From the NCBI GenBank assembly GCA_043741255.1, contig JAYUAP010000094.1, positions 1 through 48,705 of the forward strand: a stretch of DNA of 48,705 nt, read 5' to 3'. The notes beneath the pieces were generated by a model. It made no database searches and was not told where the DNA came from. It worked only from the letters and a program-made list of their open reading frames with translations. The stretch comes from Candidatus Saccharimonadota bacterium (GTDB lineage Bacteria > Patescibacteriota > Saccharimonadia > Saccharimonadales > 2-12-FULL-41-12). Made by a program: the position numbers and the translations under genes. Positions 1 to 48,705 of the stretch are shown here, piece after piece; positions within the stretch are counted from its first letter, which is position 1, and every line of letters starts with the position of its first letter.

Positions 1-201
1 TAGGAAACGAACATTTTTTATTTTTAAGCCGGTTTCTTCCAACGCTTCACGCTTGGCACAATCTTCCCACGATTCATTCATTTCTAGATGTCCGCCAGGT
101 ATACTCCAAGTATCTGCGCTGTGTGAACCGCGTCTTTTGCCCATAACGAATTGACCATCTTTCCAAATAAAAACTGCTACTCCAACGCCAGGTAAATTCA
201 C
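1..201 (-). CDS. NUDIX hydrolase, partial (first 67 codons; the rest runs off the window edge)
   Basis: Not in the ORF track because it touches the edge. A minus-strand GTG at 199-201 opens VNLPGVGVAVFIWKDGQFVMGKRRGSHSADTWSIPGGHLEMNESWEDCAKREALEETGLKIKNVRFL. This contains a canonical Nudix box (GX5EX7REUXEEXGU). Confidence 0.75.
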   Translation of the reverse strand, partial: MNLPGVGVAVFIWKDGQFVMGKRRGSHSADTWSIPGGHLEMNESWEDCAKREALEETGLKIKNVRFL

Positions 202-233
202 AATTTTGATACTCTCATTGCTATTATTATAAG

Positions 234-1124
234 ATGAACGTGAAAATTGAGCCAGGAAAGTATGTTGTGGCAGTGTCGGGCGGTGTTGATTCTGTCGTAC
301 TTTTAGATTGCTTGAACAAAAACAAGAAGCTAGATTTAATAATTGCTCATTTTGACCATGGAATCAGGGAAGATTCTGTAAAAGATAGGAAATTTGTAGA
401 AGGGCTGGCAAAAAAATACGACTTGGTTTTTGAATTCGAGGGTGAGGAATTGGGAGCTGATGCCAGTGAGGAATTGGCTAGAACACGACGTTATAAATTT
501 TTAGAATCCGTTATGAAAAGTTATAAAGCCAAAGCTATTGTGACGGCCCATCACAAAGACGACGCACTAGAAACAGCAATCTTTAACTTGTTACGCGGAA
601 CTGGTAGGTCTGGACTAAGTTCATTAAAAACAACGGATAAAATTATTAGACCGCTACTACAATATAAAAAATCAGAACTTTTAGATTATGCATGTAAAAA
701 TAATCTGCAGTGGCTCGAAGACCCAACCAATAAATCATTAAAATACACTCGAAATAAAATCAGAAAATTTTTGGCAGAAGTGCCGACTGGTAAAAAGCAA
801 AAATTAGAAGAAATAATTGGCAAAAACACAGCTCGTAACTTAGAAATGGATACACTGATACAAGGAATTTTTAATCATGGCTATGATAGCCGAAGCCATA
901 GCTTTGATAGGACGTTTTATATATCTCTGCCACATAAAATCGCTAGTGAATTGGTTGTCTTTTGGTTAAAAAAGCTGGGTAGCAAATACGATAAAAAACT
1001 GGTAGAAAAACTAGTAAATAATCTAAAAGTTCTGCCAAACGGCGCAAAGACTGACGTCGATAAAAACCATTATTTTGAGCTTAGTGCCAAACAGATTAGC
1101 ATGAGGAGGCGAACGCCTGTATAA
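234..1124 (+). CDS. tilS: tRNA(Ile)-lysidine synthetase, short form
   Basis: N-terminal PP-loop motif VAVSGGVDS. Typical TilS core (HFDHG, TAHHKDD, LLRGTG). Sits directly upstream of ftsH, the usual synteny. Confidence 0.85.
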   Translation: MNVKIEPGKYVVAVSGGVDSVVLLDCLNKNKKLDLIIAHFDHGIREDSVKDRKFVEGLAKKYDLVFEFEGEELGADASEELARTRRYKFLESVMKSYKAKAIVTAHHKDDALETAIFNLLRGTGRSGLSSLKTTDKIIRPLLQYKKSELLDYACKNNLQWLEDPTNKSLKYTRNKIRKFLAEVPTGKKQKLEEIIGKNTARNLEMDTLIQGIFNHGYDSRSHSFDRTFYISLPHKIASELVVFWLKKLGSKYDKKLVEKLVNNLKVLPNGAKTDVDKNHYFELSAKQISMRRRTPV

Positions 1125-1192
1125 TATTTTAGTATTGGTTTGTTAAGCCAAAGAGATGAACTAACTTTTGGGAGTGTGAGTAATAATATTTT

Positions 1193-3073
1193 ATGGATAA
1201 GAAGCAGTTTAAATTAAGCAAGAAACCAACCGACAAAAAAGCTAAGCCGGGCCAAAAAGCCTGGAAAAATTTTGGTTTTGTTATTTTGTTAGTAATTTTT
1301 GGTTTTGTTATTTTTGCATCAGCAGGAAATCATGAAACTCTAAAAACCGTTCCGTTATCTGATGTAGTAAGAAGAGCCAATAATGGCGAAATTAAGAAAC
1401 TATTAATTCAAGGTAGTGAAATAAAAGTTACCAAACAGGGTGAAGACAAGCCGAGCGAGAAAACACGTAAAGAAGCCAGCTCTAGTATTTATGAACAGGG
1501 CCTAAATAAGGACACAAAAGCCGAAGTAAGCAGTGAAAAAGAGTCAAATAGTGGCAATATTTTAACCACCTTACTTGTAACTGTACTGCCTGTAATCATT
1601 ATCGTGGCCGTATTGCTGTATATGATGAAAAGTGCCCAAGGGCAGGGCAACCAAGCGTTAAGCTTTGGTAAAAGTCGGGCGCGTTTATACGGGAACCAAA
1701 AGGACAAAGTATCATTTAAAGATATTGCTGGAAGTAACGAGGCCAAGCAAGACCTAGAAGAAGTTGTAGAATTTCTTAAATTCCCTAAAAAGTTTGAAGA
1801 AGTTGGCGCGCGGATTCCTAAAGGAGTGTTGCTGATTGGCCCTCCAGGTACTGGTAAAACCATGCTGGCTCGTGCGACGGCCGGTGAAGCAAATGCACCA
1901 TTCTTTAGTATTTCTGGTTCAGAATTTGTTGAAATGTTTGTTGGTGTTGGTGCTTCTAGAGTGCGTGATTTGTTTGCTAAGGCCAAGAAAAACTCGCCAT
2001 GCATAATCTTTATAGATGAGATTGACGCTGTTGGACGCCGGCGTGGTTCTGGAATGGGCGGTGGCCATGATGAGCGCGAACAAACGCTGAACCAGATTTT
2101 AGTGGAGATGGATGGATTTGAACAAGGTGAAAATGTGATTGTACTAGCTGCTACTAACCGTGCTGACGTGTTAGACCCGGCGCTTTTGCGACCAGGCCGT
2201 TTTGACCGCCGGGTAAACATCGCTTTACCAGACCGCAAAGACCGCGAAGCAATCCTAAAAGTACATTTTGCCAAAAAACCGTTAGAAAAATCTGTAGACA
2301 TAGATGCTTTGGCGGCTAAAACTGCTGGTAGCTCTGGTGCTGACCTAGCTAACATTGCTAATGAGTCTGCAATTTTAGCCGCCCGTAAGAATCAAAAAAC
2401 TATTACTAATAAAGTTGTCACAGAAGCGTTTGAAAAAGTCGCCATCGGTCCAGAGCGTAAAAGCTCTATTATGAGCGAGAAAGAAAAAGAGCTGACGGCA
2501 TACCACGAAGCCGGGCATGCGTTAGTTGGGCATATCCTTCCTGAAAGTGATTTAGTACACAAGGTTACTATTATCCCACGTGGCGGTACTGGCGGTGTGA
2601 CATGGTTTATCCCACCAGAAGACAAGAGCTACCACAGCATTTTAGAATATAAAGACGTGTTAGGTAGAATGCTAGGCGGAAGAATCGCCGAAGAAGTAGT
2701 CTATGGTAAAGATAAAGTAACAACCGGTGCTGGCTCAGATTTGCAAAAAGCCGCTGAACTTGCTCGTGACATGGTGGTTAGTCAAGGAATGGGCAAAAAA
2801 CTTCGTGACCAAGTTTTTCGTGTAGAATCTGGGCTGATGTTTGACCGTATGACTCACGAGAAACAATATTCTGAGGAAACAGCTAAAATTATCGATGAAG
2901 AGATTGAAGCACTCGTTACTGAAGCTGCCAACCGTGCCCGTGAAGTAATCAAGGCCAATCTTAGCTATCTGGAAAAGTTAAAAGACGCACTACTAGTATC
3001 CGAGACTGTAGAAGCTGGGGACGTTATCAAAATTTTTGAAGGTACGCATCTTCCGAAATCCGCAACTCTTTAG
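1193..3073 (+). CDS. ftsH: ATP-dependent zinc metalloprotease FtsH
   Basis: Walker A GPPGTGKT, Walker B IIFIDEID, the second region of homology, zinc motif HEAGHA, and two N-terminal TM segments. Confidence 0.97.
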
Positions 3074-3126
3074 AATTTACTACTGTCAATAATCTGTTAT
3101 CAGGCATATAATATACTCCAGATAAT

Positions 3127-4749
3127 ATGCCCAAAAATAATAATTTTAGTTTAACAAAGCATTCCAAAAGGCTTTTCACACGTGCTAATAAGCGCATAAG
3201 TTTGAGTAATGCTGCCGCTCTTTTGATTACAGCATCGGCACTCGGCCAACTACTTGGGTTCCTTAGAACTAAGCTAGTTAACGCCAACTTTGACGCTATT
3301 GGTCCGCAGAGTACTGACGCTTATTTTGCGGCCTTTAAGATACCGGATTTATTCTTCTTTACACTGGCTGCCGGTGCACTAGGTGTAGCCTTCATGCCGT
3401 TTTTGGCTGAACACCTGAATCGGGGTGACAAAAAAGGCATCTGGGAACTAAGTAGCAGTCTTATGAATCTTTTGGCCATTGTCATGGCTGTAATTGGCGT
3501 GATTATTTTTGTCTTTGCCGAGCCGTTACTTAACCATGTAGTAGCGCCTAATTTAAGTCCCGAGCAAATGCATAACGCCTCTACGATAATGCGCCTTATT
3601 GCCTTTAACCCGCTGTTATTCACGTTGTCGGGAATCTTTAGTAGTGTCCAGCAAACCTTCGGCCGATTCTTTTTTTATGCTATAGCACCACTTTTTTATA
3701 ACGCCACAATCATAGTTAGCATTTATGTTTTTAAGGAAGATTTAGGATTGATAGGTTTGGGTGTTGGGGCACTGATTGGTGCCTTACTACAACTAATGAT
3801 ATCTATCCTTGGGTTTATCGGAATTCGCTTTAAATACAAGGCTAAAATAGAATGGAAAAGTCATGACTTTAAACAAATTCTTCGTCAGCTTCCACCTAGG
3901 TCTATTGACCAAGGAATTGATTCTATTAACAGCGTCGTCGAGACTAACTTTGCCCGGCGTCTGGGTGACGGAAAGCTAAGTTTTTATGAAAACGCATATA
4001 CTCTGCAAAGTGCTCCAACTTTGCTTATCGGTACGACTATTTCTACGGCCGCCTTTCCTAGACTTACTGACAGATTAGCTCAAGGTCGGCATGATTTGTT
4101 CCGCAAAGAATTTTTGCAAATTTTACGAGCCATGATTTGGATTATTATGCCAATTGTAGTGGTTTGTTATTTCCTGAGAGGTTATTTAGCTCGTTTAATC
4201 TTTGCTAATGATGCTCCACAAATTGCACTAATCTTTGGGTTTTTTGCTGGTGCGATTATTTTTAGAACAATTTATTCGCTGGTATCACGTTGGTTTTATG
4301 CGCAAAAAGACAGCCACACACCACTTTATGTGTCAATCTTTGCTATAGCACTTAACGTTTATTTGGCTTATATACTGTCCCGTCCCTCGGCTTATGATGT
4401 AGCTGGACTGGCTATGGCTCAGTCGTTGGTGGCCGTTGTTGAGGTTGCGATATTATTTGTAATAATGCTTTTCCGCGACCGTAAATTAATAAATCGCGAG
4501 TTTTGGGATGGAATCTTTAGGATTTTATCAGTCACTGGTTTTGCAGTAATTACTGCATATATTATGTTGTCTATTTACCCATTAACTAGTGGAGATAAAG
4601 GTTTCTTTGTTTTGGGTGGTAAACTGTTGGCGATTGTCGTGCCAACCTTTGCAGTTTATATAGTTATGTCGCTAGTTTTTGGACTAGAAGAAGCCAAGCC
4701 AATACTGCGCAAAGTAAAAAACATCATTCTAAAACCCGTTAGACTATAG
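3127..4749 (+). CDS. murJ: lipid II flippase MurJ/MviN family
   Basis: 540-aa polytopic membrane protein. N-terminal signature (SRxLGFLR-like QLLGFLRTKLV, AYFAAFKIPD) is typical of MurJ. Confidence 0.88.
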   Translation: MPKNNNFSLTKHSKRLFTRANKRISLSNAAALLITASALGQLLGFLRTKLVNANFDAIGPQSTDAYFAAFKIPDLFFFTLAAGALGVAFMPFLAEHLNRGDKKGIWELSSSLMNLLAIVMAVIGVIIFVFAEPLLNHVVAPNLSPEQMHNASTIMRLIAFNPLLFTLSGIFSSVQQTFGRFFFYAIAPLFYNATIIVSIYVFKEDLGLIGLGVGALIGALLQLMISILGFIGIRFKYKAKIEWKSHDFKQILRQLPPRSIDQGIDSINSVVETNFARRLGDGKLSFYENAYTLQSAPTLLIGTTISTAAFPRLTDRLAQGRHDLFRKEFLQILRAMIWIIMPIVVVCYFLRGYLARLIFANDAPQIALIFGFFAGAIIFRTIYSLVSRWFYAQKDSHTPLYVSIFAIALNVYLAYILSRPSAYDVAGLAMAQSLVAVVEVAILFVIMLFRDRKLINREFWDGIFRILSVTGFAVITAYIMLSIYPLTSGDKGFFVLGGKLLAIVVPTFAVYIVMSLVFGLEEAKPILRKVKNIILKPVRL

Positions 4750-4754
4750 GTGTT

Positions 4755-4856
4755 GAACCACCGTAACTTTCTCTCTCTCCAGAGCACTTTGGTTTTAAAA
4801 AATATAAAAACCGGCGCTCGCTCGGGCTCTTGCGGTCGAGAAAGTGGCAGTGGTTC
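4755..4856. repeat. long-hairpin intergenic element, copy 1 (structured RNA or REP-like element)
   Basis: 19-bp outer stem (GAACCACCGTAACTTTCTC / GAGAAAGTGGCAGTGGTTC, 17 of 19 positions paired including one G-U) around a core shared with 46025-46120. The shared core includes a 38-nt identical run, AAAAAATATAAAAACCGGCGCTCGCTCGGGCTCTTGCG. Starts 5 nt after the murJ stop. Confidence 0.6.
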
Positions 4857-4923
4857 TAGCCTGTTGTTATCTGTTAGACTATATAAAGAAATCCATCTTG
4901 TTTTGGGTTGAAAGGAAGTTACG

Positions 4924-6702
4924 GTGAGCAGTTCGATACGAAATTTTTGCATTATTGCGCACATAGACCATGGGAAAAGTACCCTTGCTGACCGGTTATT
5001 AGAATTGACCGGAACCGTACAGAAACGAGATATGAAGGCTCAACATTTGGACAAAATGGACCTAGAGCGTGAAAAGGGGATAACTATAAAGCTGGCGCCA
5101 GTGCGTATGCAGTATAAGGGTTATGAATTAAATCTGATTGATACGCCGGGTCACGTTGATTTTAGCTATGAAGTGTCACGAAGCCTCGAAGCCTGCGAGG
5201 GAGCAATCTTGATCGTTGATGCTAGCCAAGGGATTCAGGCGCAGACTTTGGCCAACGTATATTTGGCTATAGGAGCTGATTTAAAAATTATTCCGGTCCT
5301 AAATAAAATTGATTTACCGGCTGCTGATGTGCCTAAAGTTACCAAGGAAGTTATTGGATTACTCGGCTGTGAAGAATCAGAAATCTTGCATATTAGTGCC
5401 AAAACAGGCGAGGGCGTGGCTAGTGTTTTGGACGCAGTAATCGAGCGGATTGACGGCCCTAAGAGTGATGAACCAGAGCAAACCCGTGCACTAATTTTCG
5501 ACAGTTATTATGATGATTATCGTGGTGTAGTGCTTTATGTCCGTGTTTTTGACGGCTCAATAAAGCGTAATCAATCTATCAAAATGTTCGCTACATCGGC
5601 AGAAGGTTTGGCGCTGGAAGTAGGACATCTCGGCCCAGAAATGAAGCCAGACCTCAGTCTAAATAGTGGAGAAATTGGCTACCTAGTAACTAACCTGCGA
5701 ACAACACGTGACGCCAAAGTTGGTGATACAGTTACTCTCAGCTCTAACCCTGCAAAGTCTGCTTTACCTGGTTATAAAGACGTAAAACCCTTTGTTTACG
5801 CCGGTTTTTTCCCAGAAAGTAATGAATTTTATCAGGAATTAAAAGATGCCATAGAAAAACTTAGTCTTAGTGACTCAGCACTGCAATACGAATTAGAAAA
5901 TTCACCAGTATTGGGTTTTGGTGTGCGGATTGGTTTCCTAGGTCTACTGCATATGGACATTGTGCGTGAACGCCTAGAAAGGGAGTATGATTTAGAACTA
6001 ATTGTTACCAATCCCAGCACCGACTATCAGGTTCAATTACTTACTGGTGAACAACTCGATATTAAAAGTGCTGCAGATTTGCCTGATGCATCAAAAATAC
6101 TGGAGATTGCTGAGCCATGGATTAAGGGTGAAATTGTCGTGCCTAAAATTTACGTTGGTGTCGTTATCCAGCTAATATCCAATAAGCGTGGTATCCATAA
6201 AAACCTGAGTTATGTAGATGATCAGCTTGCTCTAGTGTCTTTTGATGCGCCCTTAGCTAACTTGTTGACCGACTTTTATGACCAGTTAAAAAGCGTAACT
6301 AGTGGCTACGGAAGCTTTAATTACGAACTAGACAATTACCGCGTTGAAAGCCTAGTCAGACTAGACTTTTATGTTGCCGGAGAAATAGTTAACGCGTTAA
6401 GTATTATGGTGCACAAGTCAGAAGCAGAAGGTTTAGGCAGAGAAATTGTCGGAAAGCTAAAAGAAGTAATTCCTAGGCAGAACTTCCAGATTGCCCTGCA
6501 GGCGGCGATTGGTAGCAGATTTATTGCCCGCGAAGACGTAAAAGCTTACCGCAAAGACGTTACGGCCAAGCTATATGGTGGTGATGTATCTCGGCGTAAA
6601 AAACTTTTAGCCAAGCAAAAGAAAGGTAAGGCTAAGGCCAAACGCTTTGGCAACGTTGATATTCCGGCAGAAGCATTTACAGTATTACTAAAAAGAGATT
6701 AG
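4924..6702 (+). CDS. lepA: elongation factor 4 (LepA)
   Basis: GTG start. G1 motif AHIDHGKST, DTPGH, NKID, and the LepA-specific C-terminal domain. Confidence 0.97.
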   Translation: MSSSIRNFCIIAHIDHGKSTLADRLLELTGTVQKRDMKAQHLDKMDLEREKGITIKLAPVRMQYKGYELNLIDTPGHVDFSYEVSRSLEACEGAILIVDASQGIQAQTLANVYLAIGADLKIIPVLNKIDLPAADVPKVTKEVIGLLGCEESEILHISAKTGEGVASVLDAVIERIDGPKSDEPEQTRALIFDSYYDDYRGVVLYVRVFDGSIKRNQSIKMFATSAEGLALEVGHLGPEMKPDLSLNSGEIGYLVTNLRTTRDAKVGDTVTLSSNPAKSALPGYKDVKPFVYAGFFPESNEFYQELKDAIEKLSLSDSALQYELENSPVLGFGVRIGFLGLLHMDIVRERLEREYDLELIVTNPSTDYQVQLLTGEQLDIKSAADLPDASKILEIAEPWIKGEIVVPKIYVGVVIQLISNKRGIHKNLSYVDDQLALVSFDAPLANLLTDFYDQLKSVTSGYGSFNYELDNYRVESLVRLDFYVAGEIVNALSIMVHKSEAEGLGREIVGKLKEVIPRQNFQIALQAAIGSRFIAREDVKAYRKDVTAKLYGGDVSRRKKLLAKQKKGKAKAKRFGNVDIPAEAFTVLLKRD

Positions 6703-6715
6703 AATTAGGATAAGC

Positions 6716-7435
6716 ATGAGTAAATTGCGATTACTAAATCTAGAAGAAGTAGAAGAATACGGCCTGCAAATTGAGAGCTATCATCCTAATGGACAAATAG
6801 TCTATGATTTTGCACTCAGTAATTTTGCAGTAATTGCCGGCCCGACAGGTGCTGGCAAAGATACTCTTCGTAATGGACTTTTGCAGGATACGGCTTTTGT
6901 AAAAATACTTTCAACTACATCTAGGCCACCTCGTCCCGGAGAGGAAGAGGGTGTTCAATACCATTTTCGTCCACTAGATTTTTTTGATGAAGGTATCGAG
7001 GACCGAAGATTTTTACAGATTGCACTAGTCCATAAACAGCAATTATCTTGTCTGGATTTCCGCGACTTAATGGAGTTGAGTATGGGGCAGATTGGCCTAG
7101 CTATTTTAGTAGTCCAAACAGAAATAGGTCTGCGCAAACTCAACCCAGACCTCAAAACAATTTTTTTGGTCCCACCTAGTTTGAGCGAGCTGTTAACCAG
7201 GATGAAAAAAGATAGGTTGGTTGCTGACGACGAACTAGCTCATAGGGTTGAAGCTGTAAGTAGCGAAATACAAGTTGCATTGAAACAACCATCCTACTAC
7301 TGCATTGTTAATGACCAAATTGAAAGAGCCAAAAATTTGGCCAGCCAATTCTTGAAATCTAGCCAAATAGATAAAGACGAAGATGCAAGAGCCCGCGAAG
7401 TTATGAAACAAATATTATTAGAACTAGGACAATAA
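6716..7435 (+). CDS. guanylate kinase-like nucleoside monophosphate kinase (paralog 1)
   Basis: P-loop GPTGAGKDT and a Gmk-like substrate motif STTSRPPRPGEEEGVQYHF. Longer and more divergent than canonical Gmk. Confidence 0.65.
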   Translation: MSKLRLLNLEEVEEYGLQIESYHPNGQIVYDFALSNFAVIAGPTGAGKDTLRNGLLQDTAFVKILSTTSRPPRPGEEEGVQYHFRPLDFFDEGIEDRRFLQIALVHKQQLSCLDFRDLMELSMGQIGLAILVVQTEIGLRKLNPDLKTIFLVPPSLSELLTRMKKDRLVADDELAHRVEAVSSEIQVALKQPSYYCIVNDQIERAKNLASQFLKSSQIDKDEDARAREVMKQILLELGQ

Positions 7436-7447
7436 GTAGGAGTATAG

Positions 7448-7708
7448 ATGAGTACCAAAAACCTAATATCATTTACCCAAGCCGAAGAAAAAGTTATTGA
7501 AAAAGTTATTGAAAAGCGTTTGCTAGCCCAGAGAAAGTTCCCACTACTTATTACACTGTCGGCGACTTTTGGTTTAATCTCAGTATTTTATGGGTTTGAA
7601 AAAATAATAGACCGTGTAGATTTGTTCGTAAATCACCCTTGGATATTGCTGATAATTGGACTGGCTCTACTAGGAATTACTGGCAAAGTCTACCAAAAAC
7701 TAGACTAG
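7448..7708 (+). CDS. small membrane protein (hypothetical, 2 predicted TM)
   Basis: 86-aa ORF with two hydrophobic segments. Tightly packed between neighbouring genes. No recognisable family. Confidence 0.4.
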   Translation: MSTKNLISFTQAEEKVIEKVIEKRLLAQRKFPLLITLSATFGLISVFYGFEKIIDRVDLFVNHPWILLIIGLALLGITGKVYQKLD

Positions 7709-8173
7709 CTATACTAGACGTCCCTGAAGAACCTTTAAATCTAGAATTATGTCTCCGGCATGGTTAGTGGGGTTAACTTTAGGATGAGTTTTTACAATAT
7801 TACCGGTAGGGTCAATTATGTGAGTCATCCGCTGGATACCCATATATTTTTTACCAAACATACTTTTTTCTTGCCATGCACCATAGGCATTTATGATGTC
7901 GGTCGACTCATCGCTAAGCAATATAAAGTTTAAGTCATGTTTATCTGCAAATTTTCTATGAGATTTTACCGAGTCTTTGCTAACACCTATAACAATCGCA
8001 TTACCAAGTTCTGATATCAAACTTTCTGCATCCCGGAAGGCGCAGGCTTCTGCACTGCAGCCGGGTGTGTCATCTTTTGGGTAAAAATATAATACTACCC
8101 ACTTGCCGGCAAATTCTTTTAGTGTTCTGGTTTTGCCATTTTGGTCTGGCAAGGAAAAATTTGGTGCTTTCAT
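7709..8173 (-). CDS. bcp: thioredoxin-dependent peroxiredoxin Bcp
   Basis: AhpC/TSA fold with the peroxidatic/resolving pair in PKDDTPGCSAEAC (CxxxxC, as in Bcp/PrxQ). Confidence 0.9.
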   Translation of the reverse strand: MKAPNFSLPDQNGKTRTLKEFAGKWVVLYFYPKDDTPGCSAEACAFRDAESLISELGNAIVIGVSKDSVKSHRKFADKHDLNFILLSDESTDIINAYGAWQEKSMFGKKYMGIQRMTHIIDPTGNIVKTHPKVNPTNHAGDIILDLKVLQGRLV

Positions 8174-8209
8174 CGGTATTAGTCTAGCAGATTATGTTAT
8201 AGTTTTTTA

Positions 8210-8926
8210 ATGAACTCTTTAGAACAAAAAGTTTATCAGTATAAACCCCCTGCTACAGTTCAGTCTGTTTTAAGCGGTACAAAAACAGTGTTTTTAGTTG
8301 GTACTGCTGGTGCAGGTAAAGATACTGTTATGCAAAAACTCCTAAGCAATTCAAATTATCATTTTATCATTTCTCATACAACAAGGGCTCCTCGTGAAAA
8401 CCATGGAGTCATAGAAGTTGATGGCGAAGACTATCATTTTATTGACTTAGCTATAGCTGAAAAAATGATAGATAACCAAGAATTTGTTGAAGTTAAATAT
8501 GTTCACGGTAACGTATATGGAACTAGTTTGGCAGGCTTAGAATTGGCACATAAAAACGGCAGTATTGCTATATCGGATATTGAAGTTCAAGGAGTGGCAG
8601 AATACAGAGCATTATCTAGTGAAGTAATGCCAATATTTTTATTACCACCAGATTTTGAAACTTGGATAAAGCGGTTAAAACAGAGATACATTGGTAATAT
8701 TGATGAAAATGAGCTGATAAAAAGACTCAATACTGCCAAACAAGAACTATTGGAAGCTTTAGAAAAACCGTATTTTGAATATGTAATTAATAAAGATTTA
8801 GATACTACAGTAAGAATTGTTGATGAGATTGCCCACGGGAGTAAATCGTCAGCCAAGAATGAACAAGCCAAAACTATTGCCAAAAGTTTGTTAAAAGACC
8901 TAGAACAGTATCTAGCTAAAAACTAG
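8210..8926 (+). CDS. guanylate kinase-like nucleoside monophosphate kinase (paralog 2)
   Basis: P-loop GTAGAGKDT and SHTTRAPRENHGVIEVDGEDYHF. Same family as 6716-7435 but highly diverged from it. Confidence 0.65.
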   Translation: MNSLEQKVYQYKPPATVQSVLSGTKTVFLVGTAGAGKDTVMQKLLSNSNYHFIISHTTRAPRENHGVIEVDGEDYHFIDLAIAEKMIDNQEFVEVKYVHGNVYGTSLAGLELAHKNGSIAISDIEVQGVAEYRALSSEVMPIFLLPPDFETWIKRLKQRYIGNIDENELIKRLNTAKQELLEALEKPYFEYVINKDLDTTVRIVDEIAHGSKSSAKNEQAKTIAKSLLKDLEQYLAKN

Positions 8927-8932
8927 TCGATT

Positions 8933-8959
8933 TTAGCAGTCTTTACATTAGAGTGCTAG
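8933..8959. promoter_or_regulatory. CIRCE operator (HrcA binding site) overlapping the hrcA promoter
   Basis: TTAGCAGTC-N9-GAGTGCTAG versus the consensus TTAGCACTC-N9-GAGTGCTAA. A -35 TTTACA (8942-8947) lies in the CIRCE spacer, followed by a 17-nt spacer and a -10 TATAAT (8965-8970). Confidence 0.85.
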
Positions 8960-8980
8960 AATATTATAATTATAGGTATT

Positions 8981-9685
8981 ATGACGGAGCGTCAAAGCCT
9001 TATATTAAGAGCAGTTATAGAGCAGTACGCAGAAGTTGCCGTGCCTGTTGGAAGTAGTTTGTTGGCTAAATTATTCAATGTTAGCTCGGCTACAATCCGT
9101 GCCGAAATGGCAGAACTGGAACGACTGGGTTTTATCGCACAGCCACATACTAGTGCTGGACGGGTACCTACAGACAGAGGTTACAGATTTTATGTTAACC
9201 AAGTAGCTGAAGTTAGCAATCCTGCTATAGACCGTCGTTCACAACGTGCCTTGTCTGCAAGAGTAGAAGGTGGTGCTATGCCAGAGCGAACTATCAGAAA
9301 CGCAGTCGATACGTTGGTAGAACTTACTCACAATCTAGGCATTGCCACAATTGGCAATCAGCTTTACATGTCAGGACTAACAAATCTTTTTGCTAATCCT
9401 GAGTTTGCCGGCGGTGAGCATATTAAAGAAGTTGCTAAATTACTAGATAATCTAGAGCCCTGGCTTCATGAGGCTGCGCCAAATGAACCGTTGAGTGTCT
9501 ATATCGGTGCCGAAAATCCGATAGGGCGTGATAGTGGCTGTAGCCTGATAATTAGCAAATTCCGCAGTCCATATAGTGACAAAAGTTATGTTGGTGTGCT
9601 TGGACCAACCCGCCAAAGCTATGGCTCGGTTATGAACTTGGTCCAAAGAACTGGCCAAACGTTGGAGAGGGCCCTCTATGAATAA
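8981..9685 (+). CDS. hrcA: heat-inducible transcription repressor HrcA (short, 234 aa)
   Basis: N-terminal wHTH (ERQSLILRAVIEQY..PVGS..L....VSSATIR.EM..LE..G) and the C-terminal signature GVLGPTRQSYGSVMNLV. About 100 aa shorter than typical HrcA. Confidence 0.9.
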   Translation: MTERQSLILRAVIEQYAEVAVPVGSSLLAKLFNVSSATIRAEMAELERLGFIAQPHTSAGRVPTDRGYRFYVNQVAEVSNPAIDRRSQRALSARVEGGAMPERTIRNAVDTLVELTHNLGIATIGNQLYMSGLTNLFANPEFAGGEHIKEVAKLLDNLEPWLHEAAPNEPLSVYIGAENPIGRDSGCSLIISKFRSPYSDKSYVGVLGPTRQSYGSVMNLVQRTGQTLERALYE

Positions 9686-10136
9686 TCCAGAAGAGCAACT
9701 GCCTCAACTCCCTTTAGAACTTCAAAAAGAATTTGACGAAGCCATGTATGGAGTTGATTCGGGGCAAGTAATCGAATGGGGTATATCGCCTCCGATAAAT
9801 CGTCATGACCCTACGACGGAGGAACAACAGATGATTCAAAGTGTATCAAGAGGATTGAGTATTCACAGACAATCAAGATTTGAAAACGATAAACCCTTAA
9901 CTCCACTGGTGATAGTTTTTGAACTAGTTACTGCTCTTGCCGAATTTGACAGACTCAATAAAGTTCACCCAGAGCTTGCAAATACATTTTGGACTGGTGT
10001 GCGTGAAAAATATATTTATGAACATAGTATTGACGAAGAGCAATTTGCTGACTTTTTGACAAGGGCTCAAAAGAGCCAAACTGTATTAGTCCAATATGCC
10101 AGAAAATTTAACGAAAAAACATACGGCGATGAGTAA
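9678..10136 (+). CDS. hypothetical acidic protein embedded between hrcA and grpE
   Basis: 152-aa ORF. It overlaps the hrcA stop by 8 nt and shares an ATGA overlap with the grpE start, which indicates translational coupling. No recognisable motif. Confidence 0.55.
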   Translation: MNNPEEQLPQLPLELQKEFDEAMYGVDSGQVIEWGISPPINRHDPTTEEQQMIQSVSRGLSIHRQSRFENDKPLTPLVIVFELVTALAEFDRLNKVHPELANTFWTGVREKYIYEHSIDEEQFADFLTRAQKSQTVLVQYARKFNEKTYGDE

Positions 10137-10615
10137 TGTCAACTAAAAAGAAACTAACTACTACCGAACTTACCCAAAAAGTTGCTGAGCTGACAGAAGC
10201 ATTGCAACGCGAGCGCGCTGATATTATGAATGTCAGGCGTCGTCATGATGAGCAAGTCGCGAGTTTGCGAAACGTCGCAAAGGCTAGTGTCGTGCGGGAA
10301 CTTTTGCCTGCCCTAGATAATCTGGAACGGGCTCTAAAGCACGCACCTTCTGACGATTCCAAGGTCGGACCTTGGAATCAGTGGTTTGATGGGATTGTTG
10401 GATTACAAAAACAGTTCGAAAAAGCATTGAGTGACCTAGGTGTCGTAAAAATTCACACCGTTGGCGAGCCATTTGATACACAACTACATGAAGCTGTTAG
10501 CGTAGATGACGGTGACGGTAAACAAGAAATTATTAGCGAAGAACTACAGTCGGGCTACATTCTAGGTGATGAAGTCATCCGCCACGCTATGGTCAAGGTC
10601 AAAAGAGTAAAATAA
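10136..10615 (+). CDS. grpE: nucleotide exchange factor GrpE
   Basis: A coiled-coil N-terminus followed by the GrpE beta domain (LLPALDNLERAL, G.PFD...HEAV, GY.L.D.VIRHAMV). Confidence 0.93.
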   Translation: MSTKKKLTTTELTQKVAELTEALQRERADIMNVRRRHDEQVASLRNVAKASVVRELLPALDNLERALKHAPSDDSKVGPWNQWFDGIVGLQKQFEKALSDLGVVKIHTVGEPFDTQLHEAVSVDDGDGKQEIISEELQSGYILGDEVIRHAMVKVKRVK

Positions 10616-10893
10616 TGAGCGAAGCACTACCGGGAATGTCAACCTCTGAGTGGTATGGTATGGAAGCCAGTGTTTTAGGTAGATTTATACGCCAAGAATG
10701 TTTGTCCCAGACACGAGTTGAAGAACTGCACGAAGAATATCTAGATGCACTAAGGCTTTTTCAATGTTTTGACCACAAAGAAAAGTTAGAAAAAATCCAC
10801 CAAACTGAATTTCCAGAGCCGTTTAATGATGAAAAATCAACTGACTATTTAAATCGAGTAGTGAACGAAGTTGTATTAGTAGGCGAGTCGTAA
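10615..10893 (+). CDS. hypothetical protein (92 aa), coupled to grpE
   Basis: ATGA overlap with the grpE stop. Acidic, with no known motif. Confidence 0.45.
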   Translation: MSEALPGMSTSEWYGMEASVLGRFIRQECLSQTRVEELHEEYLDALRLFQCFDHKEKLEKIHQTEFPEPFNDEKSTDYLNRVVNEVVLVGES

Positions 10894-10903
10894 GGCGTAA
10901 ATT

Positions 10904-11098
10904 ATGGAAAAAGAACCCATATCTCATAATCCTGTTGGTTATGAAAACTGGACAATCGAGCAAAAAATAGCCAATACGACATACATTGGTTGCGTCCAGG
11001 AAATTTTGCCGGACGGTAGCCTTGGGGAGCCTCGGGCAATCAAGCTAAAGCCTTATAAAACCGCAGAACAGCCTGTACAACCTCCAGCTTCAGATTAA
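10904..11098 (+). CDS. hypothetical protein (64 aa)
   Basis: Short ORF directly after 10615-10893. Its end overlaps the convergent NUDIX gene by 4 nt. No motif. Confidence 0.3.
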   Translation: MEKEPISHNPVGYENWTIEQKIANTTYIGCVQEILPDGSLGEPRAIKLKPYKTAEQPVQPPASD

Positions 11099-11574
11099 TA
11101 TTCTGGTTTTGTAGCTGTCCCTTTGGGTATCTCGTTAATAATTAGCGGTTTTTTTATTTTATCTATGTTGTTTATATCCATTTCTTTCAGGATTTTAGGT
11201 AAAATGTTGGTAGTTTTTGGGTCCACGAAGCCAAAATCATGAATTTCTTTGACTCCATGGGTTGTGTCTGACAAATTTACATTCTGGTAATCTTCAGCGT
11301 TGGTAATGTGAAAAAACATCACTAGCTGTTCACGATTTTTAGAATCGACAAACTGTTGGATTAGTAGCAAATTACCAATAACTGGCTTAACACCAGTTTC
11401 TTCTATCATTTCACGGATTAGTCCACTAATCAGTGGTTCGCCAATGTCTAAGCCACCACCTGGAGTAGACCAATGTTCTAGGACCCTACCTTCGTGCGAA
11501 ATGTGTTTTACGCAAAAAAGCTTACCGTCTTTTACGATAACGCCACGGACTTTTACTTTTCTAATCATTGCCAT
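11095..11574 (-). CDS. NUDIX hydrolase
   Basis: Nudix box GGGLDIGEPLISGLIREMIEETG matches GX5EX7REUXEEXGU. Confidence 0.85.
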   Translation of the reverse strand: MAMIRKVKVRGVIVKDGKLFCVKHISHEGRVLEHWSTPGGGLDIGEPLISGLIREMIEETGVKPVIGNLLLIQQFVDSKNREQLVMFFHITNAEDYQNVNLSDTTHGVKEIHDFGFVDPKTTNILPKILKEMDINNIDKIKKPLIINEIPKGTATKPEY

Positions 11575-11596
11575 TTATATTAACACAAAATACTAA

Positions 11597-11623
11597 TTGG
11601 CACTCTTGACACACGAGTGCCAA
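11597..11623. promoter_or_regulatory. CIRCE operator upstream of dnaK
   Basis: Perfect palindrome TTGGCACTC-N9-GAGTGCCAA. The A-to-G change relative to the consensus is compensated in the other arm. A TTGACA hexamer lies in the spacer. Confidence 0.9.
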
Positions 11624-11690
11624 TTATACTAAACTAGCAGTATAAGCATATGACTGCTAAATATATCTGTTAATACGAAAGGGTAAAAAT

Positions 11691-13613
11691 ATGGGAAAGA
11701 TAATTGGAATAGATTTAGGCACTACTAACAGTGCTATGGCCGTAATGCAATCTGGCAAACCAGAAATTATTGCCAACAGCGAAGGTAACCGCACTACACC
11801 TAGTGTTGTAGCCATTAATAAAAATGGCGAAAGATTGGTTGGTCAGGTGGCTAACCGCCAACGCGTAACCAACCCAACTAACACTATTTTTGGTGTAAAA
11901 AGACTTGTTGGTCGTAAATTTACCGATAAAGAAGTCCAAAAAGACCTAGAACTAATGCCGTACAAAATAGAGAAAAAAGGCGCCGGCGTCCAAGTAGAAA
12001 TGGACGGCAAAGGCTACACTCCAGAAGAAGTGTCAGCCATGATACTGAGCAAACTTAAAGCCGACGCAGAGGCATTCTTGGGTGAACCTGTAACAGAGGC
12101 CGTAATTACCGTGCCAGCATACTTCGACGACAGCCAAAGACAAGCCACCAAAGACGCTGGCAAAATAGCAGGCCTAGAAGTAAAGCGTATTATTAACGAG
12201 CCAACAGCCGCAGCTTTAGCCTACGGACTGGATAAAGGCAAAGAAGAAAAAATCGTAGTGTTTGACCTTGGTGGAGGTACGTTTGACGTATCGATTTTGC
12301 AGTTGGGCGAAGGAGTCTTTGAAGTACTTAGCACCAACGGTGACACTCACCTAGGTGGAGAAGATTTTGATCTGCGTATAGTCAACCACTTTGTAGACGA
12401 GTTCAAAAAAGAATCTGGGATTAATATCAAAGACGACAAAGCCGCCATGCAGAGGCTCAAAGAAGAAGCCGAAAAAGCCAAAAAAGAGCTAAGTAGCACA
12501 GAAGTTGCCGACATTAATCTGCCATTCCTTACTGCTGACGCTGACGGTCCAAAGCACTTTGAGTACAAGCTAACTCGCTCTAAGCTAATTGACCTAGTAA
12601 AAGATTTAATCGAAAACACAGCTATCCCATGTGAAAAAGCTCTAAAAGATGCCAAATTATCTGCCAAAGACATCAATGAAGTAATTTTAGTAGGTGGTAT
12701 GACACGTATGCCAGCCGTGATAGAAAAAGTGAAGGGCATCTTTGGCAAAGACCCAATGCAAGGTGTAAACCCGGACGAAGTTGTAGCCGTGGGCGCAGCT
12801 ATCCAGGGTGGAGTTTTGCAGGGCGACGTAAAAGATGTACTACTTCTGGATGTGACTCCACTAAGCCTAGGTATAGAGACTATGGGTGGTATTGCGACTA
12901 AACTTATTGAGCGCAACACTACTATTCCTACATCTAAAAGTGAAACATTCTCTACCGCAGCCGACAATCAGCCACAGGTAGAAATCCATGTTGTTCAGGG
13001 TGAGCGTGACATGGTGGCCGACAACAAATCGCTCGGACGTTTCGTACTAGACGGTATCCCTTCTGCGCCACGCGGTGTACCGCAAATTGAAGTGACATTC
13101 AACTTAGACGCTAACGGAATTTTGAATGTTACTGCAAAGGACAAAGGCTCTGGCAAAGAACAAAGTATTACGATTAGTGGCAGTGGTAACTTGTCTAAAG
13201 ACGAGGTAGAAAAAGCCGCCAAAGAGGCTGAAGCTCACGCCGAGGAAGATAAGAAAAAACGTGAAGAAATAGAGCTACGCAACAATTTAGAAAACGCCAT
13301 TTACCAGGCAGAAAAAATGAAGTCTGATAATAAGGAAAAAATTTCTGAGGATGATGCAAAGACTTTGGATGAGGCCATAGAATCTGCCAAAAAAGTGCAG
13401 ACAGATGAAAAAGCTGGCAAAGACGCGTTAGAATCCGCCAGCAAAGAACTGTCAGAAAAAATCATGCCTATCGGTGCGAAGATGTATGAACAAGCGTCTA
13501 AAGACGCAGAAGATGGAAGTTCCAAGGAAGAAGATAGCGAAGAAAAAGTAGACAAGAAATCTAAAAAATCGAAAGACGAGCCAGTAGAAGGCGAAGTCGT
13601 CGACGAGAAATAG
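11691..13613 (+). CDS. dnaK: molecular chaperone DnaK (Hsp70)
   Basis: [29 protein letters not shown], and an acidic C-terminal tail. Confidence 0.98.
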
Positions 13614-13699
13614 TTTTATCTCAGCATCACAAGAATAGGAAATTTATCATTGCTGGACTATACTTGGCGCTACAAGCATTAATTAAAACGGAGAGTTTT

Positions 13700-14020
13700 A
13701 TGAGAAATCGAAGTCCGATTGCAGTAGTTTTGCTAACCCTAGTAACCTTTGGTATTTATGGAATTTATTGGGAAGTTTCTACCAAGATTGTGATGACCAA
13801 ATTGGGCGCCGAGATACCAACTTCTTGGCTGATAATCATCCCGATTGCTAACTTGTGGTGGGCATACAAATACTGTATGGGTGTAGAGAAAGTTACGAAC
13901 GGTAAAATGTCTGGGGTAATGGCACTTGTATTAATGCTGGTGTTAGGTGTTATAGGTATGGCAATTATTCAAGACTCCTTTAACAAAATCAGCACCGAAG
14001 TAACCCAGCCTGTGGTTTAA
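13700..14020 (+). CDS. small membrane protein (DUF4234-like, hypothetical)
   Basis: I prefer the ATG at 13700, which follows GGAGAG, over the TTG at 13664 used in the track. Three hydrophobic segments. The motif TFGIYGIYW resembles DUF4234-type small membrane proteins. Confidence 0.45.
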   Translation: MRNRSPIAVVLLTLVTFGIYGIYWEVSTKIVMTKLGAEIPTSWLIIIPIANLWWAYKYCMGVEKVTNGKMSGVMALVLMLVLGVIGMAIIQDSFNKISTEVTQPVV

Positions 14021-14046
14021 TATTGGCATTAAATAGGATTGTTTTT

Positions 14047-14292
14047 ATGGTAGATTCATTTGCGATTATCGAGAGAAGTATCGAATATGGTAGAAACGAG
14101 GGGTTGTTAGCACACAATCAGATGCTTTCTAAGGGGTTACTTCATCCTGACTTTTTAGAAAGTGCTAGCCCAGAAGAGATTGCTGACATTGCAATTAGAA
14201 TAGCGGTTAGCGCCGAAGATGCTGGCCTGGTGATTGACCAGTCATTTGCTGTTAGTTCACTTCTTTCCGAGATTACCTCGGAAGCTAAATAA
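14047..14292 (+). CDS. hypothetical acidic protein (81 aa)
   Basis: The first ATG in the 14023-14292 frame. No motif. Confidence 0.35.
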   Translation: MVDSFAIIERSIEYGRNEGLLAHNQMLSKGLLHPDFLESASPEEIADIAIRIAVSAEDAGLVIDQSFAVSSLLSEITSEAK

Positions 14293-14308
14293 ATCAACAC
14301 CGCTAACA

Positions 14309-14337
14309 TTGACTAAATAGAGTTTTTGTATTATAAT
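14309..14337 (+). promoter_or_regulatory. sigma-70-type promoter (TTGACT-17-TATAAT), leaderless geometry
   Basis: TTGACT at 14309-14314, a 17-nt spacer, TATAAT at 14332-14337, then 9 nt to the ATG at 14347 with no SD. It is 33/41 identical to the promoter at 15127. Confidence 0.6.
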
Positions 14338-14346
14338 TATAAAATT

Positions 14347-14625
14347 ATGGCTGAGGAAGAGTTAGGTAGTTTTGAATTTGGTCGGACAATTGGCTATTTT
14401 AGCTACTGCGTACTAGTGGATTCCGAGAAAATAAATAAACAGGCCCAGCAACTGGCTACAATAGATCAAATAGCTGAGTTTGCTATCACTAAAGCCGTTG
14501 AAAAATGGAGTGAGGAACTACCTAATATAGACCCAGTTCTGGCAAGAGACGGCCTACTAGACTATCTAGAACAAGATACATTAAAAGATGCGCAAGATTG
14601 GATGACGGTCTTTCCCCGCGTATAA
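14347..14625 (+). CDS. hypothetical acidic protein (92 aa)
   Basis: The ATG lies 9 nt downstream of a consensus -10. The track's earlier TTG start lies inside the promoter. Confidence 0.45.
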   Translation: MAEEELGSFEFGRTIGYFSYCVLVDSEKINKQAQQLATIDQIAEFAITKAVEKWSEELPNIDPVLARDGLLDYLEQDTLKDAQDWMTVFPRV

Positions 14626-14626
14626 T

Positions 14627-15130
14627 ATGTTTATGGAAAACGACCCATCTATCCAACCAGATTGGATGAAACGTCAGCTAAAGACCGAACAGCTAAACAT
14701 TGATTTGTCTAAAATTGCAGAAAAAATCGAGGACGCACTAGTAGATGTTGAAACAATGGAAACCTTTGCCACCATACCGATTTTTAACACCTTTTCTACG
14801 AGGGTTGATAACGAAGATGCTGAAATATCGGTATCAAAGTCGGTAAAATTGTTAAATAGTCCTACTAGGCCAGAATTTTCGTATAGTGTGACTAAATGCA
14901 CTACCGATGACGAAGGTTATAGGACAATGGTTCAATATCGTTGGGGCGAAGAAAGGTCTCCGGTTGTCTCTACTAGCAAAAGGAAAACCGAGCATATATA
15001 TCTTTCATACACTATGCCGGAAGATATTCGTTTCGAGTCTCCAGTCAGAGATGAGGATTTGGCAGAGATGAGACAGCTATTAACTATTTATATGGACCTA
15101 GACGACTATGACCCCTACAGGCTTATTTGA
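14627..15130 (+). CDS. hypothetical protein (167 aa)
   Basis: Starts 1 nt after the stop of the previous gene. No motif. Confidence 0.5.
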   Translation: MFMENDPSIQPDWMKRQLKTEQLNIDLSKIAEKIEDALVDVETMETFATIPIFNTFSTRVDNEDAEISVSKSVKLLNSPTRPEFSYSVTKCTTDDEGYRTMVQYRWGEERSPVVSTSKRKTEHIYLSYTMPEDIRFESPVRDEDLAEMRQLLTIYMDLDDYDPYRLI

Positions 15131-15155
15131 CTAAATAGTAATTTTATAGTATAAT
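15127..15155 (+). promoter_or_regulatory. sigma-70-type promoter (TTGACT-17-TATAAT), twin of the one at 14309
   Basis: TTGACT at 15127-15132 overlaps the upstream stop codon. A 17-nt spacer precedes TATAAT at 15150-15155, then 9 nt to the ATG at 15165. Confidence 0.6.
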
Positions 15156-15164
15156 TGTAAGATA

Positions 15165-15638
15165 ATGTCTGTTACTGAAAGCACTATGAAACAAGGTATA
15201 GAGGCTTTGCCATTGTACCCTGTTGAGCTACTCAACAAGCCTGAAATTCATAACTATATTCCGCATTTGCCAGTTGATTTATTGAGTGTGGGAGACGTAA
15301 GTATTCCTTTGTATAATTTTGACACAAACTTTGAGCACAGGTTAGGGTTGTTAGTGGCAAAGAAAGAGTTCCAACCAGTTTATTCTATTTTGTTATTGCC
15401 AGAAAAATCAGCGCCGTTGCCGAATTCTATAGGCTATAGGCACAAAGTTGCAGAGCAAATATCTATGTTTAGGCTAGATGAATCTAAAAAAGAAAAACAT
15501 ATGGTCAAAGCCTACAACAAAGAGGGCTACGATTTATCACTTTCAGAACGTGGGTCTAAGGCAGTAGCTATACTATTAGTCGGCGCGGTTAAAAGAGCAA
15601 AACAAAGAAACGATATATTTTATTCTGAAAATAAATAA
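15165..15638 (+). CDS. hypothetical protein (157 aa)
   Basis: ORF directly downstream of the twin promoter and followed by a strong terminator. No motif. Confidence 0.5.
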   Translation: MSVTESTMKQGIEALPLYPVELLNKPEIHNYIPHLPVDLLSVGDVSIPLYNFDTNFEHRLGLLVAKKEFQPVYSILLLPEKSAPLPNSIGYRHKVAEQISMFRLDESKKEKHMVKAYNKEGYDLSLSERGSKAVAILLVGAVKRAKQRNDIFYSENK

Positions 15639-15639
15639 T

Positions 15640-15666
15640 AAAAAGGGCCGAGGTACGGCCCTTTTT
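15640..15666. terminator. bidirectional rho-independent terminator
   Basis: AAAAA-GGGCCG-AGGTA-CGGCCC-TTTTT, placed between convergent genes. Confidence 0.8.
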
Positions 15667-15689
15667 AAGTTATAAATTGTTAAATATGT

Positions 15690-16262
15690 CTATTTAATCT
15701 TTTTATCAGTAATCATCTGGCCCAGTTGGACACCAAGCAAACCACCTATTAGTGGTCCGATGATAGATGACAATGCAACATCGGCGTAACCAAAGGCAAT
15801 GGCTGGGTTAACTAACCCGCCAAATAGCACACCTAGGAACAATGAGCCACCAACGGCTACTGCTAGGCGAATACCAGATAGCTTTTGCGTAACAGCCAGT
15901 GTTAAGCCCATCAAGAATACGGCTGCGCCGATAATCTCTATGACTAAATCACGTCCGTCTAAGGCTACAAAATTCATACTAAGGCTAACATCAACATCTC
16001 TGATGTAGTCATAAACTATACGTGCTAGTAGCGCACCAAGAATCTGGACAACCCAGAACTTAATCATTGTTTCGCTTTTTATTTTATTGACACTTGCCAT
16101 ACCGGCAGATACTGCTGGGTTAACGTGCGCTCCTGATATACCTCCTATCAAAAGCACTAGTAGACCAAGTACCAGTCCAGGATTAGCTCCCATCAGAACC
16201 GCCCCTACTAGTAAAAATGTGCCCACAAATTCTGAGACAAGAATAGCTGTACTCTTACTCAT
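15690..16262 (-). CDS. MIP-family channel (aquaporin/glycerol facilitator-like), short
   Basis: Two NPA boxes (HVNPAVS and LVNPAIAF) and six hydrophobic segments in 190 aa. Confidence 0.85.
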   Translation of the reverse strand: MSKSTAILVSEFVGTFLLVGAVLMGANPGLVLGLLVLLIGGISGAHVNPAVSAGMASVNKIKSETMIKFWVVQILGALLARIVYDYIRDVDVSLSMNFVALDGRDLVIEIIGAAVFLMGLTLAVTQKLSGIRLAVAVGGSLFLGVLFGGLVNPAIAFGYADVALSSIIGPLIGGLLGVQLGQMITDKKIK

Positions 16263-16508
16263 CGATTTTCTCCTTATGGTTATTTATTTAACCCGTTGTT
16301 ATGTAAATGTCCGGTTCCAAAATTGCCGAATTTTAGCCTAAAATAAAAACAAACTGCTTAGCACTGTAACTTTGGTTACACTTTGTCGCAGTTTGTTTTT
16401 TTTGGATAAAATCCATCTCTTTTTGGCCTCGGGCTTTACATAACAAAAAGGTTATATCTAAATTTAACCACATTAATTTTTTAATGCAAATTAATTTGTA
16501 GTTTTGGT

Positions 16509-16535
16509 CTAGCACTCTAGGTCGTCAAGTGCTAA
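16509..16535. promoter_or_regulatory. CIRCE operator upstream of dnaJ
   Basis: CTAGCACTC-N9-AAGTGCTAA, with one mismatch per arm against the consensus. It ends 10 nt before the dnaJ ATG region. A possible -10 TAAAAT at 16533-16538 overlaps the right arm. Confidence 0.8.
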
Positions 16536-16545
16536 AATAACAGTA

Positions 16546-17640
16546 ATGAGCAAGCGTGATTATTATGAAATTTTAGGTGTGAGCAAGGATGCTTCAGATG
16601 ATGAAATCAAGAAAGCATTTAGGCGTAAAGCCGTAGAGCATCACCCAGACAAAACCGGCGGTGACGACAAAGATTTTAAAGAGATTAATGAAGCTTATGA
16701 AGTCCTAAAAGACGCGTCAAAGCGTCAGCGTTATGACCAATTTGGTCATGCTGGTGTTGGTACTAGCGCATCTAGCGATGGCAGTAACCCGTTTGCTGGT
16801 TTTGGTGGTGGATTTAACGGCCAGGACATACATTTTGATTTTGGTGATATTTTAGGCAGTTTCTTTGGTGGTGGACAAACCCGCGGTGGCCGTCAGGCAC
16901 GTGGTAACGATGTAGAAACAGCTATAGAAATTAGCTTTGAACAAGCAATTTTTGGTGTGGAAGAAGAGATTAAACTAAATCTTGAAGACATCTGTAGCCA
17001 CTGCAAGGGTACAACGGCCGAGCCTGGCTACGAATTAAAAACCTGTGAAACTTGCAGGGGCAGTGGCCAAGTAATCCAGGAAGTCCGGACAATCTTTGGC
17101 AATATCCAGCAATCTGCGCCGTGCAAAACCTGTAAAGCTACCGGTAAAGTGCCAGAACAAGTTTGTAGTGTCTGCCGTGGCTCTGGAACAGAGAGAAAAA
17201 CTCAAAAAATCAAACTCAAAATACCGGCCGGTATAGATGACGGTGCGGTTATTAGGTTGAGCCAACGTGGAGAGGCCATAGCTAACGGACCAAAAGGTGA
17301 CTTGTACGTGCATATACGAGTAAAACCACATAAAAAGTTCACTCGTGAGGGCTTGCTAGTACTCAGTAATGAGCATGTAGACATGGTGTCGGCCACTCTT
17401 GGCACAGAAATAGAAGTCGAAACGGTAGATGGTCCAATCACTATGAAAATCCCAGCCGGCACACAAAGTGGCACCGACTTTAAACTATCTGGTCACGGTG
17501 TAACAAAGCTAAAGTCAGAAAATCGAGGTGCACACATTGTCACTATCATTGTCGATACTCCGACCAAGCTATCAAAACCCCAAAAAGAACTACTAGAAAA
17601 TTTTCATGATAGTACCAAAAAAGGCTTTTTCGGACTTTAG
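16546..17640 (+). CDS. dnaJ: molecular chaperone DnaJ
   Basis: J domain with HPD, a G/F-rich linker, and four CxxCxGxG zinc-finger repeats. Confidence 0.97.
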   Translation: MSKRDYYEILGVSKDASDDEIKKAFRRKAVEHHPDKTGGDDKDFKEINEAYEVLKDASKRQRYDQFGHAGVGTSASSDGSNPFAGFGGGFNGQDIHFDFGDILGSFFGGGQTRGGRQARGNDVETAIEISFEQAIFGVEEEIKLNLEDICSHCKGTTAEPGYELKTCETCRGSGQVIQEVRTIFGNIQQSAPCKTCKATGKVPEQVCSVCRGSGTERKTQKIKLKIPAGIDDGAVIRLSQRGEAIANGPKGDLYVHIRVKPHKKFTREGLLVLSNEHVDMVSATLGTEIEVETVDGPITMKIPAGTQSGTDFKLSGHGVTKLKSENRGAHIVTIIVDTPTKLSKPQKELLENFHDSTKKGFFGL

Positions 17641-17688
17641 TATCATTTTTAAGGTTAATTTTTTGTTAATTTGTGGGATAATACGCTT

Positions 17689-17802
17689 ATGAATAAACGG
17701 CCAAATGAACACGGCTTTATTACGATGATTGTTGTGATGATTATAGTCATCGGCGCTGTCGTGGCCTTCGCTTACCTAAGGGTTAGAGCCAAAAACGGCT
17801 AA
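17689..17802 (+). CDS. possible small single-pass membrane protein (37 aa)
   Basis: Not in the track. Sequence MNKRPNEHGFITMIVVMIIVIGAVVAFAYLRVRAKNG. A -10-like GATAAT lies 6 nt upstream of the ATG. Speculative. Confidence 0.3.
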   Translation: MNKRPNEHGFITMIVVMIIVIGAVVAFAYLRVRAKNG

Positions 17803-17827
17803 AACCAAAAACATAACCATTTCACTC

Positions 17828-17856
17828 TTGTCAAATTAGTTAATTGATGCTATAAT
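17828..17856 (+). promoter_or_regulatory. sigma-70-type promoter (TTGTCA-17-TATAAT)
   Basis: TTGTCA at 17828-17833, a 17-nt spacer, and TATAAT at 17851-17856. The track's ATG at 17857 abuts the -10, so the ATG at 17866 (9 nt downstream) is the likelier start. Confidence 0.55.
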
Positions 17857-17865
17857 ATGCAGGTA

Positions 17866-19203
17866 ATGAAAGAAGAAAAAAAGCTAACTATTATTGGTTC
17901 AAAAACCTTAGTAGATTTTCCGGACCAAGCTTTATTTGGCGTGCCTGCAAAAGTCGATACTGGTGCCGACTCTTCTTCTCTGTGGGCCAGTGGCATAACA
18001 GAGGAAAATGGCACAGTTTCTTTCTCGCTTTTTGACCCCTCCTCACCGTTTTATACAGGAGAGCGCATACGGGCCGATAAATTCTCTGTAAGAAGTATCA
18101 AAAACTCCTTTGGTGTATCTGAACTTCGCTACAAAATTTCACTGCCGATTGTTCTGTCTGACAAGAAGTTTAAAGCAAGGTTTACTCTGTCTAACAGAAA
18201 AAACACTCGATACCCAATCCTTATTGGTCGTCAAACATTAAAAAACCGGTTTATTGTGGACGTTTCTAGGTCTAGAGGCAGTGAAAAAGTGCATATCCCA
18301 AAGAAAATACTGGTGTTAGTAAATAATGGTAGCGAAAAAATTACCTCATTTTACGCCGAGGCAGAACAGCGTAATGAAGGCAAAATAATCTTTGAAGTAA
18401 GACGCTACAAAGATTTAGTTATTAGCTTTGAAACCGGCGAAGCCACAGTTAAGTTCATCCAAGATGACGTAAATATCCAAAGTTTTGATTTAATTTATTT
18501 TAAAACTCGGGTAAAAAATGCCGAGATTGCCTCAGTGGTTGCTAACATGGCAAAACAACAAAATATCCCATATGTAGACAAGGTAACATCACAGCAACCA
18601 ACAGATAAAAAAGTGCACCAAGGTGCCTTGCTGGCTATGCGTGGTTTACCAGTCCCAAAGTCGATTTATATGGATAAATCACACTGGGAAAACAAATTTA
18701 ATATGCTGGAGAAAGAGCTAGAGTTACCATTTATTTTTAAAGACAATGACGGCCGTAAGGGCAGGAACAACTTCCTGATTAATAGCCCAAAAGACTTTAA
18801 ACAAGCCATAAAAAGCGTAATTGCAGATAACTTGCAGATGATAGCCCAAGAATACGTGCCAAATGACGGCTATTACAGAATAGTTATTTTAGGACGACAG
18901 GTTGCGATGGCAATGCATAGGAAAGTTGACCAGAAAGTATCCCATTTATATAACCGCGACCGTGATGGCCTACCAACATATGTTGATGAAACGGAGCTAT
19001 CTCTAGATTCAATCAGGATTGCCGTTAATTCAGCAGAATACTTAGGTCTGGACGTCGCTGGTGTCGATTTAATCAAGGACAAAGATAACGGCATGTGGTA
19101 TTGTTTGGAAGTTAACAACAGTCCACAACTTTCTAGCGGGGCATTCGTTACAGAAAAAATGAATGCTCTTACCAAATATTTCGTAGAAGAGATGGACAGG
19201 TAA
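17866..19203 (+). CDS. fusion protein: retropepsin-like DUF785 (RimB-type putative protease) domain + ATP-grasp (RimK-like) domain
   Basis: The N-terminus (VPAKVDTGADSSSLWA ... ILIGRQTL) matches the aspartic-protease-like DUF785 domain that accompanies RimK. The C-terminal half has ATP-grasp features (IAQEYV, GVDLI...LEVNNSP). Confidence 0.7.
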   Translation: MKEEKKLTIIGSKTLVDFPDQALFGVPAKVDTGADSSSLWASGITEENGTVSFSLFDPSSPFYTGERIRADKFSVRSIKNSFGVSELRYKISLPIVLSDKKFKARFTLSNRKNTRYPILIGRQTLKNRFIVDVSRSRGSEKVHIPKKILVLVNNGSEKITSFYAEAEQRNEGKIIFEVRRYKDLVISFETGEATVKFIQDDVNIQSFDLIYFKTRVKNAEIASVVANMAKQQNIPYVDKVTSQQPTDKKVHQGALLAMRGLPVPKSIYMDKSHWENKFNMLEKELELPFIFKDNDGRKGRNNFLINSPKDFKQAIKSVIADNLQMIAQEYVPNDGYYRIVILGRQVAMAMHRKVDQKVSHLYNRDRDGLPTYVDETELSLDSIRIAVNSAEYLGLDVAGVDLIKDKDNGMWYCLEVNNSPQLSSGAFVTEKMNALTKYFVEEMDR

Positions 19204-19208
19204 CAATT

Positions 19209-20111
19209 ATGAAAATAGCTATTTTATCTAAAGGTGCACTTAATTACTCTACAAAAAGGCTCAAAGAAGAGGCGATAGCCCGTGGCCATGAAGTAGAGGT
19301 TATTAACTATGCCAAATGTTATGTAACAATCCAGCGTGACACGCCTGTTGTACGTTACCAGGGTCGTGACCTTAGCCATTTTGACGCCATTATCCCGCGT
19401 ATTGCGTCTAGTTTGACCAAGTATGGTAGTTCTATCGTACGGCAGTTTGAAACACAAGGTGCTTTTAGCACGGCTAGCTCGATTGCTATTGTACGCTCGC
19501 GCGACAAACTGCGCAGTATGCAACTTTTGGCCCGTTACGGTGTGGGGATTCCTAAAACCGTGTTTGCGCGTGAAACAGCCGACCTAGAAGATGTCATTGA
19601 CCAAGCTGGTGGTACACCACTGATAATCAAGGTTGCTCGTGGTACACACGGCAATGGTGTAGTGTTAGCCGAGACTCGAAAGGCTGCCCAGGCTGTGATG
19701 CAAGCCTTTTATGTAGAAGGCGTGAGCTTTTTGGTCCAAGAATTTATTAAAGAATCGGCCGGTACCGATATTCGTGCTTTTGTTGTGGGCGGAAAAGTGG
19801 TTGCCAGCATGGAACGACAAAGTCTAGATGATGACTTCCGGTCTAACCTGCATCAAGGTGGTCAGGGCAAACCTGTTAAACTTAGCGAAGAAGAGCGCCG
19901 AACCGCTCAAAGAGCTGCTAAGGCCATGGGTCTAGCTGTTTGCGGTGTTGATATGATGCGTTCTGATAATGGTCCGTTGGTGTTAGAGGTAAACGCTAGT
20001 CCAGGATTTGGCATAGAAACCGTTACTGGCCACAATGTTGCTGGTAAAATAATAGAATATGTCGAACAAAACGCTAAAGGCCGAAGACGAAAAGACCGCG
20101 TTGGCGCCTAG
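19209..20111 (+). CDS. rimK: RimK-family alpha-L-glutamate ligase (ATP-grasp)
   Basis: 300 aa and collinear with RimK (MKIAILS, IPR, GIP.P.T, IIKV..GT.G.GV, VQEFI, D.R..VVGG, CGVDM....GP.VLEVN.SPG). Confidence 0.85.
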   Translation: MKIAILSKGALNYSTKRLKEEAIARGHEVEVINYAKCYVTIQRDTPVVRYQGRDLSHFDAIIPRIASSLTKYGSSIVRQFETQGAFSTASSIAIVRSRDKLRSMQLLARYGVGIPKTVFARETADLEDVIDQAGGTPLIIKVARGTHGNGVVLAETRKAAQAVMQAFYVEGVSFLVQEFIKESAGTDIRAFVVGGKVVASMERQSLDDDFRSNLHQGGQGKPVKLSEEERRTAQRAAKAMGLAVCGVDMMRSDNGPLVLEVNASPGFGIETVTGHNVAGKIIEYVEQNAKGRRRKDRVGA

Positions 20112-20589
20112 GACCCCACTTCTCAAATTTTTGTTCTATATTTCACTCTTCGTGGCCGTTATTTTGGCATCTGCATATCTGATAAGCGCTAAAGATGCAC
20201 CGGATACCCCAGAGCACAGCTACTTGGTGAGTAAAAAGTGCCTAAGGATGGATGGCGATAGCAAATGTCTAGCAATTTTAGAGGTGGCCGACACTGATGC
20301 AAAACGGATAAAAGGCTTATCCGGTAGAGAACACATGGCAAAAGACCATGGCATGATTTTTACATCGGACGTAGTAGAAACACAGTGTTTTTGGATGAAA
20401 GGGATGATGTTTCCTTTGGATTTTATCTGGCTAGATTCTGATAAAAAAATAGTAAAAATTGACCATAATGTCAGCCCTAGTACATATCCAAAGCAGTACT
20501 GCGTGGGTAATGTGCGGTACGTCGTAGAGTTAAATGGTGGATATGTCACAAAAGTTGAGTTAGATTCTGGGCAAAAACTAGATTTTTAG
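20059..20589 (+). CDS. DUF192 family protein with N-terminal signal anchor
   Basis: DUF192 core (KGLSGREHMAKDHGMIF ... FWMKGMMFPLDFIWLD ... VVELNGG). The start is uncertain, because the called ATG overlaps rimK by 53 nt. Confidence 0.65.
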   Translation: MSNKTLKAEDEKTALAPRTPLLKFLFYISLFVAVILASAYLISAKDAPDTPEHSYLVSKKCLRMDGDSKCLAILEVADTDAKRIKGLSGREHMAKDHGMIFTSDVVETQCFWMKGMMFPLDFIWLDSDKKIVKIDHNVSPSTYPKQYCVGNVRYVVELNGGYVTKVELDSGQKLDF

Positions 20590-20615
20590 AAGCATTAGCG
20601 TGATAAGCTATTATC

Positions 20616-21062
20616 ATGGGTAACGAGCTAATTATTGTAGCAATTATTTTGGCTATCGTATGGATTGGTATTTTGGTTTTGCGAGTACCAGCTTTTGTGG
20701 CGTTTTTTTCTTTGTTAGTCGGGCAAGTTTTGTCTACTGAATTAGCTTTGAACATCTCTGGATTTAAATATTCGCAGGTAGTTTTATTGGTCTTGCCGTT
20801 GGCAGTAACTATGTTTTTGCTGAGGGGCAGAGTGCCTAAATCTAAACTTTTGGTAGAATTTTTGCCAGCATTTAGCGTAGCTGTGGTGCTAATGTTGTTT
20901 TTGTATCCGATGATTTATGCGCTGAGCGCAGCTTTGGATATTGTTACAAACAATAGGTTGATGGACTATAAATCTTGGTTATTAGTTATTTCATCCGTTT
21001 TGATACTAACCACGGCACTTTTAAACTATCCCAAATCGCATGAGGGCAAGCATCATAAGTAG
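20616..21062 (+). CDS. integral membrane protein (hypothetical, 4 predicted TM)
   Basis: 148-aa hydrophobic ORF. No motif. Confidence 0.5.
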   Translation: MGNELIIVAIILAIVWIGILVLRVPAFVAFFSLLVGQVLSTELALNISGFKYSQVVLLVLPLAVTMFLLRGRVPKSKLLVEFLPAFSVAVVLMLFLYPMIYALSAALDIVTNNRLMDYKSWLLVISSVLILTTALLNYPKSHEGKHHK

Positions 21063-21078
21063 GTTGCAGGTGCTTAAT

Positions 21079-21408
21079 TTACATTGGGACTGGCATTAGC
21101 TCGAAGACTTCTACGCTAAATTTACCGGTTTTGTCACTTAGAAAAGGGTGTCCATCGACAAGTTTTAATGCTTCATCCATGCTACTAGCTTCTATAATAC
21201 TGTAGCCACTGAGCAGGAGTGGTTCAGAGGCAGAACCATCATCAACTACAGATTTACCGTTAGCCATTGGCTGACCCATATCGACCATGGCTGACCCGAC
21301 TTTTTCCATCCAAGTTTGCCACGCTCTCATGATTTTTCCAACTAATTCTTTGTCCATTTGCTCAGCTGGAGTTGCTGGTCCGTTGTATAATAAAATATAT
21401 TTAGCCAT
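21079..21408 (-). CDS. YCII/DGPF-like dimeric alpha-beta barrel protein
   Basis: I prefer the MAKYILLY start. The overall pattern (hydrophobic N-terminal strand, SGYSIIEASSMDEALKLVDGHPF, VEVFEL) resembles the YCII-related family. Confidence 0.55.
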   Translation of the reverse strand: MAKYILLYNGPATPAEQMDKELVGKIMRAWQTWMEKVGSAMVDMGQPMANGKSVVDDGSASEPLLLSGYSIIEASSMDEALKLVDGHPFLSDKTGKFSVEVFELMPVPM

Positions 21409-21520
21409 AACTTTGTACCTCATTTAAATGGTAATTTTAGTATAGCAAACATAGAGTCTGCGAGGCTCGCTTTCGCGTTGTAGAAAAACCGAAGGGAGAG
21501 CTCACCGAAGGCAACGCACA

Positions 21521-21559
21521 CCTGCAGATGCTCTGTACAGGCAAGTAGCCCAACCCATA
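21521..21559 (+). repeat. 39-nt inverted copy of part of the GH3 5' coding region (partner at 23958-23996)
   Basis: 38/39 identity to the reverse complement of 23958-23996. On the plus strand it reads PADALYRQVAQPI, against PADALYRQVDQPI in the GH3 protein. Confidence 0.85.
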
Positions 21560-21600
21560 TTCCATAAATTAAGTGATGTTTAGCGTGCTAAAATAGGGTT

Positions 21601-22194
21601 ATGAAATATATTTTTGGAGTAATAGCGGTTGTTTTGATAGCTAGCGGTATATTCTTGGGTTTTAATCTGGGTAAAACTAACTCAAATAATGGTAGTACTT
21701 CAGCACCAAGTGGTAGCGACACAACAACCACTGAAAAATCATCTTCTTCTGCAAAGGTATTAGACTTAAGTAATACAGGATTAACAAAAATTACTTCAGA
21801 CGTGTACAGCAAAACAGGCACTACAGATTTAATCCTTTCCAATAATAGTATCCAGACGTTACCTTCAGAAATGGGTAAAATGACAAAAGTGGTTATTTTC
21901 AAAATAGACCACAATATTTTAGACGGTAGCCTAATTGGTGAGATACGTCAGATGTCTAAGCTCAAGCAGCTAGATGTTAGCTATAACAAAATGACTGGAA
22001 TGCCTGCTGAAATTGGCCAATTAAGCAACTTGGAAACTTTGAATTATAGCCATAATAATATTACTGGGTTGCCAAACGAGCTAGCCAGCCTCAAGAACAA
22101 TCTAAAAGAGTTTGATCTTACTGGTAATCCGCTTAGTCAGGAACAGATTAGCAATCTAAAAGCATCCTTACCAAACACAACGATTATTTTTTGA
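21601..22194 (+). CDS. leucine-rich repeat (LRR) protein with N-terminal signal/anchor and S/T-rich linker
   Basis: The N-terminal TM is followed by repeated LxxLxLxxNxL(t/p) units (LDLSNTGLTKI, LILSNNSIQTLP, LDVSYNKMTGMP, LNYSHNNITGLP, FDLTGNPL). Confidence 0.8.
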   Translation: MKYIFGVIAVVLIASGIFLGFNLGKTNSNNGSTSAPSGSDTTTTEKSSSSAKVLDLSNTGLTKITSDVYSKTGTTDLILSNNSIQTLPSEMGKMTKVVIFKIDHNILDGSLIGEIRQMSKLKQLDVSYNKMTGMPAEIGQLSNLETLNYSHNNITGLPNELASLKNNLKEFDLTGNPLSQEQISNLKASLPNTTIIF

Positions 22195-22220
22195 TAAAAA
22201 CCTCGTACAAGTTAGTAAAA

Positions 22221-24164
22221 CTACAGCCCAAAACCTCTCTCAAATAAAGGCTTAGTGCCATCTCGCGTACTACCATTCGCATTTGTAGGTACTTGTTGCA
22301 TGTTCAATGGCCATGTTATGGGTAGTCTAGCTTTGAATTGACTAAGTCCAAATAAAACATCAGCAACACCGCCGCCTTCACTACCGGGGAGCCAGGCAGC
22401 TACTACCGCATCCCAGGACGATATCTGATCAGTAATAATAAGTGGTCGTCCAGATAGAATAATCACAATAACCTTTTCAGACGATTTTTTTAGATTTTCT
22501 ATTGCCTGAATATCCTTTGTATCTATACTTGGATTCGCATTGTCTCCCCAACCTTCTGCGTATGGTTTCTCGCTGACAACAGCAATACCTACATCGGCTT
22601 TTTTATTATCAAGCTTAAAATTACCATCTATTTCGTAGTTAATCTGAACACCATCGCTCACTACCTGTCGTATACCTTGCAGAATCGATGTTCCTCCTGG
22701 CATCCAATTTCCATCTACACCTTGCCATTCGACGGTCCACGCACCACATTGTCTACCCACATTATCGGCACCGCTACCCGACACAAGAATTTGGTCAGTA
22801 TTTTCTGGTAACGGCAGTAGAGAGTTTTCATTTTTTAGTAACACTGCAGACGAAGCTACAATTTTACGGGCAAGTTTGTGGTGTTTTTCAGAACCTACAG
22901 TATCCAGACTAATATTGTTCAAGGATACATCAAATAAGCCAGCTTTAAATTTTTGATACAGAATACGACTGACCGCATCATCGATTCGTGCCTGACTAAT
23001 TTCGTCATTGTTTACAGCCTTACGCACGTCACCCAGGAATGTTTTGTAGTCGTATGGCAGCATGGCCATATCCAGGCCCGCATTTATAGTTTTTACATTT
23101 GCTTTATACTTGCTTGTCTTGGAGTATTCATAAACCCCATACCAATCCGAAACAACAAAACCCTTAAAACCTAATTCGGTTTTCAGCTTATCGGTTACCA
23201 AATATTTGCTATCAATAATACGTTCATCGCCCCATTGGTTCAGACCTATCAATACAGAGGCAACGTCTGCTTCAATAACTTTTTTGTATGGCGGAAGGTA
23301 CTCGTTTATTAGTGCTTGGTTATCGGCTTTAGTTTTTCCTTGGTCAATTTTGAATTTTTTATGATTTGATTTTCCCCATTCCATGGCACCAGTAGCCAGA
23401 TAATGCTTTGCCGATGCAAGTACGTACGTTTTGTCGTCGAGAGATGCCTGAGTACCTGCAACATATGCTCTTCCCAGTTCGCCATTTAGAGTAGGATTAT
23501 CAGAAAAAGCCTCGTAAACTCTACCCCAGCGCATGTCTTTAGGCGCATCAAGTGAAGGTGAGTAATTCCAATTTATTCCGGTCGCCTTCAACTCTTCGCT
23601 TGTAGCAATTGCTACCTCATTTACTAGCTTAGTATCTTGGGTTGCGCCCAATCCTATGGCGTGTGGGAAAACCGTTGCTCCCAATACATTAGAATGGCCG
23701 TGATTAGCATCAGTTCCGTACAGAATCGGTATCCCAAGCCTTGATTTCAGCGCTTGATCCTTCATGCCATTAACCATATCCTTCCAGCCTTGTGCCGTAT
23801 TAGTCTTTGGTTTGGCGCCGGCACCGCTCAGCACACCACCTAAGTAGTATTTGCTAATGTCGTCCACCTTTCTAAGGCTATTCTTATCGACCAAAGCCAT
23901 TTGACCAATTTTTTCCTCTAAAGTCATACGAGACACCAAGTCTCGCACCCTGATTTCTATGGGTTGGTCTACTTGCCTGTACAGAGCATCTGCAGGCGGT
24001 GGCGGTAATTGTATCCCCAAATCCTCCGGTTGAAGCAAGTAAGTAACAAAACTAACAATTGAGACCACAAATATAACAAAAACAATCCAGCGGTTACGAT
24101 GGGTATTAATTTTGTTTAAAATAGTTTTTTTATCTTTACGGTGAGTTTTTTTTCGATTAGCCAT
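22221..24164 (-). CDS. glycoside hydrolase family 3 (BglX-like beta-glucosidase/exo-glycosidase), membrane-anchored
   Basis: GH3 N- and C-terminal domains, with the nucleophile context GFVVSDW. I prefer the MANRKK start at 24164, which lies 7 nt downstream of TGcTATAAT (24172-24180 on the minus strand). The N-terminus has a basic stretch followed by a TM anchor. Confidence 0.9.
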   Translation of the reverse strand: MANRKKTHRKDKKTILNKINTHRNRWIVFVIFVVSIVSFVTYLLQPEDLGIQLPPPPADALYRQVDQPIEIRVRDLVSRMTLEEKIGQMALVDKNSLRKVDDISKYYLGGVLSGAGAKPKTNTAQGWKDMVNGMKDQALKSRLGIPILYGTDANHGHSNVLGATVFPHAIGLGATQDTKLVNEVAIATSEELKATGINWNYSPSLDAPKDMRWGRVYEAFSDNPTLNGELGRAYVAGTQASLDDKTYVLASAKHYLATGAMEWGKSNHKKFKIDQGKTKADNQALINEYLPPYKKVIEADVASVLIGLNQWGDERIIDSKYLVTDKLKTELGFKGFVVSDWYGVYEYSKTSKYKANVKTINAGLDMAMLPYDYKTFLGDVRKAVNNDEISQARIDDAVSRILYQKFKAGLFDVSLNNISLDTVGSEKHHKLARKIVASSAVLLKNENSLLPLPENTDQILVSGSGADNVGRQCGAWTVEWQGVDGNWMPGGTSILQGIRQVVSDGVQINYEIDGNFKLDNKKADVGIAVVSEKPYAEGWGDNANPSIDTKDIQAIENLKKSSEKVIVIILSGRPLIITDQISSWDAVVAAWLPGSEGGGVADVLFGLSQFKARLPITWPLNMQQVPTNANGSTRDGTKPLFERGFGL

Positions 24165-24182
24165 TAGTATAATTATAGCAAA

Positions 24183-24210
24183 AAAACACCTTAAAACGGA
24201 GGTGTTTAAC
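24183..24210 (-). terminator. rho-independent terminator (minus strand) between module A and the GH3 promoter
   Basis: On the minus strand: AACACCT-CCGTTTTA-AGGTGTT followed by TTTTTG. Confidence 0.45.
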
Positions 24211-24219
24211 ATAAGCTTA

Positions 24220-24362
24220 TTGGAGGGCCAGGAGGGACTCGCCTCACAGCCAAGAAATATACTTTTGCTAATGCGACCTCAACTCACTTTGTTCGTTCTG
24301 AGGCAAGGTGCGGGGACTGCAGACTTGCAGTCCCGTTCGAGTCCCGACTAATCTTCAGCCAA
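24220..24362. repeat. tRNA-3'-end-derived imperfect palindromic module A
   Basis: The left arm TTGGAGGGCCAGGAGGGACTCG is the reverse complement of a T-arm/acceptor/CCA-like end. Central hairpin GGGACTGC-AGACTT-GCAGTCCC at 24313-24334. The right arm contains the T-loop-like GTTCGAGTC. An A-run, an imperfect hairpin and a T-run follow at 24363-24398. Confidence 0.6.
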
Positions 24363-24398
24363 GAAAAAAAGCACTATCTTTACAGACAGAGCCTTTTT

Positions 24399-24432
24399 AT
24401 TGGAGGGACGTATGTATCGCTGTTACAACTGA
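24399..24432 (+). repeat. conserved ~31-nt block (TGGAGGGACGTATGT...CAACTRA), copy 1
   Basis: TTGGAGGGACGTATGTATCGCTGTTACAACTGA, compared with 26535-26566 ATGGAGGGACGTATGTTTGGTTGTTGCAACTAA. It can be read as GGAGGG + 5 nt + a 6-codon ORF (MYRCYN / MFGCCN). Confidence 0.5.
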
Positions 24433-24529
24433 ATTATTGGATCACCCTAGACCGTTTGTGACCGTATTATCAACTAATTAATATAGGCTCCAAACGAGCA
24501 TGGAAGTAGACATGGTTACATTTTATAAC

Positions 24530-24580
24530 GCTTATGGTTACATAATGTATCTGTTAAGGAAGGCTTATGGTTACATAATG
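24530..24580 (+). promoter_or_regulatory. direct repeats (putative operator) overlapping the Fic promoter
   Basis: GCTTATGGTTACATAATG occurs at 24530-24547 and 24563-24580, with a partial third copy ATGGTTACAT at 24512-24521. The repeats start 22 and 33 nt apart. The second full repeat covers the -35 position of the TGgTACAAT (24591-24599) extended -10, which lies 6 nt upstream of the Fic ATG. Confidence 0.55.
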
Positions 24581-24605
24581 AAACTTGAGATGGTACAATT
24601 GAGAC

Positions 24606-25754
24606 ATGTTATCCATACCTGAACCATCGTTTAAATCTAGTCTAACAGATCTTATAGTTGAACTCGAAGGGCTCCGCAATAAAGACGTCACTGGGACAGC
24701 TAAGCCTTGGGTTTTCTTCGAACTTAAGAACCTCTTCCATATTGTCGAGGCATTGAGCTCTGCCCGTATCGAAGGTAACCACACTACTCTGGCTGACTTT
24801 GTTGATTCTCAGCTGAGTTTAAATTTACAGAACGAAGAGTTGGTAGAGATTAGCAACATAATTAAGGCTTTGGACTTTATTGATAAACACATTGCTGATC
24901 ACAAGATCGATAAGGCTTTCATCCTTGAACTACATAAAATAGTCGTAAATAGCTTAAGCCCCAACAAAGAAGGCGACAAAAGATCCGGTGCATATCGTAA
25001 CGAACCACGTAAAATAGCCAACTCATCACATGTATTGCCTCAACCGAGCGATATTAACGACCTAATGAATGAACTAATCCAGTTTATTGACGCAAAAAAC
25101 GAGCCGAAACATGACCTACTTAAAGTAGCTATAGCTCACCATAGGTTTGTATGGATTCATCCGTTTGGCAATGGTAATGGTCGTGTCGTTCGTCTGCTCA
25201 CGTACGCCATGCTGCGCAAACAGGGTTTCATAACTACAGGACTCACTCGATTATTCAACCCTGCGGCGGTATTCTCGGGTGACCGTCAGAAGTATTACGA
25301 TATGCTCGAAGAAGCCGATAAAGGTTCTAATGAAAATATCCTTACGTGGTCTGAGTATGTACTTTCAGGACTTAAGGATGAGGTTAAAAAATCACAAAAA
25401 CTTGCTGATGCCGGATTCGTACGTAATGAAATACTTATGCCGACACTTGATTGGGCACTTGAAAAGAATGTTTTGAGCGAACTAGAGGTACAAGTGTTAC
25501 GACGAGTAATCCGAAAGGAGTCTGTTAAAGCCGCTGATGTTCGCGACCTATGGCCTGAAAATCGTTCACACGTTGTGGTATCAAAGTTCTTTAGCAAACT
25601 CCGTAAGCAAAACTTTATCCGCCCACTGAAGGAAAATGGCCGAGAGTATGTACTGTGCTTTACTGGCAATAAGCTGACGCGTGGTATTCTGGAGCAAATG
25701 GAAAAGCAGGGCATGTTGCCGATCCAAGTCGATGAACTAGCGAACAAGAAATAG
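24606..25754 (+). CDS. Fic family protein (AMPylase-type), with N-terminal auto-inhibitory motif and C-terminal wHTH-like extension
   Basis: Fic active-site motif HPFGNGNGRVVR. A Fic_N-type SxxxEG inhibitory motif (SARIEG) lies in the same polypeptide. Confidence 0.9.
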   Translation: MLSIPEPSFKSSLTDLIVELEGLRNKDVTGTAKPWVFFELKNLFHIVEALSSARIEGNHTTLADFVDSQLSLNLQNEELVEISNIIKALDFIDKHIADHKIDKAFILELHKIVVNSLSPNKEGDKRSGAYRNEPRKIANSSHVLPQPSDINDLMNELIQFIDAKNEPKHDLLKVAIAHHRFVWIHPFGNGNGRVVRLLTYAMLRKQGFITTGLTRLFNPAAVFSGDRQKYYDMLEEADKGSNENILTWSEYVLSGLKDEVKKSQKLADAGFVRNEILMPTLDWALEKNVLSELEVQVLRRVIRKESVKAADVRDLWPENRSHVVVSKFFSKLRKQNFIRPLKENGREYVLCFTGNKLTRGILEQMEKQGMLPIQVDELANKK

Positions 25755-25911
25755 AGTATAGCTTACCTGAAATACTTTGTGAAACTCAAGTATTAGCCAA
25801 TTATATAAAAAACATAGGCAGTTTACCCCTGTTTTAAGCATAAGCATCTTGGAGGAGCAAGGTGCAAACTATTGCAACTAGACTGCTGGAAAAGCCTTTT
25901 ATAGCTTCTAC

Positions 25912-26259
25912 CTAAGTTCTAGTGAATTTTTCATCCGCTTCTTTTACCAGCTCTTTAATCTCAGACCATTTTTTGCGTACTTCTTCTTCGCTTCCAGCAG
26001 CATGGTGGTCTGGCAATTCTAAAGTGCCAAACTCTCCACCAATTTGGTCAAGTAAATCATCTTGCTCAAGGTTTTTATATTTAAGCCATGCACCTGCTAT
26101 GTGATATGCAATGCCTTGTCGCTTATCCCAGTCAGTATCAATTAATTCCGTTGCCAGTAAGCATAAATTTACAAATTCTCTCTCGGAAATAGATTCTTTT
26201 GCAAAAAGAGCTTTTGAGCGTTCTTCAAACTCGGGCGGTACTGAAAAATCTTCTTTCAT
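25912..26259 (-). CDS. hypothetical acidic protein (115 aa), convergent with Fic
   Basis: ORF preceded on the minus strand by the terminator-like hairpin AGAGCC-GTCAAT-GGCTCT-TTTTT (26274-26297). No motif. Confidence 0.45.
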   Translation of the reverse strand: MKEDFSVPPEFEERSKALFAKESISEREFVNLCLLATELIDTDWDKRQGIAYHIAGAWLKYKNLEQDDLLDQIGGEFGTLELPDHHAAGSEEEVRKKWSEIKELVKEADEKFTRT

Positions 26260-26337
26260 AAAATAATCATATCAAAAAAGAGCCATTGACGGCTCTTAGG
26301 TTCAGACTTTCCCACTAGGGTCATCTGTAAGGTCAAA

Positions 26338-26501
26338 TTGGAGGGTCCAGTGGGACTCGGTCACCTTTGGCGACCCCCGAACTTCTGCCATGCAAACAAG
26401 TTTGCAGGTGAAGATTCGTTTCCGAACTGCCACAGGCAGTTCTCACCCACGACACCCTCTTGGTGTGTCGTGGCTTCAAGCCTTACTGAGAACTTGCCAT
26501 G
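26338..26501. repeat. tRNA-3'-end-derived imperfect palindromic module B
   Basis: Left arm TTGGAGGGTCCAGTGGGACTCGG. Hairpins at 26391-26406, 26424-26442 (GAACTGCC-ACA-GGCAGTTC) and 26446-26472. The right arm contains GGCTTCAAGCC...ACTGAGAAC. Confidence 0.6.
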
Positions 26502-26532
26502 AAAAAAGCCGACCGCAAGGGTCGGCACTTTT
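26502..26532. terminator. bidirectional rho-independent terminator
   Basis: AAAAAA-GCCGACC-GCAAG-GGTCGGC-ACTTTT. On the minus strand it follows the 26588-26944 gene. Confidence 0.7.
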
Positions 26533-26534
26533 CA

Positions 26535-26566
26535 TGGAGGGACGTATGTTTGGTTGTTGCAACTAA
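26535..26566 (+). repeat. conserved ~31-nt block, copy 2
   Basis: See 24399-24432. A more degenerate third copy, TTGGAGGAGC...TTGCAACTAG, lies at 25849-25881. Confidence 0.5.
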
Positions 26567-26587
26567 GTCATTAAGAACGCACGAAAA

Positions 26588-26944
26588 CTATCTAGTAATC
26601 TTCTTGCTTTGAGTAATCGCAATTAGAAATGTAAAGATTATGATGCCTATTGTAAATGCAGTCATTAGTTGTCTCGCGGTGTTATCGAAGTCAGTGACTT
26701 CTCTTACACAATGATCAGCACAATCAATATGTCCCAGAATAGATCCAAACCACAAGAGAGCCGTTGAAATCCATGATAAGACTACGAGAAAGTAAGCAAC
26801 TACACTTATTTTTAGTTTATTGAAGAAAATTACCAAAGAAACGGTAGTGAGTAGGGGTGCAAAAATAGGGCTTATATTACTAATTGTAACCAAGGATATA
26901 ATGATTGATAGTACTAACCATGCAAAAGAAAGACGCTTGTTCAT
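26588..26944 (-). CDS. integral membrane protein (hypothetical, 3-4 TM)
   Basis: 118-aa hydrophobic ORF containing a CADHC motif. No family recognised. Confidence 0.5.
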   Translation of the reverse strand: MNKRLSFAWLVLSIIISLVTISNISPIFAPLLTTVSLVIFFNKLKISVVAYFLVVLSWISTALLWFGSILGHIDCADHCVREVTDFDNTARQLMTAFTIGIIIFTFLIAITQSKKITR

Positions 26945-27009
26945 TGGTTATGACATACTTTTACACATAATTCTATTTAATAGTAACATGAAGGAGAAGC
27001 ATAAGTGTA

Positions 27010-27142
27010 TTGGAGGGCTCAGCGAGGCTCGTCATATCTACTCTCACTTCAGCTAAAGCTGCGTTCGAGGACAAGCAAGGAAAACTCAATTGCCATAGGC
27101 AATTTTCAACTGTCGTTCGATTCTCACTGAGCAACGACCAAT
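27010..27142. repeat. tRNA-3'-end-derived imperfect palindromic module C
   Basis: 27009-27031 is 21/23 identical to the tRNA-Lys 3' end at 27172-27194. Central hairpin AATTGCC-ATA-GGCAATT at 27088-27104. The right arm GTCGTTCGATTCTCACTGAGCAACGACCAAT is an inverted, T-loop-containing tRNA-end-like sequence. Confidence 0.65.
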
Positions 27143-27144
27143 TC

Positions 27145-27166
27145 AAAAAGTCCCACAAGGGGACTT
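27145..27166 (-). terminator. rho-independent terminator after tRNA-Lys
   Basis: On the minus strand: AAGTCCC-CTTGT-GGGACTT followed by TTTTGAATT, starting 8 nt after the encoded CCA. Confidence 0.65.
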
Positions 27167-27173
27167 CATGAAT

Positions 27174-27249
27174 TGGAGGGCCCACCGAGGCTCGAACTCG
27201 GGACACGCGGCTTAAAAGGCCGCTGCTCTACCAACTGAGCTATGGGCCC
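27174..27249 (-). tRNA. tRNA-Lys (anticodon UUU), CCA encoded
   Basis: Reverse complement GGGCCCATAGCTCAGTTGGTAGAGCAGCGGCCTTTTAAGCCGCGTGTCCCGAGTTCGAGCCTCGGTGGGCCCTCCA. It folds as a 7-bp acceptor stem, a D arm GCTC/GAGC, an anticodon stem GCGGC/GCCGC with loop CTTTTAA, and a T arm CCGAG-TTCGAGC-CTCGG. Total length 76 nt. Confidence 0.95.
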
Positions 27250-27361
27250 GCATTTAGCGGGAACCTATCGGTTATTTTCATTTTAACAGATTAAATTTGC
27301 TAAAATCAACTAATGATATTATACATGCTTTATGGCAAAAGTCAATCTGTTGACCCTTAGT

Positions 27362-28054
27362 TTAAACAGTGACGTGGACTAGGATTGGGGCATGGTCAGA
27401 AAGTTTGCTTTTAGGTAGGGCAAAAATTCGCTCAATCTGGGCATTCATGCTGGTGGCCACGTCTAAACGGCAACGGAAATATTTGTTCATGTAGTAGGTA
27501 GGACGGTCACTAAGAGTTAGTTCGTAACCACTTTTTTCTATACAGACACGCAGACCACGTTTGAAAAGCAAGTAGTTATAATCACCAACCATGATTGCTG
27601 GACTATCTGGACTATTTTGGGCCAATAATTTATGAGCGCCTCGGATTTGCTCGCGCCTTAAGTAGTTTGTAGCCACGTGGTGAGTAGCGTGGAAAGTGCC
27701 AAGGTTAAGTTCTTGGCCAGATTTACGGTCATGAATTTTTGTGATTAGCAGGCGTTCCATCTGGGGCATGTAGATTTTTTCTAGTAATGAATTTTTGAGC
27801 ACGTGACTAGATGAATCCGTGACAAAAAATCGCTTTTTACGATGATAAATCGCTAGATTAAACTTACCTGTCAGAGTTTTCTCTGACAAAACTAAATCGC
27901 CAATTTCATCTGGAAGTTTCTCAGAATGACATTCCTGGATGCACAAAATATCGGCTTCATAGGTGTTTACCAGTTCTTCTAGATCTTCGATAGCACGATG
28001 ATATTTGAGGTTGTAACTAATAATTTTTATGTTGTTAAGCTTTTTGTTTTTCAT
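27362..28054 (-). CDS. endonuclease/exonuclease/phosphatase (EEP) family protein
   Basis: EEP motifs ADILCIQE, GDYN and the C-terminal SDHAPI. Confidence 0.8.
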   Translation of the reverse strand: MKNKKLNNIKIISYNLKYHRAIEDLEELVNTYEADILCIQECHSEKLPDEIGDLVLSEKTLTGKFNLAIYHRKKRFFVTDSSSHVLKNSLLEKIYMPQMERLLITKIHDRKSGQELNLGTFHATHHVATNYLRREQIRGAHKLLAQNSPDSPAIMVGDYNYLLFKRGLRVCIEKSGYELTLSDRPTYYMNKYFRCRLDVATSMNAQIERIFALPKSKLSDHAPILVHVTV

Positions 28055-28164
28055 GTTTCAGACAACATTATGGCATAAGAAGCATTAAAACATCAAGTCC
28101 TAACCCCTACCTTAAAGAGTAAAAATCTTATATAATTTATAAAAGAAGGAAGAGAAGTAAAAAT

Positions 28165-28893
28165 ATGTCTGGACATTCCAAATGGGCAAAAATTCACCGC
28201 GGTAAGGCCATAGAAGACGCTAAACGTGGTGCGGTGTTTACAAAACTCGGTAACGCCATAGCGTTAGCAGCCCGTGCTGGCGCTGACCCAGATACCAATT
28301 TTACCTTGAGATTAGCTATAGAAAAGGCCAAAGCTTCTAATATGCCGTCTAACAATATCCAGCGGGCAGTTGATAGGGGTTCTGGGAAGCTCGGCGGAGA
28401 ACAAATCCAAGAAGTAATGTACGAAGGTTACGGCCCAGGCGGAACGGCTATTTTGGTAGAATGCGCGACAGATAACATAAACCGAACATATCCAGAAGTG
28501 CGCCTAGCATTTTCTAAACATGGGGGCAATATAGCCGAGAAAGGCTCGGTGGCCTTCCAGTTTGAGCGTAAAGGCATGATTACCATAAAAGGTGGTGGAG
28601 AAGACCTTTTACTCCAAGTGTTGGATGCCGGCGCCGAGGATGCCGAAGAAGACGACGGTGAAATGACAGTTTATACAGACCCAAAAGAGTTATCTAACGT
28701 GCGAGAAAATCTAAAATCCGCCGGCATAGAGGTGGCTGAGTCTGAGTCAACCTATGTTCCCAAAAATAGTGTGCTGATAGAGGATAATGTTACCGCAGGC
28801 AAAATTAGCCGACTGATGGACGCACTTGAAAGCCTGGACGATGTTTCTGCAACTCATGTGAATTTTGAGTTTGCTGAAGGCGTAGAGGCGTGA
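28165..28893 (+). CDS. yebC: YebC/PmpR family DNA-binding transcriptional regulator
   Basis: N-terminus MSGHSKWAKIHRGK, the hallmark of this family. Full-length collinearity. Confidence 0.93.
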   Translation: MSGHSKWAKIHRGKAIEDAKRGAVFTKLGNAIALAARAGADPDTNFTLRLAIEKAKASNMPSNNIQRAVDRGSGKLGGEQIQEVMYEGYGPGGTAILVECATDNINRTYPEVRLAFSKHGGNIAEKGSVAFQFERKGMITIKGGGEDLLLQVLDAGAEDAEEDDGEMTVYTDPKELSNVRENLKSAGIEVAESESTYVPKNSVLIEDNVTAGKISRLMDALESLDDVSATHVNFEFAEGVEA

Positions 28894-29528
28894 GACTTTA
28901 TTTATCGTCAGAAAATGTCGGGAACTACTCAGATCAACTCCTAGAAATGGTCGGCGACAATAAAACTGTTGCATATATAGGAAATGCTAAAGATGATTGG
29001 GATAATAGCGAAAAATCAGCCAAAGTAGCTGAGCATAAAGCCTTATTTGAAGCATTGGGCTTTAATTTTACGGAATTTGACCTAAAAAATTACTTTGGTG
29101 CTCAAAAAATAACCAAAGAGGATTTAGTTGGATTTGGACTTGTTTGGTGCTCGGGCGGTAATACGTTTTTACTAAGAAGAGCTTTGGCTGATAGCGGGCT
29201 AGACCAAGTTTTAGTTAAAATGCTAAAAAATAATGAGATTGTTTACGGAGGTTCTAGCGCTGGTTCAATTATCCCAACGCCGTCGTTAAAAGGCGCAGAA
29301 TTTAGTGATGACCCTGGCCAGGTCGAAAAAATTTACAAAAAAGAGATTATTTGGGAAGGCTTAAATTTAGTGCCTTTTCATATAGTCCCACACTATAAAA
29401 CTGATTGGTTTAGAGATGACACAGAGAAGATGATTAGCTACCTGAAAGATAATTCCCATAACTTTACAGCACTAAAAGACGGACAAGTTGTTTTGGTATA
29501 CAGTGAAAGGCACGAAACACTGCTGTGA
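28890..29528 (+). CDS. peptidase S51 (dipeptidase E-like) family protein
   Basis: GTG start overlapping the yebC stop. Motifs SGGNTF and GGSSAGS (nucleophile-serine context). Confidence 0.7.
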   Translation: MRLYLSSENVGNYSDQLLEMVGDNKTVAYIGNAKDDWDNSEKSAKVAEHKALFEALGFNFTEFDLKNYFGAQKITKEDLVGFGLVWCSGGNTFLLRRALADSGLDQVLVKMLKNNEIVYGGSSAGSIIPTPSLKGAEFSDDPGQVEKIYKKEIIWEGLNLVPFHIVPHYKTDWFRDDTEKMISYLKDNSHNFTALKDGQVVLVYSERHETLL

Positions 29529-30001
29529 GAATTTTAGGCATAGACCCAGGTACTGGAATTTTGGGATTTGGTGTTATAGAGTCGGGGGTTCGTAACAAAA
29601 CCAGCCTGGTTGACGCTGGGGTTATTAGGACGCCAGCAAAACAAGCAGACCAGATTAGACTTTTGACAATTTATGATGAGTTAAATGAACTAATCAAAGA
29701 GTTAAAGCCACAAGTTATGTCGGTAGAAAAGCTATTTTTTGCCCAGAACGTCACTACTGCAATGACCGTATCGCAGGCTAGGGGAGTGGTAATTTTGTGT
29801 GGCATGAAAGCCGGCCTAGATATATTTGAATATACTCCACTTCAGATAAAACAAGCATTGACCGGCTACGGGAGAGCTGACAAAAAACAGATACAGGAAA
29901 TGGTGAGAGTAATATTGGGTCTGAAGGAAGTACCTAAGCCGGATGATTGCGCAGATGCACTGGCGGCTGCTATTTGTCACAGTATGACAAATATGGTATA
30001 A
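29525..30001 (+). CDS. ruvC: crossover junction endodeoxyribonuclease RuvC
   Basis: GTG start overlapping the upstream stop. Motifs ILGIDPG, EK.F and the C-terminal DA.DALA.A. Confidence 0.92.
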   Translation: MRILGIDPGTGILGFGVIESGVRNKTSLVDAGVIRTPAKQADQIRLLTIYDELNELIKELKPQVMSVEKLFFAQNVTTAMTVSQARGVVILCGMKAGLDIFEYTPLQIKQALTGYGRADKKQIQEMVRVILGLKEVPKPDDCADALAAAICHSMTNMV

Positions 30002-30009
30002 TCTGACTA

Positions 30010-30753
30010 ATGAGTAAAGAAATAGACCCCCGAAGTGGGTCAATCGTACCATACTTAACTATTCCAAAGTTTATTGTTAACTATTTGGATGAAGTAAAGG
30101 TTGAAGGCGAATTTAAGGAAAATCCCAAAATTCTCCAGAATGATTATTTGCGTCTTTGCAATATTAATCCTGATAATCCTGAGCAAGAAGAGCATTATGC
30201 CAATGGCGATAGCGTAACGGGCTCTATATTGGAAACAATTCGGACCAAAAATGTTAACGAATCGACGGACATAGCTCGTGATAGTTATTTTAAAAGCGAA
30301 ACTTATAAAAGTGGTGGTTCAAGGAAGCTGATTAATGGCGTTGGGCGTATAGCCAATATGGCTTTTATGAAAAATGCTTTGTTTATTAGTTCAGCGGTAG
30401 AGCTTAACAGGCATGTAACCGAGTCCCCAGAACCGAAAAAGCTCAAAGAATCAGATAAAAGTTCGATTCTAATACACGCCAAGGCAAAGAGTGAATGCTA
30501 TTTAAGATACAAAAACTCAAATGAATTTTTGTTCCAGGCTTTAAAGTTTCATGGCAGGGCTGAAGCTGGCGCATTGGCTGGAGTTTTGCATGGTCCAGAA
30601 TATCCAAAGACCAGTCGTCAGTTGTTGCAAGACCAAATAGAATTCCGAAGCGTTCTTGACAAAAATTTCGCACTTTCTGCATATGTTTTATTCCGTTCTG
30701 CAGAATTAAAATATAATCCAAGTTTTTTGCCAGATTTTCCACCTTCAGAGTAA
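30010..30753 (+). CDS. hypothetical protein (247 aa) inserted between ruvC and ruvA
   Basis: Long clean ORF starting 9 nt after ruvC. No motif recognised. Confidence 0.5.
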   Translation: MSKEIDPRSGSIVPYLTIPKFIVNYLDEVKVEGEFKENPKILQNDYLRLCNINPDNPEQEEHYANGDSVTGSILETIRTKNVNESTDIARDSYFKSETYKSGGSRKLINGVGRIANMAFMKNALFISSAVELNRHVTESPEPKKLKESDKSSILIHAKAKSECYLRYKNSNEFLFQALKFHGRAEAGALAGVLHGPEYPKTSRQLLQDQIEFRSVLDKNFALSAYVLFRSAELKYNPSFLPDFPPSE

Positions 30754-30781
30754 CTAGTACTTTCTGATGTATAATTAGTTG

Positions 30782-31363
30782 GTGATAAATTATCTTGATG
30801 GGGAAATTGCGTCAAAAGATATTGACTATGTAATTGTTGATATTGCTGGCGTTGGTTACGGGGTGCGAGTTTCTGTTAGTGACTACGACAACCTAAAAAT
30901 CGGCGAGCGTAATAAACTATATATTTATGAGCATATTCGTGAGGATGCTCATGATTTATTTGGGTTTATAAATATTGGTACACTAAATTTATTTAACCAA
31001 CTTCTCAGCGTAAAAAATGTTGGACCTAAAGTTGCACTAGCAATTTTAAGCATCGGGTCAGAAAGCACAATCCGTGAGGCAATAGCTGGTGGCGATGTAA
31101 AACGACTGCAAACAGCAAAGGGCGTGGGTAAGCGCGCAGCCGAACAAATAATTGTGGAACTACGTGACAAGCTAGGACTAGTAAGTTCTATGGAGGCTGA
31201 AGGTGTAGTAACTCGAGGTAGTTTGGACGTCAACGATGAAGCTGTACAAGCATTGGTGGCCCTAGGCTATAGCGAATATGACGCCCAATCGGCACTTAAA
31301 AAATCAGACCCAGAACTATCTACGCAGGAGCGAATCAAGCAAGCTTTGAAGGGTAATTTTTAG
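30782..31363 (+). CDS. ruvA: Holliday junction DNA helicase subunit RuvA
   Basis: (M)INYLDGEI, followed by the HhH motifs (L..V.GVGPK.A..IL, V.GVGKR.AE.I..EL). The start is TTG 30779 or GTG 30782. TATAAT at 30770-30775 lies immediately upstream. Confidence 0.9.
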
Positions 31364-31365
31364 AG

Positions 31366-32400
31366 ATGGCGGTCGAAAGAATCGTTCAACCAGATTTACC
31401 TCCCGAAGATTCGGTTGAGCAAGAGTTGGAAGTAAGCCTTAGGCCTAAAGATTTTACAAATTATATTGGTCAGCAAAGGCTGAAAAATGCACTACTGCTA
31501 GCAATTGCTGCTGCCAAAAAGCGCGGTGAGCCGATAGACCACGTTTTGCTTTATGGCCCCCCGGGACTTGGTAAAACCACTATGGCTAGTGTGATTGCTC
31601 ACGAGATGAACTCTAATATCCGGATAACTTCCGGACCGGCAATAGAAAGGGCGGGGGATTTAGCCAGTATTTTAACTAATCTTCAAGACGGCGATATTTT
31701 GTTTATTGATGAAATTCACAGACTTCATCGTAGTGTTGAAGAAGTGCTTTATAGCGCTATGGAAGATTTTAAGCTGGATATTATGCTGGGTAAGGGGCCG
31801 AGTGCCCGGAGTCTGCGCCTGGATTTACCTAAGTTTACAATTATCGGAGCTACTACCAGGACAGGTGCATTGGCTGCCCCGTTGCGCGACAGGTTTGGCA
31901 TACAGCACAGGCTAGAATTTTATACAGACGATGAAATCGCCCAGATTATCAGGCGGACAGCATCAATTTTGAATGTTGGCATTAACGAAAAAGCATCTAG
32001 AGAACTAGCGAAACGTTCACGTTTGACACCCAGAATTGCCAACAGATTATTGAAAAGAGTCCGTGATTACGCCGACGTTAATAGTGACGGAATAATTGAT
32101 GAAAACATTACTCATAAAACCATGAAGTTACTTGAGATTGATGAAGTGGGGTTAGACCCAGCAGACCGCCGAATACTAGAAACTATCATAGAGCATCATA
32201 ACGGTGGACCAGTCGGGGTTGATACACTAGCGGCTATAACTGGTGATGAGCGCACAACTATTGAAGATTTTTTTGAGCCATATTTAATGCAAATAGGCAT
32301 GCTGGAACGCACACCACGAGGCAGGAAAGTAACACATAAAGCTTACGAACACTTGGACAAAAAACCAAAAGACAAAGCAGACCAGACTAAATTGGTATAA
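31366..32400 (+). CDS. ruvB: Holliday junction DNA helicase RuvB
   Basis: Walker [10 protein letters not shown], Walker B LFIDEIHR, and the TTR sensor region. Confidence 0.97.
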
Positions 32401-32407
32401 TAAACAA

Positions 32408-33049
32408 ATGAATCCAGAGACACCAAAGACTGAGAAAAAAGGCCCAAGAGAAAGTGATGTCTTGCCCAAGGCCGAAAGTCGTCGGCCACCGGTTTTTGAC
32501 CCAACTGGCCGGGTTGAGCATATCATGCACAACGAAACTAAGGTTGCGGACGTCCGCCGGCATCCGATAGGGCTTTTTCTTATTTATTTGCAGACGATTG
32601 TTGGTTTAGGAACAGCATTTTTTCTTATTTTTATACTACTTCCCACATTTTTAGAAACAGTAGATGTTAGTAAAGGCTTAGGTGATTCGATATTAAACCT
32701 GCTGATATTAATTAGTCTGGTCTTTGGCGTAGTTTTTTTGATTTTATCAGCTAGGATTTACCGAGCCAACCAACTTATAGTGACAGATGAAAACGTCACA
32801 CAAATTCTACAAATTGGACTATTCAGACGGAAAATATCGGAACTTTCTATGCACAATGTAGAAGATGTTACGGCCGAACAACATGGTATTTTACAAACTT
32901 TACTTAACTATGGCACGCTCAGAATAGAAACAGCCGGCGAGCAAAATAACTTTATTTTTGTTTACTGCCCCAACCCCAACGCCTATGCCAAAGCAATACT
33001 AGATTCACGCCAAATGTACTTTAAAGAGCACAGCGTTACAAACCAATAA
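32408..33049 (+). CDS. membrane protein with bacterial PH (bPH_2/YdbS-YdbT-like) domain
   Basis: Two TM helices followed by the pattern typical of bPH_2 (Y.VT...V......G.F.R....L....V.DV....G.LQ.L..YGTL.IETAG). Confidence 0.6.
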   Translation: MNPETPKTEKKGPRESDVLPKAESRRPPVFDPTGRVEHIMHNETKVADVRRHPIGLFLIYLQTIVGLGTAFFLIFILLPTFLETVDVSKGLGDSILNLLILISLVFGVVFLILSARIYRANQLIVTDENVTQILQIGLFRRKISELSMHNVEDVTAEQHGILQTLLNYGTLRIETAGEQNNFIFVYCPNPNAYAKAILDSRQMYFKEHSVTNQ

Positions 33050-33055
33050 GTTTGA

Positions 33056-33364
33056 TTATTCCTTGAAGGGGTCTTTCCTGGCTGACTCAAATAGTGACTG
33101 TACGACGACGTTCTGGTCTTCTAGATTTTCAATTTTATCAATAGATTGCTGGTCTATTTTTAGTCTTTTTATAGCACTGATTTGAGTGTTGACTTCTTCT
33201 GATGGTTCGTTTTGTGAGGCTGAGCTAACGTTCAGTATTAAGAATCCATATAAGCCAAAAATAAGAATAAAAGTAATAAGCAACAAACATTTTGATATTT
33301 TTTTTCCGTACTTTTTGAGCCTGAGTAATATTTGTTTGATATCTAGGTTTGATTCTTTTTTCAT
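33056..33364 (-). CDS. small single-pass protein, last gene of the pilMNO unit (hypothetical)
   Basis: ATGA overlap with the upstream pilO-like gene. One TM segment. No motif. Confidence 0.4.
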   Translation of the reverse strand: MKKESNLDIKQILLRLKKYGKKISKCLLLITFILIFGLYGFLILNVSSASQNEPSEEVNTQISAIKRLKIDQQSIDKIENLEDQNVVVQSLFESARKDPFKE

Positions 33365-33993
33365 GGCTTTACATACGCATTCAAAGTTAATGTAAACGTT
33401 ATTGCACCACCACCACTTAGCGGTTTAATTGATATTTTATCAACATGTGCCGTACGACGGTTATTCTCAAGTTTTTCTAGGAATTTAATAAAGTCGGAAT
33501 AAGTTGTTGGCTGAGTTTCTTGGCTAATTATCATTAATTCTAAGGCGTAAACTCCAGATATGCCGTCAATTGTCTTTACTTGACTGATTGGAGGAGTAGC
33601 TGGAGTGTTGGCAGAATCTGAACCTTCTGTTGATGTTGTGGCTTTAGGCACCACTTGGCCTAAATTGGAAGTTTGGAACCTGATATCTTTGATAGCTATG
33701 CCACTTTCAGTTGCTAATTTTGAAATTTCACGAACCGTTTTAGCTTGGTCTTTGTCTTGCGGAACGATAGATTTCGCAATTGAATTTAGCTCGGTATATT
33801 TTTCTATATCTTTTTTGGCTTGCACAAGAGAAATCTGTTGTTGATCTATTAACCTAGCTTCAGTTTTAACTTCTTGAAGTTTTTTAGCTTGAGCGTCTAT
33901 CAAGCCATTACCCCAGAAAACCACACCAACTACTAATATGGCGGTAAGTATATTGAGGCCAATCATTACGAAATAAAATCGTTTGGTCGTCAT
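33361..33993 (-). CDS. pilO: PilO-like type IV pilus assembly protein
   Basis: I prefer the MTTKRF start at 33993, which shares an ATGA overlap with the pilN stop. The architecture is TM, coiled coil, then a C-terminal domain, in the position after pilN. Confidence 0.55.
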   Translation of the reverse strand: MTTKRFYFVMIGLNILTAILVVGVVFWGNGLIDAQAKKLQEVKTEARLIDQQQISLVQAKKDIEKYTELNSIAKSIVPQDKDQAKTVREISKLATESGIAIKDIRFQTSNLGQVVPKATTSTEGSDSANTPATPPISQVKTIDGISGVYALELMIISQETQPTTYSDFIKFLEKLENNRRTAHVDKISIKPLSGGGAITFTLTLNAYVKP

Positions 33994-34589
33994 TGTTTTA
34001 CTCCGCTTACACTGGGCGAAATGTAAAGATATGGATTGTCTTTGGTGAACAAGGCCCTGAGTTGAACGATGCACGGGTAATTTCTAGATACTGTCGGGTC
34101 GCAGGATATACTCTCGATGTCAGCTTTTTCAAATATTTTATTTTTTGGATCTTGAAGGTTAAGTTGTACCTGAGTTGCCGAGTCAATGTCCTTCGCTTGG
34201 GCGATTATTGTAATACCACCTTGAATTTTATCTATCTGAAGTTGCTGTAGGGCTGTATTTGCCGGCAAGGCTGCGCCAAGCTGGTTTAGAAGCTTAGAAA
34301 ATAGTATTTCTCTAGAAAGAACTTGGGTTGTAAGCTTTACATTATTGGATATAGTATCTATCTCTTTTTGCGTTCCTTCAATATTTTGTGCTTGAAGAGA
34401 TTGGCGAGACTCAATAGTTTTTTGTTCTATGGATTTTGTTGTTTGAGATAGGTAAAATAATCCGACTACAACAATCAAAACGGCGCCAAAAAGAGCAAAA
34501 ATTAGGTAGGTTAACCATTTTCTTAGAGTGCTGTTTTTACGGGCGTAGAGCATATCGTTGCGTGTTTCAAAGGGGAGTAAGTTTATCAT
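33990..34589 (-). CDS. pilN: type IV pilus assembly protein PilN
   Basis: The N-terminus MINLLPFE (INLLP motif that binds PilM), a single TM, and the position after pilM. Confidence 0.75.
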   Translation of the reverse strand: MINLLPFETRNDMLYARKNSTLRKWLTYLIFALFGAVLIVVVGLFYLSQTTKSIEQKTIESRQSLQAQNIEGTQKEIDTISNNVKLTTQVLSREILFSKLLNQLGAALPANTALQQLQIDKIQGGITIIAQAKDIDSATQVQLNLQDPKNKIFEKADIESISCDPTVSRNYPCIVQLRALFTKDNPYLYISPSVSGVKQ

Positions 34590-35653
34590 GATATAAATAG
34601 CTCCCTTGGGTTAATCAAGGATAATCCAGCAACCGTTACGTAAATAGATTTTTCTAGACTGCTTGGCGGACGTAGTTTATGTAAGTCAAAATTACGTAGT
34701 GGTTCGCAAGTTCGGACGGGAAGACGTATCTGATTAGTCAAATAATCGCTTAAGCCTGGCATGTTAGCCCCGCCACCCATCGTTATGACTTGGCCAATTT
34801 TTGCCTTGGCACCAGATCGTTCTTCATGATAACGAATCATACGTTGGATTTCTTTAGCCAGTTGATCGACCGTTGGTTGAAGCGTACTTAAAATTTGGTC
34901 TTGTTTTTTGCTTTTACCGATTCCGTATTTGGTCTTGATTATGTGAGCTTCTTCTGTGGAGACCCCCAAAATTTTACTAATATTTTCAGTAAAAATGTCT
35001 CCTCCGCCTAAAATAGTTCCCGTGACAATAACTGTTTTGTCATAGATGGTTATATCTGTAGAAACAGAGCCAAAATCTACAAGAACTGCCGGAATGTCAT
35101 TATGGTCATCTTGTTTCTCAAACAGCCTAGCAGCAGCTAAAATGCTTGTGTCAAAACCAACAGGTTCCAAACCTAAAATGTGGGCTAAACGTATATGGGA
35201 GTCAACAATTTTTCTAGGAGTCGCGACAGCCAAAACTTCTAGGCCTTTTTCGGTTCTGCCGATTATGGAATGGTCCAGGTACAGATCATCGAGTGGAATT
35301 GGGATGTACTGTTCAGCCTCTATCCTAACAGCGTCAGGGATTTCATCGTCTTTTATTGATGGAAGTTCAATAGTACGCGTGTATGTTTTGGAAGCAGGTA
35401 CAGACAACGCAACACGCTTAGTATTAATTTCGCCGACTATATTTTCTTTAAATAAATGCATGATTGATTCGGCTAAAGTTTTATACTTTGTAACTACGCC
35501 TTCTTCTATAGCGCTGGAATCAAAGGCCCCCACGCCATAACCAATAACCGAAAAACCTTTATTTTGAGGTTGAGTTTGCATGACCTTGATGGTGCTAAAC
35601 CCAATATCTAGACCGAACAAAGGTTTGTCGTGATAAAAATATTTAGAGTTCAT
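34586..35653 (-). CDS. pilM: type IV pilus assembly ATPase-like protein PilM
   Basis: Actin-like fold motifs (FGLDIG.S.IKV, VDFGS..TD, MGGGA). Confidence 0.9.
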   Translation of the reverse strand: MNSKYFYHDKPLFGLDIGFSTIKVMQTQPQNKGFSVIGYGVGAFDSSAIEEGVVTKYKTLAESIMHLFKENIVGEINTKRVALSVPASKTYTRTIELPSIKDDEIPDAVRIEAEQYIPIPLDDLYLDHSIIGRTEKGLEVLAVATPRKIVDSHIRLAHILGLEPVGFDTSILAAARLFEKQDDHNDIPAVLVDFGSVSTDITIYDKTVIVTGTILGGGDIFTENISKILGVSTEEAHIIKTKYGIGKSKKQDQILSTLQPTVDQLAKEIQRMIRYHEERSGAKAKIGQVITMGGGANMPGLSDYLTNQIRLPVRTCEPLRNFDLHKLRPPSSLEKSIYVTVAGLSLINPRELFIS

Positions 35654-35727
35654 TTTTGTGATAGCCCACCGAATTTCTTATGCTTATAGTATACCACCGA
35701 AGTTTAAAATTATTATGAAAAGTATTG

Positions 35728-37092
35728 CTAAAAAGCTCTTCTGTAACCATTGAGTATCCAGTAGGATGTGCCTATTCCGGCGGAAGTACCAAAGGTGATG
35801 GTTGCTGTGTTTCTAAGGTGTACAGTTTGGCCGATAAGTGCACCAATTTGGCCACTGTTAAAAACTTGCACTTTAGACCACTTAGCATAAAATATGGTAC
35901 CTGAGCCAGCGCCAGTATTGTTTAGATTAATCGTTACTAAGTCTCGAGAATTTTTTAGATCTATACCCGTAACATCTGCACAGTCTGGAGAACAGCCAGC
36001 AGAACTATAGTAAGCTACAAGCCGAAGTCCAGTACCGCTGGCATTGTTTTGAACTGAAGATGAGTTTTGTAATGAGACTAATGTACCATCAACCATTAAG
36101 TCTGGTCGTGTTGAGTTAAGAGAGTTTGAGATAGTTATTTTGCCTGCTTGTGTGAAAGTTAATGTCCCAGTAATCCAGGCATTGCCGTTCATAGTTACGT
36201 TGCAGGTTTTAGAAATTGTGACATTACCCGTAATCTTGACATTTGCTGGCCAAGTCACGCTACCGCCGTTGCTTGTACATGATGCGGTGGCACCCGTTAA
36301 GTTATTTGTGACTGTTGCTTTTTGGGTAGCTCTATCATGTGTAGGTAAGGGCAAAGTTGGCACCCCGCTACCGCTTATTAGTCCGGGGTTTGTAAGTCCT
36401 GTGGTTGTCACTTGATTGTTAGCTGACACAGACCCATAAATATGCGCACTGTTGCTAATACTAATCGGCTCGCCATTTTCTCCACTATTGCAAAGTCTGG
36501 GGTATGTAGCATTGGCTGGGTTTGGGCATGCCTGGTGTGCTACTTTGAGGCTAACAGGTGTTGCTAGCAGACCAATCTGAGACGTATTACTCATAGTTAC
36601 GGTTCCATTTACATAAACATCGCCTCCCAAAACCTTAGAAGAATTGTCCATAATTAGTCCTCCAACACCAGTCACAATACTAAAGTTGCCACTTGTTACC
36701 TTTCTGAGGTCGGCGTTGATTGTTATGGATGACTGTGGAGTGGCAGAGCTCGCAGGTCTGTATAACTTAGCGGTCGAAGTCATGACTTTTTTGTCTGAAT
36801 TTACATCGCTAACTACGACACTATATGTTGTTTTGACATTATTGAGAGTATCAAAAACCACAGTACCGCCAGTGCCTGCCCAAGCAGTATTAGCAGTAAT
36901 TTGTTGCATACCATAGTCTATCGCAGCATCGGCCACCATTTGCGTCTCAGTTCTAAACGTATCTTTAAGGGACAAAACAACATTATTTGTGCTAAGTCGT
37001 GTGTAGTTAAGTGCAATAATAATTAAAAACGGTAAAACAATTATGACCGAAATTAGAGCGGCGCCTTTTTGAGAGCGAGTAATATTTTTCAT
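35728..37092 (-). CDS. large PilX_N-type pilus-associated protein (putative minor pilin or tip-associated factor), S/T/N/G-rich
   Basis: The N-terminus QKGAALISVIIVLPFLIIIAL resembles the PilX N-terminal domain. It sits directly after two prepilin-type genes, with a 1-nt overlap. Confidence 0.5.
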   Translation of the reverse strand: MKNITRSQKGAALISVIIVLPFLIIIALNYTRLSTNNVVLSLKDTFRTETQMVADAAIDYGMQQITANTAWAGTGGTVVFDTLNNVKTTYSVVVSDVNSDKKVMTSTAKLYRPASSATPQSSITINADLRKVTSGNFSIVTGVGGLIMDNSSKVLGGDVYVNGTVTMSNTSQIGLLATPVSLKVAHQACPNPANATYPRLCNSGENGEPISISNSAHIYGSVSANNQVTTTGLTNPGLISGSGVPTLPLPTHDRATQKATVTNNLTGATASCTSNGGSVTWPANVKITGNVTISKTCNVTMNGNAWITGTLTFTQAGKITISNSLNSTRPDLMVDGTLVSLQNSSSVQNNASGTGLRLVAYYSSAGCSPDCADVTGIDLKNSRDLVTINLNNTGAGSGTIFYAKWSKVQVFNSGQIGALIGQTVHLRNTATITFGTSAGIGTSYWILNGYRRAF

Positions 37093-37772
37093 TAAAATGT
37101 GTTCCTTAAAGTTGTTCTAATACTTGTATCCAGGGTTAGCGGTGCACCGAAGGTATCTGCCTGCATAGTAAGGTTTATGACTACAGAACGAGCAATAACA
37201 GGGTTGTTAGTTGAAGCGTTATCTTGGTCGTAAAGTACGAAAACCATAGATTGGACATTTTCTGCCAGCTTAATATCCGCAGGACAGCTACTAGTTGCAG
37301 ATGCTGGCGGGCATGAAGTTTTTAGTTTATTCCCAACAGCAGTCGGATTGGCCAAAGTTCGTTTATACATTGTTTTACCATTTTTGTAATAAACCAACTC
37401 ATTCAAGTATGGCTGGTTAGTAAAGGGATCAATTATATACTGTTCAGAACTGTCTATGGCTGGCACGGCTGTAATAATTACAAACGAGGTATTATTGGTA
37501 TTCCAGCCACCAACTGGTGCGTTGGCGTCCGAAATAGTGTTAGTCTGTCTAACGCCAGCACCATATCTTAGTTCTTCGGTCACTGTTCTTAGCAAGCCTT
37601 GAGCATCAACACTCATAGAGATGTCCACACTATTTCGGGTTAGTAAAACAAAATAGTTAGTAAAAACTGTAAGAATTGACACCATTATAATCGCAAGTAT
37701 GGTAATGCTAAGATTAATTTCTACTAACGTAAAACCTTTTTGATTTGGCTTAACTTTAGTATTGACCAACAC
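37092..37772 (-). CDS. prepilin-type N-terminal cleavage/methylation domain protein (minor pilin, PilW-like)
   Basis: KGFTLVE followed by a hydrophobic helix. Confidence 0.7.
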   Translation of the reverse strand: MLVNTKVKPNQKGFTLVEINLSITILAIIMVSILTVFTNYFVLLTRNSVDISMSVDAQGLLRTVTEELRYGAGVRQTNTISDANAPVGGWNTNNTSFVIITAVPAIDSSEQYIIDPFTNQPYLNELVYYKNGKTMYKRTLANPTAVGNKLKTSCPPASATSSCPADIKLAENVQSMVFVLYDQDNASTNNPVIARSVVINLTMQADTFGAPLTLDTSIRTTLRNTF

Positions 37773-38175
37773 CCAGCTCCCCTATGTAGGTTTTATAAGT
37801 CTGGCTTTGTGTTTTCCCTTGTGCGTTGTATGACAGAGTAACTACAACCAACTTAAGACCTGCGCTAACATCGCTTATTACTTCAGAACCAGAGCGAGGA
37901 GATTTTAACTCAGCCGGCATCTGGCTGGTAATATCTGTAGTGCCATTCGTAATAGTTAGGTAGCCTTTACTTCTAAGTTCTTCGATTTTATTTTCGGCAA
38001 AAGAATTAACAATGGTTAAATCGCGTCCGCGCTGAGCTAAGTGAGAATTATTGTTAGTCACAATGCTTAAACTGCCAATCAAAACAACAGATACCATAAT
38101 AGTCACCAGTAATTCTACAAGTGTAAAACCATCATCATCAATAGACTTTATGGCAGAAATATTTATTATTCTCAT
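37756..38175 (-). CDS. prepilin-type N-terminal cleavage/methylation domain protein (minor pilin, PilV/GspH-like)
   Basis: DGFTLVELLVTIMV after an unusually long 15-aa leader. Confidence 0.7.
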   Translation of the reverse strand: MRIINISAIKSIDDDGFTLVELLVTIMVSVVLIGSLSIVTNNNSHLAQRGRDLTIVNSFAENKIEELRSKGYLTITNGTTDITSQMPAELKSPRSGSEVISDVSAGLKLVVVTLSYNAQGKTQSQTYKTYIGELGVGQY

Positions 38176-38226
38176 GCTTATAAATTAGTATATCACTGAC
38201 GTAATTAATGTTTTTAATAAAAACTT

Positions 38227-38252
38227 AAAACCCTCAAAATTTTGAGGGTTTT
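38227..38252. terminator. rho-independent terminator after pilA (palindromic, bidirectional)
   Basis: AAAACCCTCAAA-ATTT-TGAGGGTTTT, about 20 nt downstream of the pilA stop. Confidence 0.7.
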
Positions 38253-38272
38253 AAGTTTACTAAATCTAATTT

Positions 38273-38716
38273 TTAGTTAAGACTAGTTTTTACGTATGTG
38301 CCACCACTTTCAAGCGTTGCTGTAAGCGTGTAAGCAGTACAGTCGGTTGCACTGTTGTCACAACCAGCTGGTGTTTCTGCATATGAGTAAACATTAGCTG
38401 CTGGAGCTGCTGCTACATCATTGTTAGCGCCTTTTGGATCCGCTAGTGCAGCTAGGTCAAGACCTTTTAAGTTGGCTTTTACAAAGACATCATCGTCAAG
38501 GTTGGCGTTAGTTGGGTAACGGCCGTTTTGAGCGTAGTATGCCTCTACTTGGCTGTGTACAGCGCCGATGTCTGTTTGACGCTCGCTGTCACGTGCTTTT
38601 CTTTGTATTCCGCTAAATGTTGTTACAACTAGTGCAGCCAAGATTCCAATCACGACGATTACAATCAATAGCTCAACAATAGTGAAACCACTTTGTTTTC
38701 TTTTAAGTGAGATCAT
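38273..38716 (-). CDS. pilA: major type IV pilin
   Basis: The leader is followed by GFTIVELLIVIVVIGILAAL (class III signal with the E5 residue). A C-terminal Cys pair is present. Strong GGAGGG SD, and its own terminator. Confidence 0.85.
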   Translation of the reverse strand: MISLKRKQSGFTIVELLIVIVVIGILAALVVTTFSGIQRKARDSERQTDIGAVHSQVEAYYAQNGRYPTNANLDDDVFVKANLKGLDLAALADPKGANNDVAAAPAANVYSYAETPAGCDNSATDCTAYTLTATLESGGTYVKTSLN

Positions 38717-38827
38717 AAGGACCCACCCTCCTTAAGTTATTTTTATAGTATTATGACCCCTAAGATTTTATATTGCTTAGGTATCTAGCAATGATTATTA
38801 AGCATTACCTTTATTTGGTCAAGCGTT

Positions 38828-40045
38828 TTAACCACCACCTGTTGACGACACATTACTACTTAGTGAAGCAATAGGACCCATAACACTGGCGGCTATCAGC
38901 CCAACCATACCACCTAAAACAATAATCATTATTGGTTCTATCAAGGAGCTTATTCCGTCAATAACTGCGTCAACCTCCTCTTCGTAAAAATCAGCAACTT
39001 TAACCAAAATTGTATCAATCTCACCGGTTTCTTCGCCGATTGCTAACATCTGCGACACTATGGGTGGAAAATATTTACTTTTTGATAGTGGTTCTGACAG
39101 TTGCTTACCGTTCTTTACTTCTTTGGCTGCATTTTTAAGCTCTGCTTCTATGACTTTATTACCTATAGCTCCACCCGTGACTTCTAAAGCGTCTAAAACG
39201 GTGACTCCAGATGACATAAGTGAGGCAAAAGTCCTGGAAAAGCGGGCAATGGCGACCTTGGTAATAATTGTCGATACAATTGGTGTTTTGAGCAGTAGTT
39301 CATGAAACTTGTACTTGCCCTTAGGTGTCTTTATATATCTACGTATAAAAAATATTATTAGTGTTGTGCCTACTACCATGACAATGGCGTTTTTTTGCAT
39401 AAAGGTACTGGCGCTCAGCATAGCGCGTGTATAGACGGGTAATTTTGCATCTGGACCGCCAAGGTCAGTAATTATTTTGCCAAGTTTAGGTATGACAACA
39501 ATCATAATTCCAAAGAACGCTACGATTGTAATGCTAAAAATAACAATCGGATAGGCTGAGGCACTTTTAATTTTTTTACGCATTGATGCGTCTTTTTCTA
39601 CCTGAGCTGCAAGACGCTTTAAGATATCGTCTAGAATTCCTCCGGCTTCACCGGCACGGACCATATTTACATAAACTTCACTAAAAACATTTGGATATTT
39701 GGCCAGTGTATCGCCAAGTGAAGTTCCGCCCTCTATATCTTTAGAAAGTCCTAAAATTACACCTTTAAAATATTTGTTTTCTGTTTGGGTATGAAGTGTT
39801 GAAAAAGCTCTGGTTAATGGCACGCCGGCAGAAATCATGGTAGAAAGTTGCCTAGTAAAGACAACTAGTTCTTTTTGCTTTACTTTGCCACGTTTTTTGA
39901 ATTTTATGCCACTAGATTCAGTAACAACAATCGGCCGAAGACCTTGTTTAGTCAATGTTGCCATAGCACTTTCTTTACTGCCGGCCTCTATAGTGCCTTT
40001 AGTAGTTTTGCTGTCGCGGGTTGCTGTGTAATTAAATGAAGCCAT
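38828..40045 (-). CDS. pilC: type IV pilus platform protein PilC (GspF family)
   Basis: Two T2SSF repeats and three TM segments, at a typical length of 405 aa. Confidence 0.93.
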   Translation of the reverse strand: MASFNYTATRDSKTTKGTIEAGSKESAMATLTKQGLRPIVVTESSGIKFKKRGKVKQKELVVFTRQLSTMISAGVPLTRAFSTLHTQTENKYFKGVILGLSKDIEGGTSLGDTLAKYPNVFSEVYVNMVRAGEAGGILDDILKRLAAQVEKDASMRKKIKSASAYPIVIFSITIVAFFGIMIVVIPKLGKIITDLGGPDAKLPVYTRAMLSASTFMQKNAIVMVVGTTLIIFFIRRYIKTPKGKYKFHELLLKTPIVSTIITKVAIARFSRTFASLMSSGVTVLDALEVTGGAIGNKVIEAELKNAAKEVKNGKQLSEPLSKSKYFPPIVSQMLAIGEETGEIDTILVKVADFYEEEVDAVIDGISSLIEPIMIIVLGGMVGLIAASVMGPIASLSSNVSSTGGG

Positions 40046-40058
40046 ATTTATTTATGAT

Positions 40059-41876
40059 TTAACTTTCTGATGTTACTCGTAAAATCTCTTCTACGCTTGT
40101 TTGGCCACGAAGAGCTTTAATAAATCCATCAAGTTGCATGGTAATCATGTTTTCAGTTATGGCTTGGCGTTGAATGTCGTCACTGGTAGAGCCGGATACA
40201 ATTAATTTTTGGATATTTTCTGAATTACCCAGTACTTCATATATACCAACACGACCTTTATAGCCTGTGTGGTTACATGATTCACAGCCTTTTTTGGCGG
40301 GTCTCCATAGTTTGTCTATCTTTGAATCGTCGGTAGAAAGAGCGGCTGAGGATGATTTGTTGGTCTTGCTGGTGTTAGTCTTGCCAATACCACCGGCCAG
40401 GGCTTCTTCTTCAAGTTTATGGATAAATTTCATCGTGTCGGCGTCGGAAGTATGAAAGATTTTGTCTATTTGCTTTATGTCGGCAACGTCTGGTTCGTAC
40501 GATTCTCGGCAATCAACGCAAAGCCTACGCACCAATCTTTGTCCAACAATCGCCCTAACAGTACTGGCGATAAGAAATGGCTCAATACCCATGTCAAGCA
40601 GACGAGGCAAGCAAGTAGCCGCATTGTTGGTGTGGAGTGTGGCAAATACAAGGTGGCCAGTCAGGGCGGCTTGCACGGCTAGACCGGCGGTCTCGCTGTC
40701 ACGAATCTCCCCAACCATAATTATGTTAGGGTCTTGACGTAGTAAGGCACGCAGGCCGTTTACAAAGGTCATTCCGGCTTTGGGGTTAACTTGTGTTTGG
40801 TTGGCACCTTGGATTTTATACTCAATTGGATCTTCTATTGTAGAGATATTCACTGTTGGTCGGTTCAGAAGACTAAGCGTACTGTACAGACTGGTCGATT
40901 TACCAGAACCGGTCGGGCCAGTTACTAGTATCATGCCGTGAGGCTGGACAATGGCGTCGTTGACTGTAACAAGGGCACGACCCCAGTAACCAAGTTCTTC
41001 TAGAGTCAATGGTTTACTGGATTCATTTAGTACACGCATGACGACTTTTTCGCCCTCGTTTATTGGTAGGGTAGATACACGTAGGGCAAAAACGCCCTCG
41101 CCAATCTGGATTTTAAACCGTCCGTCTTGTGGAGCGCGCCGTTCATCAATTTTTAGATTACTGAGGATTTTTATGCGGCTAACCAACGCACCATGGACTT
41201 TTTTAGGCAGTTTGTTGGCCTCTTTTAGGATACCGTCTATACGGTAGCGCACCACTACGTGTTCTTCGCGCGGTTCTATATGTATGTCACTGGCACCTGA
41301 CTTGATGGCGTATTCGATGATTAAGTTTACGGTTTGAGCTATTGGCGAATCTTCGGCAACGTCTTCTTCGCTGATATCTAATTCTTCGTCTTCAGATTCT
41401 GCTGATTCGCTGTCCAAAACTTTGGTTAGCTCTGTACTCACGCTTCCACGGTATTGGTCCAGAGCAGTAGATATGTTGCTACCAGTCGCCACGTGGACCT
41501 TAATATTGGTGCCCAGTTGTTTTTGCAAGAAGTTAACCGCCTGAATATCGTCAGGATCTTCCATGGCCAGTAGTTTTGAGCCGTCATCTTCTACACCAAA
41601 CAACACTACTTTGTATTGGCGAGCGATTCTTTCTGGGATTAATTTTAGGACTTCACGTGGGATTTCTTTGCTATTTAACTCTATAAAAGGTATATCTATT
41701 TCTTTAGAATAAAGTCTGGTCAAATCTTTCTCGGATATAATATTACCGGCAATAACAATATCTTGGAGTGGTTTTTTCTCGGTTTTTTCTTGTTCTCGCA
41801 GGGCTACTATTTGCTCTTCGGTAACTTTTCCGTCAGCGCGTAGCAATTGTTCCACCAGACTATCAGATATACGCAT
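40059..41876 (-). CDS. pilB: type IV pilus assembly ATPase PilB (GspE family)
   Basis: An N-terminal MshEN-like domain, Walker A GPTGSGKST, Asp and His boxes, and a tetra-Cys zinc motif (CVDC...CESC). Confidence 0.95.
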   Translation of the reverse strand: MRISDSLVEQLLRADGKVTEEQIVALREQEKTEKKPLQDIVIAGNIISEKDLTRLYSKEIDIPFIELNSKEIPREVLKLIPERIARQYKVVLFGVEDDGSKLLAMEDPDDIQAVNFLQKQLGTNIKVHVATGSNISTALDQYRGSVSTELTKVLDSESAESEDEELDISEEDVAEDSPIAQTVNLIIEYAIKSGASDIHIEPREEHVVVRYRIDGILKEANKLPKKVHGALVSRIKILSNLKIDERRAPQDGRFKIQIGEGVFALRVSTLPINEGEKVVMRVLNESSKPLTLEELGYWGRALVTVNDAIVQPHGMILVTGPTGSGKSTSLYSTLSLLNRPTVNISTIEDPIEYKIQGANQTQVNPKAGMTFVNGLRALLRQDPNIIMVGEIRDSETAGLAVQAALTGHLVFATLHTNNAATCLPRLLDMGIEPFLIASTVRAIVGQRLVRRLCVDCRESYEPDVADIKQIDKIFHTSDADTMKFIHKLEEEALAGGIGKTNTSKTNKSSSAALSTDDSKIDKLWRPAKKGCESCNHTGYKGRVGIYEVLGNSENIQKLIVSGSTSDDIQRQAITENMITMQLDGFIKALRGQTSVEEILRVTSES

Positions 41877-41970
41877 AATTGTTTACTAGTATAAACGATA
41901 AGCATTATGCGCGGTAGACCTAAAAGTCGTATAATATGTTTATACATATAAATTACTGGAGGGGATGAAA

Positions 41971-42990
41971 ATGGCTGATAAATCTGCAAAAAAAACTGTT
42001 GGTGATGGTGAACAAGAGGGCAAGGCGAAGGCACTTGGTCTAGCGCTAGAGACTATTGAAAAGCAATTTGGCAAAGGCTCGATTATGAAGTTGGGCGAGG
42101 CCCACAAGGTTAATGTAGAGACAGTATCGTCTGGTTCGCTTAGTTTAGACATTGCACTTGGTGGAGGAATCCCAAAAGGTCGAATTATAGAGGTTTATGG
42201 ACCAGAGAGTTCTGGTAAAACCACGCTAACACTACATGCCATTGCCGAAGTCCAAAAAAAGGGAGGCACAGCCGCCTTCATAGACGCCGAGCATGCACTA
42301 GATCCAGCCTATGCTAAAAGGCTAGGCGTAGACACAGATAATCTGCTAATTTCTCAGCCAGATAACGGCGAGCAGGCGCTGGAGATTGCCGAGACTTTAG
42401 TACGAAGTAGTGCTGTTGATTTGGTCGTTATCGACTCTGTAGCAGCTTTAGTGCCGAGAGCAGAGATTGAAGGAGACATGGGTGACAGTCACATGGGACT
42501 TCAGGCCAGGCTAATGAGCCAGGCTCTGCGTAAACTTACAGGTATTATTAGCCGGTCCAACACGACAGTTATTTTCATTAACCAAATTCGTATGAAGATT
42601 GGTGTGATGTTTGGCAACCCAGAAACAACAACTGGTGGAAATGCACTTAAATTTTATGCTTCTATACGCATGGACATTAGGCGAATTTCTCAGATAAAAC
42701 AGGGCGAAGAAATCATCGGTAACCGTACTCGTGTTAAGGTGGTCAAAAACAAGATTGCTCCACCCTTTAGGCAGGCAGAGTTCGACATTATGTATAACCA
42801 AGGCATTAGCCGGAGTGGCGACGTACTGGATCTAGCGGTAGAGCATAACATTGTTGAAAAAGCCGGAGCTTGGTTCGCCTACGGCGAAGGCAAAATCGGT
42901 CAAGGTCGTGAAGCCAGCAAGCAATATCTAGAAGAAAATCCCAAAATAATGGCTGAAATCGAGAAGAAAATCCGTAAAATTGAAGTTTAG
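41971..42990 (+). CDS. recA: recombinase RecA
   Basis: Walker [10 protein letters not shown] and the L1/L2 loop regions. I prefer the ATG at 41971, 8 nt after GGAGG. The track's ATG at 41965 lies just 2 nt after the GGAGG core. Confidence 0.97.
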
Positions 42991-43000
42991 GAGTAAAGGT

Positions 43001-43690
43001 ATGTCTGAACGAGCTAGAGTATTTGCAGGTCAAATCAAAATTGTTAATCAGTTAGAACCTTCGTACTGTAACGGAATAGGGGTAAGTAGAGATGCAAAAG
43101 GTTTTTATTATGTTGACCCTTTGATTGACGTTGAACAACGAAAAGAAAATTGGTCGATCGATAACTCAAACCCTAGAGTAGAAGACCCTCTATCCCCAGC
43201 AACACTAAGGTTAAGCAAACTTCGTGGAGAAAAACCAGTTGTGCGATTTGGGTGTGTAGAGGCAATTAGCTTACCTGAACGGGCAGTACTAAATCCTTTA
43301 ACATATATTGCTAGATCTCGAGCTAAATATTCTCCGTATTTCGGTCCAGCATCATATGGATTAATCGGTATATTAACAAATAATGGTGTTAGTTCACTCG
43401 AAATTGAAAATCAAATAGGGGAATTAAAAAAAGTTAATGAAGATAAGGATGAAAGAGGTTTAGCCCTGCTTTTCTTTGCTGCCCTTGGTGATAAAGCGAT
43501 ATTAGGTAGTGGTGAAAATGAATGTCATTTTCTCCTTGACAGGACACATGGAGTAATTTTCGGCTCAGACTCCGAAGCATTAGCCGAGGCCAAACAAATG
43601 CGTGACGAACGACTCGAAAGAATCTCGGAGCAGGTTCGAGGAGCATTTAGTTCAAGTTTTGGTGTCGAGTTATTTAATCATCAAGGGTGA
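43001..43690 (+). CDS. hypothetical protein (229 aa) inserted between recA and recX
   Basis: ATG preceded by AGGAG. Its stop overlaps the recX GTG start (GTGA). No motif. Confidence 0.5.
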   Translation: MSERARVFAGQIKIVNQLEPSYCNGIGVSRDAKGFYYVDPLIDVEQRKENWSIDNSNPRVEDPLSPATLRLSKLRGEKPVVRFGCVEAISLPERAVLNPLTYIARSRAKYSPYFGPASYGLIGILTNNGVSSLEIENQIGELKKVNEDKDERGLALLFFAALGDKAILGSGENECHFLLDRTHGVIFGSDSEALAEAKQMRDERLERISEQVRGAFSSSFGVELFNHQG

Positions 43691-44289
43691 AAATTACTAA
43701 TATTCAGGCGCAAGTAAAGACGAGAGGGCGTTATTCTATTTTTGTTGATGATAAATTCGCTTTTGGATTAAGCGAGTCAGCACTAATAAATTCTGGAATT
43801 AAAGTTGGGACCGAAATTACAGCTAAAGATTTAACAGATTTTAAGCAAGATTCAGAACTGGATAAAATTTACGGACGTTTGTTAGATTTGCTGGCTCGCA
43901 GGCCTCGGAGCGAATGGGAACTACATGACTATTTAAAACGTAAAAAGGTTGATAATGAAGACGCAGATAAGTTACTTAACAAGTTAAGTAACCACGGGCA
44001 TATTAATGACGAGGATTTTGCCAAGCGTTGGGTAGAAAGCCGTAGGTTACTAAAATCTACCAACAAACGCAAGCTTAGTATGGAGCTACGCCAAAAGCGC
44101 ATTAGGGGTGAAATTATCAGTAAAATTTTATCCGATGACGAAACTGATGAGGTAGAAGTTTTAAAAGAATTGATAGCCAAAAAACGCACCCAAACTCGCT
44201 ACCAAGATGACCTAAAACTTATGCAATACCTAAGTACGCAAGGATTCAACTACTCTGATATTAAACAAGCCTTAACTCCAGAAGACTAA
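43687..44289 (+). CDS. recX: recombination regulator RecX
   Basis: Three-repeat helical pattern (R..SE.EL...L..K, D..FA..WV), in the position after recA. Confidence 0.85.
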   Translation: MKITNIQAQVKTRGRYSIFVDDKFAFGLSESALINSGIKVGTEITAKDLTDFKQDSELDKIYGRLLDLLARRPRSEWELHDYLKRKKVDNEDADKLLNKLSNHGHINDEDFAKRWVESRRLLKSTNKRKLSMELRQKRIRGEIISKILSDDETDEVEVLKELIAKKRTQTRYQDDLKLMQYLSTQGFNYSDIKQALTPED

Positions 44290-44306
44290 CTTTTTACGTT
44301 TTAACC

Positions 44307-44330
44307 AAAATAACTAAAGTAGTTATTTTT
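44307..44330 (+). terminator. rho-independent terminator after recX
   Basis: AAATAACT-AAAGT-AGTTATTT followed by TT. Confidence 0.5.
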
Positions 44331-44378
44331 ATGAAAATTAAGGGATATGTAGTAGTGTATGCTTAAGGGCTTTGCTCT

Positions 44379-44633
44379 ATGCTAAATACAAACAATTTTT
44401 CTCCTGAATTTCACGAATATCGACCTCCTGATATTGATGCCTTACTATCTAGCCTAAGCCATGCCAAAATAAGATTCGATGCTGAGAATTTAGCTGTCCT
44501 TCTAGCTAAAGTAGCTGGGCTAAAAACAGATATCACTAAGCCTGTAATTATTTTTACGCCACCACATATCATCAGTAGCATTAGTGAGCTTAGGCAAAAT
44601 CCGCCTAGGTCTGGATATCCTCGAGTAGCTTAA
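44379..44633 (+). CDS. hypothetical protein (84 aa)
   Basis: ORF only. Its end overlaps the convergent gene by 4 nt. Confidence 0.3.
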   Translation: MLNTNNFSPEFHEYRPPDIDALLSSLSHAKIRFDAENLAVLLAKVAGLKTDITKPVIIFTPPHIISSISELRQNPPRSGYPRVA

Positions 44634-45154
44634 TTAACTGGGCTAGGCGAAGGCACGCGTTGGCGAGATTTTTCAGTTGGGTCCTCTATTATTATTCTTT
44701 TGGTGGTGATTTCTAAGATTTGGGAGCGGTCGATGCTGAGACTTCCACCAGAAAAATTCTTTATTAGTGGCTGAGCAGTATAAATCTTTTGGACAAAAAA
44801 GCTAGTTGTTTCAAACGCAAAGTCGGTTACTTTGCCATAGTTTTTTTTGCTTTCTGATGTCACTTTTAGCCCGACTAGGTCAAACTTTAGCTTAATAATA
44901 TCTTTTAGCCGGATTAGCTCTCCGGCTTGGCCCAAATCTTCATGGTCATTAACTACAATGCCTTTGTCGATTACGTCACGTATGTCCTTGGACAGTAAAA
45001 TTAATCTCTCGCCATTGCGGTTATCTGTGACATGCCAACCTTCTATGTATAAATTGTTGGGGTTGATTATCGGCGCGACAACTCTGGCAATTGGACTACC
45101 GACCCTTAGGGACAGTACGTCTACGAACTTGAATGACTCATTTAGCTTAAGCAT
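44630..45154 (-). CDS. PRC-barrel-like domain protein (two tandem barrels, hypothetical)
   Basis: Two repeats of a pattern resembling YlmC/YmxH-type PRC barrels (L.G..V......G.V.D......). Weak assignment. Confidence 0.45.
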   Translation of the reverse strand: MLKLNESFKFVDVLSLRVGSPIARVVAPIINPNNLYIEGWHVTDNRNGERLILLSKDIRDVIDKGIVVNDHEDLGQAGELIRLKDIIKLKFDLVGLKVTSESKKNYGKVTDFAFETTSFFVQKIYTAQPLIKNFSGGSLSIDRSQILEITTKRIIIEDPTEKSRQRVPSPSPVN

Positions 45155-45210
45155 ATCTACATTTTAGTATACCAACTCATTTACATCCTGGGGTAGAATA
45201 GTAGCTAAGT

Positions 45211-45645
45211 ATGAAGTTTAATTTTGAATCCAGCTCGCCAAAAGCAACTCAGGAATTTGCTAAAGATTTAGGCAATAAACTGAGGGGCGGTGAAGTAATT
45301 GAGCTAATCGGTGACGTTGGTGCCGGCAAGACAACTTTTGTGATTGGTCTTGCTGAAGGTCTTGGTAGCAGTGACCATGCGTCTAGTCCGACTTTTACTA
45401 TTCATAATACATATGCTGGTCGGTTGACTCTGCATCACTGTGATTTTTACCGGCTGGATGAAGATAAATTAATCCAAAAAGAACTAGATGATATGATTGA
45501 TGAAAGTTCGGTTGTGGTACTGGAGTGGACCCAAAACTTGGCAAATCCGCTAAAAGACACAATCAAAATATTTATTACACCTCAAGAGGGAGAAAAGCGA
45601 CATTTTACACTGGAATACCCAGAGAAATACCAGTACATAATATGA
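45211..45645 (+). CDS. tsaE: tRNA t6A37 biosynthesis ATPase TsaE
   Basis: P-loop GDVGAGKTTF, SPTF, and H.D.YRL. Confidence 0.88.
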   Translation: MKFNFESSSPKATQEFAKDLGNKLRGGEVIELIGDVGAGKTTFVIGLAEGLGSSDHASSPTFTIHNTYAGRLTLHHCDFYRLDEDKLIQKELDDMIDESSVVVLEWTQNLANPLKDTIKIFITPQEGEKRHFTLEYPEKYQYII

Positions 45646-46019
45646 TATTAAGCATTCGCACCGACAAACCGGAAGCCGAAATTGGTCTATTCTCAGCTGA
45701 TGGGCAAAAGCTGGTCTACAAGACTTGGCAAGCGCACCGTGAGCTAAGTTCGACTATCTTGGTTGTTATTAAAGAACTTTTAGACAACCAACATGCTGAT
45801 TTTAAAGATTTATCGGGTGTAGTTTTTTATAAAGGGCCGGGTAGTTTTACGGGCCTGAGAATTGGTGCGTCGGTTGCTAATGGCCTAGATGCTGTGTGTG
45901 TTAACGAAAACGGTGATGGCTGGCTACAAAAAGGCCTAAAGAGACTTGCAAATAATGAATCCGAACCAGCTTTGCCGTTCTATGGCTCCGAAGCCCACAC
46001 CACCACTCCCAGAAAGTAA
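45642..46019 (+). CDS. tsaB: TsaB-like protein, N-terminal domain only (125 aa)
   Basis: ATGA overlap with tsaE. Sequence MILSIRT...GPGSFTGLRIG. It lacks the C-terminal half of canonical TsaB. Confidence 0.7.
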   Translation: MILSIRTDKPEAEIGLFSADGQKLVYKTWQAHRELSSTILVVIKELLDNQHADFKDLSGVVFYKGPGSFTGLRIGASVANGLDAVCVNENGDGWLQKGLKRLANNESEPALPFYGSEAHTTTPRK

Positions 46020-46024
46020 TGAAG

Positions 46025-46120
46025 AACAGAAGTGTCTTTCTCTCCAGAGCTCTTTGGTTTAAAAAATATAAAAACCGGCGCTCGCTCGGGCTCTTGCGAT
46101 TGAGAAAGACACTTCTGTTC
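46025..46120. repeat. long-hairpin intergenic element, copy 2
   Basis: Perfect 19-bp outer stem GAACAGAAGTGTCTTTCTC / GAGAAAGACACTTCTGTTC around the same core as 4755-4856. Starts 5 nt after the tsaB stop. Confidence 0.6.
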
Positions 46121-46315
46121 AAAAAATAGCATTTTTATCGTATAATATTTACCAGTCAGAGACATGAAATCTATTGATGATAGCGACTGACGGGTGTTTT
46201 AATAAATTTGAATTATTCGTGTTAGACGATTGTTGTGATATAAAGCTAATAATGAAGTGATAGTGATGTAGCAAAAATCACAACTCTTTGGGCTACCGAG
46301 AGAAATGGAGTTACT

Positions 46316-47830
46316 ATGGACCCAATTACTGCCGTATTGGCTATTGTTGGAGCTGGCGTCGGCTATGGCGCAAGCACTTATCAAACCAAAAAGAAGCTAG
46401 GAACAGCCGAAGCGCAGGTTGAAAAAGAGCTAAAAAAAGCCAAAGCAGAGTCTGATAGATTACTTTCTAAGGCCCGCGAAGAAGCGACTGAAATTGCTGA
46501 GTCGGCCCGCAAGGACGAGAAAACTCGTCGGAATGAGTATAAAGATATCGAGTCACGACTACTCGGACGCGAGGAAGCTCTAGACAAAAAACTAGATGCA
46601 ATCGACAAAAGGTCTGAAGCTTTGCGTAAGGGTGAAGATGAAGTTGAAGCTCTAAAAAATGAAATTCGTGACATCCGCACAAAGCAGCAGGATAAGTTAG
46701 AGAAAATCGCCAAACTAAGTAAAACAGATGCTGCTGAAAAACTGATGGCAATGACTGAGCGTGATATAAAGCAAGATTTGCTTGGCCTAATTAATAAATT
46801 GCAGAACGAAGCCAAAGATAACGCCGAGGAAAAAGCCTCTGTAATAATTGTCGAGGCTATGGAACGCATGGCTAGCGAAGTGACTGCTGAGCGCACAGTT
46901 ACATCTGTTAAATTAGACGACGAAGAAATGAAAGGTAGAATTATCGGTAAAGAAGGCCGAAATATTCAGGCTTTGCAACGTGCCACCGGCGTGGACATTA
47001 TGGTTGACGATACCCCTGGTATGATTATTCTAAGTTCATTTGACCCAGTACGTCGTGAGGTTGCTCGTCAAGCACTAGAGATGCTACTAAAAGATGGTCG
47101 TGTACATCCTGGGCGTATAGAAGAAGTGGTAGATAAAGCTCAAAAACAAGTCCAAAAAGACGTTATGCGTACTGCCGAAGATGCAGCACGTGAAGTGGGT
47201 ATCGTGGGTATACCAAAAGAAATTTTGCAGTACCTTGGCGAGTTAAAATTCCGTACTAGTTATGGACAAAATGTGTTGAAACACAGTACCGAAATGGCCC
47301 ACATGGCTGGTGTAATCGCCGAGCAAATTGGTGCTGATACTAAAGTTGTGAAATACGCCGCTCTTTTGCATGACATGGGCAAAGCCTTGACTCATAAAAT
47401 TGAAGGCAAGCACCACCACATCGGTGCCGAGATTGCTCGCAAATACGGCGTACCTGAGAATATTTGTCACGCTATAGAAGCTCACCACGACGACGTAGAA
47501 GCTACCACGACAGAAGCGCTAGTCATACGTGTAGTTGACGCAATTTCTGCGGCAAGGCCGGGGGCTAGAAACATCAGCCAAGAAAACTTTGCAGAGCGTA
47601 TGCGTGATCTAGAAAATGTCGCAACTGGCTTTAAGGGTGTAGACAAAGCCTACGCCATAAGTGCTGGCCGTGAGGTGCGTGTTTTTGTAAAACCGACCGA
47701 CTTAGATGATTTAGGGGCCATAAAACTAGCTCGCGACGTTGCAACTAAAATTGAGTCGACTATGCAATATCCCGGAACAATAAAAGTGAACGTTATTCGC
47801 GAAACTAGAGCCATAGAATTCGCCAAGTAG
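46316..47830 (+). CDS. rny: ribonuclease Y
   Basis: An N-terminal TM, a long coiled coil, a KH domain (IIGKEGRNIQAL) and an HD domain (LLHDMGK...HH). Confidence 0.95.
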   Translation: MDPITAVLAIVGAGVGYGASTYQTKKKLGTAEAQVEKELKKAKAESDRLLSKAREEATEIAESARKDEKTRRNEYKDIESRLLGREEALDKKLDAIDKRSEALRKGEDEVEALKNEIRDIRTKQQDKLEKIAKLSKTDAAEKLMAMTERDIKQDLLGLINKLQNEAKDNAEEKASVIIVEAMERMASEVTAERTVTSVKLDDEEMKGRIIGKEGRNIQALQRATGVDIMVDDTPGMIILSSFDPVRREVARQALEMLLKDGRVHPGRIEEVVDKAQKQVQKDVMRTAEDAAREVGIVGIPKEILQYLGELKFRTSYGQNVLKHSTEMAHMAGVIAEQIGADTKVVKYAALLHDMGKALTHKIEGKHHHIGAEIARKYGVPENICHAIEAHHDDVEATTTEALVIRVVDAISAARPGARNISQENFAERMRDLENVATGFKGVDKAYAISAGREVRVFVKPTDLDDLGAIKLARDVATKIESTMQYPGTIKVNVIRETRAIEFAK

Positions 47831-47846
47831 TGGTTTAATAAAGTGG

Positions 47847-48705
47847 ATGGATAGTCAAAATTTCCTATCTAGTTATCTGGGCTGGATAATCACAGCTGTT
47901 TTTTGCGCTGTACCATTGTTATTTTGGATAAATATCCACCCTTTATCGGTTGTTTTTCAAGGCAATTTTACAACCGTAAGCCTAGCTATAGGCCAGATAG
48001 CTGGGCTAACAGGTATCGTAATGTATGGGCTGAATTTGATATATTCAACCCGTCTGAGGTTTTTAGAAAACATGTTTGGTGGGCTCAACAAAGTTTTTGT
48101 AGCGCATCATATTTTGGGTGGTTTGGCATTGATTTTACTTTGTTTTCATCCAGTATTTTTGGCACTGAACAGAGTCAGTTTTTCGCCTAAAGAAGGTGCT
48201 TTACTACTGATACCTAACGGTCTTTTGCCGTTAGATGCGTTGGTTGATAATACCAATAAATTTCATTTTGAAGTTTTACAGCAATGGGCAATATTTTTTG
48301 GTATTTTGGCCTTTTGGGGAATGGTCGTTTTGCTGATTATTACTTTTTTTGTAAAACTTCCGTATCAACTATGGCTAGCGATACACCGTTATTTGGGTCT
48401 AGCATTCTTTTTTGCCGGGCTTCATGTTTTGTTTGTATCTAGCGATACTTCTATCAGTAAGGGTTTGAAGTTATATCTATTAACCATTGCATGTTTGGGG
48501 CTTTTGGCATTCGCCTATAGAAGTCTACTAGCCGACGTTTTTGTCAGGCGGTACAGATATAAAGTGTCGGAAGTTGATTTATCAACAAAAGGCGTTACAC
48601 AAATTAGCATGGTTCCAATGGCCAAAAAACTAGAATTTAAAGCTGGACAATTTATTTTTATTAAATTTATCAAATCTGATGGAAGAATTGCCAAAGAGTG
48701 GCACC
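47847..48705 (+). CDS. ferric reductase/NOX-like transmembrane bis-heme protein with FNR-type FAD-binding domain, partial (3' end off window)
   Basis: Not in the track because it runs off the edge. The frame from ATG 47847 stays open to the end of the window. It has two His pairs spaced 13 residues apart in TM helices (HHILGGLALILLCFH and HRYLGLAFFFAGLH), then AGQFIFIKF....EWH at the start of the FAD-binding domain. Confidence 0.7.
   Translation, partial: MDSQNFLSSYLGWIITAVFCAVPLLFWINIHPLSVVFQGNFTTVSLAIGQIAGLTGIVMYGLNLIYSTRLRFLENMFGGLNKVFVAHHILGGLALILLCFHPVFLALNRVSFSPKEGALLLIPNGLLPLDALVDNTNKFHFEVLQQWAIFFGILAFWGMVVLLIITFFVKLPYQLWLAIHRYLGLAFFFAGLHVLFVSSDTSISKGLKLYLLTIACLGLLAFAYRSLLADVFVRRYRYKVSEVDLSTKGVTQISMVPMAKKLEFKAGQFIFIKFIKSDGRIAKEWH

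Follow-up and report, generated by a model that had tools for sequence, protein, structure and literature searches.

What do the seven short repeats at and after a tRNA-Lys gene in this Candidatus Saccharimonadota genome, of the candidate phyla radiation, delimit, and how did the small genes between them come to be there? The window analyzed is the whole 48,705 nt contig (JAYUAP010000094.1). An intact tRNA-Lys(UUU) had been annotated on the minus strand at 27174-27249, which both ARAGORN and Rfam agree on. The sequence TGGAGGR, the reverse complement of the tRNA terminus, was found on the plus strand at each position first listed (24221, 24401, 25850, 26339, 26535, 27011, and 27174). The window holds 12 matches in all, and the other five lie elsewhere. 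The nearest copy (27009-27031) is, as first described, 21/23 identical to the tRNA-Lys 3′ end and departs from it within the T-loop. Seven same-strand matches in ~3 kb compare with 0.20 expected (2,960 nt, one strand), a Poisson probability for at least seven of 2.4e−9, or 8e−8 with window correction. The biggest cluster in 500 first-order Markov simulations had at most five. The repeat density that was proposed for testing is thus far above expectation.

Organization of the Array

The features are given below from the tRNA outward.

27318..27345, minus strand: promoter-like site TTGACT-16-TATAAT upstream of tRNA-Lys (consensus scan, 11/12; a pattern match only)
27174..27249, minus strand: tRNA-Lys(UUU) gene, CCA encoded (ARAGORN tRNA-Lys(ttt); Rfam tRNA, 69.2 bits)
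27174-27180, minus strand: CCCTCCA, the last 7 nt of tRNA-Lys, anchor and insertion point; abuts the GH3 flank in L005
27011..27173, minus strand: module C; hairpin and T-run (~27138-27173) pairing with the preceding CCAAT, structured body, T1
27011-27031, minus strand: T1 of module C, CGAGCCTCGCTGAGCCCTCCA; two mismatches to the resident tRNA end
26535..27010, minus strand: cassette with a predicted membrane ORF of 118 aa (26588-26944; ORF list), polymorphic for presence/absence
26535-26564, minus strand: T2 of the 118-aa cassette, AGTTGCAACAACCAAACATACGTCCCTCCA (T2 regex)
26339..26534, minus strand: module B, B-type family; terminator at 26508-26526, three-hairpin body, T1; covariation in two alignments
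26339-26359, minus strand: T1 of module B, CGAGTCCCACTGGACCCTCCA; matches the tRNA ends in L033 and L095 exactly, but differs from that of this genome
25850..26338, minus strand: cassette with an acidic ORF of 115 aa (25912-26259); leader (i) ATTTGACCTTACAGATGACCC..., terminator at 26278-26297, T2 at 25850-25879
24401..25849, no strand assigned: Fic cassette; SoFic-like gene reversed (24606-25754, plus strand), T2 at 24401-24430
24221..24400, minus strand: module A; hairpin and T-run, structured body, T1
24221-24241, minus strand: T1 of module A, CGAGTCCCTCCTGGCCCTCCA; same sequence as the 3′ end of tRNA-Lys in species L036
24184..24220, minus strand: native tRNA trailer with terminator, ATAAGCTTATGTTAAACACCTCCGTTTTAAGGTGTTTTTTT, of the leader (ii) type (terminator scan), then the GH3 gene

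The initial annotation treated all copies as derivatives of the tRNA end. They fall instead into two classes that it did not separate. Four copies (24221, 26339, 27011, and 27174) are T1, a 17-21 nt copy of the T-arm/acceptor 3′ end of a tRNA that closes a structured non-coding module of 160-220 nt. The other three (24401, 25850, and 26535; regex AGTTGYAAY-N14-YCCTCCA) are T2, a conserved 30 nt site with the consensus AGTTGCAAY-N14-CCCTCCA, built from 71 unique sites, that closes a single-gene cassette. To the right of the joints this set has no conservation. In 1.2 Mb of species loci, all but one of the T2 matches lie in arrays downstream of tRNA-Lys and in the same orientation; the exception (L087) is probably spurious. 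Five diverged modules, with bodies 68-78% identical, share their terminal 19 nt in full (19/19) with one another and with the resident tRNA. Together with the conservation of T2, this implies selection on the end sites.

Each gene cassette has one ORF, mostly in the tRNA direction, along with a leader that resembles a tRNA trailer, a terminator, and T2 as its end site. In a non-coding module, a hairpin that pairs with the CTCCA before it is followed by a structured body with covariation and by T1. The alternation of modules with one-gene segments stands as first described; the modules are somewhat longer than the 130-170 nt given (A, 180 nt; B, 196 nt; C, 163 nt, with their leading hairpins). 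Modules A, B, and C can be aligned with one another, and their minus-strand fold z-scores are −3.99, −5.43, and −5.15, respectively. The CCCTCCTGG unit of module A is expanded in L001, L003, and L243.

Among the cassette genes, the 118-aa membrane ORF had no Pfam match. The 115-aa acidic ORF has 19 homologs (62-97% identity); in 6/6 loci examined, the homolog lies just downstream of tRNA-Lys(UUU). The T2 of this cassette is identical to sites in L026 and L085. The Fic gene (Pfam Fic, 2.5e−20; PADLOC SoFic, 2.7e−46) has direct repeats upstream (24512-24585), and its cassette, read in tRNA orientation, starts with a trailer (25815-25849) like leader (ii).

Gain and Loss Between Strains

Strains differ by the gain or loss of units beside tRNA-Lys, and the boundaries fall precisely on the repeats, as the initial annotation anticipated. 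In L005 the site is empty: the tRNA joins straight to the GH3 flank, and the native trailer, of a type kept across species, is contiguous with the tRNA CCA. L010 carries the tRNA directly followed by module A. In L006 and L007 the tRNA is directly followed by module B and the 115-aa gene, and module C and the 118-aa cassette are both missing. The full array is found in L001, L003, and L004. All three shorter forms are nested suffixes of the window array, anchored at the tRNA, and every joint falls exactly at CCCTCCA, the last bases of the tRNA, which is the insertion point. The contigs come from different samples and assemblies with flanks 98-99.9% identical, so that the empty site and the nested shorter arrays occur side by side among almost identical strains. 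A further contig (L243) shows a break on either side of the Fic segment plus module A. A second lineage is polymorphic as well: L230 has tRNA-Lys(CUU) and its flank, and L148 has the tRNA, a 1.08 kb cassette with T2, and the same flank.

An invariant locus, an absence of boundary polymorphism, and an expected repeat density, which the initial annotation listed as arguing against an array of mobile units, are all contradicted by these data. The proposed crossover within the T-loop is not what we see; the joints lie at the CCA end (CCCTCCA|). The polymorphism data are metagenome assemblies throughout, and since several contigs end within the array, some mis-joins are possible. Deletion between 7-11 bp direct repeats, rather than insertion, could be the source of the same alleles. 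Decayed, apparently fixed copies occur in some relatives (L234), and part of the pattern may thus reflect vertical inheritance.

Arrays Across the Saccharibacteria

Modules and/or T2 cassettes follow tRNA-Lys in 20/56 species loci, with ~43 arrays and 76 units in all. The units span 0.2-2.8 kb and have one ORF or none each. Fourteen are module-sized (163-259 nt) and 62 gene-sized (median ~640 nt), and ORF orientation is 55:7 in favor of the tRNA direction. The cargo is diverse, including a SoFic-like defense gene, APH, PIN, and NUDIX, and only three cross-locus homolog pairs were found among the units. L080 has five single-gene cassettes in succession, and L226 has three rounds of module/cassette alternation.

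No recombinase is encoded in the window, as first annotated; Pfam on its ORFs gives only RecA, RecX, and RuvABC among recombination proteins. A search with four hand-written probe proteins and Pfam on a subset of ORFs, reaching at most 8-10 kb around the arrays, found no recombinase in 200 related loci or inside the large units, and no integrase gene or fragment in the 43 arrays, the 76 units, or their surroundings. No transposase or circular intermediate was found, nor a Y1 transposase or TnpB in the window ORFs or array loci searched, nor a viral, phage, or plasmid counterpart of the array.

Modules as Structured Elements

The modules were first read as mere att scars. They belong instead to conserved, covarying structured families that directly follow tRNA-Lys in many species. 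In the module alignment 25/41 pairs covary, vs. 5-10 when the structure is slid, and 96% of cells are paired, vs. 34-48%. A possible but less likely alternative is that the modules serve mainly as small, tRNA-like RNAs, trimmed from read-through transcripts by tRNA-processing enzymes, with the repeats a by-product of module duplication and the cassettes incidental. It is compatible with the explanation favored below. The covariation backs an acceptor/T-stem minihelix that has NCCA at its end and three hairpins in place of the T-loop, and 30 GT wobbles against 3 AC mismatches favor the tRNA-sense strand. However, Watson-Crick pairing is near total (520/571), which would suit a DNA hairpin equally well, and Rfam gave no hit to the modules at a cutoff as loose as E ≤ 10. 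The T2 sites, cassette turnover, and foreign tRNA ends are also left unexplained. A strong terminator ahead of each module and no evident promoter speak against this alternative; the combination fits neither an RNA nor a DNA-site reading cleanly.

Position and orientation match those of the E. coli tyrT/tyrV tRNA-linked 178 bp repeats (sRNA RttR/rtT); rtT has been reported as an RNA from the tyrT operon (bioRxiv 10.1101/2024.07.17.603846). In both systems, non-coding units are stacked in tandem immediately after a tRNA and share its orientation. A structured segment splits the T-arm within the T-loop, and every unit closes with the last 17-21 nt of the tRNA, copied exactly and including CCA (19 nt of tRNA-Tyr in E. 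coli). The three repeats in E. coli NC_000913 are spaced 178 nt apart and each ends in AATCCTTCCCCCACCACCA. The module part of the array is therefore not without precedent, and the modules may, by analogy, be expressed as tRNA-like RNAs. In contrast, no sequence or Rfam homology connects modules and rtT. In E. coli the repeats are almost identical and arranged in tandem, with neither interleaved gene cassettes nor T2-type sites, whereas the Saccharibacteria modules form several diverged families, some with foreign tRNA ends, and alternate with cassettes. To our knowledge, no strain-level cassette turnover occurs in the tyrT repeats. The first impression that no described system has such a layout thus needs correction for the build of the modules.

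Other Origins of the Array

We consider it improbable that the units are decayed integrase-carrying elements (phage, ICE, or tycheposon-like) serially integrated in tRNA-Lys, with the repeats as att scars and the genes as leftover cargo. Tycheposons of Prochlorococcus form islands at tRNA 3′ ends, in which partial tRNA copies separate tandemly stacked elements and newer elements displace older ones outward (bioRxiv 10.1101/2020.12.28.424599). Such islands also vary in presence/absence within one population and occur in streamlined hosts with few classical mobile elements. The T1 sites, as tRNA 3′-end copies, two of them from other species (modules A and B), and a T-loop-like box (AGTTCGAAAT) in one T2 variant would suit such an origin. 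But tycheposons encode tyrosine recombinases as well as replication modules over kilobases to tens of kb, while the units here are tiny, have single, mostly co-oriented ORFs, and show no trace of an integrase in the at most 8-10 kb searched around the arrays, nor of a viral, phage, or plasmid counterpart. T2 is a conserved specialized site rather than a decaying tRNA copy, and the joints are not T-loop crossovers.

Equally doubtful is an origin with no dedicated enzyme, in which natural transformation and RecA would shuffle genes through tRNA, module, and leader homology in the style of a "minimal mobile element," with slippage or microhomology deletion at CCCTCCA. The window encodes type IV pilus/competence-like genes as well as RecA, RecX, and RuvABC, the variable genes are flanked by conserved modules and leaders, and slippage is clear in the expanded unit of module A. 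However, identity at the joints (tRNA ...GGGCCCTCCA vs. T2 ...ACGTCCCTCCA) is only 7-11 nt, too short for RecA, and modules within one array are merely 63-78% identical. The tRNA site is one partner in all three shorter alleles, with exact CCCTCCA ends, and the selection implied on the end sites is a further argument against it.

A chance or compositional cluster, e.g., of Shine-Dalgarno-like GGAGG, is refuted and has a negligible probability: GGAGG is common and two plus-strand copies read as a Shine-Dalgarno sequence with an ATG mini-ORF, but the mini-ORFs are not kept in other T2 sites, the 20-30 nt next to the heptamers show conservation between species, and the simulations never reach the observed cluster.

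A Probable tRNA-Anchored Array of Acquired Units

Several known systems use comparable means. IS200/IS605 elements and their non-autonomous PATEs insert just 3′ of a short, specific target that is not duplicated, and their precise excision restores it. The arrays appear to share these traits, along with hairpins near the ends and strand-asymmetric conservation, but have ordinary cargo genes, T2 ends without an evident hairpin, and, as noted above, no such transposase. Xer-exploiting elements (IMEX, e.g., CTXphi; pdif modules of Acinetobacter plasmids) use the host enzyme, and the attP of CTXphi is a folded single strand. These are also small modules lacking their own recombinase and stacked at one chromosomal site; in contrast, the arrays have no 28 bp dif-like site with two arms and a 6 bp spacer. 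TTATGTTAAA in the native trailer only partly resembles the XerD arm of E. coli dif, but its ATAA/TTAT halves are 2 bp apart. No skew switch marking a replication terminus was found at the locus.

In integrons and CALINs, single, mostly co-oriented ORFs of diverse function are each followed by a conserved recombination-type site. Integron cassettes insert at one primary site at the array head, and the integrase may be unlinked, CALINs being attC clusters without an integrase. The arrays resemble these in their cargo and end sites, probable head-site insertion, and lack of a linked integrase, and in imperfectly palindromic structured sites whose sequence varies while pairing is kept. Unlike integrons, they are anchored by a tRNA gene, their core is the CCCTCCA of the tRNA end, and no intI, attI, or R/L-box attC with a GTTRRRY core is present. 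Cassette starts are unconserved, and each cassette has its own terminator and promoter-like leader. Of the proposals in the initial annotation, stacked att remnants or an integron-like array served by a remote recombinase, cassette turnover, repeat density, and the integron-like look are borne out; T-loop crossover and mere scars are not.

On balance, we lean toward an array anchored on tRNA-Lys, its small units acquired horizontally and inserted serially at the CCA end of the tRNA. The foreign tRNA-Lys ends of modules A and B speak for an outside origin. Because each unit brings its own terminal CCCTCCA, every insertion restores the site. New units would enter at the tRNA-proximal site and displace older ones outward. 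As no recombinase, transposase, or circle was found, we infer the mechanism, and wholly so the catalytic step: a site-specific reaction whose enzyme would be encoded at another place in the genome. The conserved left half-site only, the hairpin after each joint, and wobbles favoring folding of the tRNA-sense strand suggest a single-strand type of mechanism, which may be like that of integron IntI/attC or the "peel and paste" of IS200/IS605, possibly with DNA taken up by natural transformation as the substrate. Single ORFs that mostly share one orientation, varied cargo, and the lack of a linked integrase make the tRNA-Lys array of these Saccharibacteria look integron-like.

Organization of the array at tRNA-Lys

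The initial annotation reported an intact tRNA-Lys(UUU) on the minus strand at 27174-27249, followed by further copies of its reverse-complemented terminus, TGGAGGR. ARAGORN and Rfam both identify this tRNA, with an encoded CCA, and the copies are present as described: seven on the plus strand between 24221 and 27180, and 12 in the whole window. About 0.2 copies are expected by chance in that span (Poisson P = 2.4e-9), and the largest cluster in 500 Markov simulations did not exceed five. The nearest copy (27009-27031) has 21/23 identity with the tRNA end. The source organism is a member of the Saccharibacteria/Saccharimonadales; the neighboring YebC gene retrieved 80 species loci of this group at 68-84% identity. 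Read in the direction of the tRNA, the array is laid out as follows.

27174-27249, minus strand: tRNA-Lys(UUU) ending CCCTCCA, head of the array
27173-27011, minus strand: module C, directly after tRNA-Lys, T1 end
27010-26535, minus strand: cassette with a 118-aa membrane ORF, T2 end
26534-26339, minus strand: module B, T1 end
26338-25850, minus strand: cassette with a 115-aa acidic ORF, T2 end
25849-24401: cassette with a Fic gene reversed relative to the tRNA, T2 end
24400-24221, minus strand: module A, T1 end; then the native trailer and terminator, and then a GH3 gene

The seven heptamers fall into two site classes. T1 (CGAGYCYC...CCCTCCA) is a copy of the T-loop, T-stem and acceptor 3′ strand plus CCA, and closes the tRNA and the three non-coding modules. 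T2, a 30-nt site with the pattern AGTTGYAAY-N14-YCCTCCA in the window, closes the three gene cassettes. Over almost its entire length, the Fic protein fits the SoFic defence model of PADLOC (2.7e-46); neither the 118-aa nor the 115-aa protein has a match in Pfam or PADLOC. Just upstream of the SoFic-like gene are four direct repeats of ATGGTTACAT (24512-24585), the two longer copies being CTTATGGTTACATAATG, which may be an operator or autoregulatory site. A mechanical call of the GH3 ORF (22221-24212, 663 aa) extends into the terminator of the tRNA trailer; the start that gene callers choose, downstream of a TATAAT box, is 24164 (647 aa).

Elsewhere in the window, a type IV pilus/competence-like cluster (PilM-like, pilins, T2SSF, T2SSE) adjoins RecA and RecX (33056-44289), and RuvC/A/B lie at 29525-32400. 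Judged from these genes, the organism looks equipped for natural transformation. Two guanylate-kinase-family paralogs (6716-7435 and 8210-8926) lie about 0.8 kb apart with an AhpC/TSA peroxiredoxin gene between them.

Gain and loss of units between strains

Related contigs were compared for the presence or absence of units beside tRNA-Lys, as the initial annotation had proposed, and empty and shorter arrays were found with their boundaries at the repeats. The strain contigs were located by exact-protein look-up; they come from several samples and assemblies, and their flanks are 98-99.9% identical to the window. Three strains (L001, L003, and L004) keep the full order of units. In L006 and L007, from independent samples, the tRNA is followed by module B and the 115-aa gene, and the 639 bp of module C and the 118-aa cassette are absent. 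In L010 the tRNA is joined to module A. L005 is an empty site, in which the tRNA CCCTCCA runs straight into ATAAGCTTATG... and the GH3 gene, without the sequence at 24228-27173 of the window. All joints in these variants fall exactly after CCCTCCA. The locus is a strain-variable array anchored on tRNA-Lys, and the limits of its units coincide precisely with sites that end in CCCTCCA and belong to two conserved classes. A second, independent case was found in a tRNA-Lys(CUU) lineage, in which the tRNA is joined directly to the flank in one locus (L230) and is separated from the same flank in another (L148) by a 1.08-kb cassette with a T2 end.

Several contigs end at the sites (L008-L010, L015, and L243) and the scaffold L002 has an N gap there, as heterogeneity of the population at these points would produce. 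In some strains the end of module A (24221-24241) has 4-5 copies of a 9-nt unit, CCCTCCTGG, against one copy plus the core in the window. The expansion lies about 3810-3870 nt after the start of the EEP gene in L001 and L003, and at the start of L243; the gap of L002 coincides with its place. The expansion and the gap point to local slippage or to repeated events at the core.

End sites and joints

A comparison of 115 unique joints showed conservation on the left side, where the sequence is either the tRNA end (T1) or the T2 consensus, TAGTTGCAAYAG..TC.AC..TGGCCCTCCA. The right side has no conservation except a frequent A. Three classes recur on the right: a leader ATTTGACCTTACAGATGACCC...; a leader type RYTTATGYTTAAA with a CAGAGG hairpin, which is also the native tRNA trailer of empty sites; and module-type hairpins, in which covariation links the first bases to those that precede TGG, so that CTCCA just before the hairpin is always part of the stem. 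The crossover inside the T-loop suggested by the initial annotation is not borne out, as the joints lie at CCA and, in the window, the copy nearest the flank is a foreign one.

The T1 end is identical to the resident tRNA over 21 nt in seven species and over the last 17-18 nt in the rest. That of module C in the window has two mismatches to the resident tRNA end. Module B ends in GAGTCCCACTGGACCC, the tRNA-Lys 3′ end of two other species loci (L033 and L095), and module A ends in GTCCCTCCTGGCCC, the tRNA-Lys 3′ end of a third (L036), which indicates a foreign origin for both. Five B-type modules from two related loci (L226 and L184) have bodies that are 68-78% identical, and their last 19 nt are identical (19/19) to each other and to the resident tRNA. 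The identity of the ends despite the diverged bodies argues that the module end is homogenized or selected.

Two ideas about T2 were rejected. Mini-ORFs with a Shine-Dalgarno sequence (SD) on the plus strand of two T2 sites (MYRCYN and MFGCCN) have no conserved counterpart among the other 70 T2 sites. The 5′ box of T2 aligns with the tRNA D-arm, as a remnant might, no better than shuffled sequences do (296/1000 reach its score).

Structure of the modules

Each module in the window is preceded by a terminator and opens with a GC hairpin and a T-run, the stem reaching to pair with the preceding CCAA. Modules A, B, and C can be aligned and fold far better than shuffled sequences. In a consensus fold from 14 B-type modules, 25/41 pairs have compensatory changes and 96.3% of cells are paired, vs. 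34-48% with slid partners; none of 500 shuffles reached the observed values. The fold consists of an acceptor-like 4-bp helix and a T-stem and ends in NCCA, with three conserved hairpins in place of the T-loop. The module T-stem covaries with the tRNA T-stem of the species (pairs 60:169 and 61:168). The 5′ part is an inverted copy of the T-arm region, which gives a direct-inverted-direct arrangement overall. A shared peptide, NCHRQFS, had raised the possibility of coding sequence, but it is read from a conserved hairpin, and the changes from one species to another are compensatory; the modules are not coding.

In the 14-sequence alignment, GT wobbles exceed AC mismatches by 30 to 3; an 8-sequence alignment gave no clear preference for either strand. 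The excess implies that the tRNA-sense strand is favored for folding, either as RNA or as that strand of DNA. The modules may be made in one transcript with the tRNA and matured into a stable RNA.

The modules might be read as RNAs like rtT, the tRNA-linked repeat RNA of the Escherichia coli tyrT/tyrV locus. Like rtT, they immediately follow a tRNA gene and share its orientation (module C in the window), and they end in a copy of the 3′-terminal 17-21 nt of the tRNA, including CCA. In E. coli (NC_000913) we found three 178-bp repeats at tyrT/tyrV, located after tyrV and each closed by the final 19 nt of tRNA-Tyr with its CCA; the first carries the annotation sRNA RttR, and there too the T-arm is split by an insert. 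The build of these repeats is a known precedent for the module architecture. Unlike the described rtT family, the modules have no homology detectable with Rfam: searches of the window and of the region (E<=10) gave no meaningful match besides the tRNA, the remaining matches being SorX (E=1) and CrcZ (E=6.9), far under gathering scores. An rtT-like role is compatible with the explanation that we prefer, serial insertion at the tRNA. In this E. coli locus (1286709-1287382) we also noted a fourth copy of the 19-nt tRNA-Tyr end, in the interval from tyrT to tyrV, and an annotated ORF, ychS, that overlies the distal repeats on the other strand.

Distribution and cargo

Among the 56 species loci that hold tRNA-Lys with downstream sequence, modules directly follow the tRNA in 14, T2 sites occur in nine, and one or the other in 20. 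All but one of the T2 matches in 1.2 Mb of species loci are downstream of a complete or truncated tRNA-Lys in the same orientation; the lone outlier (L087) departs from the T2 consensus and is probably spurious. A T2-pattern scan of metagenomes returned at least 120 loci, a mix of chance single matches and true arrays, the latter anchored on tRNA-Lys(UUU) or tRNA-Lys(CUU) among the matches listed. The pooled set holds at least 43 arrays and at least 76 units. Among the matches listed, 14 units are module-sized (163-259 nt) and 62 gene-sized (318-2806 nt; median about 640 nt), the largest ORF runs with the tRNA in 55 and against it in seven, and there are only three cross-locus pairs of homologs, so that the cargo is very diverse. 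This type of array is widespread in Saccharibacteria, with diverse single-gene cargo and structured tRNA-like modules.

One array (L080) has five single-gene cassettes in succession, including a HAD hydrolase, a NUDIX protein, and membrane proteins, with a glyoxalase-type gene first beyond the last T2 site. In L226 a B-type module alternates with a small-gene cassette three times. The largest units encode an APH-type phosphotransferase, a PIN toxin, an LD-carboxypeptidase, SDR epimerases, an amino-acid kinase, and a DUF488 protein. The 115-aa protein has 19 homologs (62-97% identity); in 6/6 loci examined the homolog is encoded just after tRNA-Lys(UUU), where it takes the first or the second position, sometimes adjoining decayed modules. 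On a 495-kb NCBI Saccharibacteria contig (L234), a homolog lies between decayed modules (4886-5000 and 5367-5480) whose T1 ends lack CCCTCCA, which looks like a fossilized array.

Comparison with known mobile systems

Decayed integrase-bearing islands are a rival explanation, and the locus shares with tRNA islands an intact tRNA, direct repeats of the tRNA 3′ part that bound the inserts, and empty and occupied alleles. The integrase that such islands and tycheposons carry was not found in the arrays and largest units searched. Shuffling by RecA or slippage is another rival; against it, the partners joined in the strain variants have only 7-11 nt in common and the three shorter alleles are nested suffixes of the array, each anchored at the tRNA, when random deletion ends among eight sites would involve the tRNA site in only 7/28 pairs.

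The suggestion of an integron-like array holds in part. The arrays consist of single, mostly co-oriented, diverse ORF cassettes. We did not find intI beside the primary site (Pfam in the window; IntI1 and XerD sequences as probes in the 200 loci listed), and the end sites are CCCTCCA-terminated T1 and T2, with neither attC boxes (R''/L''-L'/R') nor the GTTRRRY core. The modules resemble attC by analogy only, as imperfect palindromes with conserved pairing. A dif/Xer site (28 bp, two 11-bp arms, 6-bp spacer) was also considered and rejected: only a TTATGTTAAA-like half occurs, in one leader class and with the wrong spacing, and the XerD probe has no local match.

The joints follow the target rule of IS200/IS605 and PATE, insertion 3′ of a fixed short sequence without duplication. 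The accompanying rule of subterminal hairpins at both ends is followed in part: modules and many cassettes have one at the left end, and a right-end hairpin precedes T1 but is not evident before T2. No Y1 HUH transposase (TnpA) was found in the window or in the related loci searched. The sites are conserved on one side only, a hairpin follows each joint, and folding differs between the strands; together these features suggest, by analogy with integron attC or IS200/IS605, a reaction of a single-strand type. Such a reaction would suit a naturally transformable organism.

Search for a recombinase or parental element

No such enzyme is apparent in the window, in line with the initial annotation: Pfam searches of essentially all ORFs found no site-specific recombinase and no transposase, the only recombination proteins being RecA, RecX, and RuvABC. 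TBLASTN with four probe proteins (XerD, IntI1, gamma-delta resolvase, and IS608 TnpA) gave no match in the window or in the related loci, 80 from species and 120 listed from metagenomes. Proteins clustered around the arrays are housekeeping neighbors, with no conserved family of another kind, and the largest units encode no recombinase by Pfam. A pattern scan of IMG/VR for a parental phage or plasmid gave chance matches in coding regions or nothing, GenBank phages and PLSDB gave only tRNA matches, and no circular contigs were found among the metagenome matches. The lack of matches by probes, clustering of neighbors, and phage and plasmid databases indicates that the putative enzyme is not linked to the arrays.

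An endonuclease/exonuclease/phosphatase (EEP)-family protein of 230 aa with a weak Pfam match is encoded immediately upstream of tRNA-Lys (27362-28054). We rejected this nuclease as the enzyme: it is beside the tRNA in only 5/80 species loci and shows no link to arrays, the three closest relatives among the five being without a module or T2 cassette.

Proposed mechanism and significance

We infer that units were inserted serially at the tRNA-proximal site, and that a site-specific enzyme encoded in trans would carry out the insertion. A search of full-text literature for loci of this kind in Saccharibacteria or Patescibacteria gave no relevant account. The arrays could represent a previously undescribed gene-capture platform of Saccharibacteria, built on a tRNA and integron-like in function, a reading that we offer tentatively and with some doubt. 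The CCA end of tRNA-Lys would be the primary site, cassettes would be tagged by T2, folded modules would be kept identical to the resident tRNA end, and an unlinked enzyme would service the array. That enzyme would possibly be of a new type or specific for single strands, and may act on naturally transformed DNA. In a bolder variant of this reading, the module would be a scaffold-plus-guide RNA that has direct and inverted copies of the target, in the manner of bridge and omega RNAs, and that guides the reaction to the end of the resident tRNA. We class the finding as a variant of tRNA-seeded islands, integron-like arrays, and tRNA-linked repeats.

Saccharibacteria and other candidate-phyla-radiation bacteria are epibiotic and have tiny genomes with few recognizable mobile elements. 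Small surface, defence, and resistance genes probably decide their host range. The cargo of the arrays includes a SoFic-like defence gene, an APH-type phosphotransferase, a PIN toxin, and NUDIX- and glyoxalase-family proteins. If the proposal is correct, a hotspot for the capture of single genes at one tRNA, which recurs in about a third of the sampled species and is variable among nearly identical strains, would be a main route of accessory-gene flux. Genetics in Saccharibacteria has only recently become possible, and the site would offer a natural, precise insertion point for genetic tools. The long unexplained tRNA-linked repeats of E. coli would also be tied to a much larger, dynamic system, and their origin may become testable.

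Follow-up and report, generated by a model that had tools for sequence, protein, structure and literature searches.

Organisation of the array at tRNA-Lys

The window (the whole 48,705-nt stretch of DNA analysed) carries an intact tRNA-Lys(UUU) gene (27174..27249, minus strand; ARAGORN; Rfam tRNA 69.2 bits) that anchors an array of modules, terminators and islets. A promoter scan found a promoter-like TTGACT-16-TATAAT of this gene at 27345-27318. Followed in the direction of the tRNA, with all features on the minus strand unless stated, the array consists of a terminator hairpin read from the sequence, GTCCC-CTTGT-GGGAC + T5 (27143..27173); module C (27010..27142); islet 1 (26542..27009); a strong terminator, GCCGACC-CTTGC-GGTCGGC + T6, identified by terminator scan and from the sequence (26502..26534); module B, the canonical unit (26338..26501); islet 2 (24408..26337, no strand assigned); a degenerate terminator read from the sequence, with 7/9 stem pairs and T7 (24363..24400); and module A (24220..24362). 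Beyond the last tRNA-end copy the terminator scan gave a further terminator (24184..24207), after which the next gene is a GH3 gene (Pfam); the ATAAGCTTATGTTAAAC...hairpin at this terminator is homologous to the array end in a relative, G145 (comparison with L074).

The original prediction was that modules A, B and C share a layout i.e. a start at a tRNA end, a central hairpin, an arm with a T-loop-like motif and an A-run/hairpin/T-run terminator, and each of these elements was found where it had been placed. Each module starts with the reverse complement of a tRNA 3' end, at 24220 in A (ATTGGAGGGCCAGGAGGGACTCG), 26338 in B (ATTGGAGGGTCCAGTGGGACTCG) and 27010 in C (ATTGGAGGGCTCAGCGAGGCTCG), and TGGAGGG occurs six times on the plus strand within 3 kb, compared with a chance expectation of 3.2 for both strands of the whole 48.7-kb window. 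A tmRNA or tRNA-like gene was rejected as an identity, since ARAGORN found none. The inverted arm of module C and the tRNA-Lys 3' end lie symmetrically about the terminator at 27143..27173 (CCAATTCATGAAG...CTTTTTGAATTGG), and this layout of tRNA end, terminator and inverted arm is seen again in relatives; a CCATG...CATGG symmetry flanks the terminator at 26502..26534. The tRNA end, the terminator and the inverted copy together form one long palindrome, which accounts for the 'palindrome' of the modules.

Modules A, B and C are of different types

Module B is made up of an inverted arm (about 26476-26501), a P1 hairpin from a copy of the tRNA variable region and T-stem (26446-26475), an 88-nt core (26358-26445) and a direct tRNA-end copy, CGAGTCCCACTGGACCCTCCA (26339-26359), all on the minus strand. 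The core contains three hairpins on that strand: H1 (26424-26442), which is the central hairpin GAACTGCC-ACA-GGCAGTTC, H2 (about 26379-26421) and H3 (26360-26375). Module B scored 181.7 bits against model R1, and its core scored 97.8 bits against R2 on the minus strand (model positions 1-88), compared with 11.3 bits on the plus strand. The core is nested in a T-loop in tRNA orientation (...GGGTGTCGTGGGT / core / CGAGTCCCACTGGACCCTCCA) and stands in for nucleotide 55 of that loop, the surrounding tRNA 3' end being a spare copy. The arm of module B is the tRNA-Lys 3' end of genomes G059, G047 and G096, and differs from the resident tRNA-Lys. When the window was searched against Rfam 15 at threshold, only the tRNA reached it, and a search of 24100-27300 at E up to 10 gave two chance-level matches (RUF2 and SorX) and no group I or group II intron. 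With no Rfam match at gathering or at E up to 10, a described RNA family was ruled out as the identity of the modules.

Module C (minus strand) has an inverted arm (about 27105-27142), a first hairpin AATTGCC-ATA-GGCAATT (27088-27104), a 16-mer TTTTCCTTGCTTGTCC (27069-27084) and a direct tRNA-end copy CGAGCCTCGCTGAGCCCTCCA with two mismatches to the resident tRNA (27011-27031). It scored 10.2 bits against R2, only 'UGA + hairpin 1' being matched, it retains both of the T-loop Ts, and it is a member of a sister repeat family with the same first hairpin. The 16-mer pattern of this 'type 3' family, TTTTCCTTGCTTGGCC, occurs in 142/301 genomes (reversed-pattern control about 0-1), in many of them in multiple copies, some exact, and homologous type-3 layouts are found at other tRNAs and at a tmRNA-like end; the family is defined by the pattern rather than by a covariance model, and the homologues of module C were aligned by eye.

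Module A (minus strand) contains an inverted arm with GTTCGAGTCCC and a hairpin GGGACTGCA-AGTC-TGCAGTCCC followed by a second weak hairpin, all within 24220..24362, and a direct copy CGAGTCCCTCCTGGCCCTCCA (24221-24241), which is a tRNA-Lys(CUU)-type end identical to that of G096. It gave no significant match to R2 (3.4 bits, for the hairpin alone) and is a degenerate relative, its core included. Aligning 12 modules of all types jointly with MAFFT gave a messy result (43% identity), and the modules were then split by type. The shared architecture that had been proposed therefore extends to the layout, while the full conserved core is present only in B: the three modules are a degenerate relative (A), a canonical member (B) and a sister-family member (C), and not a triplicate of one element. 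In A and B the arms correspond to the tRNA-Lys ends of other genomes, so these arms were imported rather than produced by local duplication.

The core is conserved as a fold on one strand

A compensatory change of C-G to T-A between the central hairpins of B and C had been pointed out previously. It is real and it generalises: across the 49 independent copies of the MAFFT covariation alignment, all 8/8 central-hairpin pairs have changed on both sides, as have 28/31 pairs of the core. In this alignment, which was made with no structural input, 97.0% of pair cells were paired, compared with 71.9% in shuffles. The core covariation was 0.656 vs 0.188 in shuffles, with 0/500 shuffles reaching 0.656 and slid partners giving at most 0.108, and among 166 distinct cores 96.5% of pair cells were paired. 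The unpaired junctions of the core are also conserved (UGAG, CGCAAGG and GGG). A core structure that stays constant while its sequence drifts indicates a selected, folded nucleic acid, as had been suggested from the three modules and as is now borne out by hundreds of homologues with very strong covariation.

One H3 pair is G·T in 153/166 core copies, and outside this pair GT+TG combinations outnumber AC+CA (90 vs 48, p = 4e-4; 166 cores). This near-invariant G·U pair shows that it is the tRNA-sense strand that folds. Single-sequence folding energy was uninformative about the choice of strand (module B core, z -2.8 vs -4.1).

The arms are copies of the adjacent tRNA

Read in the direction of the tRNA, a unit opens with a terminator hairpin, which is followed by an inverted and diverged copy of the 3' part of the adjacent tRNA and by a short loop. 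The variable region and the 5' strand of the T-stem are then repeated in direct orientation, after which come the conserved structured insert and, last, a near-exact direct tRNA copy running from C56 to CCA. All tRNA-near copies (113/113; 76 downstream and 37 upstream, at 17 isotypes) were co-oriented with the tRNA, and the arms copy the adjacent tRNA, whichever its isotype. The tRNA-like end had been taken as intrinsic to the folded element; it is instead a copy of the adjacent tRNA, and what is conserved is the 88-nt insert. In 31 modules the direct 3' copy was 95% identical to the tRNA and the inverted arm 44-75%; the latter starts exactly opposite CCA, after the terminator T-run. A primer-binding site of retroviral type was ruled out, since the complementarity of the inverted arm is lowest at the acceptor end (44%). 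The direct repeats of the tRNA 3' end are 19-22 nt and exact in relatives, and 7-23 nt in the window.

The insertions sit in loops, with one or two nucleotides lost. Some copies lie in fragments with a D- or anticodon loop, and one lies in a non-tRNA hairpin (own genome, C1:8967-9054). The window copies contain only the 3' third of the tRNA, and a lone full-length interrupted tRNA-Lys (L077) has an intact twin beside it. A tRNA intron was considered as the identity of the element and rejected: the window copies are partial, the full-length case has its intact twin, and there was no group I/II match.

The islets are cassettes with their own ends

Islet 1 encodes a membrane-like 118-aa orphan (26588-26944; ORF list, no Pfam match) and has a conserved right end, ...TTAGTTGCAACAACCAAACATACGT + CCCTCCA (26535-26575), which is homologous to 24401-24440 i.e. 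the right end of islet 2, and to islet ends in G145. Islet 2 encodes a Fic protein (24606-25754, plus strand; Pfam Fic 73.5 bits) and an acidic 115-aa orphan (25912-26259, minus strand), and at its left end, ATTTGACCTTACAGATGACCC..., it shares homology with what comes immediately after tRNA-Lys in G016 (L028). The cassettes thus have conserved ends of their own and also occur directly at a tRNA without a module, as in G016; the islet repeats are CCCTCCA, 7-10 nt. Arrays with cassettes between modules were found in several genomes, and most units have no cassette.

Family range and copy dynamics

A covariance-model search, as had been proposed, was productive: R1 matched 182/301 Saccharimonadales genomes at 100-180 bits, and R2 gave 0 matches when about 239 Patescibacteria genomes from other classes and orders were searched. 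When 185k species genomes were scanned with a pattern, almost the only matches were in Saccharibacteria. The repeat families are confined to Saccharimonadales (Saccharibacteria), and we found no description of the element in the databases and literature searched. Two pattern matches in IMG/VR, both without an R2 match and without a tRNA, were due to chance, and a phage origin was rejected.

Within the window's own genus the number of copies per genome ranges from 0 to 36, and about 40% of the genomes of the order have no match; copy detection is biased towards intact copies. Counts are highest in G003 (36, in a 1.1-Mb genome with a single Xer-like recombinase), followed by G002 (13) and G005 (9). 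G003 contains tandem units of 190 nt, and each of its upstream copies carries a tRNA promoter. There are tandem, nested, truncated and mosaic copies, and cargo flanked by nearly identical modules; at one and the same tRNA-Arg locus the unit is of type 2 in G003, and in G004 it is of type 1 and has another terminator. Core similarity tracks neither genome nor tRNA (0.655, 0.663 and 0.666), and lineages of cores specific to a tRNA or a genome were not seen in this comparison. Neither intermediates of excision or integration nor a pair of empty and filled sites with identical flanks came to light, so we can only infer recombination at the tRNA-end repeats.

No mobility enzyme tracks the element

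None of reverse transcriptase (RT), TnpB or a dedicated integrase tracks the element. Retro-mobility was ruled out because RT (PF00078) is absent from the copy-rich G002, G003 and G005 i.e. missing where copies are most numerous. TnpB-type PF07282 is absent in 15/15 genomes tested, which rules out a TnpB/omega-RNA guide with the core as scaffold and the 21-nt tRNA end as guide. The ORF list and Pfam gave no recombinase within the array, and neither the window nor five other arrays had an element-encoded integrase, the sole exception being G039, in which one module adjoins an integrase gene. Nearly every genome of the order has exactly one conserved tyrosine recombinase, which is Xer-like, and this rules out a dedicated integrase.

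An IS200-type Y1 gene is modestly associated with copy-rich genomes (14/21 vs 5/20). It is absent from the element's own genome and from copy-rich G096, G012, G016, G034, G039, G067 and G148, and the Y1 genes are flanked by palindromes of their own (xxAAGGAC-N-GTCCTTxx) that are unrelated to the core hairpins. The Y1 transposase was therefore rejected as the driver, given the weak association, the separate palindromes and its absence from several copy-rich genomes. Weak R2 matches near two Y1 genes were an ordinary tRNA-Glu locus and a coincidental hairpin, and the 247-aa ruvC-ruvA orphan of the window had no similarity that would make it a hidden Y1 gene.

Interpretation

The explanation that we favour, and to which we give about an even chance, is that the unit is a non-autonomous element, folded as a single strand, whose turnover is due to recombination at the repeats of tRNA ends. 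It starts from what was observed directly i.e. family membership, fold, strand, T-loop position, tRNA-specific arms, copy dynamics, the foreign arms of A and B and the enzyme absences, and from these we infer the mechanism (recombination and template switching) and the active form (RNA or ssDNA). The core would be the selected part, acting as a folded single strand of tRNA polarity, either as RNA (from read-through or from duplicated tRNA promoters) or as the same DNA strand when single-stranded. The unit, which has no protein, would behave as a non-autonomous element; its gain, loss, tandem amplification and swaps between species may proceed via recombination between direct tRNA 3'-end copies, and the inverted arm may be the product of template switching or snap-back at the hairpin of the terminator. 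With the modules come additional CCCTCCA ends, which may then serve as secondary attachment sites for the two integrase-less islets (the Fic and 118-aa cassettes). Several points count against this explanation: repeats of 21 nt are short for RecA-type recombination; sense RNA from module B is unlikely to be abundant, since a strong terminator precedes the module; and it accounts neither for tRNA-specific arms at 17 isotypes nor for the D-loop, anticodon-loop and non-tRNA copies. In addition, a fold kept strictly at about 66% identity, if it had no recognising machinery, would argue for a host function or a further protein.

A more far-reaching claim, which we make tentatively and with a modest probability at best, is that the core and its sister cores are a protein-less mobile structured nucleic acid of a new class that invades the loops of stable hairpins and copies part of its target, the fold itself being active. 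The targets would be tRNA T-, D- and anticodon loops and terminator loops, and an intact gene would be left beside the interrupted spare. The fold might act as a small cleaving/ligating ribozyme, or as a hijacker of a universal host enzyme, for instance the single Xer recombinase or replication restart, and tRNA 3' flanks could thereby become recombination landing pads that accumulate accessory cassettes.

The very strong covariation, the conserved unpaired junctions, the near-invariant G·U and the 96.5% pairing, which holds even in copies at saturating divergence, would also be expected of a host-beneficial structured ncRNA, in which the T-stem-closed core is a functional RNA from tRNA operons and the arms are functional. 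Such an RNA might take part in the processing or quality control of tRNAs, act as a ribozyme or serve as a decoy for factors that bind tRNA. The invariable tRNA sense, the tRNA promoter of each upstream copy in G003 and the lack of a transposase that tracks the element point the same way. However, a host RNA is hard to reconcile with 0 to 36 copies within a genus and about 40% of the order's genomes without a match, with tandem, nested, truncated and mosaic copies, with downstream copies behind strong terminators, with core types that swap at the same locus, or with the lack of an Rfam family match, and we consider it unlikely.

The analogy to attC that was drawn in the original prediction stands as regards a strand-specific fold and cassettes between units, and fails as regards R/L boxes, intI and the cassettes, which have their own ends. 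As an explanation it would make the unit a folded ssDNA site of attC/CTX type, whose arm stem mimics a duplex tRNA T-arm and at which a Xer-type or other enzyme inserts units and cassettes. The palindromic arms do mimic the target, the core bulges at the T-loop position, and nearly every genome has its one conserved tyrosine recombinase; but the ends are not conserved in an R/L-box-like manner, complementarity is only 44% in the acceptor part of the stem, most units are cassette-free and at many different tRNAs, cassettes also occur without a module, and there is no evidence of Xer acting away from dif. This makes such a site quite improbable.

The modules could also be att-site scars i.e. attR-type remnants of integrase islands at the tRNA T-loop or 3' end, with the core as an attP arm-type region. 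The 19-22 nt direct repeats flanking the units, the arms of A and B from foreign tRNA-Lys genes, the islets in the window and the integrase gene beside one G039 module fit this, but one core family serves 17 tRNA isotypes, up to 36 copies share a 1.1-Mb genome with a single Xer-like recombinase, compensatory pair changes are unexpected for protein arm sites, and there are upstream copies and one in a non-tRNA hairpin; scars are therefore a very unlikely origin.

To an RNA-level self-insertion, in which the core RNA enters loops of tRNA transcripts (as a ribozyme or by a ligase) and reverse transcription fixes the chimera, we assign only a slight probability. It would explain the loop insertions with one or two nucleotides lost, the constant sense polarity and, through snap-back cDNA synthesis that would yield an inverted arm starting with TGG, an arm beginning exactly opposite CCA after the T-run. 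Against it, RT is absent in G003 (36 copies), G002 (13) and G005 (9), untranscribed promoter DNA lies inside tandem units, and module C keeps both T-loop Ts, so that not every insertion involved the loss of nucleotides.

That the modules are duplicates of the region downstream of tRNA-Lys, decaying and without function, the case set against the original prediction should homologues and covariation be lacking, has next to no probability: module A is degenerate and the inverted arms are strongly diverged, but there are hundreds of homologues with compensatory changes and the arms of A and B match foreign tRNA-Lys rather than the resident tRNA, so that decay is excluded for B, contradicted for C as well, and possible for A alone.

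Saccharibacteria are reduced episymbionts with genomes of about 0.6-1.6 Mb and few recognisable mobile elements; the genome containing the window is 0.88 Mb. In such genomes a repeat family found in about 60% of the order, under tight structural selection and with dozens of copies at the most, makes up a substantial part that annotation has missed. It explains the pseudo-tRNA fragments, tandem repeats and small gene cassettes that crowd tRNA flanks in Saccharibacteria, and annotators should be cautious before naming such sequences tRNA pseudogenes or att scars. If the fold is catalytic or recruits host enzymes, it would represent a new protein-less route of DNA/RNA movement; should it prove to be a host RNA, the tRNA-linked ncRNAs would gain a new class. 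The covariance models make the question directly testable in cultivable strains.

Comparison with known systems

REP/REPIN sequences with RAYT and IS200/IS605-derived PATEs are short, abundant, protein-less repeats whose hairpins are held by compensatory change. The element resembles them in its strand-specific single-strand folding, in a copy number that differs widely among close relatives and in the slight enrichment of a Y1 gene in copy-rich genomes. It differs from them in that its own genome and seven copy-rich genomes lack Y1, in that the Y1-flanking hairpins do not match the core, and, from REPs, in that it sits in the loop of a partial neighbour-gene copy with target-derived direct and inverted arms. 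Nor is it like a MITE: it has no terminal inverted repeats of its own, the two ends of the core (UGAG... / ...GUGAC) not being inverted relative to each other; long copies of the target flank it, and instead of a duplication there is the loss of one nucleotide.

The attC sites of integrons and the attP(+) hairpin on which XerCD acts in CTX phage are imperfect palindromes that work as one folded strand. As in the element, structure is conserved while sequence is free, the sites separate cassettes and the folded stem mimics a duplex target. However, the RYYYAAC/GTTRRRY boxes are missing from the modules, whose ends are TTGG.../...CCAA from the tRNA CCA end; neither intI nor attI nor Pc is present in the array; most units are cassette-free; the arms copy the adjacent tRNA; and the conserved part is a 3-hairpin branch and not the stem.

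Williams reportedly described, in 2002, genomic islands and prophages integrated in tRNA genes at a T-loop or 3'-end sublocation. The element shares with such islands the tRNA 3'-end direct repeat, the regenerated intact tRNA with the displaced fragment distal to it, and tandem accretion at one tRNA, and the islets of the window fit this kind as integrase-less, CIME-like insertions. The modules themselves do not, being about 200 bp long without genes and occurring at 17 isotypes and on both sides of the tRNA in genomes with a single Xer-like recombinase.

Rickettsia palindromic elements (RPE) are small, selfish-looking palindromic repeats found inside genes, RNA genes included, of reduced genomes; an RPE interrupts the functional gene itself, whereas here a spare fragment beside the intact gene is interrupted. 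Fujishima et al. are said to have described, in 2010, archaeal tRNA introns that were transposed among tRNA genes. These too are related short structured inserts in loops (the T-loop among them) of many different tRNA genes within a single order, but the present element is bacterial, no BHB motif was seen in it, and it lies almost always in truncated copies. Finally, quasipalindrome template-switch products and DUP-TRP/INV-DUP inverted triplications are sporadic mutations; they have the same direct-inverted-direct arrangement as the tRNA 3' part, centred on a short hairpin (here the terminator), whereas the element recurs as a unit that carries a conserved insert and is both inherited and exchanged.

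Anatomy of the tRNA-Lys array and its modules

In the tRNA direction, i.e. along the minus strand of the window, the tRNA-Lys(UUU) gene (27174-27249) opens an array that occupies the next 3 kb. The tRNA (...CCCTCCA) leads through a terminator to module C (27010-27142), which ends in ...CTGAGCCCTCCA; a cassette with a 118-aa orphan, ending in ...ACGTCCCTCCA, leads through a terminator to module B (26338-26501), ending in ...CTGGACCCTCCA; and a further cassette, which encodes a 115-aa orphan as well as a Fic protein and also ends in ...ACGTCCCTCCA, leads through a terminator to module A (24220-24362), ending in ...CTGGCCCTCCA, before the last terminator and a GH3 gene. The features originally listed for the three modules were all found in the sequence, and TGGAGGG occurs six times in the array compared with about three occurrences expected for the entire window, both strands included.

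A covariance model (R1) built from module B and two relatives gave matches of 100-180 bits in 182 of the 301 genomes sampled from Saccharimonadales. Family copies in the complete genome G096 adjoin Lys, Pro, Arg, Leu, Val, Gln, Ser, Met and Gly tRNAs, and in every case the arms copy the neighbouring tRNA. Each unit runs, in the tRNA direction, from the intact tRNA to a terminator, an inverted, diverged copy of the 3' portion of the tRNA (which starts with TGG, opposite CCA), a short loop, a direct copy that covers the variable region and the 5' strand of the T-stem and stops at T54, an 88-nt core, and a second stretch of direct copy, which spans C56 to CCA. The "imperfect palindrome" of the original prediction is therefore two nested symmetries: the terminator loop is the centre of one, and the small loop that precedes the direct copy is the centre of the other. 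What is conserved in the unit is the insert, which sits at T-loop position 55. In 31 modules that have a tRNA next to them, identity to the tRNA was 95% for the direct 3' copy and 84% for the 12 nt preceding the core, while the inverted arm gave 70% (variable region and T-stem 5' strand), 75% (T-loop), 67% (T-stem 3' strand), 44% (acceptor) and 73% (NCCA). At five G096 loci (L063, L067, L069, L072 and L073) a small palindromic repeat rich in GC (CCTGCCTGCCGGCAGGCAGG and its variants) recurs next to or within modules and fragments of pseudo-tRNA, and some cores there have small AT-rich hairpins inserted in the third hairpin (H3), giving compound or nested copies.

Among relatives in the same order, a terminator and a module of 130-190 nt often lie behind the tRNA-Lys gene, and the module ends with an exact 19-22-nt repeat of the 3' end of its own genome's tRNA. 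In the window, the 3' arm of module C (CGAGCCTCGCTGAGCCCTCCA) best matches the resident gene, with two mismatches, that of module B (CGAGTCCCACTGGACCCTCCA) best matches the tRNA-Lys(UUU) end of G059, G047 and G096 and has six mismatches to the resident gene, and that of module A (CGAGTCCCTCCTGGCCCTCCA) is a tRNA-Lys(CUU)-type end identical to that of G096. These matches to the tRNA-Lys ends of other genomes show that A and B were imported together with their arms, and contradict the alternative that the modules are local decay products.

The core folds as the tRNA-sense strand

We aligned 49 distinct cores with MAFFT, blind to structure, and tested a three-helix structure of 8 + 17 + 6 pairs. 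Under this structure 97.0% of cells were paired, compared with 71.9% in shuffles, and 28 of the 31 pairs showed changes on both sides. The covariation score was 0.656 compared with 0.188 in shuffles (0 of 500 reached 0.656), and at most 0.108 when the partners were slid. Among 166 distinct cores collected with nhmmer, 96.5% of 5100 cells were paired; one H3 pair was G·T in 153 of the 166, and outside that pair G·T wobbles outnumbered A·C mismatches by 90 to 48 (p = 4e-4). This G·T pair and the excess of G·T over A·C indicate that the folded strand is the tRNA-sense strand. The fold is thus real and strand-specific. Module B scored 97.8 bits on the tRNA-sense strand and 11.3 bits on the opposite strand, and the unpaired junctions UGAG, CGCAAGG or GGAAAC, and GGG are likewise conserved; single-sequence folding energies did not separate the two strands. 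That the core is a host ncRNA is among the strongest rivals to reading it as part of a non-autonomous element.

Sister cores

Module B is a canonical, intact copy of the family (type 2). Module C matched the model only over UGA and the first hairpin (10.2 bits), after which comes TTTTCCTTGCTTGTCC, the sequence that marks a second family of repeats (type 3); this pattern was present in 142 of the 301 genomes, some of which have 6-8 exact copies, and a reversed-pattern control was near zero. Type 3 is nested in the same way at other tRNAs, at a tmRNA-like 3' end and within a fragment of an anticodon arm. Module C is therefore a member of a sister family, and module A, which has the arms and a hairpin without a recognisable core, is degenerate.

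One type-3 unit (L096, G275:C43, about 1350-1650) lies behind an apparent tmRNA 3' end (...GCCAGCTCCACCA) and terminates in the exact repeat TACCCGCCAGCTCCACCA, indicating that the elements use ssrA-like ends too; ARAGORN found no tmRNA in the window's own genome. A third core (type 1) occupies the same position in other genomes (GGGTTCGGTCAT...GCGCAG-hairpin-CGAG...GTGCGTTG; loci L008 (G002), L029, L015, L016, L012 and L004, and the G004 tRNA-Arg locus in L124). It is shorter and sits after G57 of the tRNA-end copy (GGGTTCGGTCAT...GCGCAG-[4-5-bp hairpin]-CGAG...ATGTGCGTTG), and its apical hairpin covaries by eye (GAAAC/GTTTC, GGAAT/ATTCC, GGAGT/ACTCC, GGAGC/GCTCC, GAAGC/GCTTC).

Genomic context, turnover and taxonomic range

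A tRNA lay within 400 nt of 113 of the 152 distinct full-length cores, and all 113 shared its orientation (76 downstream and 37 upstream, 17 isotypes). The upstream copies lie inside tRNA fragments that contain the 5' part. In G003 (L112, G003:C4, 4960-5540) a 190-nt tandem unit, made up of the tRNA-Arg promoter, nt 1-54 of tRNA-Arg with an altered D-loop, the core and CGAGTCC, is repeated three times ahead of an intact tRNA-Arg(UCU); one of the units contains a run of N. In G047 (L077, G047:C2, 6632-6792) the core interrupts a full-length tRNA-Lys(UUU) copy at the T-loop, 3.4 kb downstream of an intact tRNA-Lys and its module, and the cargo between the two comprises a response regulator, a membrane protein, a histidine kinase and an acetyltransferase-like ORF. 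A second copy in the window's own genome (C1:8967-9054, 56 bits with R2, the model of the 88-nt core) lies away from any tRNA; its flanks (AAAAAGTCTCCAGAGGG before the core, TTGGCAC after it), immediately ahead of the intact hairpin GAGTCTCCAGAGGGGGTGGGCACCGCTGGAGACTC, indicate that it is nested in an incomplete copy of the loop of a terminator-like hairpin.

Genomes of the window's genus held 0, 2, 2, 2, 9, 13 and 36 R2 copies. At the tRNA-Arg(UCU) locus G003 has a type-2 unit and three upstream units, whereas G004 has a type-1 unit, a different terminator and no upstream units, i.e. the whole unit was exchanged, terminator included. Modules are also found in tandem, and near-identical pairs of them enclose cargo (a two-component system, CsoR with a copper ATPase, a LexA-like protein, a kinase). 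Mean core identities of 0.655, 0.663 and 0.666 in three comparisons tracked neither genome nor tRNA, and nearest-neighbour cores were at the same tRNA in only 18 of 121 cases, compared with 7.8 by chance.

The family is confined to the order Saccharimonadales. There were no matches in about 239 genomes of other Patescibacteria and no true ones in IMG/VR, and a pattern search over 185,579 species genomes returned almost only Saccharibacteria/Saccharimonadales records with a chance-level handful of others. Neither Rfam nor the literature searched contains a description of it.

Search for a mobilising enzyme

TnpB (PF07282) was absent from all 15 genomes tested. Reverse transcriptase (PF00078, RVT_1) was absent from three copy-rich congeners, and no congener gave a match, whereas the window's own genome, with two copies, gave eight; these lie in long open frames on the short contigs C40, C45, C47, C53, C107, C114 and C166, probably group II introns. 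An IS200-type Y1 gene (PF01797) was present in 14 of 21 genomes with at least seven copies and in 5 of 20 with two or fewer, was absent from several copy-rich genomes, and is always bordered by its own palindromes (xxAAGGAC-N-GTCCTTxx), unlike the core hairpins; as the element's machine it is a weak lead. In L135 (G001:C3) and L116 (G003:C11) the Y1 gene lies between ruvC and ruvA with perfect flanking palindromes, e.g. GCGTCAAGGTC-N-GACCTTGACGC. The same position in the window (30010-30753) holds a 247-aa orphan, unrelated to Y1, with no Pfam match and no similarity to Y1 proteins.

Nearly every genome, including G003, G096 and G270, had only one conserved Xer-like tyrosine recombinase gene (PF00589, about 310 aa); that the core is a Xer-dependent folded-ssDNA site is, with the host ncRNA, among the strongest rivals. 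In G039 (G039:C2:103817-104745) a second tyrosine-recombinase gene is located about 300 nt away from one of the modules, and this locus may be a genuine integrase-bearing island using the same tRNA-Lys end.

Proposed mechanism and the cassettes

The descriptive conclusions are solid: module B is intact and belongs to a large, undescribed family, restricted to the order, whose members are structured inserts within spare copies of tRNA ends, while C is a member of a sister family and A is degenerate. We propose a non-autonomous element whose core would act as a folded tRNA-sense single strand, whose units would turn over by recombination between tRNA-end repeats, and whose inverted arm would arise by snap-back at the terminator. 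Even at module-free tRNA-Lys loci of the genus (L010, L011 and L009, in G006, G005 and G001) the terminator symmetry reaches CCA...TGG, e.g. CCAGAATAAGCACCTAC...GTAGGTTTTTATTTTGG; snap-back extension would have to start from such a structure.

The two cassettes, or islets, share a conserved left end (ATAnnCTTATG... or ATTTGACCTTACAGATGACCC...) and a conserved right end (...TTAGTTGCAAYAGC...ACG(G)T followed by CCCTCCA), ends common also to the arrays of G145 and to a module-free site directly behind tRNA-Lys in G016. Their right ends (24399-24440 and 26533-26575), originally read as a Shine-Dalgarno sequence with a mini-ORF, proved instead to be homologous over about 40 nt (TGGAGGGACGTATGT.T.G.TGTT.CAACT.A) and to match the G145 islet ends (L074). 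The islets look like integrase-less elements targeting the CCCTCCA end of genuine tRNAs and of module copies alike, and targeting of any such end accounts for the way modules and cassettes alternate, with no need for an integron.
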